Source: Bacilli bacterium (GTDB lineage: Bacteria > Bacillota_I > Bacilli_A > RF39 > UBA660). Taken from it: a DNA stretch of 64,000 bases. Positions 1 to 64,000 of this stretch are shown piece by piece. Both the position numbers and the translations under genes were made by a program. The notes beneath the pieces are model-generated. The model saw only the letters and a list, made by a program, of their open reading frames with translations, made no database searches and was not told the origin of the DNA. Every line of letters begins with the position of its first letter. Position 1 is the stretch's first letter. The stretch is taken from contig JAFRCD010000002.1 of assembly GCA_017404555.1 (NCBI GenBank), positions 59,793 to 123,792 on the forward strand, given 5' to 3'.

Positions 1-684
1 TTTTCCTATAACTAAATGATATTTTTGAAAACCTTCATCATTCATACTACATGTCTGTAATATAATTATATTATCATTTTCATCTAATTCAATACCTGTT
101 TCATATAAAGACTTGTTTTTTAATTTATTAATATGTTCTTCCCAACTAAGGCCATTAAAAGAGTTTAAATTAACATAATCATAATCACTAGTCTCTATAT
201 AAGAAGAGTATATCTTATATTTTCTTATTCCTTTCATTGTATACAGATTAATACTATTATGTTTTTTCCAATAGTCTTTCTCAATATAATTATTTAGTTT
301 TAAGAAAGGTAATTCTTTTTCTTTGCCACTATGTCCATAAATTAATAGTTTTCTATCACTTAATTCATTTCTATAATCTAAAACAATACTGCCTTTATTA
401 TCATATTCCTTTTTATAATTATGATTCAAATAGTAATCATTATCATCACTTTGAAGTACTATACTACTAGTAACTTCTGGTATTTCGATATACGCCACAA
501 TATCATTATTCTGATATTTTTCTCTTAATTTATTAATATCGATACTTTCAGTTTTTTTCTTTTCGGCTACAATAGGTTTATTTTTATCTTTTGGTTTAAC
601 CTTTGAAGTACGATAAGAAAAAAGACTACATATAATAAGTATTACTACTAATAGAATTGTTGTTTTCCATAATCTATTTTTCAT
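1..684 (-). CDS. Class B sortase, truncated at the window edge (the C-terminal part lies outside)
   Basis: Reverse-complement translation from an ATG at 682-684 gives MKNRLWKTTILLVVILIICSL... with a signal-anchor, a catalytic His in LLIYGHSG and a sortase TLxTC-type motif ILQTCS. There is no stop before position 1. Confidence 0.7.
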   Translation of the reverse strand, partial: MKNRLWKTTILLVVILIICSLFSYRTSKVKPKDKNKPIVAEKKKTESIDINKLREKYQNNDIVAYIEIPEVTSSIVLQSDDNDYYLNHNYKKEYDNKGSIVLDYRNELSDRKLLIYGHSGKEKELPFLKLNNYIEKDYWKKHNSINLYTMKGIRKYKIYSSYIETSDYDYVNLNSFNGLSWEEHINKLKNKSLYETGIELDENDNIIILQTCSMNDEGFQKYHLVIGK

Positions 685-738
685 AATACCCCTCCAATTC
701 CCGTATATTATAACACAGTACACAAAAAAAAGAAAAAA

Positions 739-2205
739 TTAATTAAATCTTTTCTTTATCCTTAAACTCAATCCAAGTACACCTAATAATACTATAAACA
801 AATAAGCGTTAGAAGTCTTATTAGGATTAATTCCAGTTACTGGAGGAACTATTTCTGTTTTGCCAGTATCTTTTTTATAGTTAATTAGAGTTAATTTTAC
901 TTGGTGCTCTTCATCATATGGATTGTACCATCTAATTCCTAGTAAGTTTTGATAAGCGCCATTATCAAAATTATAAGCTGATATATCATAGGCGGTATTA
1001 TTGGTAAAAAACATGTATAAGTGCATATCTGCTGGATGGTGATCTCTATCACTGACTAAGTATTGATATAACTCATAGTATCTAGCAAGTTGAGCTTTTA
1101 CAGTGGCATTGTTTTTAGCATTATGATCTCCACCATTCCAGTGTCTAGCTAAAGTACCAAAGGCATTTCCATTACCAACACTAGTTGTGAAGACATCTGA
1201 TCCTAATGGAGCATTAGGAAGATAAATAAAACTTCTGAAATGAGTATATAAATACCAATAATATCTACCATCATAATAATAATCTTCAACGCCTTCAGGT
1301 ATAGCGCTTATTCTGGTTACTCCTTGAACTCTTGTCAAACCAGCATTTGTATAATTCTTTAAAGCATTCTCAGTAATATATCTAATTTCTGCTTCAGTTA
1401 AATCACTAAATAAGTCACTTGCTAATTGACGATGATAAATAATATCTAAGATTTTGTCATATAATTGTTGAGAACTTAAACTTTGATCAGATATGTCCCG
1501 AGGCTCTTTATTTTGTTCGGCATCAACATATACTGTTTGCACCATAAAATCCCTAATATCAGATGCAGTTAAAACTTCTCCATCATAATTAGAGTTTTCA
1601 TCGGGTGTTTCCCAATCTTGATTAATACAATAAACTTCTTCTTTGTGGCCATTAAAATCTACATAATATAAAGGTGTACCACCATAATGAGAACAAGGTG
1701 TTTTTGACCAATCAACACCAGCATCAAGATCAATAACCTCTACTTTAGCTGTAAAGGCCTTATCTTCAGCTTTTATATATCCCTCGGGTGCAGATACTTC
1801 ATGTAAAACATATTCTCCTTCTGGTAGTAAAACTTCATGACTAGTTCCATCAGAAACCCACTCATCAACAACAATACCATTAGAATCTATAATTTGGATT
1901 GTTGCACCTACTAAAGGATTACCAAGTTCATCTGTTTTATTAATAATAACAGAAATTTTATGAACCTCATTAATAATTACTCTTTCAGTAGTTGGTTCAT
2001 TAGTGTCTTCTATTTCATCACCAATTTCTCTAACTACTGGTATTTCTTCTATTTCTTCTAACGAATCATTACCTTCTTGTTCAACTTCTTCACCAATAGT
2101 TGGTTCTTCCACTACATCAGTATTTATTTCTTCAGCATTAACATCTAAAGAAATGAACATAAAAGAAAAAGCAATTAGTATAATCAAAAGTCTTAGATAT
2201 TTCAT
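739..2205 (-). CDS. Cell-surface protein with an acidic region, a CnaB/prealbumin-like domain and a C-terminal PPVTG sorting signal (predicted sortase substrate)
   Basis: Start moved to the internal Met (MKYLRLLIILIAFSFMFISLDVNA signal peptide), which is preceded by a GGGAGG RBS. The motif EGEYVLHEVSAPEGY is typical of CnaB-type domains. The C-terminus PPVTG + hydrophobic stretch + RIKKRFN is a sorting signal. Confidence 0.6.
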   Translation of the reverse strand: MKYLRLLIILIAFSFMFISLDVNAEEINTDVVEEPTIGEEVEQEGNDSLEEIEEIPVVREIGDEIEDTNEPTTERVIINEVHKISVIINKTDELGNPLVGATIQIIDSNGIVVDEWVSDGTSHEVLLPEGEYVLHEVSAPEGYIKAEDKAFTAKVEVIDLDAGVDWSKTPCSHYGGTPLYYVDFNGHKEEVYCINQDWETPDENSNYDGEVLTASDIRDFMVQTVYVDAEQNKEPRDISDQSLSSQQLYDKILDIIYHRQLASDLFSDLTEAEIRYITENALKNYTNAGLTRVQGVTRISAIPEGVEDYYYDGRYYWYLYTHFRSFIYLPNAPLGSDVFTTSVGNGNAFGTLARHWNGGDHNAKNNATVKAQLARYYELYQYLVSDRDHHPADMHLYMFFTNNTAYDISAYNFDNGAYQNLLGIRWYNPYDEEHQVKLTLINYKKDTGKTEIVPPVTGINPNKTSNAYLFIVLLGVLGLSLRIKKRFN

Positions 2206-2283
2206 ATTATTCCTCCCATGAAGCACCAAAGCATGACGCTTACTTAATTTATTATAATAAATGGTTAAAATGATTTTGTCAAA

Positions 2284-2318
2284 CAAAAAAGTATTTGCCA
2301 TCTTATTGGTAAATACTT
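2284..2318 (-). terminator. Rho-independent terminator after the MBL-fold gene
   Basis: Imperfect inverted repeat aagtatttgcca/tggtaaatactt (2289-2318) abutting the stop codon, followed by a U-run on the minus transcript. Confidence 0.5.
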
Positions 2319-2320
2319 TT

Positions 2321-2956
2321 TTAAAAATACAATTTTTCAATTACTTCAATATTTGTATCAGATAAGCACTCTTTTAGTTTTTTACCATCATCTTTATCTC
2401 CTATTATAGAACCATAATGAATAGGTATTACTATTTTAGGATTAATTGTTTTTACTAATTCCGTTGCTTCATTAACATCCATAGTAAAATATCCTCCAAT
2501 TGGAATAAAGGCAATATCACAGACTACACTTTCTGCTTCTTTAGTCTTATCAGTATCTCCAGCTATATAGTAAGTTATATTATTATAAGTTACTATATAA
2601 CCTAACCAATTATTTTCTCTTGGATGGAATTCTTTATTAATATTATAAGCTGGAATAGTTTTAATACTAATATTATCTATATTAGTTTCTTCATTAGGAT
2701 CTAAAAATATATAGTTCTTAAACTCCATTTTACTTATTACTTCCTTCATAGACTTAGGAGCAATTATAATGGTATTTTCATTCTTTACTTTTTCAATTGA
2801 TTCTTTATCTAAATGATCATAATGTTCATGAGTAATAAATATAATATCTGCATCCTTACTTTCTTCTTCAATTTTAAAAGGGTCAAAATAAATAATTTTA
2901 TTAAGTTCTAATCTAATACTACTCTGGGTATTAATTGTTACATTATCTGTTTCCAT
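2321..2956 (-). CDS. Small metallo-beta-lactamase-fold hydrolase
   Basis: HxHxDH motif (ITHEHYDHLD) and downstream His/Asp ligands; 211 aa with no signal peptide. Confidence 0.6.
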   Translation of the reverse strand: METDNVTINTQSSIRLELNKIIYFDPFKIEEESKDADIIFITHEHYDHLDKESIEKVKNENTIIIAPKSMKEVISKMEFKNYIFLDPNEETNIDNISIKTIPAYNINKEFHPRENNWLGYIVTYNNITYYIAGDTDKTKEAESVVCDIAFIPIGGYFTMDVNEATELVKTINPKIVIPIHYGSIIGDKDDGKKLKECLSDTNIEVIEKLYF

Positions 2957-2970
2957 ATTACCTTCCTTTT

Positions 2971-3813
2971 TTATTTTGTTTTAAATGATTTAAAGTCATT
3001 GCGAAAAGCTCCTGTTAAGGTCTTTACTACCATATCATGGCTTATGTCACTAGGTTTTCCTGAAGCAATTAATGGGATGTAGTGTTTTTCATATTCTTTT
3101 TGGATACTAGCATACGTAGACAGGTATTTATCATAATTATTATATCCAAATTCATAAGGAACCTCATATCCATGGAAATTTATTAGTTTGTCTTTCAGAC
3201 TTTCTTTATTAGCCCTATATAAATCACGTACTTTTCCTTCAGCTATCATATCTAGGTAAACATATCTTCTATCATCAAAAGAAATATCAATATTATCATT
3301 TTCCGGAACTCTATCGCATATGTTTTTTAAAATGTCATAGGACATATATTCATTTACTAATTCATAAATATAATCACCGTTTTGGCCGGTAAAACCAACC
3401 GATGGTTTAAACCGATGAATTAAAAAGGCCGGATTAGATATCTCACTTGGTTTTCCAATACCAAGATGTAAGGCGTGATTAAGTTCGTGAATTAAAGCAT
3501 GTAGTGAAAGAGGTTTGTTTACTTTATAAATTATAACAGGTGGTAATAAATTGGGAATTAGACCACCTAAAGTTTCTTCAATTTCTTTTAAATACTCATT
3601 TACTTTAATCTGTTCTTTATTATCTAAATCATTTATCTTAATATCTGAACATACATGGTTATTTCTATCTATAAAAACAAACCTAGTAGAGTCAATGGTA
3701 TTACTTATTCTATCTTGATACTCTTCACCATAAAAAGAAACAAATCCTTCCTTTAAAACAGGTAATAATTCATCAATATTCTTTTTAAATTTATTATTGT
3801 ACTCTTTATCCAT
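2971..3813 (-). CDS. Hypothetical cytoplasmic protein with an HExxH zinc-metallopeptidase-like motif
   Basis: HELNHALHLG motif and no signal peptide; AAGGAG RBS upstream of the start. Confidence 0.4.
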   Translation of the reverse strand: MDKEYNNKFKKNIDELLPVLKEGFVSFYGEEYQDRISNTIDSTRFVFIDRNNHVCSDIKINDLDNKEQIKVNEYLKEIEETLGGLIPNLLPPVIIYKVNKPLSLHALIHELNHALHLGIGKPSEISNPAFLIHRFKPSVGFTGQNGDYIYELVNEYMSYDILKNICDRVPENDNIDISFDDRRYVYLDMIAEGKVRDLYRANKESLKDKLINFHGYEVPYEFGYNNYDKYLSTYASIQKEYEKHYIPLIASGKPSDISHDMVVKTLTGAFRNDFKSFKTK

Positions 3814-3856
3814 AGTTTTACTCCTTTTATAAACCTCGTGAAATTAACTCTTTTTG

Positions 3857-4828
3857 TTATTTTTTCGCAACTATTGTATATTCATAAGTTGTTGTTGCTT
3901 TATAGTATGGTTTTAACACATTATAAGATACTTCTTTTATTCTATTACCAAATTCATCATATTCATATTCAATTGTATATGTGCCATTAGGACTACTCTG
4001 TGTTTCCTTAGTGATATTATCATCTTTATCATATTCATAGATATAAGTCATCTTATAATTGGTTTTATAATTAATAGTTGTTTTCTCTAATGTTTTTCCT
4101 TTAGAAGTCTTTTTATAACTATAGTGCCAAGTATTATCTTCAGTTGTTTTTCCATCTTTTATCTTTCTAAATCTTTCTGTTTTAATCTTATCATCTTTGT
4201 TATAAGTATAATTAATCCTTTCTATACCATAACTAGCAATTGAATACTCAACTATTTCTTCTTCCAAATTGTTCTTACTATTATATTTCATCTTATGAGT
4301 GGCATTAGAAGTACCACTAGTTTTAAAAGAAGTAATATTGTGAGTCTTAGAATCTACTTTATAATCAGAATAAAATATATTTCTAGAAAGTCCTGTTGTT
4401 TTAGTTTTAGCTAAAACCAGTTTTTCTTTAACTGTTTTACTATCTAACATAAGAGCATCTGTTAATTTAGGATTAGATATCATATCTTCTAGTTTTCCTA
4501 CTACAACTATTTTATCTCCTTTATTTAATCCCTTTAAAACTTCTTTATCTAAATAAACGTCAATTGGAGTTAAGGATCCTAGCTGACAATGATCCTTATT
4601 AATAGAGTATACTTCTCCCATATATAAATACCATTTTCCTTCATAGTCTTCAGCTTTAGCTTCATTAACAAAAACTTTGGAATGAACGGATTTCCAATTA
4701 AGAATTTCAGCTTTTTCCACTGGATCAATTGCTTTTTTTACTAGATCAAAAACACTACAACCAGTTAAACCTACTATTAATAATGCACTTATTAATATAC
4801 TTAAAAACATTTTTTTCATTTGTTTCAC
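3857..4828 (-). CDS. Lipoprotein with C-terminal YD/RHS-type repeats
   Basis: Lipobox LTGCSV after an N-terminal signal; repeated Y-x-Y-D-x-x-G-N units (YEYDEFGNRIKE, YIYEYDKDDN). Confidence 0.5.
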   Translation of the reverse strand: MKQMKKMFLSILISALLIVGLTGCSVFDLVKKAIDPVEKAEILNWKSVHSKVFVNEAKAEDYEGKWYLYMGEVYSINKDHCQLGSLTPIDVYLDKEVLKGLNKGDKIVVVGKLEDMISNPKLTDALMLDSKTVKEKLVLAKTKTTGLSRNIFYSDYKVDSKTHNITSFKTSGTSNATHKMKYNSKNNLEEEIVEYSIASYGIERINYTYNKDDKIKTERFRKIKDGKTTEDNTWHYSYKKTSKGKTLEKTTINYKTNYKMTYIYEYDKDDNITKETQSSPNGTYTIEYEYDEFGNRIKEVSYNVLKPYYKATTTYEYTIVAKK

Positions 4829-4851
4829 CTCTTTATTTTATTATAACTCAT

Positions 4852-5076
4852 TTATCTTCTTCTTTTAATATATGGTTCATCGTCATCAGTTAGATAATTA
4901 GTTAGATCAATATCATTATCAATAGCCATTTTTACTAATGTTTCTGGATTTGCTCGTTCTACTTTATCTAGTTCTACCATTGCTGCTGGAGAAACATTAA
5001 ACATTATCCCTTGGTAGTGTTGTTCTAAATCATCACGTAGTCTATCAATATCTAAAGTTATATCATCATTATCCAT
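4852..5076 (-). CDS. Small acidic hypothetical protein (74 aa)
   Basis: ORF with a Asp/Glu-rich sequence and no recognisable motif. Confidence 0.3.
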   Translation of the reverse strand: MDNDDITLDIDRLRDDLEQHYQGIMFNVSPAAMVELDKVERANPETLVKMAIDNDIDLTNYLTDDDEPYIKRRR

Positions 5077-5085
5077 AAATACCTC

Positions 5086-5724
5086 CTAATTAAATTTAAC
5101 ATATTTAAAGCCTAAGCTTTTATAAAAATCTGCTGCTCTTGGTAAGTTTAGCGCTCTAGCAATCAACAAATTGTACACTTCATCAAACATGACTATACTA
5201 AATAAAGTAATACTTAGTATTAAGAATGCTTTCTTAGACATTTTTTTAGATAAATATATACAAAATGGTACTATTCCATAGATTAATAAAAGTGAAGATA
5301 CTCCAAAGAAGAGAACACTTCTTAAACAGATAAAACCACCTATATTACCAAAATTCCATATTTCCTGATTATAATCCCATAGTCTTAGTCCATCACCTAT
5401 TTTATAGATTACAAGCCCTGAGAAATATTCTAATAGACCAGTAATAACAAGGGCCGCAATAAAAACTAATAGTGGTTTGTTTCTTATTTTCTTAGTGAAA
5501 AACATTACTAATAGAGCACCATAAGCATAAATATTAATCCAAGGAAGAAAATTACCTCCTTGCATATAAAACTCTTTACAGCCACCATCAAAGTAATAAA
5601 GAATAAATTCATATATCCAACCAAAGATACCAGCAAGAACAATAGTTAAGAATATAACTCCTACTTTCTGGTACATTTCAAGTGAAAGCTTATTTTCTTT
5701 ATATTTATTTATTATCTCTTTCAT
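5086..5724 (-). CDS. Integral membrane protein (4-6 TM), function unknown
   Basis: Multiple hydrophobic helices; possibly a CmpB-like small permease, but this is not verifiable here. Confidence 0.4.
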   Translation of the reverse strand: MKEIINKYKENKLSLEMYQKVGVIFLTIVLAGIFGWIYEFILYYFDGGCKEFYMQGGNFLPWINIYAYGALLVMFFTKKIRNKPLLVFIAALVITGLLEYFSGLVIYKIGDGLRLWDYNQEIWNFGNIGGFICLRSVLFFGVSSLLLIYGIVPFCIYLSKKMSKKAFLILSITLFSIVMFDEVYNLLIARALNLPRAADFYKSLGFKYVKFN

Positions 5725-5794
5725 AATGTCTCCTCATTACCATAAAAATATCATATATTTAGTTTTATTTCAAATAAAAAGAATAGATATTAAT

Positions 5795-7135
5795 CTATTC
5801 CTTCACTTTTCTCTCTTCCTTCTTTAAGTGCATAACTAGTAGTGTTCCTCCTACACCAATACCGGCTAGTATTACATAAGGTAGTATTGTAAAGATTAGT
5901 CCTGTTACTGGTGACATTTCTTTTGTATTATAGAAATCTACTGTTACTGTGTTTGAATCAGTATTCATATTATATAACCCAGTAGCACTAACATAGTAGC
6001 CACTAGTAGAACTTCCTCCGTTTACCGAGAATGCTGGAGTGTAATCACCTGGACTCTCCTCAATAGTGAAATAACTTCCATAACAAGTCTTTCCATCAAC
6101 AGCAGCTAATTTCTTGACGCTAGGCGTAGTTGAAAAATCGTATTTCTTATGATCAGGATCAGGATCAATATCGGGAGTTTCTTCCCCACAATAACCCCCA
6201 GGAATTACATCAAATGTGTTTCCTTCACTTGTTACTTGTCCGATGGTTGCTGTCTGGCCATGTTTTAAATATATTGTAGTCGGGGTTCCATCAGTTATTG
6301 TTGTTGGATTAGTTATGGTATTACCATTATAGGTTACTGTTGCGTCTATTCCACTTATTGGATATACCCATCCACTACTATCAATTATATTTGGCACTGC
6401 TCCTTCAGTAGTTTCATCTTGAACCAAGCCACTATCATTATCTATATTTATTGTGAATGGAAAATACTTAGTTGTATCAGCCCCAATGCCTTTTACAGTT
6501 TTAGATAGTTCTATGTGCCCAAATCTATTAGGATTGGTTTCTAAATAATGATCTGCATATAAGACCCCAGAAACTGGGGAAACTTTTTCTTCGTCATACT
6601 CATACTCCTCAGTTTGCTCATTATAGACAAGCCGTCTAAGTATTAATGAGACAGTATAATTACCTGTTGGTGTATTATTAGCATCTACTACATTTCTTAC
6701 TGATATTGTCACATCATAAAAAGCTGAATCTGACGAAGGAATAAAATAATTATTTAATATTTTTCCTTCACCAGCCTCTAGGCTACCTTGAAGGATATAG
6801 TATTCATAATCGCCTGGTTTTGTAAATGTTAAGCTTGATAAATTCATTGTTGTAGACTTCGTTATTTGATAGTTAGTTGGGGTATCACTCGCTGTATAGT
6901 TTATTGTTGCAGTTGCTACATCATTATTGCTCGAATATTCCACAAGAGTATACTTCATACTAGCCACTATTGGATTTGCTGTGTTTCTTATAGTCTCCCT
7001 AATAGTTATACTACTTGGTCCAACCCAGGTTACTGTTCCTGCGGCTTTTGCTTCTTTTATGTTTAGACTTAGTACTCCTATTAGTACTACTACAAGCATT
7101 AAAAATCCATTACGTATACTAAATACTTTCTTCAT
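5795..7135 (-). CDS. Cell-surface protein with an SPVTG sorting signal (predicted sortase substrate); paralogue of 27674..29611
   Basis: N-terminal signal peptide; C-terminal SPVTG + hydrophobic stretch + KKEERKVKE. Shares N-terminal (AAGTVTW) and C-terminal (FGHIELSKTVKGI, TATIGQ) modules with 27674..29611. Confidence 0.6.
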   Translation of the reverse strand: MKKVFSIRNGFLMLVVVLIGVLSLNIKEAKAAGTVTWVGPSSITIRETIRNTANPIVASMKYTLVEYSSNNDVATATINYTASDTPTNYQITKSTTMNLSSLTFTKPGDYEYYILQGSLEAGEGKILNNYFIPSSDSAFYDVTISVRNVVDANNTPTGNYTVSLILRRLVYNEQTEEYEYDEEKVSPVSGVLYADHYLETNPNRFGHIELSKTVKGIGADTTKYFPFTINIDNDSGLVQDETTEGAVPNIIDSSGWVYPISGIDATVTYNGNTITNPTTITDGTPTTIYLKHGQTATIGQVTSEGNTFDVIPGGYCGEETPDIDPDPDHKKYDFSTTPSVKKLAAVDGKTCYGSYFTIEESPGDYTPAFSVNGGSSTSGYYVSATGLYNMNTDSNTVTVDFYNTKEMSPVTGLIFTILPYVILAGIGVGGTLLVMHLKKEERKVKE

Positions 7136-7143
7136 ATACTTAC

Positions 7144-7164
7144 CTACCTTATATATTTATTATA
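7144..7164 (-). promoter_or_regulatory. Conserved 21-nt promoter/leader motif (ctaccttatatatttattata) shared with 29622..29642
   Basis: An identical 21-mer lies upstream of both paralogous surface-protein genes. On the minus strand it contains TATAAT-like sequence. Confidence 0.4.
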
Positions 7165-7200
7165 GCTTATCATTAAGGAACGTGTCAATTAAATGGGGAT

Positions 7201-7224
7201 ATAAAAAAGAGGTTTAAACCTCTT
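7201..7224 (-). terminator. Rho-independent terminator of the agu operon
   Basis: Hairpin aagagg-tttaaa-cctctt immediately after the arcC stop, followed by a U-run on the transcript. Confidence 0.6.
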
Positions 7225-8148
7225 TTATTTTGTAATTATTGTTGCTTCATTACCTTCTAAAGCATTAGTTAAATTATTTAAATCAGTGATGATAGCATCA
7301 TTACCTGTTTCTTTAACAAACTCAATAGCTGCTTCTACTTTAGGAAGCATACTTCCTTTAGCAAAGTGTCCTTCAGCTATATACTTTTCCATAGTAGCAA
7401 TATCTACTTTACCAATATCTTGAGCATTATCAGTATTATAGTTAATCTGAGCCTGTTTTATATTAGTTAGAATAACTAATAGATCAGCATTAATATTACG
7501 TGCCATTAATGAACATAATTTATCTTTATCAATAACAGCACTAGCACCTTTAGTAGGTTCATCTAAATAGACAGGAATTCCTCCACCGCCACCAGCAATA
7601 ACTATATTATCTTTTTCAATTAAATCTCTGATGGTATCTATTTCTACTATTTCTATTGGTTCTGGTGAAGCTACTACTTTTCGGTAACCACGTCCGGCAT
7701 CTTCAACATAAGTATCACCACTAGTTTCTTTTAATTTATCAGCTACTTCTTTAGTATAGAATGGTCCGATTGGTTTAGTAGGGTTTTTAAATGATGGATC
7801 ATTCTTATCAACCTTTACTTGGGTAATTAAACTAACTACACTTTTACTGATATTTTCTTCATTTAAGACCTCTTTAATTCCTTTTTGTAAGTGATAACCA
7901 ATATATCCTTGGCTCATGGCAGTACATTCAGCAAGCGGCATATAAGGAATATCTTCATTATCAAGACTGTTTTCAAAAGCCAAGTTAATAATTCCTACTT
8001 GAGGACCATTACCATGACCAATTACTACTTTATCACCAGCTTTTACTAAAGGAACAATAGTCTTAACAGCTTCCTTAATTAAAGCTTGTTGCTCGTCGGG
8101 AGTATTACCTAAAGCATTACCCCCGAAAGCAATAACTATTTTTCTCAT
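7225..8148 (-). CDS. aguC: Carbamate kinase
   Basis: [13 protein letters not shown] ... GHGNGPQVG carbamate-kinase signature; last gene of the aguBDAC arrangement. Confidence 0.9.
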
Positions 8149-9245
8149 TTTTTACCACTAGGTAATTGTTGAGTTATACAGTGAATATTACCTCCACCTA
8201 ATAGTATTTCTCTAGCATAGATTGGTTCAATCTTACGACCAGGGAATACTTCTTCTAATAACTTAATTGCTTTTTCATCATTAGGATCATTAAATACTGG
8301 TAGAGCAATAAAACCATTACCGGTATAAAAGTTAACATAACTAGCCGCTAATCGATCTCCTTCTTCACGAGGTAGAGTTCCGTCAACAGCATCTACACCT
8401 TCACTTTCTTCTTTAGTAATTAGAATAGGTGCTGGTGTATACATCTTATGAATAACTAGTTTTCTTCCCTTAGCATCTGTTTCACTTTCTAAGTAATCAT
8501 ATGCTTCTTTACTTCTTTCATATTGAGGATCATTCTCATCATCAGTCCAAGCAAGTAGTACTTCTCCTGGTTTAACAAAGTTACACATATTATCTACATG
8601 ACCATTAGTCTCATCATTATAGATTCCTCTTGGTATCCAAAGAACCTTTTCTACATTTAAGTATTCTTTTAATTTATCCTCAATTTCTTCTTTACTCATA
8701 TGAGAGTTTCTTCCTTCTGATAATAGACATTCAGCAGTTACCATACAAGTTCCTTCACCATCAACATGGATTGATCCACCTTCTAAGATAAAGTCATCAG
8801 TACGGTAACTATCAACACGTTCTAATTCACACATTTTACGTGCTATCTTATCATCAGAATCCCATGGGAAGTATAATCCATCTACTAATCCTCCCCAAGC
8901 ATTAAATGTCCAATCAACTCCTCTTACTTCTCCTTCATCTTTAACAACGAAAGTAGCACCACAATCACGTACCCAAGAGTCGTCATTAGCCATTTCTACT
9001 ACTCTAACATTATCATCTAAATGATGACGAGCATTATCAAATTGTGCTTTAGAGACAATTACTGTCATAGGTTCATATTTACCAATAGTATTAGCTACTT
9101 TAGTAAATACTTCTTGAGCTGGTTTAGCACCTAGTCTCCAGTTATCTGGCCTCTCTGGCCATATCATATAACATCCATTATGATGTTCAAATTCACCTGG
9201 CATTCTATAGCCATCTTTTTTTGGTGTTGTTTCTAATCTTTTCAT
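8145..9245 (-). CDS. aguA: Agmatine deiminase
   Basis: The N-terminus [16 protein letters not shown] and the C-terminus [11 protein letters not shown] are typical of agmatine deiminase. Start moved to the Met preceded by an AGGAGG RBS (ATG at 9243-9245). Confidence 0.85.
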
Positions 9246-9292
9246 ATTTCCTCCTATAATTAAATTAGTAGGTTTAAAACCCACTAATTTTT

Positions 9293-10702
9293 TTATTCTT
9301 TTACCTTTTTATCTTTTATTCTGGCTACGAGTATTTCCTCAATAATGAATGAGATTACTACTCCGGCAATAAGTGGAATGTTACCTATAATATAATCTTT
9401 TGTAAAGTCACCGAATAATGTGAATAATACTCCTAGTATTAATATTACAAATGGTACGATAGCAGCAACATGAATCATTACATTACCACCAGGTACTTTG
9501 TAAGGTCTTTTAGCATCTTTATCTGTTTTTCTAAGCTTCAAGAAAGCTAAGAACATTGGGATATAACCAACAAGTAGAGTTATCCAACTTAAACAGAAGA
9601 ATAAACTGAAGCCAGCTTCAAATGATTCACTAACGAAACTAGCAATTATTCCAGCAATAACAATTATAGAAGCTACGATACCATTAATGATTGAAGCCAT
9701 ATATGGTACGCCTTCTTTATTAGTTTTAGTAAATGCTTTTGGTAGCGAACCATCTTCAGCAGCATATTTAGCTACTTCGTTAACTCCAAAGCTCCATGAA
9801 GCTATATTAGCAATAAATGTATAAACAAACATACATCCAGCAATTATAACTAGTACTTTAATAGCAGAAGCACCTAAACCAACAGTAGCAAATAAAGCAT
9901 TTAATACATCAACAACTATTTCGGCACCTGCTCCTATCCAATCAGCATTAGCTGGTAGGGCAACATTGAATCCTGTTGCTGGTAAAACATAGAAGAAGGC
10001 CATTAAAAGTCCTCCAATGATTAGGGCTTTTGGTATTTGTTTCTTTGGATCATCCATATCATTAGCCCAAGTTCCTACTACTTCAAATCCCATGAAGTTG
10101 AATAGGATGATAGAAACGAATGATAAATCTCCTAAATTAAGTCCAGGGAATAAATCCTTTGCACTAGTAATTGGGTTAGCACTATGTCCTGTTGATATAA
10201 AGGCATAAATACCAAGAGCTCCAATTCCTAATAGTAATACTACTTTAAATACTGTTCCTAAGTTAACAATATATTTACTTTCGCCAACACGTTTAGTTCC
10301 TAAGAATGTAACAAACCAAATGTATAGTAATTGAATACAAAGTAGTGTTACAATACTTAGTTCTACACCGAACATTCCCGCAATAATATCTGTCACAGCT
10401 ACAGCTAATGAAGATATCCATAATGGGAAGTTAATCCAGTAGTTCCAGGCAACACGACCTGCCCATTTAGGGCCAAAAGCACGTTTTACCCAGTCATACA
10501 TCCCTCCTTCTGAAGGATATGTTGTTCCAAGCTCTGCTGTAATCATTCCGTATGGTAAGCAGAAGCATACCAATAGTAGGATCCACCAGAAATACTGAGT
10601 ATTACCAATAGCGGCGGTTGGCATTACAGATTCACACACTAAGGTAAGACAAACAGTTCCTAAAATGGCATCCATCAATTTAAATTTTCTTTTCTTTGCC
10701 AT
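9293..10702 (-). CDS. aguD: APC-family amino acid/polyamine antiporter, probably the agmatine:putrescine antiporter
   Basis: About 12 TM helices and an APC-family profile; sits between aguB and aguA as in known agu operons. Confidence 0.7.
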
Positions 10703-10703
10703 A

Positions 10704-11693
10704 TTAATTTTCCTTTCCTAATAATTTATTACATTCTTCACAGGCTTCATCCTTCTTACCCATGAAGTATACTAAAAGCCCTCTCATGGCTGTTAGTCGA
10801 TTTTCAGCTTCATCGAAGCAAATAGAAACATTCTCATCATCCATAACATCATCAGTTACTTCTTCACCTCTAGTTGCTGGTAAACAGTGCATAAACTTAA
10901 CGTTTGGAGCACATTTAGCTAGTAACTCTTTATTAACTTGATATTTAGGATAGAATATTTTCATTCTCTCTTCTTTAGGCATTTCTGATTCATATAATCC
11001 ATACCAAACATCGGTATAAACGAAATCAGCATCTTTTAAGGCTTCTTCAGCATTATCAGTTATTAAGTAAGTACCTCCAGATACTTTACAGTTTTCTTCT
11101 AAAGAATCAATATAATCTCCTCGAAGTTGGAATCCCTCTGGTCCAAAGTGAACAAAGTGACCACCCATCTTCGTAATCATCATTCCAAGTGATGCACATA
11201 CTTGAGTACAATCACCAACAAAGACAACTTTGATATCTTCTAATCCTTTACCTTCTGGTAAGTGTTCAAAGATAGTAATGATGTCACCCATTTCCTGAGT
11301 TGGATGATTATAATCACTCATACCATTTAGTACTGGTACTTGTGAATATTGCGCTAACTCAGCAATAGTCTTATGCTCAATTACTCTAGCCATGATAATA
11401 TCAACAAGTCTTGACATAACAATAGCCGTATCCTTCATACTCTCATGTTTACCAAGTTGTAAGTTTCCTGGAGCAAAATACTGAGCATGTCCTCCTAACT
11501 GTGTCATCGCTGTCTCAAATGAAACCCTCGTTCTCGTAGAAGCTTGTTCAAAGATCATTCCTAAAGTCTTATGATATAACGTATTTAACGTATGACCAGC
11601 TTTAAGAGTTTTTTTGATTAATAAGCTTAACTGGAGAATATCCAAAAGTTCCTCTTTAGTAAAATCTTGGGTTGTAACATAATCTTTTTTCAA
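10704..11693 (-). CDS. aguB: Putrescine carbamoyltransferase
   Basis: Carbamoyltransferase STRTR motif (STRTRVSFE) and HCLP motif. The start codon appears to be TTG (caa at 11691-11693 on the plus strand), preceded by an AAGGAGG RBS. Confidence 0.8.
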
Positions 11694-11726
11694 ATTATCT
11701 ACTCCTCCTTATATTATTACAATACA

Positions 11727-11755
11727 ATTATAATTCTTATTTAAAAATTTTACAA
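11727..11755 (-). promoter_or_regulatory. Sigma-A-type promoter for the agu operon (TTGTAA-17-TATAAT)
   Basis: On the minus strand, -35 ttgtaa (11750-11755) and -10 tataat (11727-11732) are separated by exactly 17 nt and lie about 35 nt upstream of the aguB RBS. Confidence 0.5.
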
Positions 11756-11787
11756 TACTTTTACAGTTTCTTTACACTACTTTACTA

Positions 11788-12783
11788 TTATTTCATTTTA
11801 GCCCAAGTTTTATCATATTTTTTTATATTAGAACCTATATTACGAATATAGCTACCATTCTTTAATATTCTCTTAAGTTTTTTATTACTCATTTGGGAAA
11901 CATTTCTATTAGTCGCAATATATGGATATTCAGAAACTATTCTTTTAGCAATATCATCTCTTAATAAATAATCAATGAATAAATAGGCGTTATCAACATT
12001 TTTACTACCTTTAACAATACAATAATTATCCATACTTAAAGCATAACCATCTTTTGGATAAATAATCTTTATTTTAGGATTATACTCTTGAGCTAAAAGA
12101 GCTTCAGCATTCCATAAAAGACCAATATTTACTTCACCAGTCATTAAAAAGGTCTTTGGTGAATCACTATCAAAAGCTTTAACATTAGGTTTCATCTTTA
12201 AGAAGAATTTTTTAGCCTCTTCTAAATGCTTGTCATTAGTATCATTAATGTCATATCCATTAACTTGAAGACAAGCACCAATAATTATTCTTTGATCATC
12301 AATTAAAACAATATCATTTTCATACTTCTTATTTAAAAGATCTTTATACCCTTCTATATTTTCTTTAATATGTTCAGTATTAACTGCTAAAACAGAAGTA
12401 GCTAATAAAAATGGTAGAGAATAATTGTTTTTAGAATCATATTCTTGTTTTAAGAAAAGAGGATTAATGTTTTCATAATTATTAAATCTCTTTTTATCTA
12501 TTTTAGTTAACATCTTCTTTTCTTTCATTAAAGAAACCATATAATCACTAGGAAAGACCACATCATATGTTCCTTTTTTAGATGAAGAAAGCTTCGCCAA
12601 AAGTTCCTCGTTAGAAGAATAAGTACCATAATTAACTTTAATATTATACTCTTCTTCGAAATCACTAATGACATCATCAGGAATATAACTGGTCCAGTTT
12701 AATACATTTAATTGATTAGTGCTTTTACTAGTACAACCCGTTATTAATAATAGACCTATTAGGAAGAAAAGAATCTTTTTCAT
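11788..12783 (-). CDS. potD: Spermidine/putrescine ABC transporter substrate-binding lipoprotein
   Basis: Lipobox ITGCTS; PotD-family periplasmic binding-protein profile; last gene after potA, potB and potC. Confidence 0.8.
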   Translation of the reverse strand: MKKILFFLIGLLLITGCTSKSTNQLNVLNWTSYIPDDVISDFEEEYNIKVNYGTYSSNEELLAKLSSSKKGTYDVVFPSDYMVSLMKEKKMLTKIDKKRFNNYENINPLFLKQEYDSKNNYSLPFLLATSVLAVNTEHIKENIEGYKDLLNKKYENDIVLIDDQRIIIGACLQVNGYDINDTNDKHLEEAKKFFLKMKPNVKAFDSDSPKTFLMTGEVNIGLLWNAEALLAQEYNPKIKIIYPKDGYALSMDNYCIVKGSKNVDNAYLFIDYLLRDDIAKRIVSEYPYIATNRNVSQMSNKKLKRILKNGSYIRNIGSNIKKYDKTWAKMK

Positions 12784-13574
12784 GCTACCACCTTCTTCCT
12801 AATCTTTCTTGATTGATAAATTATTGAAATAGTTAAGATGATAATTACCGTTAGTAGCATTAAACTAGTTAAGGCATTGACATCCGGAGTAATTCCCGTT
12901 TTAATCATTGAATATATCTTTAATGGTAAAGTGTTACTACCAGGCCCAGCTGTAAAGTAAGAAATAACTACATCATCCATTGATAACGTAAAAGCTAAAG
13001 TAGCTCCACTAATAACTCCTGGTCTTATAAGCGGCAAAGTTATCTCTTTAAATACTTTGAACTTGGAAGCACCTAAGTCTTCAGCTGCTTCTTCAATCTT
13101 TTTAGTTGTATCAGATAAAGTTGAACGAACACTAGTAATTACAAAAGGAATAGAAAAAGCAATATGCGATAAAATTAAAGTAAACATTCCTAAATTAAGA
13201 TTCATTAAAGTATAAACACTAAGTAAGGCAATACCTAATACTATTTCTGGAATAATAATTGGTATATAAAGTAATTTGTTCACAAAGTTTTTACCAAGGA
13301 ATTTATACTTATATAAACCAACAGCAGCGGTAGTACCAATAACTGTTGAAGTAACAGTAGATGTTACAGCAATAATAATTGTATTTATAAATGCTTCTAA
13401 AAGATCTCTATTTTTAAATAGTTCAGTATACCATTTTGTGGTAAAACCAGTGAAAACAATGTTAGTTTTGGCTTTATTAAAAGAATAAATGACTAAAACT
13501 GCAATTGGTAAATAAAGAAAGATAAAGACTAAAATGATAAAGAGGTTTCTTAAGAATTTATTTTTATGTTCCAT
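12780..13574 (-). CDS. potC: Spermidine/putrescine ABC transporter permease
   Basis: Six-TM permease with the EAA-type loop (EAAEDLGASKF). Confidence 0.85.
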   Translation of the reverse strand: MEHKNKFLRNLFIILVFIFLYLPIAVLVIYSFNKAKTNIVFTGFTTKWYTELFKNRDLLEAFINTIIIAVTSTVTSTVIGTTAAVGLYKYKFLGKNFVNKLLYIPIIIPEIVLGIALLSVYTLMNLNLGMFTLILSHIAFSIPFVITSVRSTLSDTTKKIEEAAEDLGASKFKVFKEITLPLIRPGVISGATLAFTLSMDDVVISYFTAGPGSNTLPLKIYSMIKTGITPDVNALTSLMLLTVIIILTISIIYQSRKIRKKVVA

Positions 13575-13575
13575 C

Positions 13576-14442
13576 TTACATTCCTCCTAACTCATCGATG
13601 TTTCCACCGATTTTCTTATATACTCTAACTAGAAGGAAAGTTACAATAATTAAGAAAATAGAAATAGCAGAACCAAAAGGCCAGTTACGGGCTGTTAAGA
13701 ATTGATCTTTGATTAAGTTACCAATAATCATTTGTTTTCCGCCACCTAAAATATCAGAAATAAAGAAATAACCAATAGCTGGGATAAAGACCATTAAAGA
13801 ACCATTAAAGGCTCCTGAAATTGTTTCTTTAAAGATAATATCTTTAAAAACATGGAATTTATTAGCTCCTAAGTCTTTAGCGGCCTTAATTAGATTAGGA
13901 TCTAATTTATTAACCGCAGCATAAACTGGTAATATCATAAAAGGAAGTAAGGTATAAACCATACCAATAATAATACCAATATTGTTATACATTAAACTTA
14001 AAGGTTCTTTAATAATATTTAGGGAAGTTAACCCATTATTAATAATTCCGTTTTTGCGAAGTAAAACAATCCAACCATAAGTTCTAATAAGGGAATTAGT
14101 AAGAAAGGGAATCATTACTAACTTAATTAAAGCATTTCGAACTTCTTCTTTTTTATCCATTAAAAAGATGGCGAATGGATAAGCAATCACTAAACAAATT
14201 AACGTTGTTATAATTCCAATTAAAGCTGATTTGGCAAATATTAATAAATAAGTACTATCAATAATCGTTAAATAATTAACAATACTAAAATGGTAGTTAA
14301 TACCTCCAACATAGTCTGTTTCACAGAAACTTAAAAATAATATATAGAGAAGTGGTAAAAGAATTAAAACAAAACTATATATTACTACTGGCCATAAAGA
14401 AATATTTTTAAAAAGATCTAACTTCTTATTCATTTTTGTCAC
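13576..14442 (-). CDS. potB: Spermidine/putrescine ABC transporter permease
   Basis: Six-TM permease with the EAA-type loop (KAAKDLGANKF). Confidence 0.85.
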   Translation of the reverse strand: MTKMNKKLDLFKNISLWPVVIYSFVLILLPLLYILFLSFCETDYVGGINYHFSIVNYLTIIDSTYLLIFAKSALIGIITTLICLVIAYPFAIFLMDKKEEVRNALIKLVMIPFLTNSLIRTYGWIVLLRKNGIINNGLTSLNIIKEPLSLMYNNIGIIIGMVYTLLPFMILPVYAAVNKLDPNLIKAAKDLGANKFHVFKDIIFKETISGAFNGSLMVFIPAIGYFFISDILGGGKQMIIGNLIKDQFLTARNWPFGSAISIFLIIVTFLLVRVYKKIGGNIDELGGM

Positions 14443-15502
14443 CTAAAACAATAATATATTTTTTAGGAACTTTAAGATATACATCACTACCCTCTTTAAA
14501 AGAAGAGGCATCCATTAAATTTATTCTTAATTCGGTATTATCTTTTTGAACAATTAATTTAGTAATCATACCATCATAAATATATTCTTTAACAACTCCT
14601 TTGAAGGAATCAAGACTTTCAATAGAACTAATATCAAAGCATTCAGGTCTAATAACAACTGTTTTCTCTTCCCCTACTTGATAATTTTTATTATCAATTG
14701 TTAAGTCCATATTATCAGGTAACGAAACAACTGCTTCATTTTCACTTACTTTCGTTATTTTACCAGTTAGTATATTAGCTTCACCAATGAAGTCTGCAAC
14801 AAACTTAGTATGTGGTTTCCGATAAATGTTTTCAGGAGTATCAATTTGTTCTACTGTACCATTATTAATAATCGCAATTCGATCAGACATGGTTAAAGCC
14901 TCATCTTGATCATGAGTAACATAAATAAAAGTAATCCCTAGTTGTTTTTGAATCTTTTTAAGTTCAATCTGCATCTCCCGTTTTAACTTTAAATCTAAAG
15001 ACGCTAAAGATTCATCAAGTAAAAGTACTTTATGATTTAAAACAATTCCCCGGGCAATCGCTACTCTTTGTTGTTGTCCACCAGAAAGTTCATCTGGTTT
15101 TCTATTTTCGAAACCCTTTAGTTTAACTAAATTAATCGCATCTTTAATTCTTTTATCTGCTTCAGTTCTAGGTACTTTATGCATTTTTAAACCGAAATCT
15201 ATATTATCCCAAACAGTCATATGTGGGAATAAAGCAAAATTTTGGAAAATAGTATTTACTTCTCTTTTAGCAGGTACAATATCAGTAACGTCTTTACCAT
15301 CAATAATTACTTTACCACTAGTTACTTTTTCCAAACCCGAAATCATTCTTAAAATAGTTGTCTTTCCACAACCAGAAGGTCCTAAAAGGGTTAAAAACTC
15401 CCCTTCATAGATATCGAGATTTAAATCTTTGATAACGTGTTCTTTACCAAATTTTTTAGATAAGTTTTTTAATTCTACTAATACCCTTTTCATTCTATCC
15501 AC
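14426..15502 (-). CDS. potA: Spermidine/putrescine ABC transporter ATP-binding protein
   Basis: Walker A GPSGCGKTT, signature LSGGQQQRVAIAR, and a C-terminal TOBE-like regulatory domain. Confidence 0.9.
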   Translation of the reverse strand: MDRMKRVLVELKNLSKKFGKEHVIKDLNLDIYEGEFLTLLGPSGCGKTTILRMISGLEKVTSGKVIIDGKDVTDIVPAKREVNTIFQNFALFPHMTVWDNIDFGLKMHKVPRTEADKRIKDAINLVKLKGFENRKPDELSGGQQQRVAIARGIVLNHKVLLLDESLASLDLKLKREMQIELKKIQKQLGITFIYVTHDQDEALTMSDRIAIINNGTVEQIDTPENIYRKPHTKFVADFIGEANILTGKITKVSENEAVVSLPDNMDLTIDNKNYQVGEEKTVVIRPECFDISSIESLDSFKGVVKEYIYDGMITKLIVQKDNTELRINLMDASSFKEGSDVYLKVPKKYIIVLGDKNE

Positions 15503-15535
15503 CTATTATAATTATACCTGTTATTTATTTAAAAG

Positions 15536-15563
15536 TAAATAAAAAGTCAGTTATTACTGACTA
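15536..15563 (-). terminator. Rho-independent terminator after lepB
   Basis: Hairpin agtcag-ttatta-ctgact overlapping the lepB stop, followed by a U-run on the transcript. Confidence 0.5.
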
Positions 15564-16070
15564 TTTTTTATTACCAAATCTATTAAACGGATAAATAGTA
15601 AATGTAGCATGTCCTAAAATATCTTTTATATTAACAGGACCTATAATTCTACTATCCTGAGAATGTGGTCTATTATCTCCCATGACAAAGTATTCTTTTT
15701 CTTTTAATTTAACTTCTTCAAAATCAGCTGTATCCGCATGATAAAACTTTTCTTTGACTGGTTTATTATTAATATATAAAGTTCCACCACTATAAGATAC
15801 TTTCTCACCAGGTAGACCAATTACTCTTTTAATAATATATTCATTTTGATATTTAATTACTACAATATCAAAACGCTCTATCTTTTTAAGTTTATATCTT
15901 GTCTTATTTAAAAACATTATATCTTTATCGTGTAAAGTATAATACATTGAAGCTCCGTTTACTTTAATAGGAGTTACAACAAATGTCTTAACTAGAATCA
16001 CAACAACAATAATTATTAAATAAGGTATTAATTCTTTAAACTGTTTACTATTCATATTATCCCTCTTCAT
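15561..16070 (-). CDS. lepB: Signal peptidase I
   Basis: The GASMYYTL (catalytic Ser) and GDNRPHSQDSR boxes. Confidence 0.85.
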   Translation of the reverse strand: MKRDNMNSKQFKELIPYLIIIVVVILVKTFVVTPIKVNGASMYYTLHDKDIMFLNKTRYKLKKIERFDIVVIKYQNEYIIKRVIGLPGEKVSYSGGTLYINNKPVKEKFYHADTADFEEVKLKEKEYFVMGDNRPHSQDSRIIGPVNIKDILGHATFTIYPFNRFGNKK

Positions 16071-16121
16071 CTAATATTATAATTAATCTTCCTCTCAGCT
16101 TCAAGTAAAAAAAAGAAGTGT

Positions 16122-16487
16122 TTACGCTTCTTTGTCTTTTTTCTGAGTTCCTCTTTCTTTAATACGGTATTGACCAACCATATCTTTTAAGAAGTTTAGT
16201 TTAGCTCTTCTAACTTTTCCTTTACGAACTACTGTAATTTTATCCACTTTTGGTGAATGAATTGGGAATGTTCTTTCTACCCCAACACCACTGGATACTT
16301 TACGAACAGTAAATGTCTCAGAAACGCTACCACCACGGCGAGCAACAACTATTCCTTCAAAAGCTTGGATACGTTCTCTTTTACCCTCGATGATCTTAAC
16401 ATCAACACGAACAGTATCTCCTACACGGAATTCAGGAACATCTTTTTTCATTTGTTTAGTATTAATCTTATCAATAACATTACTCAT
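16122..16487 (-). CDS. rplS: 50S ribosomal protein L19
   Basis: Full-length match to the L19 family (FRVGDTVRV ... RRGGS ... FTVRK). Confidence 0.95.
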
Positions 16488-16611
16488 GAATAGGTCTCCT
16501 TTCTAAATATATAATCCAGTAATCATTACATTAATAAGCGGATTACTTTCCAACGTGTTAAATTATACCATCTATTTAGAGAAAATGCAAGAAGATAAAG
16601 AAAAAGAACCA

Positions 16612-17304
16612 TTATTTGGCTCTTATTGCATATATATATGAATTTATTTTAGCTATCCAAGTACCGCTTTCAGCATATCTTGGACCAATAAGTTCAACTG
16701 TATTTAGTCCTCTACTATAGTAATTACGAGCTAGATTATCAATCATACCAACAATTCCGGCATCAAGTGTTGGATAACCTTTATAACCACCATTACCACA
16801 GACTGGAGATCCTTTTTGACCACCAACATTATTACAAGCTACTACTAGATTACTACAACGCCAATTACAACCAGTTTCGTGTAACATAATAGCGGTCGCT
16901 ACTATAGGGTCAACACCAACTTGTAAAGAGTGCTCCGCAATTAAACGTCCTTTACCAGCTAAATTACTATTTAAACTACGATCTAGTTTAGCAGCTAGTT
17001 CATCAAGCGTCATATGCTCATATACTTCTACTCTTGGTGGAGTTACTGGTTTTGGTTCTTCTTTTGGTACCGCTTCCATAGAAACTGCTTCTACTTTAGC
17101 CTCTTCTTTTTTAGGCTCTTCAGTAACCTTAGGAACTACTCTTTTCGCAGCCGCTAAATCTTTAACTTCCACTACATCAGTAGAAATAACTGTACTTTCT
17201 ACTTTTTTCTTTAAATTTATATTGTGTTCAACAAAACCTGCTACAGCAAACATCACCCAAGCTGTAACAACTAGTAGAGCCCCAATTATTCGATATTTAT
17301 TCAT
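16612..17304 (-). CDS. Membrane-anchored putative peptidoglycan hydrolase (GH73 glucosaminidase-like, cysteine-rich)
   Basis: N-terminal TM helix and a Lys/Glu/Pro-rich linker. The C-terminal domain has GH73-like blocks (LHETG, ACNNVGGQKG, YKGYPTLDAGI ... ARNYY). Confidence 0.4.
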   Translation of the reverse strand: MNKYRIIGALLVVTAWVMFAVAGFVEHNINLKKKVESTVISTDVVEVKDLAAAKRVVPKVTEEPKKEEAKVEAVSMEAVPKEEPKPVTPPRVEVYEHMTLDELAAKLDRSLNSNLAGKGRLIAEHSLQVGVDPIVATAIMLHETGCNWRCSNLVVACNNVGGQKGSPVCGNGGYKGYPTLDAGIVGMIDNLARNYYSRGLNTVELIGPRYAESGTWIAKINSYIYAIRAK

Positions 17305-17367
17305 GAGTACACCTCTTTATAAACATATTAATATTACCATCAATATATTATCTTGTCAATTCGACAA

Positions 17368-18942
17368 TTATCGCAACTTAAATGTTAAATAAGCTCGTTT
17401 ATAGACAAGAATTAGCGCTATTATAATATATAAAGCAGCTGCAATTATAACCATTAATGAAAAGTTTAAAGGAGCAAAGTGATAATGAGTACTTTCATAA
17501 CAAACAAAATAAGTTAAAAAGCTTACTATACTATAACTAATACTTTTCATGCGTAGATTTACATCATAAGGTTGTAATAAATAATAGATTACCAAATAAT
17601 GTACTGAGAAAAAGACACTAATCGCAATAACAGCTATAAATAATAGGATGTATTCCATAATACTCAAAGGATTAGTACTTAGAATTAGGATTGTTATTAA
17701 GCCTCCTCCCAGTACTAAGGCTGGTAAAAGATTAACTTTAGTGACTATTTTAAGTCTTTCTTTAAAAAGATTTAATATTACTTTTGGTTCCCTATAAAAA
17801 TTAAAGGAAAGCATAAAATGATCACAGTTAATAAACATGGCTTCAGTAATAATAGAACCTCGATTAATAAAATACATGATAATCAAAAGTGCTGGTAAAA
17901 ATTTAATAATGCCATCCCCTATTTCTTTAGCGTAATTATCACTAAATAATATTAAAATAATAGCTCCAATAATTACTACCCCAATGAAAAAAGTAAAATG
18001 AAGAGCTGATCTTTGTAGTATTGCTTTATGTCTTTCAAAGAAAATAGTATTAAAATAATTATAGCCATGTTTATTCTTTAGTTTTCTAGGATCAATATGA
18101 TAGTCTTTTTTTCTAATTTCTACAGCCATTTCCCTAGTAGTCATATTTTTACTTTCTTGTGCCATTATAACACTTTGACTATTAATCTGTTTAAAGAAGA
18201 ATGGTAGTTTATCTTCTTTAGATATTTTAATAAAACTAAGAATAGCTAATCCTAAAGAAATAATAGATCCAATAAATAAAAACAAGAAAGGAATCTTTAC
18301 TTTTAATAGAACTATTAATAATAGAATAATTCCTACAATAATTAGAACTGTCGTTACTAAAAAGGTCGAAGTAATTACTTTTTTATTGTATTTTTTATAA
18401 TATAAAATATTTAGATATTCACCTATTACTTTTATAGATACTGATATTAAGGATATCAATAATATAGTTACAATATCTAAGTGTAAGATACTATTAAAAG
18501 TAAGCATTACTAGTGTATTAAGAAGTATATCACGAATAAAACTATATATAATATAAGCACAACTATACTTATTCGCATCCATTCCTAATAAAATAACATT
18601 ATAATACTTTTTAATACCACTTTTTAAAGTATCGGTATTTAAACACATTCCCACAATAGTAAGCGCAAGAAAGACTTCTTTAAAACAACTTGTTCTTTTC
18701 AAAAGATATAAAAGATAAATAATAATTCCAAAATAGAATATTCTAAAAGCAACTAATCTTAAAAAAGATAAAACTAATGATAAGTATCTAATAAAAGTCT
18801 TTAAACCTTTTTTCTGATAGTAATTACCCGTAAAAATACCTTTAAGAAGTTTGTTATGGGTAAGAGCATAAACAAAAGAATTAAAGGCTGATACAATATC
18901 AATTTCAAAAGACTTTTTTAATGTCTTAAACATCTTTCTCAT
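17368..18942 (-). CDS. Large polytopic membrane protein, probable permease partner of the adjacent ABC ATPase
   Basis: Many hydrophobic helices; overlaps the upstream ATPase gene. Confidence 0.45.
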   Translation of the reverse strand: MRKMFKTLKKSFEIDIVSAFNSFVYALTHNKLLKGIFTGNYYQKKGLKTFIRYLSLVLSFLRLVAFRIFYFGIIIYLLYLLKRTSCFKEVFLALTIVGMCLNTDTLKSGIKKYYNVILLGMDANKYSCAYIIYSFIRDILLNTLVMLTFNSILHLDIVTILLISLISVSIKVIGEYLNILYYKKYNKKVITSTFLVTTVLIIVGIILLLIVLLKVKIPFLFLFIGSIISLGLAILSFIKISKEDKLPFFFKQINSQSVIMAQESKNMTTREMAVEIRKKDYHIDPRKLKNKHGYNYFNTIFFERHKAILQRSALHFTFFIGVVIIGAIILILFSDNYAKEIGDGIIKFLPALLIIMYFINRGSIITEAMFINCDHFMLSFNFYREPKVILNLFKERLKIVTKVNLLPALVLGGGLITILILSTNPLSIMEYILLFIAVIAISVFFSVHYLVIYYLLQPYDVNLRMKSISYSIVSFLTYFVCYESTHYHFAPLNFSLMVIIAAALYIIIALILVYKRAYLTFKLR

Positions 18943-19630
18943 CCTTTAAGGCATTAATAATCTTGTTTTTATACTTAGTAGTATTTAAGTTTTTCTTTTC
19001 TACTAATTCTAACTTTTTATTATTAATAATTACTATTTCATCACATAAAGATAGTGCTAGTTCTAATATGTGAGTTGAAAAAATAATAATATGTTCCTTC
19101 TTTTTCTTCTTTAAGAGTGTTTTCATCTCTTCACTAACAACAACATCTAATGATGTTAAAGGTTCATCTAAAAGCAAAACATCTTTATTATCAATAAAAT
19201 TAATTAAAAGTTGCATTTTGTTTTTCATACCATGAGAATAATCCTTCATTAATTTATCCCCATCTTCTTTAGATAATCTAACCATCTTTAGATATTCATC
19301 AATACTTTTTAAATCTTTTATTTTATCTTCATTAATATCTAAGAAGAATTGTAAGAATTCTCTACCAGTTAAAAACTCAGGTACTTTAGGAGTTGCGATA
19401 ACATAGCCAATATCTTTAGACTTTAGAGGGAATCTAATTTCTTTTTCTAAGTAGATATCACCACTAGTTTTTTCAATATCCTCATTTAGACAATTGAAAA
19501 AGGTCGTTTTACCGGCTCCATTACGACCAATAAGACCATATATCTTACCTTCTTCAAAAGTAAAGTTAACATCGTCTAATACTCTATTATCACCATAATC
19601 TTTAGTTAAGTTTTCTACTACTAACTTCAT
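18926..19630 (-). CDS. ABC transporter ATP-binding protein
   Basis: Walker A GRNGAGKTT, Q-loop, and signature-like region LLLDEPLTSLD. Confidence 0.8.
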   Translation of the reverse strand: MKLVVENLTKDYGDNRVLDDVNFTFEEGKIYGLIGRNGAGKTTFFNCLNEDIEKTSGDIYLEKEIRFPLKSKDIGYVIATPKVPEFLTGREFLQFFLDINEDKIKDLKSIDEYLKMVRLSKEDGDKLMKDYSHGMKNKMQLLINFIDNKDVLLLDEPLTSLDVVVSEEMKTLLKKKKKEHIIIFSTHILELALSLCDEIVIINNKKLELVEKKNLNTTKYKNKIINALKDEKDV

Positions 19631-19643
19631 AAATCTTCTCCTC

Positions 19644-21017
19644 TTAGTTATTATATTTATTGATTAAATCAGTAAACTCCTTTTCTAATTCTTCTAATCT
19701 TTCTTTAGTTTTGGCCTCAAAACGAGCTGTTATATTAGGGCCAGTATTACTAGCTCTAACTAAAGCAAAGGCATCAGGATATAATACTTTAACCCCGTCA
19801 ATATCTAAATACTTATAGTTTTTTTCTTCTGCATACTCTTTGATTCTTTCTACAACATTAAATTTCTTATCATCAGGTGAAGCAAATTTTATCTCTTCAG
19901 TAGAATAGTATTTTTCCATACCCTCTAATAATTCATCAACAGTTTTATCAGTCTTAGAAAGAATCTCTAATAATCTTAGACCTGCATAAAGTCCACTATC
20001 AAAACCTGGCCAACGGTCTCTAAAGTAAACGTGTCCTGATAACTCCCCACCAAAAGGCAAGTCATCATCACGTACTTTAGTCTTAGTATAAGAATTTCCA
20101 GTTCTAAAACAAATACCCTTGCCGCCTAATTTTTCAATTTCATCTTCTAAAGCTTTAGAACATTTAATATCATATAGAAACTCTTTTTTAGAAACTTTAT
20201 TAATAATATCTCTAATGATAATGATCATATATTGATCAGTAGGAATAAAGTTTAAATTACTAGATACTACTCCCAAACGATCTCCATCTCCATCAAAAGC
20301 TAATCCAACATCAGCACCCTCTTCTTTCACTTTAGCTTTTAATTGGTCTAAATTCTCTTCTACACAAGGATCGGGATGATGATTAGGAAAAGTACCATCT
20401 GATTCACCATTAATAGTTATTAAATCTATTGGGAACATTTTATATAATTCCTCAGCAATAATACTAGTAGTTCCATTACCTGGATCAATTACTACTTTTA
20501 GTCTTCTATCGCCGAAGTGTAAATTTTCTTTAAATAGTTTTAAATAATCTTCTCTAATATTCTCTTCTCTTAGATGACCTTCGCCTTCAGTGAAGTTACC
20601 AGCAGTAGTAAAATAATAGAAATCCTCAATCTCTTTTCCTTTAATATTACCAGACTCATCAATAGCCATTTTAAAACCATTATCATCTTTTGGATTATGT
20701 GAAGCTGTTACCATGATGCCTGAAGGATTATTATATTTAATAGCGGCATAATAATACATAGGAGTCGTGACCAATCCTAGAGAAATAACATCAGTACCAC
20801 TTTCTAAAAGACCTTTAATTAAGGCATTATATAACTCATCACTAGAGATACGGTTATCATGACCTACTAAACAGGTATCTTTACCAAACTTTTTTAGATA
20901 ACTACCAAAACTTTTACCTATGGTATAAGCAAAGTTAGCATCTAAATCTTTACCCGCAACACCTCTAATATCATACCCTCGAAATACACTTTTATCTAAT
21001 TCTTTTAAAATCTCCAT
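19644..21017 (-). CDS. Phosphoglucomutase/phosphomannomutase family protein
   Basis: Active-site TASHNPKDDNGFK phosphoserine loop and the GDGDR Mg-binding motif. Confidence 0.8.
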   Translation of the reverse strand: MEILKELDKSVFRGYDIRGVAGKDLDANFAYTIGKSFGSYLKKFGKDTCLVGHDNRISSDELYNALIKGLLESGTDVISLGLVTTPMYYYAAIKYNNPSGIMVTASHNPKDDNGFKMAIDESGNIKGKEIEDFYYFTTAGNFTEGEGHLREENIREDYLKLFKENLHFGDRRLKVVIDPGNGTTSIIAEELYKMFPIDLITINGESDGTFPNHHPDPCVEENLDQLKAKVKEEGADVGLAFDGDGDRLGVVSSNLNFIPTDQYMIIIIRDIINKVSKKEFLYDIKCSKALEDEIEKLGGKGICFRTGNSYTKTKVRDDDLPFGGELSGHVYFRDRWPGFDSGLYAGLRLLEILSKTDKTVDELLEGMEKYYSTEEIKFASPDDKKFNVVERIKEYAEEKNYKYLDIDGVKVLYPDAFALVRASNTGPNITARFEAKTKERLEELEKEFTDLINKYNN

Positions 21018-21534
21018 TTTTATTATCCTCCTTTATATTTAAAAATATATTTTCCATTTTTATTAATTTGTCTTCCTCTATACTCTGATCAAAAGAATGA
21101 ACATATTCATAGAAAAGAGTTTGATCAATTCTACTAAAACTATCACATAATAATAAATCTGAAAGTTTTTTACCTGTTTCTGTTTTAACTAATTCTTCAT
21201 TTGGAAAAACACCTAACTTTTCATTTAGTTCTTCATCTCTAAAAACAAATTGTTCATAAGTAGGATCAACTAAATAATAATCATCTTCGATATTATCAAA
21301 AACCAAGACAAATTTATGACTGAACTTACTATTACTAACATCACTAATATCAACAATTCTATTTAAAATGTGCTTGCTATTTAATTCATGACTAATATTA
21401 TTAGCGACATAAGTACATAAACCCTCTGTTTCATAAATATCCCGCATTTCTTTATCAATTACAAAAGCAATTTGTTTAGTAATGGGAATATTTGCAGGTT
21501 TTAAAATTTTATAATATTCTTTTAATTCTTTCAT
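20992..21534 (-). CDS. Hypothetical protein (180 aa)
   Basis: ORF only, no recognisable motif. Overlaps the downstream phosphomutase gene by 26 nt. Confidence 0.3.
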   Translation of the reverse strand: MKELKEYYKILKPANIPITKQIAFVIDKEMRDIYETEGLCTYVANNISHELNSKHILNRIVDISDVSNSKFSHKFVLVFDNIEDDYYLVDPTYEQFVFRDEELNEKLGVFPNEELVKTETGKKLSDLLLCDSFSRIDQTLFYEYVHSFDQSIEEDKLIKMENIFLNIKEDNKNGDFKRIR

Positions 21535-21653
21535 AGTCTTCTCCTCTTGCTAATTTTTATCTGAATAATTAATAGTAATAAAAAATGATTAAAAGTGCCT
21601 AGGCATTCCATCGTTATCAACTATAAAAATGATATCATAGATACCCAAAATAA

Positions 21654-21682
21654 GCAAAAAAAAGAACTATAAGTTCTTTTTA
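21654..21682 (-). terminator. Rho-independent terminator after the ZIP transporter gene
   Basis: Hairpin gaact-ata-agttc (21664-21676) followed by a U-run on the minus transcript. Confidence 0.5.
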
Positions 21683-22432
21683 AAATAAAGCCGAAATAAG
21701 CATAATAATTATTCCTAAAGCTACACCATATGTCTTTATCTGACGATTCTTTTTAGTCTTAACTCTAGGATATAGTTCATTTACCAAAATATAAATAAGC
21801 ATACCTACTGTAACTGATAATAAAACACCAATTAATACCTCACTTAAAGCTGTAACATTCAAGGCATACATAATTAGACCCCCTAAGAAGGTTGAAAAGG
21901 AAAGAGCTAGAATAATAATTAAGGTCTTCTTCTTAGAACGATTAGTTTGGTACAAAGTACTAGTAATAACCATTCCTAATGGAATGTTATGAGCCCCAAC
22001 ACCAATCATTGTTGCTAAGGCAGTACTGGTATTTACTAAGCCAGCTGAATAAATAGCCATTCCTTCAATAATGTTATGAATAATTAAGGCTATTGATGAT
22101 AAAACACCAATGTGAACTAAATTATCTTTCTGTTCTTTTTTAGTCATCTTAGCGTCTTCATGATCAGGAATAAAGTCATCTAAAATATCTAATACTAAGT
22201 AACCAACTACACCAAAAATAATAAATAGATAAATACTCTTAATACCAAATGCATCAGCAACTTCAGGTAATAAATCAATTAGAATCAACATGATAATAAC
22301 TGAAAAAGCTAAAGAGATGGAAAAATCTACATATTTTTCTTTGGAGTTAGATACAAAAGAAATAACACTTCCAATTAGAATAAACATTCCTAAGATTAAA
22401 GTAATAATTAAACCAAAAACTTTATAATCCAT
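21680..22432 (-). CDS. ZIP-family metal (zinc) transporter
   Basis: Eight TM helices with the ZIP-family His-rich motifs HNIIEGMAI and GVGAHNIPLG. Confidence 0.75.
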   Translation of the reverse strand: MDYKVFGLIITLILGMFILIGSVISFVSNSKEKYVDFSISLAFSVIIMLILIDLLPEVADAFGIKSIYLFIIFGVVGYLVLDILDDFIPDHEDAKMTKKEQKDNLVHIGVLSSIALIIHNIIEGMAIYSAGLVNTSTALATMIGVGAHNIPLGMVITSTLYQTNRSKKKTLIIILALSFSTFLGGLIMYALNVTALSEVLIGVLLSVTVGMLIYILVNELYPRVKTKKNRQIKTYGVALGIIIMLISALF

Positions 22433-22441
22433 AGTTACCTC

Positions 22442-23257
22442 CTATTTAATAAGTACTAATAGAATAACTATTATAGCTAAAACTATTCGATATATCATAA
22501 ATACTTTAAAGTCATGCTTTTTAAGATATTTAAGTAAGAACTTAATACAAATTAGACCCATAACAAATGAAGAAATAATACCAATTAAGAAGATACCTAA
22601 ATTATTAAGAATCATCACCCAAGTACTTTTCTTAACTAGTTTCAAAATGACTGCTCCTAAAACAACAGGTGCACTCAAATAGAAAGAAAATTTAGCAGCA
22701 TCTTCTCTATTTAGTTTTAATACTCTAGCACTAGCTATTGTAGTACCACTTCTAGAAAAACCTGGTATTAAAGCCAAGACTTGACTACAACCAATGATTA
22801 AAGCTTCTTTTAAAGTAAGTTTCTTTAATGAATTAGTACTCTCACTTAACTTATCAGCATAATAAATAATGATACCCATAACAATTAGAGCTAAAGCTAT
22901 AATAATATAATTAGACCTAATCATATCTTCAATAGCATCTTCAAATAAGAGTCCTACTATAGCAGCTGGTATTGTCGCTATGACAATAGCCCAGAAAAGT
23001 TTACCTGATGTTGTTTTAACTCCTTTAGTAAGACCTTCACTAATCATTTTAATAAAATCATTGAAGAAAAAAACAATAATAGCTAATAATGTTCCTAAAT
23101 GAAGAGCGACATCAAAAGTAAACTCTAAGTTTTTACCCATGAACATACCAATACCAAAAACATCTCTAAAGATAATTAAATGAGCAGATGATGATATCGG
23201 TAAAAATTCAGCTATTCCTTGTACTATTCCTAAAATTATTATTTGTAATGTATGCAT
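22442..23257 (-). CDS. uppP: Undecaprenyl-diphosphate phosphatase
   Basis: BacA/UppP N-terminal signature GIVQGIAEFLPISSSAHL. Confidence 0.9.
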   Translation of the reverse strand: MHTLQIIILGIVQGIAEFLPISSSAHLIIFRDVFGIGMFMGKNLEFTFDVALHLGTLLAIIVFFFNDFIKMISEGLTKGVKTTSGKLFWAIVIATIPAAIVGLLFEDAIEDMIRSNYIIIALALIVMGIIIYYADKLSESTNSLKKLTLKEALIIGCSQVLALIPGFSRSGTTIASARVLKLNREDAAKFSFYLSAPVVLGAVILKLVKKSTWVMILNNLGIFLIGIISSFVMGLICIKFLLKYLKKHDFKVFMIYRIVLAIIVILLVLIK

Positions 23258-23258
23258 A

Positions 23259-24089
23259 TTATTTATCTCCTAACTTATAACCAATAGTAAGTCCTAAAAA
23301 GACTAAAACTAAGGCTACTAAAACTTCATATAGACTAGGACTTAGTCCAAATAATGGAACAATTAAAGCTATTATTGAAGCTAAAACAAATCCTAGAATA
23401 CCATAATAAGTTTTTGTTTTATATTTATTGAGTAACATTTCAATTAATTTAGCAATTAAGACTATGCCAATTAAGATACCAAGTCCAAATGGTATTAAGA
23501 TTAATAAACTATGAGTAAAGTTATCCGTCAAATGACTAATAGTATTAATAATTGGTTTATAATATCCTAAAAGCATTAGAACAAAAGATCCCGATACACC
23601 AGGAATGATCATAGTACCAGCCGCTACCATTCCAACTAAGAATAATAAACAGCCACTACCAAGGGTTAAAGTATCTAAAGTTACTGCTTTAGTATCGGTC
23701 TTCATAAATGTCATAGCCATAATTAAACCAAAGGTAATTAGAAAGACTATTACATTAGAGACTGTTACCTTCTCTTTTTTTACTTTACGACCAATTAATG
23801 GTACTCCACCTAATATAAGAGCAATAAAGAATAAAGTAGTTGGGAATGGATATTTAGAAAGACACCAATCAATTACTTTACTCATTAATAGAATAGCTAA
23901 GCCAGCACCAATAATAATTGGTAATAGAAACTTAATATTCTTCTTAAAATTAGTAAAGAAGTGACTAATAGCTTTAATTAGGTCTTCATAAATACCCAGA
24001 GTAATAGCTAATGTTCCCCCACTTACTCCTGGGATAATATTAGCTATTCCAAAGACAAAGCCCTTAATTCCTAAAATAATATTTTTCAT
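23259..24089 (-). CDS. DUF368-family membrane protein (PopT-like putative undecaprenyl-phosphate translocase)
   Basis: Duplicated PGVSGG/PGVSGS motifs characteristic of DUF368. Lies immediately upstream of uppP with a 2-nt gap. Confidence 0.7.
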   Translation of the reverse strand: MKNIILGIKGFVFGIANIIPGVSGGTLAITLGIYEDLIKAISHFFTNFKKNIKFLLPIIIGAGLAILLMSKVIDWCLSKYPFPTTLFFIALILGGVPLIGRKVKKEKVTVSNVIVFLITFGLIMAMTFMKTDTKAVTLDTLTLGSGCLLFLVGMVAAGTMIIPGVSGSFVLMLLGYYKPIINTISHLTDNFTHSLLILIPFGLGILIGIVLIAKLIEMLLNKYKTKTYYGILGFVLASIIALIVPLFGLSPSLYEVLVALVLVFLGLTIGYKLGDK

Positions 24090-24097
24090 GTCATCAC

Positions 24098-25654
24098 CTA
24101 GTTTTCAAAATATTCCATCATCAAAGGAACAATATGCTGTTTTCTCGACATACATCCTTTAATAAAAGTTCCTTCTTGTAAATCATCAACACCATAGACC
24201 ATTTCTATAGTTTCTTTAGCTTTGGTATTATATAAAACATAAGAACCATCTTTATTAATATCAGTAATATATAAAGTAACTAAACTATAATTATTGGCAC
24301 TAGCTACTTGATCTAATACTTTAATATATTCAGGAAGTTCTTCTTTTATTTCAGTATAGTTATTAGTGAAGAACTGTCCAACTGCAAAGATATGATCTTT
24401 GGTATTATAAACTTTAAAGTCATTATAAAGAATATCTTCTTTACTCATGTTTTCTAATGAATTACCTGCAGCAATTAATTCCATACCATATCTTTCATAA
24501 TCAATACCGGTAATTCTAGATAGTTCTTTAACTGCTTTAATATCAGCTTTAGTAGCAGTAGTACTCTTTAATACTAGAGTATCTGATAAAATACCAGAAA
24601 GTAACAATCCCGCTATTTCTTTAGGTATTTCTATCTTACTAGCAGCAAACAAATAATAAATAATAGTACTAGTAGAACCAACAACCATAGCTGTATAATT
24701 AAGAGCTTTATTAGTAGTTAAATTACCCAAATTATGATGATCAACTATTTCAATAATTTCAGCTTCATCAATACCATCAGCACTTTGCATCTTATCATTA
24801 TGATCAACTAATACTACTTGCTTTCTTCTCTTGTCATTTAAATCAGTTATCTTTAATAATCCTAAACATTTATTATGTTTATCAACTATTGGATAATTAG
24901 CATGTTTAAGCTTTTTATTAACATCTAATACATTATCAACATAATCATCTTCGGAGAACTTAATCGTATTATAATTCTCAACCAAAGTATTAGTATAATT
25001 AGAAAGACTAATTAATCTACCAACATTATAACTATCATATAAAGTAGATATAACATTTATTCTTTTTTCTTTAACTATTTCTAATTCAGAAGCAGATAAC
25101 TCATTACTATTAATCAAAACAATTAAATCAATATCATCAAGAGAAATATTACTTATCTTATCAGTAACAATTACTCTTTTATTAACTAAAGTACTTTCTA
25201 TTTCAGAAGTCACTTTTAATACTTCTGTTCCTTTTAAAACATCTAATAAATTATCATAAGAAGTTATTAACTTATTAGTATTATTTAAAAAATCACGAGC
25301 TAAATCTTTAATTGTAATAAGTCCTAGAAATTCTTTATCTTTATTAACAACGGGAATAGCTGTTAAATCATCAGTTACCATCTTTTGATAGGCTGTATAA
25401 AGTGGTTCATCCTCTTCAATATAGAAATCATGATGATAGTTAATGTCTTTTAATTGTAATTTAACATCATTTAAATACTTTGGTACTGCAACACGAAAAT
25501 AATCGAGAACATATTTAGTCTCCTTATTAATGTCTCCTAATACACGTGCTTCAGTATTCATCCCCAATTTATTCTTTAAATAAGAAAGGGCAATAGATGA
25601 AACAACGGAATCAGTATCAGGCTTCTTGTGACCAAAGATATATACCTTATCCAT
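24098..25654 (-). CDS. ppaC: Family II (Mn-dependent) inorganic pyrophosphatase with a CBS-domain insertion
   Basis: DHH N-terminus (FGHKKPDTDSVVSSIA), an internal CBS pair, and the DHHA2 C-terminus. Confidence 0.85.
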   Translation of the reverse strand: MDKVYIFGHKKPDTDSVVSSIALSYLKNKLGMNTEARVLGDINKETKYVLDYFRVAVPKYLNDVKLQLKDINYHHDFYIEEDEPLYTAYQKMVTDDLTAIPVVNKDKEFLGLITIKDLARDFLNNTNKLITSYDNLLDVLKGTEVLKVTSEIESTLVNKRVIVTDKISNISLDDIDLIVLINSNELSASELEIVKEKRINVISTLYDSYNVGRLISLSNYTNTLVENYNTIKFSEDDYVDNVLDVNKKLKHANYPIVDKHNKCLGLLKITDLNDKRRKQVVLVDHNDKMQSADGIDEAEIIEIVDHHNLGNLTTNKALNYTAMVVGSTSTIIYYLFAASKIEIPKEIAGLLLSGILSDTLVLKSTTATKADIKAVKELSRITGIDYERYGMELIAAGNSLENMSKEDILYNDFKVYNTKDHIFAVGQFFTNNYTEIKEELPEYIKVLDQVASANNYSLVTLYITDINKDGSYVLYNTKAKETIEMVYGVDDLQEGTFIKGCMSRKQHIVPLMMEYFEN

Positions 25655-25703
25655 CCTATCACTTACTTTCTCTTAAATTATAGCAAAAATATATCAATAA
25701 GTA

Positions 25704-25739
25704 AAATAAAAAAATCTAAAATCTTTTTCTGATTTTAGA
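25704..25739 (-). terminator. Rho-independent terminator after rpmF
   Basis: Inverted repeat tctaaaatc/gattttaga with a 7-nt loop, followed by a U-run on the minus transcript. Confidence 0.55.
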
Positions 25740-25741
25740 CT

Positions 25742-25942
25742 TTATTCTTCAGTTTCAACAACTTTATTTTTCTTATAAGATCCACACTTAGGACATACAC
25801 GATGAGGTTTAATCATTTCTCCACAGCTTGGACATTTTACTAAACCTTTTACTTCGATTGCATTATGGCTTCTTCTAAGTCTTTTTCTTGTTTTTGATAC
25901 CTTACGAGCTGGTACTGCAAAAAGTTGAATATTAAGTCTCAT
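25742..25942 (-). CDS. rpmF: 50S ribosomal protein L32
   Basis: [18 protein letters not shown] and the CxxC...CxxC zinc-ribbon. The ORF carries a 9-aa N-terminal extension relative to typical L32. Confidence 0.85.
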
Positions 25943-25946
25943 TTTA

Positions 25947-26414
25947 TCACTCCTTATTTATTTCTTCTAATAATTCTTTAAAAGGATTATTGGTATTTAT
26001 CTCTTCATCTTCCCCTCTTAAAGACCAATCTTTTCCTTGATACTTGGAAAAGTCATTGACTTCGGTATACCTAACCGGTACCTCTAGGACAATATTTTGC
26101 CACAAAAACTCATATAAATCAAGTGAATTTGGTAAATTTTCCTCGTTTTCGAAGAGATTACCATCTACTTTAGCATTAAACTCATAATAAACATCTTCTA
26201 AAGAAATAGCATCTTCTAAAAGCATTTTCCCAGTTATATCAAGATCAACTTTAATTTCATCAGCACTATCTCTAAAAATACTACCCAATACTTTAATACC
26301 ATTTAATTCCTTAACATCACTATTTTCAAAGTAGTTTTTAGGAATATCTACTACTCTATCTATTTCTATTTTATCAACATTATGCGAATTGAGCATTGTT
26401 AAATCAATATTCAT
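25947..26414 (-). CDS. yceD: YceD/DUF177-family protein (large-subunit accumulation protein)
   Basis: Acidic 155-aa protein immediately upstream of rpmF, the conserved yceD-rpmF arrangement. Confidence 0.55.
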
Positions 26415-26514
26415 ATTATCACCACTATTATTATAGCGATAAATAATCTTAAAGGCAATTCCATTTGCACCTTTTTATTCTTTTTGATAAACTTTGTGTA
26501 AAGGAGGGATCTCT

Positions 26515-27660
26515 ATGAAAAGCATTGGTATAATCGCTGAATATAATCCTTTTACTAAGGGACATCTATATCATTTAGAAAAAGTTAAAGAAATGTTTCC
26601 TGATTATGCAATAATTGCGGTAATAAGTGGTAACTTTACTGAACGAGGTGATGTTTCTATAATTGATAAATTTACTAAAACTGAAATAGCTTTAAAGATG
26701 GGAATAGACTTAGTAATAGAACTACCTTATGGCTATGCGACTGATTCAGCTGATTTCTTTTCTTATGCTGCTTTAAAAATATTAAATGAATTACAAGTAG
26801 AAAAAATAGTCTTTGGTAGTGAAAGTGCTAATATAGATGATATGAAAATTATTGCTGAAACTCAAGTTAATAATAAAGACTTCGATAATTTAGTAAAGAT
26901 TAATATGCGACTAGGTACTAACTATCCAACAGCCATCTCCAATACTATATATGAACTAACTAATAAGAAGATTACTACTCCTAATGACCTTTTAGGAATA
27001 AGCTATTTAAAAGAAATATATATAAATAAATATAATATAGAACCTATATCTATTAAAAGAACAAGTGATTATAATAGTACTAGTCTAAATAATAAATATC
27101 CTAGTGCCAGTGCGATTAGAGAGGCTCTAGAAAAAGGTAAAGAAATAAAGAATTATGTACCAAAAGAAGTATACAATATATTAAAGAAAACCACCCTGCA
27201 CTTTCAAGATGATTACTTTAGTATCTTAAAATATAAAATAATGACTACAGACGATATATCTATTTATCATGGTATTGATGAAGGAATTGAAAATAAAATT
27301 AAAAAGAGTATCTTAAAAGCCAACAATACTGACGAATTAATCGATCAAGTAAAATCAAAAAGATATACTTATAACAGAATCAAAAGAATGTTAAACCATA
27401 TACTATGTGAATATACTAAAGACAAAAAGAAAGAAATTAAAGATATTAATTATATTAGAGTATTGGGTTATAATGATAAAGGAAAAGTATACTTAAACAA
27501 AATAAAGAAAGATACAAACATTAAAATAATAAGTAACTTTTCTAAAGCTAAAGATCCTTTAATGGATTTAGAATTCTTAGCTACTATTACTTATGCTTCT
27601 ACTCTAGATGAAAAAGAAAAACAAAATTTAATAGAAAAAGAATTTAAGCATCATCCTTAA
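26515..27660 (+). CDS. tmcAL: tRNA(Met) cytidine acetate ligase (UPF0348/YlbM family nucleotidyltransferase)
   Basis: N-terminal IGIIAEYNPFTKGHLYHL HxGH-like motif. Start moved to the ATG at 26515 behind an AGGAGGG RBS. Divergent from yceD-rpmF, as in Bacillus ylbM-ylbN-rpmF. Confidence 0.7.
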   Translation: MKSIGIIAEYNPFTKGHLYHLEKVKEMFPDYAIIAVISGNFTERGDVSIIDKFTKTEIALKMGIDLVIELPYGYATDSADFFSYAALKILNELQVEKIVFGSESANIDDMKIIAETQVNNKDFDNLVKINMRLGTNYPTAISNTIYELTNKKITTPNDLLGISYLKEIYINKYNIEPISIKRTSDYNSTSLNNKYPSASAIREALEKGKEIKNYVPKEVYNILKKTTLHFQDDYFSILKYKIMTTDDISIYHGIDEGIENKIKKSILKANNTDELIDQVKSKRYTYNRIKRMLNHILCEYTKDKKKEIKDINYIRVLGYNDKGKVYLNKIKKDTNIKIISNFSKAKDPLMDLEFLATITYASTLDEKEKQNLIEKEFKHHP

Positions 27661-27673
27661 ATTCTTTTTTATA

Positions 27674-29611
27674 TTACTTTTGATGTTTCACCTTTAATTT
27701 TTCTCTATTTTGAAATAATAACACTCCTCCAACACCTATACCGACTAGTATTAGATAAGGTAGGATTGTTAGAAATAATCCTGTCACCGGTGAACCTTCT
27801 CTTTGATTATAGAAATTAACAACATTACCATTATGAGTTATCGAGTTAGATCCCGTATCATTTCCACTAGACTCACTTCCACTATTTATCTTAAAGGTTG
27901 TGGTATAGTCACTTTCTGTACCTTCTATTATCTTGTAATAATCATCTATAGAAATAGAGTCGTAAGTATTGTTGTTATATGTAAACTGTCCTATAGTAGC
28001 TGTTTCTCCATGATTTAGAGTAATTGAATCTTTTGTACCACTCTTACACTTAGTTACTTCAGAACCATCTTCAGGTACTCCTGTTCCTTTTATTAAGTAT
28101 TTCTCACTTCCAGAGTAACTTTGACAAGCACTACTTGCAGCATCATCTACTTGAACACTGAAACTAAAGTCTTTAGTTCTATCAGCCATAATACCTTTAA
28201 CTGTTTTAGTTAGTTCTATATGTCCAAACTTAGTTTCATCCTTTGGCTCATTAAAAGGCATATTACTTACTTTGGTATCATTATCATCTTTAATAACAAA
28301 CTTAGCATTAAAGTTTCCTGTTGGAGTTCCATTTTGATCAGTTACATTTGTTACTTGTACTATTACTGTATATTCATTATCATTATCTACTGGATATGCA
28401 CTATTACTAGTAGCAGTCTCTTTCACAGTCAATTCATAATTGCCTGGTTTTTTAAAGCTTAGTCCCATATTAGCAAAATTAATTGTTGTACTCTTATTTA
28501 CTGTATAACTATTACTTACAGTTTCAGTTCCAGCGAAAGATATGTCTTGGGTGTAGAATACTATTCCACTACCAAAAGTTGGTGATTGGGATGGAGATGA
28601 TACTTGACTACCCTTTATAACGTTTGATCCTGCTGATTTAGTAGCGATTATATTATCAATATTAGAAGTTCCACTCCCATAGTTTACTGATATTTGGGTT
28701 CCTGATTGCGTAGCTGCATTAGTAAAGGCACCACTATAATTTGTTGGGTTAGCTAATATCTGAATTGTCCCAGAAGCATTTGTACAACCATTGAACATAT
28801 TATTAACATTAGTCACCCTTGAAGTGTCCCAATTACTAATACTATTTATATTGCTCAAACTACTACAGCTATCAAACATCCCTCCCATATTTGTTACTTT
28901 GGAAGTGTTCCAATCTGATAAAGAATTTATACTTGTTAAAGAACTACAGTAAATGAACATGGCAGACATAGTAGTTACATTTGAAAGATCCCACGCACTT
29001 GTTGCATCTACACTAGATAATTGTGAACAATATGCAAACATCCAAGATGTATTAGTTGTTTTAGAAGCATCTACTAAACTAAGGCCTGATATATCCATTA
29101 ATCCTTGCATGTTTCTAAACATGTTGGCAGAAGATGAATTCAAGTATATTTTATCTGCTTCACTATAATAATACATCGTTCCGTCCGTACTATCAAAAAA
29201 GATGTATATTGGAAACTCCGAATTGGCTACCGATACTGTGTTTGCTGCGGTTGGAACAAAACCACTTGGTAAAGAACCAGCTTTTTTTATAGATTTTATT
29301 GCAGTGTCAGGTGAGCTGTATGTCTTTGTTGAACCATTAGCAAGAGTTTTCATTATTCCATTAACTGTTGTTCCTGTGTTAAAAGTTGCCAATCTAATTA
29401 GTGAGGTATCTTCTGTTGATATACTATAAGTAAAATCTACTACAGGAGCATTATAAACGTTTTGTATTGTCCTTGATATTGTTGCAGTACTACCATCTGG
29501 CCAGTTAACAGTACCTGCCGCTTTTACTTCCATTGTTTTGAATGTTAACACTCCTACTAGTGCTACTACAAGTATTAAAGTTATATTGTATAAATTAAAT
29601 ACTTTTTTCAT
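27674..29611 (-). CDS. Cell-surface protein with DUF285-type repeats and an SPVTG sorting signal; paralogue of 5795..7135
   Basis: Signal peptide. Tandem repeats of about 26 aa with W-[DN]-[TL]-S-x-V-T-x-M-x-x-M-F-x-x-C. C-terminal module shared with 5795..7135, then SPVTG + hydrophobic stretch + NREKLKVKHQK. Confidence 0.6.
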   Translation of the reverse strand: MKKVFNLYNITLILVVALVGVLTFKTMEVKAAGTVNWPDGSTATISRTIQNVYNAPVVDFTYSISTEDTSLIRLATFNTGTTVNGIMKTLANGSTKTYSSPDTAIKSIKKAGSLPSGFVPTAANTVSVANSEFPIYIFFDSTDGTMYYYSEADKIYLNSSSANMFRNMQGLMDISGLSLVDASKTTNTSWMFAYCSQLSSVDATSAWDLSNVTTMSAMFIYCSSLTSINSLSDWNTSKVTNMGGMFDSCSSLSNINSISNWDTSRVTNVNNMFNGCTNASGTIQILANPTNYSGAFTNAATQSGTQISVNYGSGTSNIDNIIATKSAGSNVIKGSQVSSPSQSPTFGSGIVFYTQDISFAGTETVSNSYTVNKSTTINFANMGLSFKKPGNYELTVKETATSNSAYPVDNDNEYTVIVQVTNVTDQNGTPTGNFNAKFVIKDDNDTKVSNMPFNEPKDETKFGHIELTKTVKGIMADRTKDFSFSVQVDDAASSACQSYSGSEKYLIKGTGVPEDGSEVTKCKSGTKDSITLNHGETATIGQFTYNNNTYDSISIDDYYKIIEGTESDYTTTFKINSGSESSGNDTGSNSITHNGNVVNFYNQREGSPVTGLFLTILPYLILVGIGVGGVLLFQNREKLKVKHQK

Positions 29612-29621
29612 ATGCTTTTCC

Positions 29622-29642
29622 CTACCTTATATATTTATTATA
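29622..29642 (-). promoter_or_regulatory. Conserved 21-nt promoter/leader motif (identical to 7144..7164)
   Basis: ctaccttatatatttattata lies upstream of 27674..29611. Confidence 0.4.
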
Positions 29643-29692
29643 CCTTTTATTATAATGTAAAAACAAGGTATTTAGCCTTGTTTACAATTCTT

Positions 29693-30931
29693 TTACATAT
29701 TCTTGGGTAAAGTAATACTTACTGTTGTTCCTTTATTAGGTATTGATCTATATTTAATTGTTCCACTATGAAGTTCTATTATTTCTTTAGATAGAGGTAC
29801 TCCTAGACCAGTTCCTTTACTTTTAGTAGTAAAAAACATTTTATTTATCTTGTTTAAAGTCTTTTTATCCATACCAATACCATTATCTTTAATTATTATC
29901 TTTACTTCTTTAGTACTATTTATTACTTTAATATTAATAAGCATTTTATCTTTTACTTTTTTAGCTTCTAAAGAATTTTTTAAGATATTTACTAATACTT
30001 GTTTCAATCTATTATAGTCAGCATTAACAATTATTTCTTCACTTTTAATATCAGTTTCCACTTTAACATTATTCTTTTTTAATAAAGTATTAGAATTAGT
30101 TATTACTTCTTCGATTAAAACATTAATATCCATTTCCTCTTTATTTATTTTGATCTTAGTATAATCTAGAAAATCATCCATTAATATTAGAGTCCTTGAT
30201 ATTTCCTCATCTATAATATTTAGGTACTTTTCTCTATTCTCTTCCTTAATATTATCTTTTTTCATCATGTCAATATACCCTTTACAAACGGCAATAGGAT
30301 TTTTAATTTCATGAGTCATTTTAAATAATGATTCTCTTAAAGCTTTTTCCTTTTCTAATTCACGTAAAGTAATATTTAAACTTACAGTTTCTTCAACCTT
30401 CTTAATTAATTCAGTTATTATATAAGTAGTAACACTTAGAATAATCATTTCCATAAATATTAAGAAAACATTATACATAAATGAAGCATGAGGCATAATA
30501 TAGATAAATATTTCTAAACTAATAATAAAAGCTTTTATAATTAAGAACCTGCTTATAAATTTATTAAAACTAGTTGTTTTGATAAATAGCACATAATAAA
30601 TAATGTATTCTATTATTAAAAGGACAATATTAATATTAAAATCAATATATGAAAGTACTATCACAATAATTGATATTATAATAGAAAGATCTTTTCTTTT
30701 CTTTAAATAAGCTACTAGTAAGGGAACATTTATTAAAAGTAATTGATATATCCACAAATCTTTATTATGTAATTTAACAAGAAGAAATATTGATGATAAT
30801 AAAGCTAATTCTAATAGTTCTTTTCTTTCATTAATATCTAAGTTTTTAGTATAAACAATATATAACAAATAAGCCATTATGGGAAATAGTATATATATTG
30901 AAGTGAGTATAATAGTTTCAAATAATTGCAT
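29693..30931 (-). CDS. Orphan membrane sensor histidine kinase
   Basis: Five or six N-terminal TM helices, an H-box HEIKNPIAV, and N/G1/G2 boxes (NLLKNSLEA, DNGIGM, GTGLGV). No response regulator is adjacent. Confidence 0.8.
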   Translation of the reverse strand: MQLFETIILTSIYILFPIMAYLLYIVYTKNLDINERKELLELALLSSIFLLVKLHNKDLWIYQLLLINVPLLVAYLKKRKDLSIIISIIVIVLSYIDFNINIVLLIIEYIIYYVLFIKTTSFNKFISRFLIIKAFIISLEIFIYIMPHASFMYNVFLIFMEMIILSVTTYIITELIKKVEETVSLNITLRELEKEKALRESLFKMTHEIKNPIAVCKGYIDMMKKDNIKEENREKYLNIIDEEISRTLILMDDFLDYTKIKINKEEMDINVLIEEVITNSNTLLKKNNVKVETDIKSEEIIVNADYNRLKQVLVNILKNSLEAKKVKDKMLINIKVINSTKEVKIIIKDNGIGMDKKTLNKINKMFFTTKSKGTGLGVPLSKEIIELHSGTIKYRSIPNKGTTVSITLPKNM

Positions 30932-31007
30932 TCTACCACCTCAATGATATAGTACTATTTTCTGGTGTCGAATTTTGTCGAAATATGAAAAAAATAGCAA
31001 AAATTTG

Positions 31008-31322
31008 CTATTTAAGGTCGTCAATATATTTTTTTAATTGTTTAGACTCAGGTCCTAAAATTATTTTTAATTGATTATCAATTTCTACTACTCCCTTAGC
31101 ACCTAAGTTATGAATTCCTTCTTTATTAGCTTTAGAAACATCGTTTAGAGTAACGATAAAGCGAGATAAATTACTTTTAGTATCGATAATATTTTCTTTA
31201 CCTCCTAAAAGCTCTACTAATCTGTTTAAGTCTAAAGATGCATCTTTCTTATTAGCCTTTAAAACCGCTAATAAGATTATTAATAAGACTACTCCTATTA
31301 TAATATATTGAATATAATTCAT
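31008..31322 (-). CDS. Membrane-anchored PTS EIIB(Glc)-like domain protein lacking the phospho-Cys
   Basis: TM helix, then an EIIB-like profile GGKENI...SRF...LGAKGVVE...IILGP, but the CATRLR Cys is replaced (KSNLSRF). Confidence 0.4.
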   Translation of the reverse strand: MNYIQYIIIGVVLLIILLAVLKANKKDASLDLNRLVELLGGKENIIDTKSNLSRFIVTLNDVSKANKEGIHNLGAKGVVEIDNQLKIILGPESKQLKKYIDDLK

Positions 31323-31334
31323 AAATTCTCCTTT

Positions 31335-32654
31335 CTACTTAATCGTAATGATAAAGGGACTGTCTTTAGTACCTATTCCATCTTTAATATAAGCATCACT
31401 TCTAATATAAAGAGCTATTTTAAAAGCAAGTTTAGTATTAGATCTTATTGCTCCTGATAAAGAATCACTATATATAACTCTATTATACTCTTTATCATAA
31501 GGAGTAATTAAGAAATAATCATTCTTTTCATTGGTTGTAAACATTTCTCCATATCTTAGAAGTCCTATTTTAGCATTAACATATTCTCCTTTAATAATGT
31601 CTTTATAACTATCTTCATAAGTACATTTACTATTATAGAATTTACCTTCTACTAATAGGTCTTTAGAATTATCACTTAATTTCTCATACCAATCATGATT
31701 TAAATAATAAGCAATATTTTTCTTATCATTTAAATCAAATTTAGATTCTTTGGAAGAAAACTTTTTATTATTAAGTGTTTTCATAGAAACTAATTTAGTC
31801 TTTTCTTCATCAATAGTTACTATGCGATAAAGTTCATCATTAAAATGAACATATTCACCAATAGACCTAGTATTTAAAAGAGCATTATCCTCTACATAAT
31901 CTTCTAAATAATAAGGATTACTTTCACTACCATCTCCACCTTTAATTTCTACACTACTTAGAATATTAATGGCTGGTCTAATTAGATGGGTTAATTCTTT
32001 AGAAGATGTTTCTACCTTACCCTCTTTATTTACAATCATATTACTGTCATTATCATAAGTATAAGTAACCCAATTAGTATTATTATTTAGATAACCATCT
32101 CCAATACTTTCAGTAGTACCATTATATGATAATTGATAATCATAAGTAGTTAATAATCCAACTGGATTAGTAATAGTTTCATAACTTTTAGATTTTCTAA
32201 TATCTCCTAAGATACGACCATCATTATATTTAGTCCAAATACTATCTTGTTTAATATAATCTTTATAACTTTTTAAACTACCTAAGAAACCATTATTACT
32301 AGTATCATTTAAGAAATAATCAATATCATCATTACCAGATAAAGTATTAATACCTTTATCAGTAACCATTTTAACGGTATTTTCTTTGTTATTGATTGAT
32401 ACTGCTCGCCATAATTTACCACTATACCAAACATAGTTATTAGGCTTTTTAGAAGTAATAATACTATCATCATCAACTTCTTCAATATTATTAGATAAAT
32501 CACTTATTAACATATTGTATAATGCTTTATTATCAGCTACTGGCTTAGAAGCTGCTCTACTAATATTTAGTATTAAATTAGAGGATACTCCTAAAAAAAT
32601 AAGTACTAGGGCAAGAATTAATAAATTATACTTATTTCTAATTAAAAAGTTCAT
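31335..32654 (-). CDS. Secreted/membrane-anchored hypothetical protein (439 aa)
   Basis: N-terminal signal-anchor and an extracellular Asn/Tyr-rich sequence. No assignable domain. Confidence 0.3.
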   Translation of the reverse strand: MNFLIRNKYNLLILALVLIFLGVSSNLILNISRAASKPVADNKALYNMLISDLSNNIEEVDDDSIITSKKPNNYVWYSGKLWRAVSINNKENTVKMVTDKGINTLSGNDDIDYFLNDTSNNGFLGSLKSYKDYIKQDSIWTKYNDGRILGDIRKSKSYETITNPVGLLTTYDYQLSYNGTTESIGDGYLNNNTNWVTYTYDNDSNMIVNKEGKVETSSKELTHLIRPAINILSSVEIKGGDGSESNPYYLEDYVEDNALLNTRSIGEYVHFNDELYRIVTIDEEKTKLVSMKTLNNKKFSSKESKFDLNDKKNIAYYLNHDWYEKLSDNSKDLLVEGKFYNSKCTYEDSYKDIIKGEYVNAKIGLLRYGEMFTTNEKNDYFLITPYDKEYNRVIYSDSLSGAIRSNTKLAFKIALYIRSDAYIKDGIGTKDSPFIITIK

Positions 32655-32732
32655 ATTAATTCCTCCTTTCGTACTCTATTTATAGTATATCTTATTTTAG
32701 TATTTTTTTCAATAATTTAGGTATATATATGA

Positions 32733-32760
32733 ACAATTTAAGTATTATTTACATATTCTA
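32733..32760 (+). promoter_or_regulatory. Sigma-K-type promoter motif upstream of the cotY/Z-like pair (AC-17-CATATTCTA)
   Basis: AC at 32733-32734, a 17-nt spacer, CATAttcTA at 32752-32760, 27 nt upstream of the ATG. This matches the SigK consensus AC-N16-18-CATAnnnTA. Confidence 0.4.
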
Positions 32761-32787
32761 TAGTAGAGTTAAAAAGGAGAGATAGAT

Positions 32788-33177
32788 ATGGATAATAATG
32801 ATTGTTGTCTAGGAAAACTATTAAAAGTTATTGATACATTACAAAAAAACGCCAACAACGAATGTCCAATTGATGAAGGTTGTAGTCGTCCTTATTTAGG
32901 AACTTTTACTAGTTCTTTGTGTTATAACACAAGACCAGTAACTTTATATTTAAAAAATGGTGATTTATTTAGTGCTCCTTATAATAGTACTGGTACTACA
33001 TCTTCTGTTTTCAGAGTGGAAAGAGTTAAAGATTGTTGTGCTAAGTTAAGAGTCTTAGAGCCAGTTGTTAATGAGGGTGTTACTACTTATAATGCTACTA
33101 ACTTTTTTGTTGATGTTAATTTACAATGTATCTGTGCTATTAAATGTTTAGCTGACATTATTTTAGAAAATATTTAG
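32788..33177 (+). CDS. CotY/CotZ-family cysteine-rich spore coat/exosporium protein
   Basis: The SVFRVERVKDCCAKLRVL and FFVDVNLQCICAIKCL blocks match the CotY/CotZ hallmarks (FFRVE...CCATL...CIEVDL.CFCAI.CL). AAGGAG RBS. Confidence 0.75.
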   Translation: MDNNDCCLGKLLKVIDTLQKNANNECPIDEGCSRPYLGTFTSSLCYNTRPVTLYLKNGDLFSAPYNSTGTTSSVFRVERVKDCCAKLRVLEPVVNEGVTTYNATNFFVDVNLQCICAIKCLADIILENI

Positions 33178-33192
33178 AAAGGAGTTTTTTCC

Positions 33193-33594
33193 ATGTGTGA
33201 GGAACAAAATAATACTTGTTGTTTAGAAAATACTTTAGCTAAGATTATTAAATTACAATGTATAGATTCTATCTGTGATGTTGAAGGAGGTTGTGATAAA
33301 CCTTTTTTAGGACCTACTCCTAGTATGGTTTGTTATAATACCAGACCAATTAGTCTTTATAACTGTTGTACTGGAGCTCTATGGAGTTTTCCCTATACCA
33401 GTGGAGAAACAACAGCCAATTCCACTGTCTTTAGAGCCGAATCACTAGATGGTTGTTGTCTTACTTGTCGGATCTTAATTGATAATGGCAATGATACTTA
33501 TACCGATACTTCAGAATTCTTTACTATAAACCTAAAATGTTGTGGTGCTCTACAATGTCATAGTGATGCTTTCGTTGAATTTAATAATAATTAA
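33193..33594 (+). CDS. CotY/CotZ-family cysteine-rich spore coat/exosporium protein (tandem paralogue)
   Basis: The TVFRAESLDGCCLTCRIL and FFTINLKCCGALQC blocks. Lies 15 nt after the first gene, with its own AAGGAG RBS. Confidence 0.7.
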   Translation: MCEEQNNTCCLENTLAKIIKLQCIDSICDVEGGCDKPFLGPTPSMVCYNTRPISLYNCCTGALWSFPYTSGETTANSTVFRAESLDGCCLTCRILIDNGNDTYTDTSEFFTINLKCCGALQCHSDAFVEFNNN

Positions 33595-33595
33595 A

Positions 33596-33620
33596 AAATC
33601 CTCATTGGATTTTTTATTTT
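33596..33620 (+). terminator. Bidirectional rho-independent terminator
   Basis: Hairpin aatcc-tcatt-ggatt followed by a T-run; also abuts the stop of the convergent gene 33614..33895. Confidence 0.5.
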
Positions 33621-33895
33621 ATCGTTATATCAATAATATCCCCTATATTAATCTTGTCATTATCAATAGTTAAAACATAATTATTATTCTTACTAATTAA
33701 ACTAGTATCATAAATTCTATCTTTAGTTGTAATTAAAACATCTTTATTAAAAGCAAACCCATTACCATTAAAGATTTCTTTTAAAACATCATATTTATTA
33801 AGACTAATATGATCTTTACTAATCCGTTCTATTTCTTTATTATGACCTATCTTTTTGGTGATTATATTCTTATAAATGGGTGAAAGTTTTTTCAT
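33614..33895 (-). CDS. Small hypothetical protein (93 aa), beta-rich
   Basis: ORF only; a YabP/YqfC-like character is weakly suggested. Confidence 0.3.
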   Translation of the reverse strand: MKKLSPIYKNIITKKIGHNKEIERISKDHISLNKYDVLKEIFNGNGFAFNKDVLITTKDRIYDTSLISKNNNYVLTIDNDKINIGDIIDITIK

Positions 33896-33979
33896 AGAAC
33901 CTCCTTTTTAATAATTTTATGTATTTACTAAATAAAAATTGAATAAATTTGTTATAATACTATTAACGGGGTGATTTCT

Positions 33980-35104
33980 ATGTTACGTCAAAAAATTAGT
34001 TTTAAAATTATTATCCCTGTAATTTTATTTGCGATTATCAGCATTGTTACTATTTATAGTGCTTCTACATATATTTCTGCTGGTATGGGTAACTTAGCTT
34101 TAAAACAAGCTATTTGGTATTTAGCAGGTATAGTGGTAGTTATTTTTATCGTTAAGATGGGTAATAATTATTTATATGACAAAGCCTTTCTTTTCTATAT
34201 TTTTGGAATAGTATCCCTTTTAGGATTATTACTTTTCGCAACACCTATTAATAGTAGTAAATGTTGGTATATTGTACCAGGTTTAGGAAGTATTCAACCA
34301 AGTGAATTTATGAAAATATTCTTAATGCTTTACTTAGGAGTATTTATTCATGATTTTAGGGATAAGTATACTAATCCTTCTATTAAAGAAGAATTAATCT
34401 TTATTATAAAATCGTTTGTTATCTTCTTAATACCCGCTGTTTTAACCTTCATGCAACCTGATACAGGATCTGTTATTATTTATTTAGTAATATATCTTTG
34501 TATGATGTTTTTATCAGGGATTAGAGCCAGATGGTTTATTATTGCTTTTGGAATTATTGGTGCTATCTTAGGTACCGTTTTAGGAATATATTTCTTCAAT
34601 GGTGATATGTTTATAAAAGTTTTTGGTACTGATTTATTCTACCGTTTAGATAGAATATTTGCTTGGACTAGTGGTAGTGGATTACAACTAGAAAATGCTT
34701 TAGCATCCATTGGTTCAGGGGGTTTAGTTGGTCACGGATTTAACCATACTCCATTATACTTCCCTGAATCAGGAACAGATTTTATCTTTGCTGTTTTCGC
34801 TTCTAATTTTGGTTTTATTGGTTGTCTATTACTAGTTGGTCTAATTCTTTATTTTGATATTAATCTAATACTACTTTTCAAAAAGAAAATCCAAGATACA
34901 GAAAAGTTCGTTTTAGCAGGTATTGTGGGAATGCTTTTATTCCAACAAATCCAGAATATTGGTATGACAATTGGTCTATTACCTATAACTGGAATTACTT
35001 TACCATTTATATCTTATGGAGGAAGTTCCCTTCTATCATACATGATATTAATTGGTATTTTGATAAACATTTCTAATGAAAAAGATCATAAATATAAATA
35101 TTAA
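33980..35104 (+). CDS. SEDS-family peptidoglycan glycosyltransferase (FtsW/RodA/SpoVE)
   Basis: Ten-TM protein with SEDS blocks (QPSEFMK, GHGFNHTPLYFPESGTDFIFAV, PFISYGGSS). Start at the ATG at 33980 behind a GGGGTGA RBS. Confidence 0.85.
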   Translation: MLRQKISFKIIIPVILFAIISIVTIYSASTYISAGMGNLALKQAIWYLAGIVVVIFIVKMGNNYLYDKAFLFYIFGIVSLLGLLLFATPINSSKCWYIVPGLGSIQPSEFMKIFLMLYLGVFIHDFRDKYTNPSIKEELIFIIKSFVIFLIPAVLTFMQPDTGSVIIYLVIYLCMMFLSGIRARWFIIAFGIIGAILGTVLGIYFFNGDMFIKVFGTDLFYRLDRIFAWTSGSGLQLENALASIGSGGLVGHGFNHTPLYFPESGTDFIFAVFASNFGFIGCLLLVGLILYFDINLILLFKKKIQDTEKFVLAGIVGMLLFQQIQNIGMTIGLLPITGITLPFISYGGSSLLSYMILIGILINISNEKDHKYKY

Positions 35105-35115
35105 AAAAGTGATGA

Positions 35116-35856
35116 TTACTCATCACTTTTAATTACGCTTGTAAGTAAATATTCATCTCCATATTTCTCAAAACGATATAAGTAAGTATCCAGTTTATCA
35201 CTCAACTGTTTTTGTTCTTCGTCAGTAAAATTAGGTTCTCCCTCAAATTCATATACTTTCTCTTTGGCCTTTGGATCCTTATATACTTCGTTTTTTATAA
35301 TTTTAGGTTCCTCAATAACAGTTAATTTTAAAAACAATAGTTTTTGAGCAACTACTATATAATCAGTGTAGAGTTCTTTAAACTCAGTTTGTAAAGGAAA
35401 TATATTTAAATTATTATCCTGACCATTATATAAGTACTTATCATCTTTAACTTTATAAACTGTCAAATTATTACTCTTAATTGGTTTTTTATAATAGTTA
35501 ACACTTAGAAAGTATTTATACTTGGTTTCATCTAATTCATCAGTAGAAACTTCCTTTTTAGAACCATCTTTATTTATACTTGTTAATAATACTAAAGTTT
35601 TTTGCATATCATTAATTTCATCCAAGTTCTTAATTGGATAATTTTGTCCTAAAACATTATTGTATACTTCTATTTTAGGAACAATTAATTTATCATAAGT
35701 ATGAATAAATTCATTAAGTTCTATTTCTTGATGATCTTTCTCTTTAGCAGGTAATTTATCCTTAGTAAAACTTATATTTTTACCATATAGAAGTAATCCA
35801 CCACCAAAGATTAATATCAATCCAACTATAATTAATAATAGACTTTTTTTATTCAC
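35116..35856 (-). CDS. Membrane-anchored hypothetical protein (246 aa)
   Basis: N-terminal signal-anchor only. Confidence 0.3.
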   Translation of the reverse strand: MNKKSLLLIIVGLILIFGGGLLLYGKNISFTKDKLPAKEKDHQEIELNEFIHTYDKLIVPKIEVYNNVLGQNYPIKNLDEINDMQKTLVLLTSINKDGSKKEVSTDELDETKYKYFLSVNYYKKPIKSNNLTVYKVKDDKYLYNGQDNNLNIFPLQTEFKELYTDYIVVAQKLLFLKLTVIEEPKIIKNEVYKDPKAKEKVYEFEGEPNFTDEEQKQLSDKLDTYLYRFEKYGDEYLLTSVIKSDE

Positions 35857-35868
35857 TATAGTTCCCTC

Positions 35869-37779
35869 CTAAGAATAAACATATTTATAATTAGCTTTGC
35901 ATTTACTAACCCAATAAGAACAAGTCTTTTTCACTCTTGTTGACCTACAACAACGATACTTATTACCACTACGTTCAATAGTTAAACCATTGGCAGAAGA
36001 ACACGCTATTCGGCCATTATTAGGAACCGCCCAACCACTACATGATTTTGTCGTATAAGAACAATCATAATACTTTGTACACCCTGTATAATGAGAAAAT
36101 ACTGATTTTCTCTTATATGTTTTAGAAAAAGCTTTACTATTTCCGGCATTATCTGTACAAGTACTACTTATTGTTACACTGGTTCCACTCATTTTTTTAG
36201 AAGTATTGCCACTCTTAATTCCACTTAAGGCATCAGAACATGTTAATTTAGCAGTTCCGCCTGCAGCTATTTGTCCACTAGTAAAGCTTCCTGTAGGATT
36301 AGTACGATCCAGTTTTATAGTATAATTGCTAGAATATGATGAACAATTTCCTAATTTATCACATGCACGATACTTAATATACGATACCCCTTGTGCTTCG
36401 ATGTTGCGAGCTGAAGCTTTTATATTGGTGTCGTTGGAAGTTTTTCCAGTTGTTGTATATTGATAATATACCCCTCCTGCTCCACTATCAGTAGCACCAC
36501 TAGCATTTGTATAGACTTTTCCAGAAAACCAAGTATTATTTGGATAAGCACTTAAGCCACTGGCATTCGCTGGTTTTGTACTGGCATTCTTCCATTTATA
36601 AAGACCTACTTTTAACCCTGTTGGGGCGGTTTTATCAAAATAAGCATCATAAATACAAGATTGAGTGTTTCCCACTTTATCTTTAATCGTTTCCGTGTAT
36701 TTTGCGGTAGTACCACTAGAAAATGTTCTTTGATAAGGACTTTTTTCACAACCACTCTCGTTATCAGCACATGCCAATTTTATTGTTCTACTACTATTAG
36801 TCCAGGTTGTACTTGCCCCTGTAGCCTTTCCACATGTTGGCGGCGTTATATCAATATAAACATTATAAGAGCAAACTTTTTCATTACCGGCTTTATCAGC
36901 TATTGTTACTGAGGCTCTCTTAGTAGTTTCTAAATAAGTATTATTGTAACTACCTCTTGCACAATTACTTCCACCTGTATCATTACAAACTTGGTTTATT
37001 GTACGAGCTTTTTTCGTCCATACATCACTAGCATTTTTTGCCTCTCCACAAGTTGGTGGTGTTTTATCTATTTTTACTTCAACTACTCTGCTTTGGCAAG
37101 TAACTCCGTTAGCACCTCTACCTATTATTCTATATTTGCTTATTCCAGGTTCACTTATAGTAATTGTTTTTTCTTCGTGATTATCGGAATCAAATTTAAC
37201 CCAACCAGCTGCAGTTTGTTTTAGAATATCAAAACTTTCTATTTTGGTAGGTTTTTTAGCTTTCAATATTACATCTTGATTTGTCCATATATTAGCTGGT
37301 GTAGCCTGCAGTATATTATCACAATTTATTATCTTTCCCATATTTGGATCTGCTGTACTTTCTATAACTTTATTTTTATAATTAGGGCAATTCAAATACG
37401 TTTTATAATCATATTTTTTCTCGCCTGTTTTGGTTATTACTACATAACTTTTTTCATCATAAGGCTCACTGGCATTAGGATCACATACTTCTTTAGCATA
37501 ATCTTTTACTTGTTCTATATAATCCTCACTTTGTAAATCAGCTAACGCGACTTTATTTGATTGACCAACTCTAATAGGGCGTTCTCCCTTATGGTCATTA
37601 TAGTAATCCATTCCAGCTGCTACCACTAATTTATCTATTCTTCTATAATAGCTTTTTTCTAAACTCTTCCGTACACCACTTACACCCATTATAGCTAAAG
37701 TTGTTAAAACAGCTACTATAGCTAAGGTTGTTAATAGTTCTACCATTGTAAAACCTTTTTTATTCTTCACTATCATCAC
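35869..37779 (-). CDS. Large type IV prepilin-like protein with cysteine-rich Ig-like repeats
   Basis: Class III signal KGFTMVELLTTLAIVAVLTTLAI (G/FTxxE). Four repeats of about 75-90 aa begin D-x-T-[PAN]-PT-[CG] and carry conserved Cys pairs; a Cys-rich C-terminal tail follows. Confidence 0.6.
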   Translation of the reverse strand: MMIVKNKKGFTMVELLTTLAIVAVLTTLAIMGVSGVRKSLEKSYYRRIDKLVVAAGMDYYNDHKGERPIRVGQSNKVALADLQSEDYIEQVKDYAKEVCDPNASEPYDEKSYVVITKTGEKKYDYKTYLNCPNYKNKVIESTADPNMGKIINCDNILQATPANIWTNQDVILKAKKPTKIESFDILKQTAAGWVKFDSDNHEEKTITISEPGISKYRIIGRGANGVTCQSRVVEVKIDKTPPTCGEAKNASDVWTKKARTINQVCNDTGGSNCARGSYNNTYLETTKRASVTIADKAGNEKVCSYNVYIDITPPTCGKATGASTTWTNSSRTIKLACADNESGCEKSPYQRTFSSGTTAKYTETIKDKVGNTQSCIYDAYFDKTAPTGLKVGLYKWKNASTKPANASGLSAYPNNTWFSGKVYTNASGATDSGAGGVYYQYTTTGKTSNDTNIKASARNIEAQGVSYIKYRACDKLGNCSSYSSNYTIKLDRTNPTGSFTSGQIAAGGTAKLTCSDALSGIKSGNTSKKMSGTSVTISSTCTDNAGNSKAFSKTYKRKSVFSHYTGCTKYYDCSYTTKSCSGWAVPNNGRIACSSANGLTIERSGNKYRCCRSTRVKKTCSYWVSKCKANYKYVYS

Positions 37780-38547
37780 CTACTTTGTTATTTTCTTTCT
37801 TTGTATTTTATAAGTTGTTTTTAGAAGGGCTTTATCGCTTAATAACCTTTTAAAAAATTTAGTAAGTTTAATCCTTCCTCCTGGGATTATTTCTCTTTTA
37901 TGTTTAAACATTTCTTCTACGGCATATTTAGCTACTACATCAGCCTTCATAGCTTTAACCCCAAATTTGACATTAGCTACTTTATTAAAATTAGTGTCAA
38001 CAGGTCCTGGTGTTAAAACTGATATATGAACATTACTCTTATTCTTCTTAAGTTCATACCAAATACTATTAGTAAGGCTTAAAACATAACTCTTAGTAGC
38101 GTAATAAGTTGCCATTAGAGGTCCTCCTGGCAAGAATCCTGCTGATGAGGCAACATTTAAAATATATCCTTTATCTTTTTTAACAAAATCACGCAAAAAA
38201 GCTTTGGTTAGAATATGCAAAGCTTTTACATTGGTCTCTATCATCTCTAATTCCCGAGATAATTCTAATTCAACAAAATTACCACATAAACCAAAGCCAG
38301 CATTATTTACAAGAATATCGATATCTTCTCTTCTCGTTTGGACATAAAGCTCTTTAGCTTTTTGTTCTGAACTCAAATCCATAATAATGATCTTTGATTT
38401 AGTTTTTAATTCTTTTTGTAAGGTTTCTAGTTTTTCTTTATTACGGGCTACTAAAATAAGTTCGTACCCTCTATTTGATAAGCATTTAGCTATTTCTCTA
38501 CCTATACCACTAGAAGCACCAGTTACTAAAGCCTTCAATATTTTCAC
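37780..38547 (-). CDS. Short-chain dehydrogenase/reductase
   Basis: TGASSGIGREIA Rossmann motif, NNAG, and YxxxK (YYATK). Confidence 0.85.
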   Translation of the reverse strand: MKILKALVTGASSGIGREIAKCLSNRGYELILVARNKEKLETLQKELKTKSKIIIMDLSSEQKAKELYVQTRREDIDILVNNAGFGLCGNFVELELSRELEMIETNVKALHILTKAFLRDFVKKDKGYILNVASSAGFLPGGPLMATYYATKSYVLSLTNSIWYELKKNKSNVHISVLTPGPVDTNFNKVANVKFGVKAMKADVVAKYAVEEMFKHKREIIPGGRIKLTKFFKRLLSDKALLKTTYKIQRKKITK

Positions 38548-38552
38548 CTTCT

Positions 38553-39455
38553 TTAATTCTTGATAGTACTACTTTCAAAATAATAGTTTTTATTATCTAT
38601 ATGGAAACGATATTCAATAGTATTAGCTTTATCTTTATCCATATAATCATCAATATTAATTGTACTATCATTAATTGAGTTGGCAGCTACTGTCTTGCTC
38701 TCAATTAATCTAGTTTTAGCATAATCAGAATAAACATTAATTATTACATTAGAACCTGAAGGTTGCTGAGAAGTATAAACTACTCTTTCAGTTAATACTA
38801 AAGTATTGCCTTTTTTCTTAGCCTTAGTCAATTTAGTATAAGCAGTCTTTATTTTGTTCTTATTAGCTTCTGCTGTATCAAAAGTAGATTTATATGATTT
38901 TAGGTTTTCATCATAGACTAAATTCACCATATTACCACCATCTTTACTAAATGGTAAGATAATACGATAAGATCCTTCTCTATGATATGGTATAACTTTA
39001 CCAAAGAATTTTTTAAGAGCTTGTTCAAACTCATCAATTGATACCGCATAGATTTTCTTGCCATCTTGCGTTTTACCAGTATCTAAGAAATTATCAGTAT
39101 TTAAGAATTGAGTAGCATAGAAAATCTTTTCAGCATTATCAAAGTTATCAAGAGTTACCTTTCGATTAGTTAAGAAATAATCTTTATTATTGGCATTATC
39201 TCTACCATAAGTAACATAGTTATAAGTAGTAACTATTCTTGGACTCTCAATTGATAATGTCTCTTCAACATTACTTGCTGGTGAATTTTTATCTTCCTTT
39301 GGTTTAGATGAACTATTTTTACCAATCATATTAAATAATAGTACCAAAAGAACAATAACTACTATTGCTCCAACAACAATTCCTATTAATTTTAAAAGTT
39401 TAATTATATTCCCCTTTTTAGGGTTATTTTCTTCTGTTTTTATTTGGTCATACAT
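38553..39455 (-). CDS. Membrane-anchored hypothetical protein (300 aa)
   Basis: N-terminal TM helix and an extracellular domain with no assignable motif. Confidence 0.3.
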   Translation of the reverse strand: MYDQIKTEENNPKKGNIIKLLKLIGIVVGAIVVIVLLVLLFNMIGKNSSSKPKEDKNSPASNVEETLSIESPRIVTTYNYVTYGRDNANNKDYFLTNRKVTLDNFDNAEKIFYATQFLNTDNFLDTGKTQDGKKIYAVSIDEFEQALKKFFGKVIPYHREGSYRIILPFSKDGGNMVNLVYDENLKSYKSTFDTAEANKNKIKTAYTKLTKAKKKGNTLVLTERVVYTSQQPSGSNVIINVYSDYAKTRLIESKTVAANSINDSTINIDDYMDKDKANTIEYRFHIDNKNYYFESSTIKN

Positions 39456-39557
39456 GAAACCATCTCCTACTTTAATTAAATTATATCATTATTTAGAAAC
39501 TTTGTCTTAATTTTTGTCAATAGATATGTAAAGTATAATTACAAAAAGATTACTATA

Positions 39558-40832
39558 TTAGTAATCTTTATTAACCATTTTTAATACAACTTTATTACTT
39601 AAGTTGAGTTTTTTAATAACTCTATCTAAATCTTTTTTATTTAATCCTTTAATAATTTTTAATTTGTTATCAATAATCTTATTATATCTGACAATATCCA
39701 TAAAAATAGAATCAGCAGCATTATCAACGTTTTCATAACTTCTTACTAAATTAGCAATCCATATTTTCTTATACCGATTAAAGTCATCAGTACTTATCTC
39801 AATATTTTTAGTGTATTTTTCAAAAGTCTTGATAAACTTATCTGGTTCTTTAGTGGTAGCATATACATAAAGGGTTTTAAAACCATCAACTGTCTCAGAG
39901 AAAGTACCAAATGAAAGAGCAATATTATTCTCTACTATTTCTTCATAATAATCACTACTACGTCCTAAAACTACCGCAATAATCATATAAAGATAATAAT
40001 CTAATTCGACTTCATTTTTAATTGGATAATCCTCTGTTTTAGTCTTAAAAGCCATTCCTACTTTCGGAATTTGGACATTCATTTTTATTTCGTCTTTTGC
40101 TTTAGCAACTGTTAAATCTTCCTTATAATCAATCTTTTTAGGAACTGGATAAGAAGTAATACCATCAAAATTATGATGAATTATTTCCATAGCCTTTTTA
40201 ACATCAATATTACCTGTAGCAATAATGAACATATTACTTGGTTGATAAAAAGCACTATAACAGCGATATAAATCCTCTTTAGTTATCTTTTCAATATCTT
40301 TAACACTACCAATAACGTTATTCTTTCTAGGTAAGTTTTTGTAGGTATTTTTCCTTAAGGTATCCGCTAAAACACGATCTGGATTATCAAGACCCATATT
40401 AATTTCTTCTTTAATAATACCCTTTTCTTTAGCGACGTTTTCATCAGTAAAATAAGGGGTATTTACATATTTCAATAGAAAAGCTAAGTTCTCTTCATAA
40501 TTAGTAGTACCTGTAAAATAATAAGCTGTTACATCATAATTAGTAAAAGCATTAGCATCACTTCCTTGTTCAGCATAGAAAGTAAAAGGATCTATTCCTT
40601 CTTCTGTTTCAAATAACTTATGTTCTAAGAAGTGGGCAATACCATTAGGAACCCTTACTTTTTTCTTCTTACCATTAGGAACAAATTCTATTCTATCTGA
40701 TCCGTATTTAGTGACATACATAGTAGTATAACTACTTTTATTTTTGATTGGACACAAGAAAACTTCTAAACCATTTTTTAGTTTTTCATAGAAAATAGAA
40801 GTATCTAATCCAGTTAGTTTTATTTCTTTCAT
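39558..40832 (-). CDS. M16-family zinc peptidase (active subunit)
   Basis: Inverted zinc motif HxxEH (GIAHFLEHKLFE). Confidence 0.8.
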   Translation of the reverse strand: MKEIKLTGLDTSIFYEKLKNGLEVFLCPIKNKSSYTTMYVTKYGSDRIEFVPNGKKKKVRVPNGIAHFLEHKLFETEEGIDPFTFYAEQGSDANAFTNYDVTAYYFTGTTNYEENLAFLLKYVNTPYFTDENVAKEKGIIKEEINMGLDNPDRVLADTLRKNTYKNLPRKNNVIGSVKDIEKITKEDLYRCYSAFYQPSNMFIIATGNIDVKKAMEIIHHNFDGITSYPVPKKIDYKEDLTVAKAKDEIKMNVQIPKVGMAFKTKTEDYPIKNEVELDYYLYMIIAVVLGRSSDYYEEIVENNIALSFGTFSETVDGFKTLYVYATTKEPDKFIKTFEKYTKNIEISTDDFNRYKKIWIANLVRSYENVDNAADSIFMDIVRYNKIIDNKLKIIKGLNKKDLDRVIKKLNLSNKVVLKMVNKDY

Positions 40833-42094
40833 GAAACATCACCTTCTAAACAATAGATAGTATCCATTTTAATTTTCTTAGCTAAAGCAATGATATCTCT
40901 TTTAGTTACTTTCTTAATCATTTTTTTAGCTGTTTTAATATCATCTTCACCTAAAGTATCAATACTATAATACATATTAATAACATTATAAGGATTCTCT
41001 TCTACCGTATTCATATTAGATAAAAGAATAGCTTTAGATTTTTTAATATCCTTTTCTGTTAAATGACCTCTTTTAATTTCAATCATAATATCATCAACTA
41101 AACGAATTACATTTTTCAAATTCTCTTTAGATATTCCTGCTCTAATTAATAGAGTATGATCTAATTTATATGAACTAGAATAAATATAATAAGCATAGGA
41201 ATATTTTTCTCTAATAATCTTAAAAAGCTTACTATCGCCAGTTGATCCTCCTAAAATTAGATTGTATACAGGCAAAACATATTGTTCTTCAAATTTAGTT
41301 AGCTTTTTAATTCGACAACCAATAGTTAATTTAGATTGATTATGATCATCTTTTTCAGTAATAATTAATGGTTTCCTAAGAGCTTTTTTCTCTTCTAAAT
41401 AAAAACCTATTCTTTTCTTCTTTAATACTTTAGACGAGAAGTTAGTAGTAATAATTTTTTCCATTTCTAAAAAATTAATATCTCCTACTACATAAACATC
41501 CATCATTGAATTATCAATCATATCTTTATAGTGTTTATACAAATTAGTAACATTAATATCTTTTAAATCTTCTAAATAACCGCACATTCTAAGAGAACTA
41601 GGTCTTTTCTTATCCATCTCTTCACTTAATCTAATCGCACTAAATAAGGAAGTGTTTTCTTTTAGACGTTCTAAATACTCTTTATTATCTTTTTTAATAA
41701 TATTAACTACTTTAGGATTAAATCTTCTACTTTCAACATCAGGGTTATACATAACTTCACTTAACAATTCAATTGCTTCCTTGGCATTACCTTTTTCAGT
41801 ATACTTATCATTTAAAATATCAATCGAAAAAACTGTCGTTAAGTAATTACCAAAACGATAGTTATTGACTGTGATATTGGAAGCATATAGTTCTTGTTCC
41901 CTAATATTTAAAAGTTTATTGGTATTATAAGTCTTAGTTGAATAAGTTAAGACATCAGTTAAGATATTACGCATAGTAATATCTTCTCTCTTAATAGGTT
42001 TCTTTAAATATATTTTAACTACTACTTCTTTAAAATTATCAGTCTTTATTAAATGAATATTATATGATCCTTTATCAATCTTTTTATATTCCAT
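40829..42094 (-). CDS. M16-family peptidase-like protein (non-catalytic partner)
   Basis: Same length and fold class as the neighbour but without HxxEH. Overlapping gene pair, like Bacillus ymfF/ymfH. Confidence 0.55.
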   Translation of the reverse strand: MEYKKIDKGSYNIHLIKTDNFKEVVVKIYLKKPIKREDITMRNILTDVLTYSTKTYNTNKLLNIREQELYASNITVNNYRFGNYLTTVFSIDILNDKYTEKGNAKEAIELLSEVMYNPDVESRRFNPKVVNIIKKDNKEYLERLKENTSLFSAIRLSEEMDKKRPSSLRMCGYLEDLKDINVTNLYKHYKDMIDNSMMDVYVVGDINFLEMEKIITTNFSSKVLKKKRIGFYLEEKKALRKPLIITEKDDHNQSKLTIGCRIKKLTKFEEQYVLPVYNLILGGSTGDSKLFKIIREKYSYAYYIYSSSYKLDHTLLIRAGISKENLKNVIRLVDDIMIEIKRGHLTEKDIKKSKAILLSNMNTVEENPYNVINMYYSIDTLGEDDIKTAKKMIKKVTKRDIIALAKKIKMDTIYCLEGDVS

Positions 42095-42140
42095 TGTCTT
42101 CTTCTCCTCTTATTTATTATGTCCGAGTTATAGTTTTTTA

Positions 42141-42848
42141 TTAAATAGAATCTAGGGCCAATAAAATCATATCATTTAATTTAGTTTCCCGATCCCCACT
42201 AGATATTTCAATATTACTAAAAGATGAATCTACTATCGTTAGAATAGAAGCTGCTTCTTTATTGAGATGTTTAGCTATTGCGAAAAGAGCTGCGGTTTCC
42301 ATTTCAGAAGCCAAAGTATCTAAATCAGCTGGATAATTCGCAAAATACTTTTCCTTATCAAGATAAACATCAAAGACATCAGAAGTTATAATTCTACCTC
42401 TTTGATAAGATAGATTCTTTTCTTTAGTTATCTCTTCTAATTTATTAGTAAGTTCTTTGGTAGCATAATACTCTTTTTCTGAATCATCAAAGAAAAGTTT
42501 AGGATATGCTGATAATGTGAACGCACTATCAGCAATAACTATATCTAAGACATTAACTTCTTTTTTATTAGCTCCTGCGGTACCTACTCTAATAATTTTT
42601 TCAACATCATAAAACTTATATAGTTCATAAGCATAGATACCCATACTAGGCATACCCATACCAGATGCGAAAACAGTAACTTCTTTTTCCTTATATTTAC
42701 CAGTAAAAGCTAACATACCCCGAACATCATTTACTTCTTTCACATCAGTTAAAAAATTATCCGCAATATATTTAGCTCTTAGGGGATCCCCAGGCATAAT
42801 TACTGTTTTAGCAATATCTCCTTTTTTAGATTCAATGTGTGCAGTCAT
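42141..42848 (-). CDS. deoD: Purine nucleoside phosphorylase, DeoD-type
   Basis: MTAHIESKKGDIAKTVIMPGDPLRAKYIA N-terminus typical of PNP family 1. Confidence 0.9.
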   Translation of the reverse strand: MTAHIESKKGDIAKTVIMPGDPLRAKYIADNFLTDVKEVNDVRGMLAFTGKYKEKEVTVFASGMGMPSMGIYAYELYKFYDVEKIIRVGTAGANKKEVNVLDIVIADSAFTLSAYPKLFFDDSEKEYYATKELTNKLEEITKEKNLSYQRGRIITSDVFDVYLDKEKYFANYPADLDTLASEMETAALFAIAKHLNKEAASILTIVDSSFSNIEISSGDRETKLNDMILLALDSI

Positions 42849-42884
42849 TTTTACCTCCTACTAAATAAAGAGAATTCCTTCTCT

Positions 42885-45071
42885 TTATTCTTCTTCGTCT
42901 CCTTCTAATTTGATTAATACTTTTCGTGGTTTAGAACCATTTGCTGGTCCCACTATACCTCTTTCTTCTAATAAATCAATAATCCGAGCCGCTCTATTAT
43001 ATCCTAGTTTAAACTTTCTTTGTAATAAAGAGGCACTAGCTTTACCATTTTCAATAACAAATTCTACTACTTCATCATATAAAGGATCATCATCACTACC
43101 TTGTTCAGCTTTAGATGAAGTAGCTTTAGGACTAGCATCCAACTTCAATAATTCTTCATCATAAGAAGCTTTTTGCTGATTAATAGTATGATCTATTATT
43201 CGTTTAATCTCTTCATCTGTGATAAAGGATCCTTGTATTCTAGTTGGTGTATTCATTCCAATAGGTAGATAAAGCATATCACCTTTACCAAGTAGTTTTT
43301 CAGCACCAGTTTGATCTAAAATAGTTCTAGAATCAACTCCAGATCCTACTGAGAATGATATTCTTGATGGAATATTAGCCTTAATAAGACCAGTAATAAC
43401 ATCAGTAGATGGTCTTTGGGTCGCTACAATTAAATGCATTCCCGCTGCTCTAGCTTTTTGGGTAATTCTAAGAATAGAATCTTCTACTTCTTTAGCCGCT
43501 ACCATCATTAAATCAGATAACTCATCAATAATAATTACTACATAAGGCATCTTCTTCTTTGGTTCATCTTTATGTTTAGCATTGTATTTATTAATATAAT
43601 TATTGTATCCTTCAATATTCTTAGTCTTAGTTTCATTAAATTCTTCATATCTGCGTTCCATTTCTGCTACCATCTTGGCAAGAGCAACAGCGGCTTTTTT
43701 AGGATCAGTTACTACTGGACACATAAGATGAGGAATACCATTATAAACCGATAATTCTACTACTTTTGGATCAACCATTACTAGTTTTACTTCATCCGGT
43801 TTAGCCCTCATCAAAATAGAACAAATAATACCATTAACACAAACTGATTTACCACTACCTGTAGTACCAGCAATTAAAAGATGAGGCATCTTATTAATTT
43901 CACAAACACCAATTTCTCCCATAATACTTTTACCTAGAGGTACCATCAGTTTTTTATCAAAAGCATTCTGCATTTTTTTACTATTAATTATTTCATAGAA
44001 ACTAACTGGAATTGGTTTATCATTAGCAAACTCAACACCAACAGTATTCTTACCTGGAATAGGTGCTTCAATTCGAACATCTTTCTTAGCTAAAGCTAAA
44101 GAAATCTCCCTATTGATAGCTAAAATACGATTAACACGAGTACCACTAGCAATATCTAATTCATATTGAACAACAGATGGTCCAACATGAACTTCTACAA
44201 CTTTACCAGATATCTTGAAATCATTAAGAACTTTCTCTAAAGTTTCAATGTTCTTCTCAATAATAGCTTCATTAGCTTCTTTTTTAACCGCTTTTGGTTT
44301 ATTAAGAAGATCCATACTTGGTAAAACATAATTAGCCATAGACCCCTCTTCTTTAGGAGCATCTTTTTCTTCAAGAGGAACTTTTTTCAATTCATCAATG
44401 CTAGAAATAACCATTTTTTCATCTTCGTCACCAGCACTAATCTTAACATCTCTTCTTTTTCTTTCTTTTAGGCCCTTATTCTCTGCTCGTTTTTCTCTAT
44501 ATTCAGCAAAGGTTTCTTTTAAAGTTTCCATAATAGAGAAACCAGTAAATAGTGCTAAACCTAGGCCTACTAAAACCCAAGATATGATCTGCATACCAGT
44601 AAATGAGAATAGTTTGTCAAAGAGAATAGCTAGACTACCACCAATAATACCTCCACCGACATCAAATAGATTCTCAACACTACCATTATTCATAATTGAA
44701 TTAAAAGACGCAACCAATTCATTAATGGTTTCTTTGAAAATAGCCGCCATATTAGAATCATTTTCTAAGACAAAATCTTTATGCATCATGATTAAAAGAC
44801 CAATTACAATTAAATAGATACCAATCAGTCTACTTTGTAAGAAATCAGGCCACTTTCTTTTGATAATTAAGTAAAGACCTAAAATACATAAAACTACTAA
44901 TAAAACCATGTAAAGAGATCCCACTAAGAAAAGAGCAAATGAGGCCAACATTCTACCGACAGGACCATATTTACCAATACCTAAAATAGCGATTAAAACA
45001 AACAAAACACCATATAGTTCTTCGCTATGTTCAAATCTTTTTACATGCTTTCTATTCTTTTTCTTTGCCAT
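42885..45071 (-). CDS. ftsK: DNA translocase FtsK/SpoIIIE
   Basis: N-terminal TM helices, FtsK motor domain with Walker A GTTGSGKSV, and a C-terminal gamma winged-helix. Confidence 0.9.
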   Translation of the reverse strand: MAKKKNRKHVKRFEHSEELYGVLFVLIAILGIGKYGPVGRMLASFALFLVGSLYMVLLVVLCILGLYLIIKRKWPDFLQSRLIGIYLIVIGLLIMMHKDFVLENDSNMAAIFKETINELVASFNSIMNNGSVENLFDVGGGIIGGSLAILFDKLFSFTGMQIISWVLVGLGLALFTGFSIMETLKETFAEYREKRAENKGLKERKRRDVKISAGDEDEKMVISSIDELKKVPLEEKDAPKEEGSMANYVLPSMDLLNKPKAVKKEANEAIIEKNIETLEKVLNDFKISGKVVEVHVGPSVVQYELDIASGTRVNRILAINREISLALAKKDVRIEAPIPGKNTVGVEFANDKPIPVSFYEIINSKKMQNAFDKKLMVPLGKSIMGEIGVCEINKMPHLLIAGTTGSGKSVCVNGIICSILMRAKPDEVKLVMVDPKVVELSVYNGIPHLMCPVVTDPKKAAVALAKMVAEMERRYEEFNETKTKNIEGYNNYINKYNAKHKDEPKKKMPYVVIIIDELSDLMMVAAKEVEDSILRITQKARAAGMHLIVATQRPSTDVITGLIKANIPSRISFSVGSGVDSRTILDQTGAEKLLGKGDMLYLPIGMNTPTRIQGSFITDEEIKRIIDHTINQQKASYDEELLKLDASPKATSSKAEQGSDDDPLYDEVVEFVIENGKASASLLQRKFKLGYNRAARIIDLLEERGIVGPANGSKPRKVLIKLEGDEEE

Positions 45072-45154
45072 ATTTATACCTCTATATAAATTATAGCATC
45101 ACTAAATCACAAATGACAATAAAAAAGTGTCAAATAAAGACTTTGTTTACACAT

Positions 45155-45178
45155 GAAAAAATCAACCTAAAGGTTGAT
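45155..45178 (-). terminator. Rho-independent terminator after ftsZ
   Basis: Inverted repeat atcaacct/aggttgat directly after the ftsZ stop, followed by a U-run on the transcript. Confidence 0.5.
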
Positions 45179-46306
45179 TTAAAAATTCCTGTTTTGTAAG
45201 AATGGTGGCAATTCAAATTCATCACCATTATCATCGTCATCATCAGCATTTGTTGTAGCAACATAAGCTAATTCTGGTTCCTTACTTTTTTGTTTTCTTT
45301 TAGACTCAATATTTGATTGGAATAGAGTCTCTGGTTCTTCTTTTTCTTTTTTACTCTTCTTATCAAAACCAGTAGCAATTACAGTAACAATTACTTCATC
45401 AGATAAGTTCTCATTGATAACTGAACCAAAGATAGTATTAATATCATTATCAGCAGCAGCTCTTACTACTTCAGCAGCTTGTTCTGCTTCAAACAAAGTA
45501 AGGTTTACACCACCAGTAATATTAATTATAGCATCTGTAGCACCAGAAATAGATGTATCCAAAAGTGGTGACGCTACAGCTTGTTTAGCTGCTTCAATAG
45601 CTCTATCTTCACCCATACCTATACCAATACCGATAATAGCTTTACCAGATTTCTCCATTACAGCTTTAACATCGGCAAAGTCTAGATTGACAAGTCCTAC
45701 TACAGCAATCAAATCAGAGATAGATTGAACACCTCTTCTTAGAACATTATCAACCTCTTTAAAGGCTTCTAACATTGGTGTTGACTTATCAACTATTTCT
45801 CTTAAACGATCATTAGGAATAACAATCAAAGTGTCAACATGTTTTCTTAATTCACTTAAACCTTTTAAGGCATTTTCCATTCTTCTTTTTCCTTCAAAGG
45901 AGAAAGGTTTAGTAACAATAGCTACTGTTAGTGCACCTAAAGCTTGAGATATTTCAGCAATTACTGGAGCAGCACCAGTACCAGTTCCTCCACCCATTCC
46001 ACAGGTAATAAAAACCATATCAGCACCAGCTAAAGCATCTTCAATCTCTTTTTTAGATTCAATAGCAGATTCCTTACCAATTTCTGGCATACCACCAGCA
46101 CCTAGTCCATCAGTAAGAGATGCTCCTATTTGAATCTTAGTATCAGCTTTAGAGTTATTTAATACTTGTAAATCAGTATTAGCAACCATAAATTCAACGC
46201 CTTTGACACCAGACTCTACCATTCTATTAACAGCATTATTTCCGCCGCCACCGACACCAATTACTTTTATTTTTGCTAATTGATCCATTTCTAATCCGCC
46301 TAACAT
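45179..46306 (-). CDS. ftsZ: Cell division GTPase FtsZ
   Basis: GGGTGTG tubulin signature; AGGAGG RBS before the first ATG. Confidence 0.95.
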
Positions 46307-46317
46307 ATTATCCTCCT

Positions 46318-47541
46318 TTAATCAAAAAAGTGTCCAAACATCTTGTTTATTACGCCAGCATTTTTATCTTCATTTATATTAGTTTTAACAAAATTATCAT
46401 CTATTAATGTTTCCTCTTGATCTCTAAGAGCTAATTTTTCATCATAGTATTTAATTAATCCTAAAGCTGCACTATACTTATTTTCTCTAGCTCCTAAAGT
46501 AGTCATATTGAAGACTGTTGCCTTGTGACGAAAAACATCATCAACAACATATGAAAAGCCTGATAGCTCTGTCATGCCTCCTGTTATAATTATATATCTT
46601 ATTTCTCTTTTTGTTAAGTTTTTTATCTCTTTTTTTGCAACTTTTAAGATCTCTACAATCCGTGCTTCTACTACTTTAGAAATATCTAACTGAGACACTT
46701 CTTGTTTTTCATTACTATTATCAACAATCTCTACTTTATCCATGTCATCAGAGTAGTTTTCAGAAGCAGTTGCGAACTCTTCTTTTAGTCTATTAGCTGT
46801 TGTTCTATCTATTTTATAAACATAAGCTAAATCATTATTAACATGGTGTCCACCAAGAGGAATAGATGAAGTATTAATCATAATTCCTTTAGTAAATATT
46901 GATATAGTAGTAATATCTTCACCAATATTAATAATTGCTCCTACTTCTTGATCAATATCTTTATTGTGAACTGTATAATAATCCCCAATAGTTTTATAAG
47001 CCATATCAACAACTTCTAAACCAGCTAAATCAATAACACCTAACATTTGGTAAAGACTTGTTTTAGGTGAAGTAGTAAGCACTACTTTAACTTCTAGTTT
47101 TGTTCCTCTTTTCCCTTTAGGATTCTTTATTTTTTCTAAATCGTTTATTCTAAAGAATACTGGTGTTACTGTTACTAGTTCTTCTTTATTTAATATTTTT
47201 TTAGAAGCTGCTTCTTTAATTACTTCAGAAATATCACTACCAGTAATTACTTTTTCTTCTTCAAACTCTATTTCTCCTTCAGCCATATCAAATTTAGTTT
47301 CATCTTCATATACACAAGCAATTACTTTATTAATTTCTGTATTTAATTTGGCTTCTTGTCTTTTCTTTACTTCTTTAATAGCCTCCACTACTTTAGCAGC
47401 ATTAACTATTAAGCCTTTTTTAACCCCGTGCGATTTAATACTATCGGAAGCTAATGGATAGAATTTGCCATTATGTTTTTTGACAGTAACAAGTTTAACT
47501 GTATCACTACCAATATCGATAGCTGTATATATATTACTCAT
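46318..47541 (-). CDS. ftsA: Cell division protein FtsA
   Basis: Actin-like ATPase with N-terminus [18 protein letters not shown]; located immediately upstream of ftsZ. Confidence 0.9.
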
Positions 47542-47568
47542 ATCTTACCTCCGATCCTTATTAATACA

Positions 47569-47597
47569 ATTATACTATATTTTTACTTTTAAGCCAA
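47569..47597 (-). promoter_or_regulatory. Candidate sigma-A promoter for ftsAZ (TTGGCT-17-TATAAT)
   Basis: On the minus strand, -35 at 47592-47597 and -10 at 47569-47574 with a 17-nt spacer, about 25 nt upstream of the ftsA RBS. Confidence 0.35.
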
Positions 47598-47613
47598 CTT
47601 TTTTCCTGCTTAT

Positions 47614-48294
47614 TTATTTCATTATCTTAAAATGATTACCACTATCTAAGTAAAGAATACCTTTTTTACCTTCTAGTTGAGCTAAAACATCATTATAATA
47701 GTTCATCTTTTTAAACTTAGTTAATGTTAAATAAACTGAATTATCATCATCCATGAATAGTAAAAACCGGTCTTTATCGTATTGATTAGGGGTATAAGAT
47801 ATTTCTGATACTTTAACTAGAATAGTCGGTTTAATTGTCTTCATTTTAGTAACTAGTTTTTTATATGTTTTAGGAGGAACCTCATTAGTAAGTCTAGGTA
47901 CTAATAAATCAGCATCGCTTTCAATAGCATGACCATTATCTAATACATATTTATTTTTCAAACTATCAAAGAAAAGAGGTTCGTGTTCTGTAACAGTAAT
48001 CGTCATAGTGTGATAGAAACCTTTCTGAACTTTAACATCTTTAATATAAGGACTCTTCTTTAGTTTCTTTCTAACTGACCAACTAGAAGTATGCCAAAAA
48101 CTAGGATAGTCTTCTATACCAGCTTCCTTCATTATATACTCATCAGTCAAATAATTTGTCTTTAAAATAGTTATATTTTTGATAGGAGTATTTAAATATA
48201 ATTCCACACCCAAAAAGATTAATGCTAGAATAACTAGCATTATGAAAAAAGGTAAAAGCTTTAATTTCTTCTTCTTGACTATTTTTTTGGCCAT
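47614..48294 (-). CDS. divIB: Cell division protein DivIB/FtsQ
   Basis: Lys-rich N-terminus, single TM helix, and a POTRA-like extracellular region; position between murB and ftsA. Start at the Met behind a GGGAG RBS. Confidence 0.6.
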   Translation of the reverse strand: MAKKIVKKKKLKLLPFFIMLVILALIFLGVELYLNTPIKNITILKTNYLTDEYIMKEAGIEDYPSFWHTSSWSVRKKLKKSPYIKDVKVQKGFYHTMTITVTEHEPLFFDSLKNKYVLDNGHAIESDADLLVPRLTNEVPPKTYKKLVTKMKTIKPTILVKVSEISYTPNQYDKDRFLLFMDDDNSVYLTLTKFKKMNYYNDVLAQLEGKKGILYLDSGNHFKIMK

Positions 48295-48296
48295 AA

Positions 48297-49202
48297 TTAC
48301 TCCCAATTTACAAATTCTTGTTCAACTTTTAATTCGACATGATAATTCTTTTTAACTGTTTCTTTAGCAAAATCAATTAAATACTTAATATCATCACTAC
48401 TGGCATTACCCATATTAACGATAAAATTAGCATGTTTGTCACTAATCATAGCGCCACCTTTTTTAAGACCCTTTAAACCGCTCTTTTCAATCAATTCACC
48501 AGCAAACATTCCTTCAGGATTACGGAAAACACTACCAGCTGAAGCATATTCTAATGGTTGAGACGCTATTCTTCTTTTTCTTCTTTCGTTAATAACTTCT
48601 TCAATAGCTTCTCTTTTACCACGAGCAAGTTTAATAGTAGCTTCCAAACAAACATATTTAGGATGTTTCTTTAAGAATGAAGTTCGATAATGGAAATTCA
48701 TTTCTCTATTAGTCATAACAATTATTTTTAACTCTGGTGTTAATACTTTGACATTAGTCACAATATAACCCATATCACTTTTATAAGCACCAGCATTCAT
48801 AAAGACAGCTCCACCAATTGTTCCAGGAATACCAGAAGCAAACTCTAATCCAGTTAAAGAGCGTTTAGCTGCTAAATGAGATAAACGTGGTAATGATACT
48901 CCAGCACCCACTGTTACTTTATTACCGTTCCATTCTATTTTATTAAATTCAGTTAATTTAATAAGAACTCCATCATACTTTTTGCTACTAAACAAAAGAT
49001 TAGAACCATTACCTAAAATCTTATATTTAACTTTATAATACTTAATTAAATTAATCAATTCTACTAGTTTTTCTTCATTTTTAGGATAGACAATAGCTTT
49101 AGCTATTCCTCCTACTTTATAAGTAGTGTATTTACTCAAAAAAACATTTTTTTCTACCTTACCAATATTAGAAGAAATAACTTTATTTAAAAATTCATCC
49201 AT
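48297..49202 (-). CDS. murB: UDP-N-acetylenolpyruvoylglucosamine reductase
   Basis: FAD-binding FASGIPGTIGGAVFMNAGAY motif. Confidence 0.9.
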   Translation of the reverse strand: MDEFLNKVISSNIGKVEKNVFLSKYTTYKVGGIAKAIVYPKNEEKLVELINLIKYYKVKYKILGNGSNLLFSSKKYDGVLIKLTEFNKIEWNGNKVTVGAGVSLPRLSHLAAKRSLTGLEFASGIPGTIGGAVFMNAGAYKSDMGYIVTNVKVLTPELKIIVMTNREMNFHYRTSFLKKHPKYVCLEATIKLARGKREAIEEVINERRKRRIASQPLEYASAGSVFRNPEGMFAGELIEKSGLKGLKKGGAMISDKHANFIVNMGNASSDDIKYLIDFAKETVKKNYHVELKVEQEFVNWE

Positions 49203-49203
49203 G

Positions 49204-50295
49204 TTATTTCCCCTCTTTCAGTTTTACTATTTCATCATATATTTTAGAAGCACTATCTTTAACTCCTAAACTTAGTGATCCTTTTTTCATCTTTTGATAT
49301 AGTTTTTCATCACCTAGTATTTCCGAAATAGTAGTTAGGACATTTTCCTTATTAAAATCATCTTCTTCAATAATTCGACAGGCATTATTTTTTTCTAGTT
49401 CTTTAGCATTTTTAAGTTGATGATTATTAGTAACATATGGTGATGGTACTAAAATAGCTGGTAAGCCAATAGAAGTTATTTCAGCAATAGTTGAAGCTCC
49501 TGCCCTAGAAATAATTAAATCAGTATCTTTCATAATAGAAATTAACTCATCAGAATAAGGAATAATTAAAACATTTTTACCATGTTTAATGTTTTTATAC
49601 TCATCATAGTAATTATTACCAGTTATTAATAATACTTGATAAGCTTCTTTATCAAACTCTGGAATTAATTCCTTTAGCTTAGTTGTCATTGTTGTAGAAC
49701 CTAAACTACCCATGACAATAACTACTAATTTTTTGTCTTTAGAAAAACCATATTTAGTACGACTAATACTTTTAATCTTAATAATCTCTTCACTACGAGG
49801 ATTACCGGTATAAACCACTTTATCTTTTAAGTCATCTTCAATATAATCTAATGTTTCTTTTAGAGAAACACATAGTTTATCTACTTTTTTAAGAAGCATT
49901 TTATTAGTCATCCCTAAAACAGCATTTTGTTCATGGATTATAGTTTTATATCCCAATTTGGTAGCAGCTGAAATAACTGGAGCAGTAATATAACCACCAA
50001 CTCCAATTACAACATCAGGATCAAAATCTTTAATTACTTGTCTTGCCTTTTTCAAAGCTTGTTGATACGTCAATAAAACTTTTATATTCTTGAAAATATT
50101 CTTCCTATTTATTCCCTGCATAGCAATACCCTGGTAATCAATACCCATTTTAGGAATAATATCTTTTTCCATTCTATCAGTAGTACCAATATATAGAAGT
50201 TGCAGATTCTTGTCTTTTTCTTTTAATTTATTGATGATGGCTACTGCAGGATAGATATGTCCCCCGGTACCACCAGCAGAAATAATTACTTTCAT
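49204..50295 (-). CDS. murG: UDP-GlcNAc:undecaprenyl-PP-MurNAc-pentapeptide GlcNAc transferase
   Basis: GGTGGHIYPAVAI N-terminal signature. The ORF-track start is GTG; the ATG three codons later has an AAGGTGA RBS. Confidence 0.9.
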   Translation of the reverse strand: MKVIISAGGTGGHIYPAVAIINKLKEKDKNLQLLYIGTTDRMEKDIIPKMGIDYQGIAMQGINRKNIFKNIKVLLTYQQALKKARQVIKDFDPDVVIGVGGYITAPVISAATKLGYKTIIHEQNAVLGMTNKMLLKKVDKLCVSLKETLDYIEDDLKDKVVYTGNPRSEEIIKIKSISRTKYGFSKDKKLVVIVMGSLGSTTMTTKLKELIPEFDKEAYQVLLITGNNYYDEYKNIKHGKNVLIIPYSDELISIMKDTDLIISRAGASTIAEITSIGLPAILVPSPYVTNNHQLKNAKELEKNNACRIIEEDDFNKENVLTTISEILGDEKLYQKMKKGSLSLGVKDSASKIYDEIVKLKEGK

Positions 50296-50405
50296 TATAA
50301 TCACCTTTATATTTATATAGTATTTTAAATACTCTTAATCGTTACTTTAATTATACCTTTAATTTGATTATAAGTAAATAAAAAACAGTCGTTAGACTGT
50401 CATGT

Positions 50406-50963
50406 TTATTCACTTTCTTCTACTTTAATAAGGCCATGATAATGACCATCTTTATCAAGATTTAAATTAGTGTCTTTATCAATCCATAATCTAATAGTAT
50501 AATCAGCTGTTTTACCAGGTTCAATAATATCAGTAGCTAAAACACCGTTTTCTAATTCATTTAATAAAACGATATTATTATGTTCCTTATCCTTATGATA
50601 ACCAAGCTTAATACTTTCTATTGGTAGTTTAGTATCACTGCATCCATCAAGATCATACTCTTCTTTATCATCAAGAATCTTAACAGTATATTTCAAATTC
50701 ATCTTACTGTTGTTTTTAATACTAATCGTATATCCTTTAGATGAAAGACCTAAAGCATCAGTTAATGGATTTACTTTAGTAATACTGATCTTGTCTTTTT
50801 CTTTTTCATGAAAAGTTACTTCTAAATTCTCAACAGGAGTAACTTGATCATTCTCTTTACTAAATTTATCATAAATAAATCTAGTAGCTACTATTGCGAA
50901 AAGTAAAATAAAGGCAATAACAATACCTCTTTTGAGATAATACTTTAATAAATACTTATTCAT
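50406..50963 (-). CDS. Membrane-anchored hypothetical protein (about 185 aa)
   Basis: Start at the internal Met (MNKYLLKYY...) behind an AAAGAGGTG RBS. Single TM helix, then a probably extracellular beta-rich domain. Confidence 0.35.
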   Translation of the reverse strand: MNKYLLKYYLKRGIVIAFILLFAIVATRFIYDKFSKENDQVTPVENLEVTFHEKEKDKISITKVNPLTDALGLSSKGYTISIKNNSKMNLKYTVKILDDKEEYDLDGCSDTKLPIESIKLGYHKDKEHNNIVLLNELENGVLATDIIEPGKTADYTIRLWIDKDTNLNLDKDGHYHGLIKVEESE

Positions 50964-50976
50964 AAAGCACCTCTTT

Positions 50977-51264
50977 CTATAGTGTGTCTGGAAGCTCTTT
51001 TTTAGAGTGAGCATACTTAATATTTTGACTACTTAAAACTTCATTATTTAACGATCTAGTATCTATTTCTGAAGATAGTAAATCCTTAATATATTCTGCA
51101 CTAGCTTCAGTGGCATAAACACTCTTCATATTTTTAATAAGTTCATTTAAATTATCAGCTTGTTTAGTAAATGCTTTGGTAAGATCAGCAATGTTTTCTT
51201 TACATAAATCTATTTGTCTTTCCAAAGCTAATATTGTATCTTCGGAGATTAATTGATCTTTCAT
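50977..51264 (-). CDS. Small alpha-helical hypothetical protein (95 aa)
   Basis: ORF predicted to be helical. Second of a small-protein pair upstream of the membrane-anchored protein. Confidence 0.3.
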   Translation of the reverse strand: MKDQLISEDTILALERQIDLCKENIADLTKAFTKQADNLNELIKNMKSVYATEASAEYIKDLLSSEIDTRSLNNEVLSSQNIKYAHSKKELPDTL

Positions 51265-51275
51265 AATGATACCTC

Positions 51276-51713
51276 CTATATAACATCTATTTTTTCAAAA
51301 TTATTATTAATATTCACTAGATTACTATTATCACTTAAAACATCTTCCACTTTCTTAACACTTTTAGCTATTTCTTCAGAAACACTATCTAATTGCTGTG
51401 GTTCTAAGTTAAATTTATCTAGATTTTCTAGTATTTTGAAATGAAGAGGACTATTAAGATATTCAACAACTCTATCATATCCATCTATTTTGACATCCCA
51501 AAAAGATTGGTCCATAACTGTAGAAGCTAAAGCATTACCAAAAGCAGAAGTTGGTGCTTTGGTACCATCACACTCTTTTAAAGCGTTGATGGTATGGGCC
51601 AAAAGATTAATTTCATCAACTAGATTAGTATAAGTATTCGTAAGGTTGTTTATTTCAGTTCGTAGTACTTTGGATACTTCACTTATTCCTTTTACCGATA
51701 CTGTACTTTCCAT
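51276..51713 (-). CDS. Small alpha-helical hypothetical protein (145 aa)
   Basis: ORF predicted to be helical/coiled-coil. First gene of the small-protein pair. Confidence 0.3.
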   Translation of the reverse strand: MESTVSVKGISEVSKVLRTEINNLTNTYTNLVDEINLLAHTINALKECDGTKAPTSAFGNALASTVMDQSFWDVKIDGYDRVVEYLNSPLHFKILENLDKFNLEPQQLDSVSEEIAKSVKKVEDVLSDNSNLVNINNNFEKIDVI

Positions 51714-51802
51714 AGTCTCTCCTTTTTTAATATACTAATATTATTATACAAAATATATTTCTTTTTGAATATAGTTTTCCCTATTTTTTTTACATTAATT
51801 TA

Positions 51803-51834
51803 CAAAAAAAACAAAACCACTATAATAGTGGTTT
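51803..51834 (-). terminator. Rho-independent terminator after tRNA-Arg
   Basis: Hairpin aaaccact-ataat-agtggttt followed by a U-run on the minus transcript. Confidence 0.55.
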
Positions 51835-51844
51835 TATATCAAAA

Positions 51845-51921
51845 TGGTACCCGCGAGGCGACTCGAACGCCTGACCGATCGCTTAGAAGGCGATTGCTCT
51901 ATCCAACTGAGCTACGCAGGC
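51845..51921 (-). tRNA. tRNA-Arg (anticodon UCU), CCA encoded
   Basis: The reverse complement GCCUGCGUAGCUCAGUUGGAUAGAGCAAUCGCCUUCUAAGCGAUCGGUCAGGCGUUCGAGUCGCCUCGCGGGUACCA folds as a cloverleaf with anticodon loop CUUCUAA. Confidence 0.85.
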
Positions 51922-51942
51922 ATATAGCACAGATACATATGA

Positions 51943-51971
51943 ATTATACACTAAAAAAAACTATTTTTCAA
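51943..51971 (-). promoter_or_regulatory. Candidate sigma-A promoter for tRNA-Arg (TTGAAA-17-TATAAT)
   Basis: On the minus strand, -35 at 51966-51971 and -10 at 51943-51948 with a 17-nt spacer, about 20 nt upstream of the mature tRNA 5' end. Confidence 0.4.
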
Positions 51972-51975
51972 GTTT

Positions 51976-52920
51976 TTAGGGTAAATCTTTTCTAGTTATC
52001 TCTTTTATTTTTTGACCATTTACTTTAAATACTACTTTCTCTTTTTCCAAGGTTTCAAATACTGAATATGATATTGAATAAATAACTTCTTCTAAAATTT
52101 CCTTTTTACGGTCAAAAATACCCGAATCAAAATCTAGAGTTATAGATGTATCATCTTCGTCATAACCTTTTAGATGAGTATTATTATTTAAAAAGCTCAT
52201 TAGATTAGGTTCATAAATATAACTACTAGCTAATTCATCAATAATAACTTTTATTTTTTGATCTTTAGTATTTAAATACTTAGTTACTGGGACATAATAA
52301 TTATTGCTATCAATTTCTTCTAAATAGTATAAGACTACTTTTTGTGTATCTTCTCTTTTATGGATATCTATTCTTTTATTAATTCCTATTTCCCGAGTTA
52401 ATACTTCCGGTAAAGGAATATTAGTATTGGGATAAGTTTTTAAAACTTGATCTTCTACTAAGATTTGAACTTCTTTAATATCAGCGATATCAGTAATACT
52501 AAATACTAAAGATTCTATTAGTTTTTTAGAAAGATGAGGAGTTATGTTAAATAGTTCTTTAGAAAAGTTAAGTATTGCTCTTCCATCTTTAACATTGATA
52601 CTTTTTATTTTGGTATTTTTAGGAATTGTTCCTCTTAAACCAGTTGGTTTTAATGTTTGAGAATCATCTTTTAAAATATTTATAATCTTGCGAATATTCT
52701 TTTCATCAGATTCTTCATCTAAAATTATTCTATTTTTAACTAAATATTCATTAGAATCCATTAAATAAACACTGTTAGTTCCCAACCCTGATAAATACTC
52801 TATTTCTAAACCAACCGGTAACTCTTCTTCTTTATTGGTAGGTAAAAAATAAATAGTCATAAGAACAAATGCAGTTAGGGTTGTTATAAAGATTTTTCGA
52901 AGAGCCTTTTTCTTAAGCAT
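51976..52920 (-). CDS. Membrane-anchored protein, possibly GerM-like (GerMN-domain) sporulation/germination protein
   Basis: N-terminal anchor. Repeated segments (ILNFSKE..., ITLDFDSGI...) resemble GerMN domains. Adjacent to gerE. Confidence 0.3.
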   Translation of the reverse strand: MLKKKALRKIFITTLTAFVLMTIYFLPTNKEEELPVGLEIEYLSGLGTNSVYLMDSNEYLVKNRIILDEESDEKNIRKIINILKDDSQTLKPTGLRGTIPKNTKIKSINVKDGRAILNFSKELFNITPHLSKKLIESLVFSITDIADIKEVQILVEDQVLKTYPNTNIPLPEVLTREIGINKRIDIHKREDTQKVVLYYLEEIDSNNYYVPVTKYLNTKDQKIKVIIDELASSYIYEPNLMSFLNNNTHLKGYDEDDTSITLDFDSGIFDRKKEILEEVIYSISYSVFETLEKEKVVFKVNGQKIKEITRKDLP

Positions 52921-52934
52921 TGTATCACCTAAAA

Positions 52935-52962
52935 AAGTATATGAAAAAACGCACTAAAAAAG
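52935..52962 (-). terminator. Possible terminator after gerE (hairpin with a G-U pair)
   Basis: On the minus transcript, CGUAC-uuuuuua-GUGCG is followed by UUUUUU. Confidence 0.3.
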
Positions 52963-52967
52963 TACGT

Positions 52968-53174
52968 TTATAAAGATATTTCATTTAGTTTTAATAATTC
53001 AACTACGGCACTAGCGCGACCACTAACACCTAGTTTCTGCATTGCATTTGATATATGATTACGAACTGTTTTTTCACTGATGTTTAACTCAGTAGCTATT
53101 TCTTTAGTTGTCATATTATCAACTAAAAGTTCAAATACTTCTCTTTCTCTATTAGTTAAAATTCTTTTAACCAT
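52968..53174 (-). CDS. gerE: Sporulation transcription regulator GerE (LuxR-type HTH)
   Basis: The 68-aa sequence LTNREREVFELLVDNMTTKEIATELNISEKTVRNHISNAMQKLGVSGRASAVVELL is almost identical to Bacillus GerE. Confidence 0.9.
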   Translation of the reverse strand: MVKRILTNREREVFELLVDNMTTKEIATELNISEKTVRNHISNAMQKLGVSGRASAVVELLKLNEISL

Positions 53175-53206
53175 TTTTTCACCTCTTTATACTGAATACC
53201 TATCAA

Positions 53207-53234
53207 TATTTTATGAGGTGAAGTCATCTCCTGT
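53207..53234 (-). promoter_or_regulatory. Sigma-K-type promoter motif upstream of gerE (AC-17-CATAAAATA)
   Basis: On the minus strand, CATAaaaTA (53207-53215) and AC (53233-53234) with a 17-nt spacer, about 32 nt upstream of the gerE ATG. Confidence 0.4.
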
Positions 53235-53743
53235 TAATTCTTATGCCCATTTTGGAATTTAACAGTAGTAAAGACTCGTTCTTGATACTCTTCTTGAATA
53301 GTTCGCATGATATCATTAGCTAAAACTTTATCATATTTATCACTAATAGCGACTACAGATATATTACTATTATCTATTTTAACAAAACTATCTATTTTTA
53401 AGTTATCTTTTATTTTATTTTCTAATTTCTCTTCTTTACCCTTTAATCCATTTAAATACTTTAATTGTTCATAAGCATTATTCTTTTCATCTGCTGTTAG
53501 ATCTTTATTAGTTAATTGTTCTTTTAAAGTTGTAGTTAATTCTTCCCTTTCTTCTTCTAGTGATACTCGCATAGCTTCTAATTCATTTGTCTTTTTAACT
53601 TTAGCCTTTTTAAGTTTACTTTTTTCTACTACTTCTTTAGTGTTTTTTAAAACTAAGTCATTAGGCATTGTAATATAATATACACTTAGTACTAATATCA
53701 AACTGAAGAGTGTTAAAAACCACAAATTTTGTTTATTAATCAT
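53234..53743 (-). CDS. spoIIIAH: SpoIIIAH-like sporulation protein (YscJ/FliF-type domain)
   Basis: N-terminus MINKQNLWFLTLFSLILVLSVYYITMP closely resembles Bacillus SpoIIIAH (..WLLTMLSLVVVLSVYYIMSP). Coiled-coil Lys/Glu-rich middle and a C-terminal ISVVAISDKYDK...VFTTVKFQ region. Confidence 0.55.
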   Translation of the reverse strand: MINKQNLWFLTLFSLILVLSVYYITMPNDLVLKNTKEVVEKSKLKKAKVKKTNELEAMRVSLEEEREELTTTLKEQLTNKDLTADEKNNAYEQLKYLNGLKGKEEKLENKIKDNLKIDSFVKIDNSNISVVAISDKYDKVLANDIMRTIQEEYQERVFTTVKFQNGHKN

Positions 53744-53810
53744 CCGAACATTTCCTCACTTTCTAATTAAGTGTATGATTAATTAAATAATTTAGAACTA
53801 CTTTTTAAGA

Positions 53811-53836
53811 CAATAAAAAAGCGCTTAATGCGCTTT
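53811..53836 (-). terminator. Rho-independent terminator after gene 53841..54470
   Basis: Hairpin aagcgc-ttaat-gcgctt followed by a U-run on the minus transcript. Confidence 0.5.
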
Positions 53837-53840
53837 AAAA

Positions 53841-54470
53841 CTATCTCAAGTCTTCTAAGAAGTGATCAAGTTCTGATTCATTATCATAGCTATATAAGTA
53901 TTTAGTAGTATAACTACTAGCATAGTTTTCAACATCAATTGCGACTAAAAGAGATTTCTTATTATCTTTATTTGGTACATAGACAATATTTAATAAGTCT
54001 CCTTGATTAGTAGAACTATAGATATTATCTGAGATTGAGAAACTATAACCAGGACAAGTAACCTCATATTTTATTTCTTCTACTTTAGAGGCTGCTTTTA
54101 GTTTATTAAAGACCTTAGTAATAGAGTCTTTAGAAAGTATCTTATGGGTTTTATCAAAAGCATTACTACTGCTGGCATCAGCAAGTTTACAAGTTGATAA
54201 ATAAGGGTGGGTACTCTTAACATTATCCATATAGTCCTCTATCTTAGCCTGCATACCATCATAATCAAACTTAGAGTTTTTAGCAACCACTTTTTCTTGT
54301 TTTTTTTCATCATTACTAGGTGGTACTGTTTCCTTTTTATAAGTTGTCTCTTTCTCTTTTGGTTGATAATCAGCTACAGCATCAAAAACTATATAAGCCC
54401 CCATTGCTAAAACTAATAGCCCTAAAACACATACTACAATAATAAATATTACTCTTTCTGTACTCTTCAT
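53841..54470 (-). CDS. Membrane-anchored hypothetical protein (209 aa)
   Basis: N-terminal TM helix and an extracellular domain with two Cys. Sits between efp and spoIIIAH where Bacillus has spoIIIAA-AG. Confidence 0.3.
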   Translation of the reverse strand: MKSTERVIFIIVVCVLGLLVLAMGAYIVFDAVADYQPKEKETTYKKETVPPSNDEKKQEKVVAKNSKFDYDGMQAKIEDYMDNVKSTHPYLSTCKLADASSSNAFDKTHKILSKDSITKVFNKLKAASKVEEIKYEVTCPGYSFSISDNIYSSTNQGDLLNIVYVPNKDNKKSLLVAIDVENYASSYTTKYLYSYDNESELDHFLEDLR

Positions 54471-54519
54471 ACTTCCTCCTTTATTTTATTATACAATAAA
54501 ACATGCTCTTAAAAAGAGC

Positions 54520-55077
54520 CTAAGCTCTTGATGAATATTTACCATTAGCAGTACTAATAAGTATTTTTTCTCCCTCTTCAATAAATAGAGGTACTTTTAC
54601 TACTAGCCCTGTTTCTACTGTAGCATCTTTCATAGCATTATTAGCAGTATTACCTTTAACAGCTGGTTCAGTGGCTGTTACTGTTAATTCTACTTTATCA
54701 GGTAAATCGATACCTAATAGTTCTCCTTCATAAAGGATAACTTGGACATTCATGTTTTCGATTAAATAATTCGTGGCATCACCAATTTGATCTTTAGAAA
54801 GTTCTAATTGCTCATAAGTATCCATATTCATGAAATAATAAATATCACCAGTATTATATAAATACTGAACATTTTGTTTACTAATATTTGCTCTAGCAAA
54901 TTTTACATTAGTATTGAATGTCTTATCAAGAATACCTCCAGAACGAAGATTTCTTAATTTAATCTTCATAAAAGCAGGACCTTTACCTGGTTTTACATGT
55001 AAAAATTCAACTATTTGATAAATCTCATTATCAATCATAATAGTCATACCATTTTTAATATCATTTATGTTAATCAT
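54520..55077 (-). CDS. efp: Elongation factor P
   Basis: Full-length EF-P match (KNGMTIMIDNEIYQIVEFLHVKPGKGPAFMKIKLRNL). Confidence 0.95.
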   Translation of the reverse strand: MININDIKNGMTIMIDNEIYQIVEFLHVKPGKGPAFMKIKLRNLRSGGILDKTFNTNVKFARANISKQNVQYLYNTGDIYYFMNMDTYEQLELSKDQIGDATNYLIENMNVQVILYEGELLGIDLPDKVELTVTATEPAVKGNTANNAMKDATVETGLVVKVPLFIEEGEKILISTANGKYSSRA

Positions 55078-55089
55078 CTTTTACACCTT

Positions 55090-55254
55090 CTATTTCTTTT
55101 CTTTATGAGTTGTATGTTTTCTACATTTTGGACAATACTTACTTATTTCTAATCTATCAGTAGTATTTTTAACATTCTTATCTACACGATAGTTTTCTTC
55201 TTTACATTCACTACATACAAGTGTCTTATATTGTCTGTTTCCTACTTTTGCCAT
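55090..55254 (-). CDS. rpmG: 50S ribosomal protein L33
   Basis: Absent from the ORF track because it is short. Reverse translation gives [54 protein letters not shown] (54 aa) with the CxxC...CxxC motif. Confidence 0.85.
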
Positions 55255-55317
55255 AATATCACTCCTTTTTTATCTGCTAGTATTATATCAAACTTTTCTT
55301 TTACTAGCAATCTTTTT

Positions 55318-57408
55318 TTAATATCCGTACATATCAAAATATTTAGCTGTTATCTCCTTAGAGATTCTCATTGTAACTAAGGAAGCGTAATCACTCTTAG
55401 AATTTGGGTAAGATGAGTTTGGTGAAACAACAGTAATAGTAAATCTTGGGTTAACTGAAGGTACATATCCTAAGAAGGAACTAGTAATAGTTTCTGTATC
55501 AATTCTACCATCATCATCAGTATCAATAAAGCTTTGAGAAGTACCAGTTTTACCTGCTGAATCATGGTCATAAGCTACATAGCCACGTCCATAACCATCA
55601 CCACGCATAGTAACCGCATGGAACCCTTCTTTAACTCGATTGAAGTATTCATCTTTAGTATCAACTTTATTTAACACTTCTCGTTTAGATTTATAAATGA
55701 TTTTACCTAAAGCCTCCGTATTAGTTGCTTCATGAACTTCTCTTAACATCTGCGGTTTAATTCGCTCTTTGCTATCACCAGCAAAAGTTGTTATATACTG
55801 GGATAATTGCATTGGAGTATATGTTTCATACTGACCCATAACATAATCAAGTAAATTACCTGATGATTTGTCTTTTCCTTTACCGGAAACACCTATTGAT
55901 TCAACTGGTAAGTCTATTTCTGTTTTAACTCCTAGTCCAAAGGAATTATACATTTTTCGATATTTATCAAAGACATCTTGTCTAAAAGGAACATATACAC
56001 CATGATAATATTCTACTCCTGAAAGACGCATTGCGATTTTAAATTGATAAACATTGGAAGATTTAGCTAAAGCTGTAATATCATCGATAGTTCCTAAGTT
56101 ATCAACAGAAGAACACTTCTCTGGAGCTCCCGATATTTTAACACATTCATCACGCATGTACTCTCCTATTTCAACTCCACCGTTATTATAACCAACTAGC
56201 ATAGAAGCTCCTTTTACAACGGAACCTGGAGTAACTGGTGAAGTAAGAATAGCTGGAGTATAATCTTTAGCTACCCAATGACCATTTTCTAAAACAGCTT
56301 GTTTACCACTAATAGCTAGTATTCCTCCATCTTTAGGATCTTGTAGAATGACAAATGAATGATCATAGTAAGCAGTGTTTTGTTCTCCTTTAGTACTAAT
56401 TACTTGTTGAGATAAAATACGATCTACTTCTTGCTGAAGTTTAATATCAATATTTAAAACAATATCGTTTCCTCTTTTACCTTCGCTTATTAAAGATAAA
56501 GTTTTTGAATTAACAACTTCGTATTTTTCTTTAGTACCATGTAAATAGTTTTCATATTGTTTTTCAATATAACTTGTACCAACTCGATCACTTAGGCTAT
56601 AACCATTAGCTAAATAATAGGCTTTTTCCTCAGCTGGTAGTCCTTGAGTAGCTGAAGAAACATTACCTAAAATAGTTTTTAAAGTATCTCCATAAGGATA
56701 AGTTCTTTCCCAATCTAGTCTAGTATTAAATCCAGATAAATTATTACTATTCTCTGTAAAATAAGCATACTCTTCTTCTGTAACGTTAGTCTTAATTATC
56801 TTATCATCATAAGCATAGCCTTTATTCATTAAATAATAAATATAAGTTGCTTTATTATCATCATTAGTAAAACTATTTAAAATATTATCTGTTATTCTTT
56901 CTTTTTGTCTTTTTAAGATATCACTACTAGTAATTTTTCTTTCTTCTAAAGCAGTCCATTCATTTTGAGTAATTAATTTCTTAGCTTTAGTAGGATACTT
57001 TTTTAAATAAAAGTCTTTTTTCATATCAATAGTTAATTTGGAAATATCCAATTCAATATGAGGTGCAACTAAATAAGCTAGTTCTATTTCTTTTTTAGTA
57101 GTATTAGTTTTTTGTTTTTTATAATAAATAGTTTTAACCGCAACATTATCAACCAAAATATTATAGTTTCGATCATAAATTCTTCCTCTTGGTGATGATG
57201 GACCTTCAACATCATCATAAGAAAGTTTAGTTAGTTTCTTTTCATATTCTTTTTTATCAACAATCATTACTTGAAATAATCTAGTTATAATAACTAAAAA
57301 AACAAAAATAGTTATCCCCAGCAAAAAAATACTCCTCCTAGACAAAATTTTGTCAAAAGAAGTTCTTTTCTTACTACGATTAATTCTCTTTGTTTTCTTT
57401 TTAGCCAT
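55318..57408 (-). CDS. Class B penicillin-binding protein (transpeptidase; PBP2B/SpoVD-like)
   Basis: N-terminal anchor, dimerisation domain, and transpeptidase motifs SVVK (SxxK), SSN-like and KTGT. Start moved to the Met (MAKKKTKR) behind a GGGGGAAAA RBS. Confidence 0.85.
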   Translation of the reverse strand: MAKKKTKRINRSKKRTSFDKILSRRSIFLLGITIFVFLVIITRLFQVMIVDKKEYEKKLTKLSYDDVEGPSSPRGRIYDRNYNILVDNVAVKTIYYKKQKTNTTKKEIELAYLVAPHIELDISKLTIDMKKDFYLKKYPTKAKKLITQNEWTALEERKITSSDILKRQKERITDNILNSFTNDDNKATYIYYLMNKGYAYDDKIIKTNVTEEEYAYFTENSNNLSGFNTRLDWERTYPYGDTLKTILGNVSSATQGLPAEEKAYYLANGYSLSDRVGTSYIEKQYENYLHGTKEKYEVVNSKTLSLISEGKRGNDIVLNIDIKLQQEVDRILSQQVISTKGEQNTAYYDHSFVILQDPKDGGILAISGKQAVLENGHWVAKDYTPAILTSPVTPGSVVKGASMLVGYNNGGVEIGEYMRDECVKISGAPEKCSSVDNLGTIDDITALAKSSNVYQFKIAMRLSGVEYYHGVYVPFRQDVFDKYRKMYNSFGLGVKTEIDLPVESIGVSGKGKDKSSGNLLDYVMGQYETYTPMQLSQYITTFAGDSKERIKPQMLREVHEATNTEALGKIIYKSKREVLNKVDTKDEYFNRVKEGFHAVTMRGDGYGRGYVAYDHDSAGKTGTSQSFIDTDDDGRIDTETITSSFLGYVPSVNPRFTITVVSPNSSYPNSKSDYASLVTMRISKEITAKYFDMYGY

Positions 57409-57479
57409 AATTTTCCCCCATCTATAGTTTATCACATAAATGGAAAGTTATTTCATATATTTTTAAAAAGGAGAAATTT

Positions 57480-57731
57480 ATGCCTAATGAATTAATAAAA
57501 AAATATATAAACTTACTTACAATTGACCATATTAAAAAGTATGCCTTAGCTAACAATATAAAAATAACTGCTGATGAAGCAGCAGTTATTTATAGTTTTA
57601 TTAAGAATAATTATCAAGATTTATTAACTGGTAATATTAATAATTTATTACCATTAAAAGAAAAGATAAATTCTAATACTTATAATAATCTAGTAATTCT
57701 TTATAAAGAAGCTTGTATTAAGTATTTATGA
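57480..57731 (+). CDS. Small hypothetical protein (83 aa)
   Basis: Isolated plus-strand ORF in a minus-strand region; AGGAG RBS present. Confidence 0.25.
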   Translation: MPNELIKKYINLLTIDHIKKYALANNIKITADEAAVIYSFIKNNYQDLLTGNINNLLPLKEKINSNTYNNLVILYKEACIKYL

Positions 57732-58727
57732 CTTTAAAACCTTTTTATATATTTCTACTAATTTTTTACCTACTTTTTTAATATCTCTTTCTGAAGCCAC
57801 TTTATAACTTTCTTTAGTTAAATCTGGCAATTCATTGTTTAGGATTTTTTTAATTTTCTTTTCAAATTCATTTATGTCTTTTGCTTTATAAACATTTTTA
57901 CCATCTATTAACCAATCATCAAAAACTGGAATATCTCTAATTAGAGCTTTAGTTTCACAAGCACAAGCTTCAATAATAGGAATTCCTTCAGTTTCTTCAT
58001 AAGTTGGGAAGACATATAGATCACAACTATTAAGAGCTTCTTTGATTTCCTTTTGGGGAACATATCCTGTAAAAGTTAAATTAGGTAATTTAGTATTAAC
58101 AGCTTTTCGTACTTTACTAGTAGTAAGATAAAGTGGTGATGAACCAAACCAAACAAACTTATATTCTGGTAAGCGTTTAGCTAGTTCTACAAAATCAATA
58201 ATTCCTTTTCTTTCAATATAAAGGCCAATCGCAATAACTATTTTATCTTCTTTAGAAAAGTTATATTTTTTTAGGAATTTACTACGCGCTTTTTTATCTT
58301 TCTTAAATAAATCCAATTCAATACCATTGCTTAAAGCATAGATAGGTTTTTTAATACCATAACCTTCTAATAGCCTTTTAGAATATGGTGTTGGAGTAAT
58401 AATTACATCCCCTAAGTTATAACACTTAATAATCCATTTTTTAAATAATTTAGATGTCGCTTTACTGAAGAAGAAACCATCTCTAAAATCTTCTTCTGTA
58501 GAGTGGGCATGATATACTACTTTTTTACCCATTTTATGTGCTTTTTTAGCAAAAAAATATGATTTTGGTCCATAGAAATTAATATGAACAATATCAAAAT
58601 CATCATTTTTATCAGTTGTATAAGGAATACCATTTTCTTTTAAGGCTTTCTTTTGATGTTCTATAGCCTTACCAAGACCACTATTATGCAGGAGTTTTTC
58701 ACCTTCGGTATATAATAGAATTTTCAT
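57726..58727 (-). CDS. Glycosyltransferase family 4 protein
   Basis: GT-B fold with the EX7E-type region (FPTYEETEGIPIIEA). Confidence 0.7.
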   Translation of the reverse strand: MKILLYTEGEKLLHNSGLGKAIEHQKKALKENGIPYTTDKNDDFDIVHINFYGPKSYFFAKKAHKMGKKVVYHAHSTEEDFRDGFFFSKATSKLFKKWIIKCYNLGDVIITPTPYSKRLLEGYGIKKPIYALSNGIELDLFKKDKKARSKFLKKYNFSKEDKIVIAIGLYIERKGIIDFVELAKRLPEYKFVWFGSSPLYLTTSKVRKAVNTKLPNLTFTGYVPQKEIKEALNSCDLYVFPTYEETEGIPIIEACACETKALIRDIPVFDDWLIDGKNVYKAKDINEFEKKIKKILNNELPDLTKESYKVASERDIKKVGKKLVEIYKKVLKS

Positions 58728-58774
58728 ACTTCTCGCCTCGTTTTAATTATATCATAATCTAATTCTTCAGTCTA

Positions 58775-60145
58775 TTATTCAGCACTTTCAAAGAAGGCTA
58801 AATAGGCTCTATAAGCCTCATAAATATCAAATTTACTAGTTACTTCATATGGAGAATGCATTGATATTAATGGTACTCCACAATCAATTACTTCAACCCC
58901 TTTATTAGCTAAGATATAGGCAATAGTGCCTCCACCACCAAGATCTACTTTACCAAGTTCAGATAATTGATATTTTATATCATTCTCTTCAAAAATACTT
59001 CTTATTTTAGCAACAAATTCAGCATTAGCATCACTAGCTCCACTTTTACCACGAGCACCAGTGTATTTATTGACATCAAGGCCATATCCAATGTAAGATG
59101 CATTGTTTTTTTCTGAGGCTTCGGCATAATTAGGATCAATACCCACTCCTACATCTGCTGATAACATCATTGATTTATTATATATTTGAGAAAGAAGCCC
59201 TATTTCATTAAGTCCCATTTTATTTAGTACTTCATTAATAAACAAATCAAAACTTTCGGAATACATTCCCGTATTACCAACACTACCTATTTCTTCTTTA
59301 TCGGCAAAGATAGCCACTTTAGTAGAAGCAGTTTCTTTAGCATTAATTAAAGCCAGTAAATTAGCATATGAACATGATCTATCATCTTGACCATAGGCAG
59401 CAATCATACTTTGATCAAAGCCTAAACTTCTAGCTTTAAAAGCTGGGACTAATTCTAGTTCAGCACTATTAAAATCACGTTCTGTAATGTCATACTTTTC
59501 ATTGATTAGTTTCATTATATTTTCTTTAATTTTATCATCACTATTAGGAATACTACCAACTAAAACATTTAAGTTTTCTCCTTCAATAGCTTTTTCTAAT
59601 TCTTTTTTCTCTTGTTCTTTGGCTAAATGAGGTAATAAATCAGTAATTGTAAAAATAGGATCTTTATCATCCTCACCAATATTAATTCCTATTTTTGTAC
59701 CATCAGCTTTTACTACTACTCCATGTAAAGCAAGGGGAATAGTTGTCCATTGATATTTCTTAATACCACCATAGTAATGAGTTTTAAATAGAGCTAATTT
59801 ATTACTTTCATATAAAGGATTAGGTTTTAAATCTAGTCTAGGGCTATCAATATGAGAACCCACAATTGATAAACCATCTAGTATATTATCACCTATTATC
59901 ATGGCATAGACACACTTATTCCTATTAAGATAATAAACATGATCACCAACAGATAATTCCTCTATTTCTTCAATATTAACAAAGTTATATTCTTCTAATT
60001 TATTAACAATGAAATCAGCAGCTTCTCTTTCAGTTTTTGAAGCATTTAAAAAATCTATATATTTATCACAAAATAAATATATCTTTTTTAGTTTATCTTT
60101 AGATATATCTTTATAACCGCACTCTTTCTTATTCATTAACTCCAT
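58775..60145 (-). CDS. M18-family aminopeptidase
   Basis: SHIDSPRLDLKPNP matches the M18 AHTDSPCLRVKP motif. Length 456 aa. Confidence 0.65.
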   Translation of the reverse strand: MELMNKKECGYKDISKDKLKKIYLFCDKYIDFLNASKTEREAADFIVNKLEEYNFVNIEEIEELSVGDHVYYLNRNKCVYAMIIGDNILDGLSIVGSHIDSPRLDLKPNPLYESNKLALFKTHYYGGIKKYQWTTIPLALHGVVVKADGTKIGINIGEDDKDPIFTITDLLPHLAKEQEKKELEKAIEGENLNVLVGSIPNSDDKIKENIMKLINEKYDITERDFNSAELELVPAFKARSLGFDQSMIAAYGQDDRSCSYANLLALINAKETASTKVAIFADKEEIGSVGNTGMYSESFDLFINEVLNKMGLNEIGLLSQIYNKSMMLSADVGVGIDPNYAEASEKNNASYIGYGLDVNKYTGARGKSGASDANAEFVAKIRSIFEENDIKYQLSELGKVDLGGGGTIAYILANKGVEVIDCGVPLISMHSPYEVTSKFDIYEAYRAYLAFFESAE

Positions 60146-60209
60146 ACTTTCACTCTCCTATTATTATTTTATCATATTATTTAAAAAACATTATTTTTTT
60201 ATTTATTAG

Positions 60210-60239
60210 TTTACATTTAAGGCTATTTTATGTTATAAT
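60210..60239 (+). promoter_or_regulatory. Candidate sigma-A promoter for tRNA-Lys (TTTACA-18-TATAAT)
   Basis: -35 at 60210-60215 and -10 at 60234-60239 with an 18-nt spacer, about 13 nt upstream of the tRNA 5' end. Confidence 0.4.
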
Positions 60240-60252
60240 TATTAAGTCTTAT

Positions 60253-60328
60253 GGACCCTTAGCTCAGTTGGTAGAGCAACTGACTCTTAATCAGTGGGTC
60301 TAGGGTTCGAATCCCTAAGGGTCCACCA
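60253..60328 (+). tRNA. tRNA-Lys (anticodon CUU), CCA encoded
   Basis: GGACCCUUAGCUCAGUUGGUAGAGCAACUGACUCUUAAUCAGUGGGUCUAGGGUUCGAAUCCCUAAGGGUCCACCA. The acceptor stem pairs 7/7 and the anticodon loop is CUCUUAA. Confidence 0.9.
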
Positions 60329-60337
60329 GATAAAAAT

Positions 60338-60363
60338 AAAGGACGATATCGTCCTTTTTTTTA
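60338..60363. terminator. Bidirectional rho-independent terminator
   Basis: Hairpin ggacgatatcgtcc flanked by an A-run and a T-run. Terminates tRNA-Lys on the plus strand and the acyltransferase gene on the minus strand. Confidence 0.7.
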
Positions 60364-61350
60364 TTCTACCAAAAAGCTTAAAACCTTGGTCTTTTTAATC
60401 AAGTATACACTCATTAAACTACAGATTAGAATAATCAGGGAAAAACCTGTTATTCCTAGTAAGGAATTAATTTCTTGATAAGAGAAATATTTAATTGTAA
60501 TATCTAAGAATATTCCATGAATTAAATATACTCCTAAAGACATACTTGATAATATAGTTATAAATTTACTTAAATGTTCCTTTTTATAGTTCGCTATTAC
60601 TAAAGTATAAAGTGCCATTGAAGCAACCATAATAAATGGAGTTCTATAAGCAAAGAACAAATTATAAAACATATGATATTTTATTGAATAAATATAATTT
60701 AAAGTTACACTAATGGTGATAGCAGCAATGGTAGAAGATACTAATAAAGGATTGTATTCTCTGTTGTATTTCTTCTTAGCATAATCATAAAGGTACTTAC
60801 CAATGATAAAATAACCCATATGGGAAAAGATAGTAAATACTTGAGCTATAGTATTATTAACAATACTAATAGTTGATAAAGTTATCCAAATAATTAGTAA
60901 TACTATTTTTATTTTTTTATCTGTTTTATCTAAAACTTTTTTTAGTATTGGTTGAACCAAATATAATAACAGAATAGTATATAAAAACCATAAGTGAGCC
61001 CGATAAGGCTGAATTAATAGCATATATAATTTATCATAAGTAATTCCTAAAAAATAGTATTCCCATAGAAGATAAATAATATCCCAAACTACTATCAGTA
61101 TTAAGAATTTTATTATTCTTTTAATATATTTTTTCTTATCAAATTTTCGATCTAGTAATAAGGCACCACTAATCATAAAAAAGATAGGGACACTTACACG
61201 CGCAGTTGTGTTAAAAAATAATGATCCTAAAAACTGCTTATTACTAATAATTCCAAAACTACGAGAATAAACATTAGATACATGAATAACAACTACTAAG
61301 GCCATAGAAATAACTCTTAAAATGTCGAAAGTATATTCTCTTTTTTGCAT
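60361..61350 (-). CDS. Acyltransferase-3 family membrane protein
   Basis: About 10 TM helices; N-terminus FDILRVISMALVVVIHV typical of the family. Confidence 0.7.
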   Translation of the reverse strand: MQKREYTFDILRVISMALVVVIHVSNVYSRSFGIISNKQFLGSLFFNTTARVSVPIFFMISGALLLDRKFDKKKYIKRIIKFLILIVVWDIIYLLWEYYFLGITYDKLYMLLIQPYRAHLWFLYTILLLYLVQPILKKVLDKTDKKIKIVLLIIWITLSTISIVNNTIAQVFTIFSHMGYFIIGKYLYDYAKKKYNREYNPLLVSSTIAAITISVTLNYIYSIKYHMFYNLFFAYRTPFIMVASMALYTLVIANYKKEHLSKFITILSSMSLGVYLIHGIFLDITIKYFSYQEINSLLGITGFSLIILICSLMSVYLIKKTKVLSFLVE

Positions 61351-61369
61351 AAACTACTCCTTCTAGTTT

Positions 61370-61753
61370 CTAAAACACCTTTTTAAATTCTTCTATTGTA
61401 TAAAGATTACCATCCTTTTCATATTTTACATATGAATAAGCTCCATTTTCTTTAGCAACTTTAAATACATCTTTCTTTTTCTTTAATTTCTTTTGTTCTA
61501 AAACTTCTTCATTCCACATTGAACTATCATTATGATCTAGTTTAGTAATAGTATTGATATAACTATACTTCTTTTTGTTCTTCTTTCCTTGATATAAATA
61601 TGTTGTATGTACTACATCAGTAGATTCTCCTTTAAAGACAGCAATATATCCTGAAGGAATACTATTTTCATTAGCATTAAACAATACAATTACAACAGTA
61701 CTTAATAAAACAATGAAAGCAATAATTATAATTATCCAAACATTCTTTTTCAT
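61370..61753 (-). CDS. Small membrane-anchored hypothetical protein (127 aa)
   Basis: N-terminal TM helix and a Lys-rich soluble part. Confidence 0.3.
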   Translation of the reverse strand: MKKNVWIIIIIAFIVLLSTVVIVLFNANENSIPSGYIAVFKGESTDVVHTTYLYQGKKNKKKYSYINTITKLDHNDSSMWNEEVLEQKKLKKKKDVFKVAKENGAYSYVKYEKDGNLYTIEEFKKVF

Positions 61754-61807
61754 AATTCACCTCATAATAAATTATTAAAGCGAATGAATATCATTCGCTT
61801 TAGAAAA

Positions 61808-63019
61808 CTATTTTAATTTTTTAGTTCCTTTTACTCCTCTCCTAGCTTGATATCCAGCTAAGATATTACTATCAAACGAATGAGTTTTACTTATTCTTTT
61901 TTTGTAATCTTTTACCCCAATATTAATTAGATTATTTAATAATTCTGTATAATCTATATTAATTGGTTCAAATAAATAGAATGAAAGAGATCCAGGAATA
62001 GAATTGATTTCATTGATGTAAACTTTCTTTGTTTTAGAATCAATTAAGAAATCAAAACGACATACACCAGATGATCCTAAAGCTTTAAAAGCTTTTAGAG
62101 CCATAGTTTCAATTTCTTCTTGCATATCTTTAGGTATCTTGGCTGGTATTTCTCTAGCAGCTGAAGCCATTCCTTTTGATCCTTTAGCTGGAACTTTAGC
62201 TCCTAATTTACCTTTAACTTTAGAAGAACCAATATATTTATCTTCATATGTTAGGAACTTATTACTTGATAAAACCTCTTCAATAGCACTAACTGTTTGT
62301 GATTCATAGTTACCTAAAATAGCAATATTACATTCCTTTAGGTTTTCTACTAATTCTTCAACAATAATTTTATTATCATAATTAATAGCTTCATCAAGCC
62401 CATCAATTAATTCTTTATCATCTTTACAAACAGCAATACCTACAGATGAACCAGTAGTTGCTGGTTTAACAATTACAGGATAAGATAGTTTTTTAATTTT
62501 CTTTAAAACTTCTTCTTCATTATCTTTGTACTCATTATCATAAAACCAAACATATTTAGTAATTGGTAATTTTTCATGTTCAAAGATATTTTTCATATAA
62601 ACTTTATCTTGTCCTACTACAGAAGCATAGACATTAGATCCTGTAAATGGTATTCCGATAGAAGTAAGATATCCTTGTAAAACACCATCCTCTACATTAG
62701 TACCATGAACTATTGGTAAAGCTATATCAATATCTGTAACTATTCTTTTAAAGCCTTTTTTATTTTGTAATACATATTTACCATCTTTGTAATATAGTAC
62801 AACATTAGTGGCATATTTCTTTAGTAAACTCATATCACTAAAAGTATCAATATCCATTAACATATGTCCTGTATACCACTCTCTTTTTTTATCGATATAG
62901 ATTGGTATTATCTCATATTTTTCTTGATTAATTTTATTCATGGCTTGAATAGCAGATATAATACTAACTTCATGTTCTACTGATTCTCCACCAAAAATAA
63001 CTCCTACTTTAATTCTCAT
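61808..63019 (-). CDS. ddl: D-alanine--D-alanine ligase (with a Lys/Ala/Gly-rich insertion of about 25 aa)
   Basis: MRIKVGVIFGGESVEHEVSIISA N-terminus and the ATP-grasp core. Insertion SSKVKGKLGAKVPAKGSKGMASAAREIPAKIP after the conserved KY motif. Confidence 0.9.
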   Translation of the reverse strand: MRIKVGVIFGGESVEHEVSIISAIQAMNKINQEKYEIIPIYIDKKREWYTGHMLMDIDTFSDMSLLKKYATNVVLYYKDGKYVLQNKKGFKRIVTDIDIALPIVHGTNVEDGVLQGYLTSIGIPFTGSNVYASVVGQDKVYMKNIFEHEKLPITKYVWFYDNEYKDNEEEVLKKIKKLSYPVIVKPATTGSSVGIAVCKDDKELIDGLDEAINYDNKIIVEELVENLKECNIAILGNYESQTVSAIEEVLSSNKFLTYEDKYIGSSKVKGKLGAKVPAKGSKGMASAAREIPAKIPKDMQEEIETMALKAFKALGSSGVCRFDFLIDSKTKKVYINEINSIPGSLSFYLFEPINIDYTELLNNLINIGVKDYKKRISKTHSFDSNILAGYQARRGVKGTKKLK

Positions 63020-63030
63020 ATATTTTCCTC

Positions 63031-64000
63031 CTATTCATTATATGTATCTGGTAGATCATTTTCAAAAAGTGCATAAACCTTTTCCTTACCACCAGTCAAT
63101 GTTCCTATAAATTTATATGCATCTTTAACATTATTATATGTAATAATATTGTCTTTAGGATAACCTTCTTCTATTAATCCTTCATAGATAGGTTTGGTTT
63201 TCTTTTCACCAATTAAAACTACATAATTGGCATCTGAAAGAGTCGCTATCTGTTTACCTAGTTCTTTATTATAATAATCTTCTTTATCACCTAATTCAAT
63301 CATTCCTGGAGTAACAACGACTTTAATACCATCAAACATTCCTAAAACTGTCATAGCACTTTTAGCACCAATTGGATTAGAGTTATAGGCATCATCTATT
63401 TGATAGAAACCTCCTAATTTCTTGATTTCTAAGCGGTGTTCTATCGGTTTAACTGTTCTTACTGCTTGAATTAGTTTATCCATTGGAATACCAAATTCTC
63501 TTCCACAGGCAATACCAGCTAAAATATTATAGACATTATGATAACCTAAAAGTTTAGTTGTAAATTGATATTTTTTCTTATCACCTTTAATCTTAAGGTC
63601 AAAAGTAGTTCCTTCGTGATTACATTTAATATTTGTAGCCTGGTAATCAGCATTTTCTTCTATACCAATCCAAATAACTTTAACTTTGTTTTTAAGTTCA
63701 TATTCTACTTGTTTAGGATCATCCTTATTTAGAATAGCAAAACCATCTTCAGGAAGAGATTCAATAAGTTCAAATTTACCATCTCTAATATTTTCCTCAC
63801 TACCGAAACTCTCTAAATGAGCTGTACCTATCCTAGTTAGAATACCATATTTAGGTTCTACTAGATCACATAGCTCCTTTATTTCACCTTTTTTATAGGC
63901 TCCCATTTCCGCAATAAAGATATCTGTAAATTTATCCAAAGTATTATTAATTGTCATCATTAGACCATTAGGAGTATTTAAATTCCTAGGACTTGGATAA
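63031..64000 (-). CDS. murF: UDP-MurNAc-tripeptide--D-alanyl-D-alanine ligase (C-terminal part; continues past the window end)
   Basis: Mur-ligase C-terminal domain (GAYKKGEI...TAHLESFGS...). The reading frame remains open upstream of 63960 to position 64000. Confidence 0.8.
   Translation of the reverse strand, partial: YPSPRNLNTPNGLMMTINNTLDKFTDIFIAEMGAYKKGEIKELCDLVEPKYGILTRIGTAHLESFGSEENIRDGKFELIESLPEDGFAILNKDDPKQVEYELKNKVKVIWIGIEENADYQATNIKCNHEGTTFDLKIKGDKKKYQFTTKLLGYHNVYNILAGIACGREFGIPMDKLIQAVRTVKPIEHRLEIKKLGGFYQIDDAYNSNPIGAKSAMTVLGMFDGIKVVVTPGMIELGDKEDYYNKELGKQIATLSDANYVVLIGEKKTKPIYEGLIEEGYPKDNIITYNNVKDAYKFIGTLTGGKEKVYALFENDLPDTYNE

Follow-up and report, generated by a model that had tools for sequence, protein, structure and literature searches.

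In gut bacteria of the reduced-genome Bacilli order RF39, we find that spoIIIAH, gerE and gerM lie side by side as one conserved cluster, whose neighbourhood holds none of the genes spoIIIAA-AG. We read this arrangement as a lineage-wide sporulation cluster that would serve a reduced SpoIIQ-SpoIIIAH(-GerM) apparatus, in a lineage from which spoIIIAA-AG are most likely absent, and we assign to this joint reading a probability of roughly 70%.

spoIIIAH, gerE and gerM form one conserved cluster

The DNA analysed here, hereafter the window, is a stretch of 64 kb from an uncultured gut bacterium of this order (~28% GC). An earlier note on the window had listed a run of genes from rpmG and efp through an orphan gene of 209 codons to spoIIIAH and gerE. 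These open reading frames all lie on the minus strand, exactly at the positions it gave, and the identities of rpmG and efp are unambiguous on their profile scores (Table 1). The gene directly after gerE, overlooked at that time, is gerM; the cluster is bounded downstream by a tRNA gene.

Table 1. Features of the spoIIIAH-gerE-gerM region, in window coordinates.
Feature	Position	Strand	Remarks
rpmG (ribosomal protein L33), 54 aa	55090..55254	-	PF00471, 71.5 bits; TIGR01023, 68.6 bits
efp (elongation factor P), 185 aa	54520..55077	-	three EF-P Pfam domains; TIGR00038 (NCBIfam), 252.8 bits, above cutoff
Terminator-like hairpin after efp	54505..54519	-	GCTCTTTTTAAGAGC, then T-rich tail
Orphan membrane-anchored protein, 209 aa	53841..54470	-	outside the conserved sporulation cluster
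Intrinsic-terminator-like hairpin between the 209-aa gene and spoIIIAH	53818..53836	-	AAAGCGCATTAAGCGCTTT, then TTTATTG
-10-like element, sigmaE-type CATAcanT	53770..53777	-	CATACACT; 27 nt upstream of spoIIIAH start codon; read from sequence
spoIIIAH, 169 aa	53234..53743	-	N-terminal TM helix, charged linker, C-terminal ring-building (alpha-beta-beta-alpha-beta) domain
sigmaK-type promoter-like element for gerE	53207..53234	-	AC (53233-53234), 17-nt spacer, CATAAAATA (53207-53215); read from sequence
gerE, 68 aa, stand-alone LuxR-type HTH regulator	52968..53174	-	PF00196; 1FSE
Conserved terminator-like hairpin after gerE	52947..52969	-	TCGTACT..AGTACGA, then T-run
-10-like element	52936..52943	-	CATATACT; 23 nt upstream of gerM start
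gerM, 314 aa	51976..52920	-	N-terminal hydrophobic anchor without Cys; two GerMN (Germane) domains
tRNA-Arg(TCT)	51845..51921	-	ARAGORN and Rfam; downstream boundary of cluster
Terminator-like hairpin near tRNA-Arg(TCT)	51811-51837

The order spoIIIAH-gerE-gerM is contiguous in essentially all of the loci from ~80 species of RF39 gut MAGs, which include “Bacilli bacterium” MAGs, Mycoplasma sp. CAG:877 and Ca. Faecimonas intestinavium; Ca. Faecimonas corresponds to the GTDB genus CAG-877 of order RF39, and its genome has 1.4 Mb at 28% GC (PMC8035907). The genes upstream of the cluster are more varied. The 8 kb upstream of spoIIIAH carry adh_short, Met_gamma_lyase and DUF5684 genes in ~60 species and elsewhere efp, spoIIGA-sigE or other non-spoIIIA genes. 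Upstream efp is found in ~27 related species, six of which have it directly adjacent to spoIIIAH, with a gap of 80-96 bp. We considered whether genes lying between efp and spoIIIAH could be remnants of spoIIIA and rejected this, as they are instead adh_short, Met_gamma_lyase and DUF5684/zinc-ribbon genes.

The 169-residue protein is SpoIIIAH

The earlier note had likened the 169-residue protein to SpoIIIAH and had named a profile search, beforehand, as the check on that assignment. The search supports it: Pfam profile PF12685 matches at 40.7 bits, above its gathering score of 30.6 (E=3.2e-10), with residues 5-152 aligned to profile positions 1-181 of 191, and the same profile matches 120/120 homologues among the matches listed. 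When a profile of 19 sequences built on the protein was compared with the PDB, B. subtilis SpoIIIAH (3UZ0/3TUF), which forms the mother-cell side of the complex with SpoIIQ, was the sole match (E=7e-14).

The fold leads to the same protein. The AF2 model (pLDDT 73.5) has a helix at residues 4-25, strands at 119-124, 127-133 and 158-164, and a further helix at 139-150, and a Foldseek search with it placed 3UZ0/3TUF on top (target-normalised TM-score, TMt, 0.80-0.81; rmsd 2.1-2.3 Å), with PrgK (4OYC) and EscJ (1YJ7) following from rank 4. The first helix coincides with the hydrophobic stretch LWFLTLFSLILVLSVYYI and provides the single N-terminal TM anchor; this segment is invariant or nearly so among 19 homologues, and the whole protein is 55-68% identical across 80 species. 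It has in common with its B. subtilis counterpart a TM helix at the N-terminus that bears the family motif, a ring-building domain at the C-terminus (28% identity over ~110 residues; TM 0.81, rmsd 2.1 Å) and a sigmaE-type -10 element upstream; it has 169 residues against 218 because its linker is shorter. The C-terminal domain also has the alpha-beta-beta-alpha-beta fold of the YscJ/PrgK/EscJ/FliF proteins of type III secretion systems and flagella, with which, however, it has no relationship at the sequence level and which act in another cellular context. The 169-residue protein is thus a true SpoIIIAH.

What differs from B. subtilis is the genetic setting: there spoIIIAH is the last of the eight genes of the spoIIIA operon, whereas here it does not close a spoIIIAA-AH operon but stands alone, with the 209-residue orphan and efp upstream and gerE and gerM after it. 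We treat the operon position as typical of spoIIIAH and not as defining, since spore-forming Erysipelotrichaceae keep the gene without spoIIIAA-AG (10.1101/2022.02.25.481979).

GerE and GerM match their B. subtilis counterparts over their full length

An HTH domain (PF00196, 75.9 bits) makes up the whole of the 68-residue protein. Among PDB entries B. subtilis GerE comes first (1FSE; E=2.7e-26; residues 3-68 aligned to 9-74), ahead of 6JQS (83.3 bits) by ~10 bits and of other LuxR-type chains by ~45 bits, so that the assignment to GerE made previously is borne out. Among relatives GerE is 62-85% identical, and its gene always adjoins spoIIIAH.

The product of the next gene matches PF10646 in two stretches (93.5 bits) and, in the PDB, is closest to B. 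subtilis GerM (6GZB; E=7e-25, residues 45-304 against 50-316), with both domains covered. gerM adjoins gerE in nearly all relatives, at 34-50% protein identity. The hydrophobic N-terminal segment of GerM has no lipobox Cys, which makes a TM or signal helix, and not a lipid, the probable anchor of the protein. While gerE also resembles its B. subtilis counterpart in having a sigmaK-type promoter motif, the gene order does not: gerE and gerM are directly adjacent here and joined to spoIIIAH, whereas on the B. subtilis chromosome they are presumably near neighbours, in the order gerE-ysmB-racE-gerM.

Sporulation-type promoter motifs are kept at fixed positions

Each of the three genes is preceded by a promoter-like motif. 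Of 80 loci, 95% have CATAnnnT at the equivalent position before spoIIIAH and 55% have the full sigmaE-like motif [GT][AC]ATATT-N13-15-CATA[CT]AnT, against a background rate of at most 3.9%, a figure inflated by the spoIIIAH open reading frames themselves, which are part of the control set. The window's own spoIIIAH promoter matches at the -10 element alone, the -35 match of its relatives being missing. Before gerE, CATAnnnTA is found in 81/81 loci (background 4.5%), and in 74% of loci it has AC 16-18 nt upstream (background 0.7%). The hairpin after gerE, TCGTACT..AGTACGA with its T-run, is kept in most related loci, and 95% of 80 loci have a separate CATAnnnT for gerM, placed 23-25 nt ahead of its start codon. 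In B. subtilis, spoIIIA and gerM depend on sigmaE and gerE depends on sigmaK; the RF39 motifs agree with this division. From these motifs, spoIIIAH is predicted to be expressed in the mother cell under sigmaE.

Other genes suggest that the cluster sits in a sporulating background. In one related locus (L090), SpoIIGA (145 bits) and SigE (324 bits) are encoded next to spoIIIAH; YqfC and YqfD are encoded in another (L089) and in 17 further loci; and the window itself carries a CotZ-like gene. Because of these genes, the lineage looks able to sporulate.

Could the three genes nonetheless be leftovers in a non-sporulator, or have been turned to an envelope function outside sporulation? GerMN domains and LuxR-type HTH proteins are widespread outside sporulation, and to our knowledge RF39 has no cultured member and none in which sporulation has been observed. 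RF39 genomes are, moreover, very small, at ~1.4 Mb (PMC8035907). Yet spoIIIAH, gerE and gerM are intact and contiguous across ~80 species, and their identity ranges are similar to that of the neighbouring housekeeping gene for PBP2B (46-64% among relatives). Considering also the promoter motifs kept at fixed positions and the presence of spoIIGA-sigE, yqfC-yqfD and the CotZ-like gene in the lineage or window, we judge a vestigial or repurposed cluster to be improbable.

spoIIIAA-AG are missing from the spoIIIAH neighbourhoods

That efp lies near spoIIIAH without spoIIIAA-AG between them, the observation from which the earlier note started, is real. We found no family of spoIIIAA-AG in the 64-kb window or in its flanks of ~8 kb and ~6 kb (~78 kb together), nor, in the Pfam-annotated loci of ~80 species, within 8-10 kb on either side of spoIIIAH. 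The neighbourhoods of spoIIIAH thus hold none of the components AA, AB, AC, AD, AE, AF and AG that belong to the complete nine-protein SpoIIIA-SpoIIQ “feeding tube.” We also scanned 1.42 Mb of retrieved sequence for the signature of a SpoIIIAE-like operon, defined as a protein of 300-480 aa with at least five predicted TM segments and small TM proteins before it; its only hits were Acyl_transf_3, a histidine kinase and FtsW/RodA, which constitutes weak negative evidence. SpoIIQ was not located in the window and related loci.

An operon split would account for the same local picture. According to this explanation, spoIIIAH alone broke away and joined gerE-gerM, while spoIIIAA-AG occupy another chromosomal site and the full SpoIIIA-SpoIIQ channel is still built. 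The loci examined cover the spoIIIAH neighbourhoods only, which leaves room for such a site, and by KO annotation RF39 has more engulfment genes (spoIIM, spoIIP, spoIIQ, spoIIGA) than Erysipelotrichales, according to Field et al. 2024 (PMC10868615), and might therefore retain more of spoIIIA too. Partial retention also has a precedent, in Planococcaceae, where spoIIIAA, AB, AD and AF are lost and AC, AE, AG and AH are kept (10.1101/2022.02.25.481979).

Several observations argue against a split. AH is the sole spoIIIA family seen in the window, in its flanks and in the Pfam-annotated loci of relatives, and the AE-like signature is absent from the 1.42 Mb. In Field et al. 2024, AA-AG are not included in the list of RF39 sporulation genes beyond the Erysipelotrichales baseline, the text does not explicitly list them for RF39, and spoIIIA gene names and KO numbers were not found in one supplementary file (PMC10868615). 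The Erysipelotrichaceae spore-formers examined by Galperin et al. 2022 lack AA-AG genome-wide (10.1101/2022.02.25.481979). Finally, the direct contact of efp with spoIIIAH in six species is as expected if AA-AG had been deleted in situ from an ancestral efp-spoIIIA arrangement. We therefore consider an operon split unlikely, and less likely than a reduced apparatus. Beyond the window, its flanks and the spoIIIAH neighbourhoods, the genome-wide absence of AA-AG is the most likely state by analogy with the sister-order literature.

The 209-residue protein upstream of spoIIIAH

The earlier note had described the protein encoded between efp and spoIIIAH as membrane-anchored and of no recognisable family, and both descriptions hold: an N-terminal hydrophobic helix is present, and nothing in Pfam, NCBIfam or PHROGs matches above threshold. 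The note had further proposed that, in a reduced feeding-tube apparatus, this protein substitutes for the AG ring. Several features lend themselves to the idea of a new ring-forming component in place of SpoIIIAG, namely the position of the gene directly upstream of spoIIIAH, a single N-terminal TM helix followed by an extracytoplasmic domain of about SpoIIIAG size, and a helix-strand-strand-helix succession at residues 70-126 in the low-confidence AF2 secondary structure. The model as a whole (pLDDT 44) is too poor for a fold search.

The distribution of the protein speaks against such a role. Only three homologue clusters (61-99% identity) exist among 5.8 billion proteins, and among 88 loci compared the gene occurs solely in the six of the window's own species (L001-L006); ~80 other species keep spoIIIAH-gerE-gerM without it, and where efp directly adjoins spoIIIAH no gene lies between them. 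Terminator-like hairpins part the gene from both efp and spoIIIAH, and no CATAnnnT sporulation-type -10 could be read upstream of it. The interval between efp and the gene is a variable site that in some strains also holds an ORF6N anti-repressor gene. At the profile level, hhalign gave a probability of 0.5% for similarity to the ring-building domain of SpoIIIAH, and profile comparison detects no relation to the YscJ/PrgK/EscJ/FliF ring-building proteins. On the strength of its conservation, the flanking hairpins and the profile comparison we reject the protein as a SpoIIIAG replacement, which we regard as extremely improbable. The more general suggestion of a reduced apparatus is, in view of the ~80 species and of Erysipelotrichaceae, the best reading of the locus; its ring substitute is not part of it.

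Discussion

In the mechanism that we propose for this reduced apparatus, SpoIIIAH, with its TM anchor and extracytoplasmic ring-building domain, and GerM, with its two GerMN domains, would be expressed from sigmaE-type promoters in the mother cell and would together dock forespore SpoIIQ across the engulfing septum. By analogy with the known complex, SpoIIIAH would bind SpoIIQ through the LytM domain of the latter. This docking may create a “basal platform” or zipper, on which engulfment could rely and to which other proteins could attach. GerE would follow later, from its sigmaK-type promoter, and would regulate late (coat) genes of the mother cell. The remaining seven spoIIIA genes, AA-AG, which encode the ATPase, membrane components and AG/AF rings, would most likely be absent from the lineage, as they are from cultured relatives that form spores (Clostridium innocuum and Erysipelatoclostridium ramosum), making the apparatus a reduced Q-AH(-GerM) version and not the full “feeding tube.” The 209-residue gene would be a genus-specific accessory insertion with no role in the machinery.

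Much of this has precedents. Of the nine-protein complex, spore-forming Erysipelotrichaceae keep only SpoIIQ and SpoIIIAH, plus GerM, and the loss of AA-AG alongside these three is thus already known (Galperin et al. 2022; 10.1101/2022.02.25.481979). Likewise, Field et al. 2024 predict sporulation in RF39 and name spoIIQ and “spoIIAH” [sic], so that spoIIIAH in RF39 is known as well (PMC10868615). RF39 and Erysipelotrichaceae fall within one monophyletic group of Bacilli orders, and both have kept spoIIIAH and gerM, have lost many other sporulation genes and have no detected spoIIIAA-AG, an absence that for RF39 is shown locally; unlike the cultured Erysipelotrichaceae, the RF39 organism is uncultured and has a genome of ~1.4 Mb. 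Planococcaceae, too, are spore-formers with an incomplete SpoIIIA-SpoIIQ complex, but they keep AE and AG and lack GerM, whereas RF39 keeps GerM and has no AE or AG near spoIIIAH. Because the same reduced channel has been described in Erysipelotrichaceae, the RF39 arrangement is mostly ordinary, and the locus reveals no new mechanism. What is added here is the same reduced layout across ~80 species of an uncultured order, with spoIIIAH, gerE and gerM as one conserved module. In the literature searched, we found no specific description of this cluster, nor of its promoter architecture.

In B. subtilis, SpoIIIAA-AG are needed for late gene expression in the forespore and for forespore integrity. 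Lineages with SpoIIQ-SpoIIIAH(-GerM) alone would show the indispensable core of the channel, as has already been argued for Erysipelotrichaceae. We think it possible, at a little under even odds, that RF39, with ~1.4 Mb, build true endospores via a minimal trans-septal SpoIIQ-SpoIIIAH-GerM platform without the secretion-like SpoIIIAA-AG machinery, a platform that would be encoded in the compact spoIIIAH-gerE-gerM module with its separate sigmaE- and sigmaK-type promoters. In that case, RF39 genomes would be among the smallest of any endospore formers, and the order would provide a natural experiment on which components the “feeding tube” can do without. The conserved sporulation-sigma promoter motifs lend support to the predicted sporulation of these tiny-genome gut bacteria, which bears on how they may pass between hosts.

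Identity of the SpoIIIAH, GerE, and GerM proteins

The 169-aa protein encoded in this locus, in a window of ~28% GC where the minus strand carries nearly all genes, is SpoIIIAH. In Pfam, it matched PF12685 (SpoIIIAH) at 40.7 bits (gathering threshold, 30.6) from residue 5 on, so that the transmembrane (TM) helix lies inside the match, and a profile of 19 homologues matched, in the whole PDB, B. subtilis SpoIIIAH only (3UZ0, E = 7e-14; 3TUF, E = 7e-13), with an alignment spanning the entire extracytoplasmic domain. The AlphaFold model (pLDDT 73.5) displayed a TM helix, a disordered charged linker, a helical region, and a strand-strand-helix-strand core, and its top structural matches were again 3UZ0 and 3TUF (target-normalised TM-score 0.80-0.81; rmsd 2.1-2.3 A; 28% identity), with PrgK and EscJ, ring-building proteins of type III secretion, following from rank 4. 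The identical sequence occurred on metagenome contigs from a single study (ENA XIEF21-1 samples).

The 68-aa protein encoded next to it, a stand-alone LuxR-type HTH by Pfam, is a GerE orthologue: its top PDB match was B. subtilis GerE (1FSE) over the full length at 93 bits, followed by 6JQS, a 75-aa "DNA-binding response regulator," at 83 bits, and by other LuxR-type chains at no more than 48 bits. Profile search and model fold thus bear out the SpoIIIAH assignment in an earlier note made from the sequence alone, and GerE is indeed its neighbor; our ORF list also reproduced every coordinate given there. We identify the 314-aa protein as an orthologue of GerM: Pfam shows two Germane domains in it, and its top match is B. 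subtilis GerM (6GZB; E = 7e-25, both domains covered). B. subtilis GerM is a lipoprotein, but the protein here lacks a cysteine in the hydrophobic segment at its N terminus and is thus probably anchored by a TM or signal-anchor helix instead.

Features of the spoIIIAH region and related loci (window positions, unless prefixed with L for a fetched spoIIIAH locus; L001-L006 are from the window's own species, the others from relatives)
Feature	Position	Strand	Source or remark
PBP2B-like	55318-57435	-	ORF list
rpmG	55090-55254	-	ORF list
efp	54520-55077	-	ORF list
Terminator-like hairpin after efp	54505-54519
ORF6N/183-aa insertion	L001 7757-9215		also L003, L005; equivalent to window ~54471-54519
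209-aa ORF	53841-54470	-	ORF list
Terminator-like hairpin after 209-aa gene	53818-53836
169-aa ORF (spoIIIAH)	53234-53743	-	ORF list
68-aa ORF (gerE)	52968-53174	-	ORF list
Terminator-like hairpin after gerE	52947-52969
314-aa ORF (gerM)	51976-52920	-	ORF list; absent from earlier note
tRNA-Arg	51845-51921	-
ORFs of 145, 95, 202 aa	50406-51713	-	successive, 3' of tRNA-Arg
Three extra genes of L001	L001 13369-15511		equivalent to window ~50305-50405
CotZ-family gene	32788-33177	+	129 aa
133-aa ORF	33193-33594	+	no family
Agmatine deiminase-like cluster	7225-11693	-
Surface or pilin-like genes	739-2340, 5795-7135, 27674-29611, 35869-37779
RF39 block, example	L089 7213-9938		adh_short ~247 aa; Met_gamma_lyase/YnbB-like ~416 aa; DUF5684 zinc-ribbon ~210 aa
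Sigma-like paralogues	L022 2922-6891		upstream of rpmG-efp

Conservation of the cluster among relatives

Scanning species-representative genomes yielded 456 relatives, the best 80 of which were MAGs of uncultured gut "Bacilli bacterium" or "Tenericutes" along with Mycoplasma sp. CAG:877, Clostridium sp. CAG:417, Ca. Faecimonas intestinavium, and Ca. Scybalousia. When the window proteins were compared with all fetched loci by tblastn, spoIIIAH, gerE, and gerM were contiguous and in unchanged order in essentially all loci with sufficient sequence (about 80 species), at identities of 55-68% for SpoIIIAH, 62-85% for GerE, and 34-50% for GerM, compared with 46-64% for PBP2B. The three genes are constrained as one unit.

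On the upstream side, ORFs within 8 kb 5' of spoIIIAH were grouped into clusters, and Pfam was run on the cluster representatives. In ~60 species, this revealed a conserved block immediately before spoIIIAH that encodes adh_short, a protein of the Met_gamma_lyase family, and a DUF5684/zinc-ribbon membrane protein; either PBP2B-rpmG-efp or ileS precedes the block. The window's species has lost this block at the spoIIIAH site. Linkage between efp and spoIIIAH is loose, since efp lies within 10 kb in only about a third of species; it directly adjoins spoIIIAH in six (gap of 80-96 bp). The spoIIGA-sigE pair lies upstream of spoIIIAH in three species, as immediate neighbors in L012 and L090.

No AA-AG family (the other seven spoIIIA genes, spoIIIAA to spoIIIAG) was found in the window or in ~8 kb and 6 kb past its two ends, in agreement with the earlier observation of a spoIIIAH without these genes alongside. 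Likewise, no cluster representative from the 8 kb upstream of spoIIIAH matched an AA-AG family, and a crude scan of 1.42 Mb of sequence gave no AE-like operon signature.

The 209-aa protein and its site

The earlier note had described the protein encoded between efp and spoIIIAH as one of no recognisable family and had suggested that it might substitute for the SpoIIIAG ring. The description held: the protein had no match in Pfam, NCBIfam, or PHROGs, and its homologues made up only three clusters (61-99% identity) in a search of 5.8 billion proteins. The suggestion was not supported. By tblastn against all fetched loci, the gene is confined to the window's own species, L001-L006, and because other species keep the same cluster without it, the protein cannot generally replace SpoIIIAG; we rejected this candidate. 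It also showed no profile similarity to the ring-building domain of SpoIIIAH, and its structure model (pLDDT 44) was unusable. The gene has terminator-like hairpins on either side and no sporulation-type -10. Between efp and the 209-aa gene, some conspecific strains carry an insertion with two genes, one for an ORF6N anti-repressor-like protein (277 aa, phrog_4792), the other for a 183-aa membrane protein; as both are missing from the window, L002, and L004, this interval is a strain-variable accessory site. The observation of the earlier note stands, and its interpretation does so in part only.

Promoter-like elements

CATAcanT is the established B. subtilis consensus for a sigmaE-type -10, and CATACACT upstream of the window's spoIIIAH matches it; no good -35 was seen there. 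Across the 80 loci, CATAnnnT occurred 28-33 nt from the spoIIIAH start codon in 95%, and the full [GT][AC]ATATT-N13-15-CATA[CT]AnT in 55%, compared with at most 3.9% of control ORFs, a set that still contained the spoIIIAH genes themselves. Upstream of gerE, CATAnnnTA was present in 81 of 81 loci (background, 4.5%), and in 74% it was accompanied by AC 16-18 nt to its 5' side (background, 0.7%), an arrangement that, as a motif, has the sigmaK pattern; the window's element reads AC-17-CATAAAATA. Before gerM, CATAnnnT was found in 95% of loci at a constant distance (23-25 nt) from the start codon, right after the conserved gerE terminator hairpin. In B. subtilis, spoIIIA and gerM are sigmaE-dependent and gerE is sigmaK-dependent, and the putative promoter assignments of the cluster match this regulation.

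Within the window, we found no terminator-like hairpin between spoIIIAH and gerE; one was also present 3' of tRNA-Arg. The gerE-gerM gap (window 52936-52969; equivalent in ~75 loci) holds a hairpin, TCGTACT-N5-AGTACGA, that is strongly conserved and followed by a T-run; directly 3' of this run begins the -10-like CATATAnT of gerM, so that terminator and promoter are unusually tightly packed. Most related loci (e.g., L013, ~9945-9975) carry an AT-only palindrome, AGAATATT-N3-6-AATATTCT, followed by a T-run, upstream of spoIIIAH, with the 3' arm coinciding with the sigmaE-type -35 (GAATATT). This palindrome, which is absent from the window's species, could be a terminator of the upstream gene as well as part of a promoter or operator.

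Other features of the window and related loci

The 145-, 95-, and 202-aa ORFs belong to no family and had tblastn matches in the window's own species only. Between the 185/202-aa ORF and murG, L001 has three additional genes without annotation (457, 153, and 94 aa), which are missing from the window. An apparent agmatine deiminase pathway cluster comprises a carbamate-kinase-like AA_kinase, PAD_porph (agmatine deiminase family, 410 bits), an amino-acid permease, and an OTCase-family carbamoyltransferase. The surface or pilin-like genes include SpaA prealbumin-fold, DUF7601, and DUF285 proteins and a 636-aa ORF with an N_methyl motif (633 aa in L007), and tandem ~199-aa genes with type IV pilin N-methylation motifs lie ~2-5 kb upstream of PBP2B in L063, L064, L071, and L077. 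In L022, three proteins of ~515-530 aa that are encoded in tandem each combine domains of sigma-70 regions 2 and 4, an unusual architecture.

Sporulation in the lineage and a proposed mechanism

Relatives encode SpoIIGA (145 bits) and SigE (324 bits; SigE as top match), and YqfC and YqfD (209 bits for YqfD) occurred in 18 related loci. The window's CotZ-family spore-coat gene (PF10612, 61.6 bits), followed by the 133-aa ORF, further supports formation of a spore coat by this organism. RF39, a reduced-genome Bacilli order grouping with Erysipelotrichales and mycoplasmas, is predicted to be able to form spores, with spoIIGA, spoIIM, spoIIP, spoIIQ, and "spoIIAH," evidently standing for spoIIIAH, among the genes present (Field, Bowerman and Hugenholtz, PMC10868615). 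Ca. Faecimonas is GTDB genus CAG-877 (family CAG-611, order RF39), whose 1.4-Mb genome has 28% GC (PMC8035907). With such relatives, the window belongs to RF39 or to a lineage very close to it. Spore-forming Erysipelotrichaceae are reported to lack AA-AG, with SpoIIQ and SpoIIIAH the sole survivors of the nine-protein complex, and to retain GerM and SpoIVFB as well, and spoIIIA loss in Planococcaceae is milder (Galperin et al. 2022, bioRxiv 10.1101/2022.02.25.481979); Rodriguez-type surveys report most spoIIIA products missing in Erysipelotrichia (PMC7924749). Given these published losses, an orphan spoIIIAH is the expected state in this group of orders and not an anomaly.

By homology with B. 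subtilis, we propose that mother-cell sigmaE would drive spoIIIAH and gerM, and that SpoIIIAH in the mother-cell membrane, with GerM assisting, would capture forespore SpoIIQ across the septal space, yielding a basal platform or zipper that would aid engulfment and position other proteins. Later, sigmaK would drive gerE, whose product would tune the expression of coat genes. AA-AG, the part of the SpoIIIA machine driven by the ATPase, is in all probability missing. To this mechanism as a whole (the sigmaE-driven spoIIIAH/gerM platform, sigmaK-driven gerE, and missing AA-AG) we assign a probability of roughly 0.7.

The linkage to efp fits in-situ loss of AA-AG from an ancestral efp-spoIIIA arrangement, the B. 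subtilis order being efp-yqhV-spoIIIAA...AH. The gerE-gerM pair may also be ancestral, because gerE and gerM are near neighbors in B. subtilis (gerE-ysmB-racE-gerM). Overall, what this adds to knowledge of RF39 is modest: a conserved spoIIIAH-gerE-gerM module together with the architecture of its promoters.
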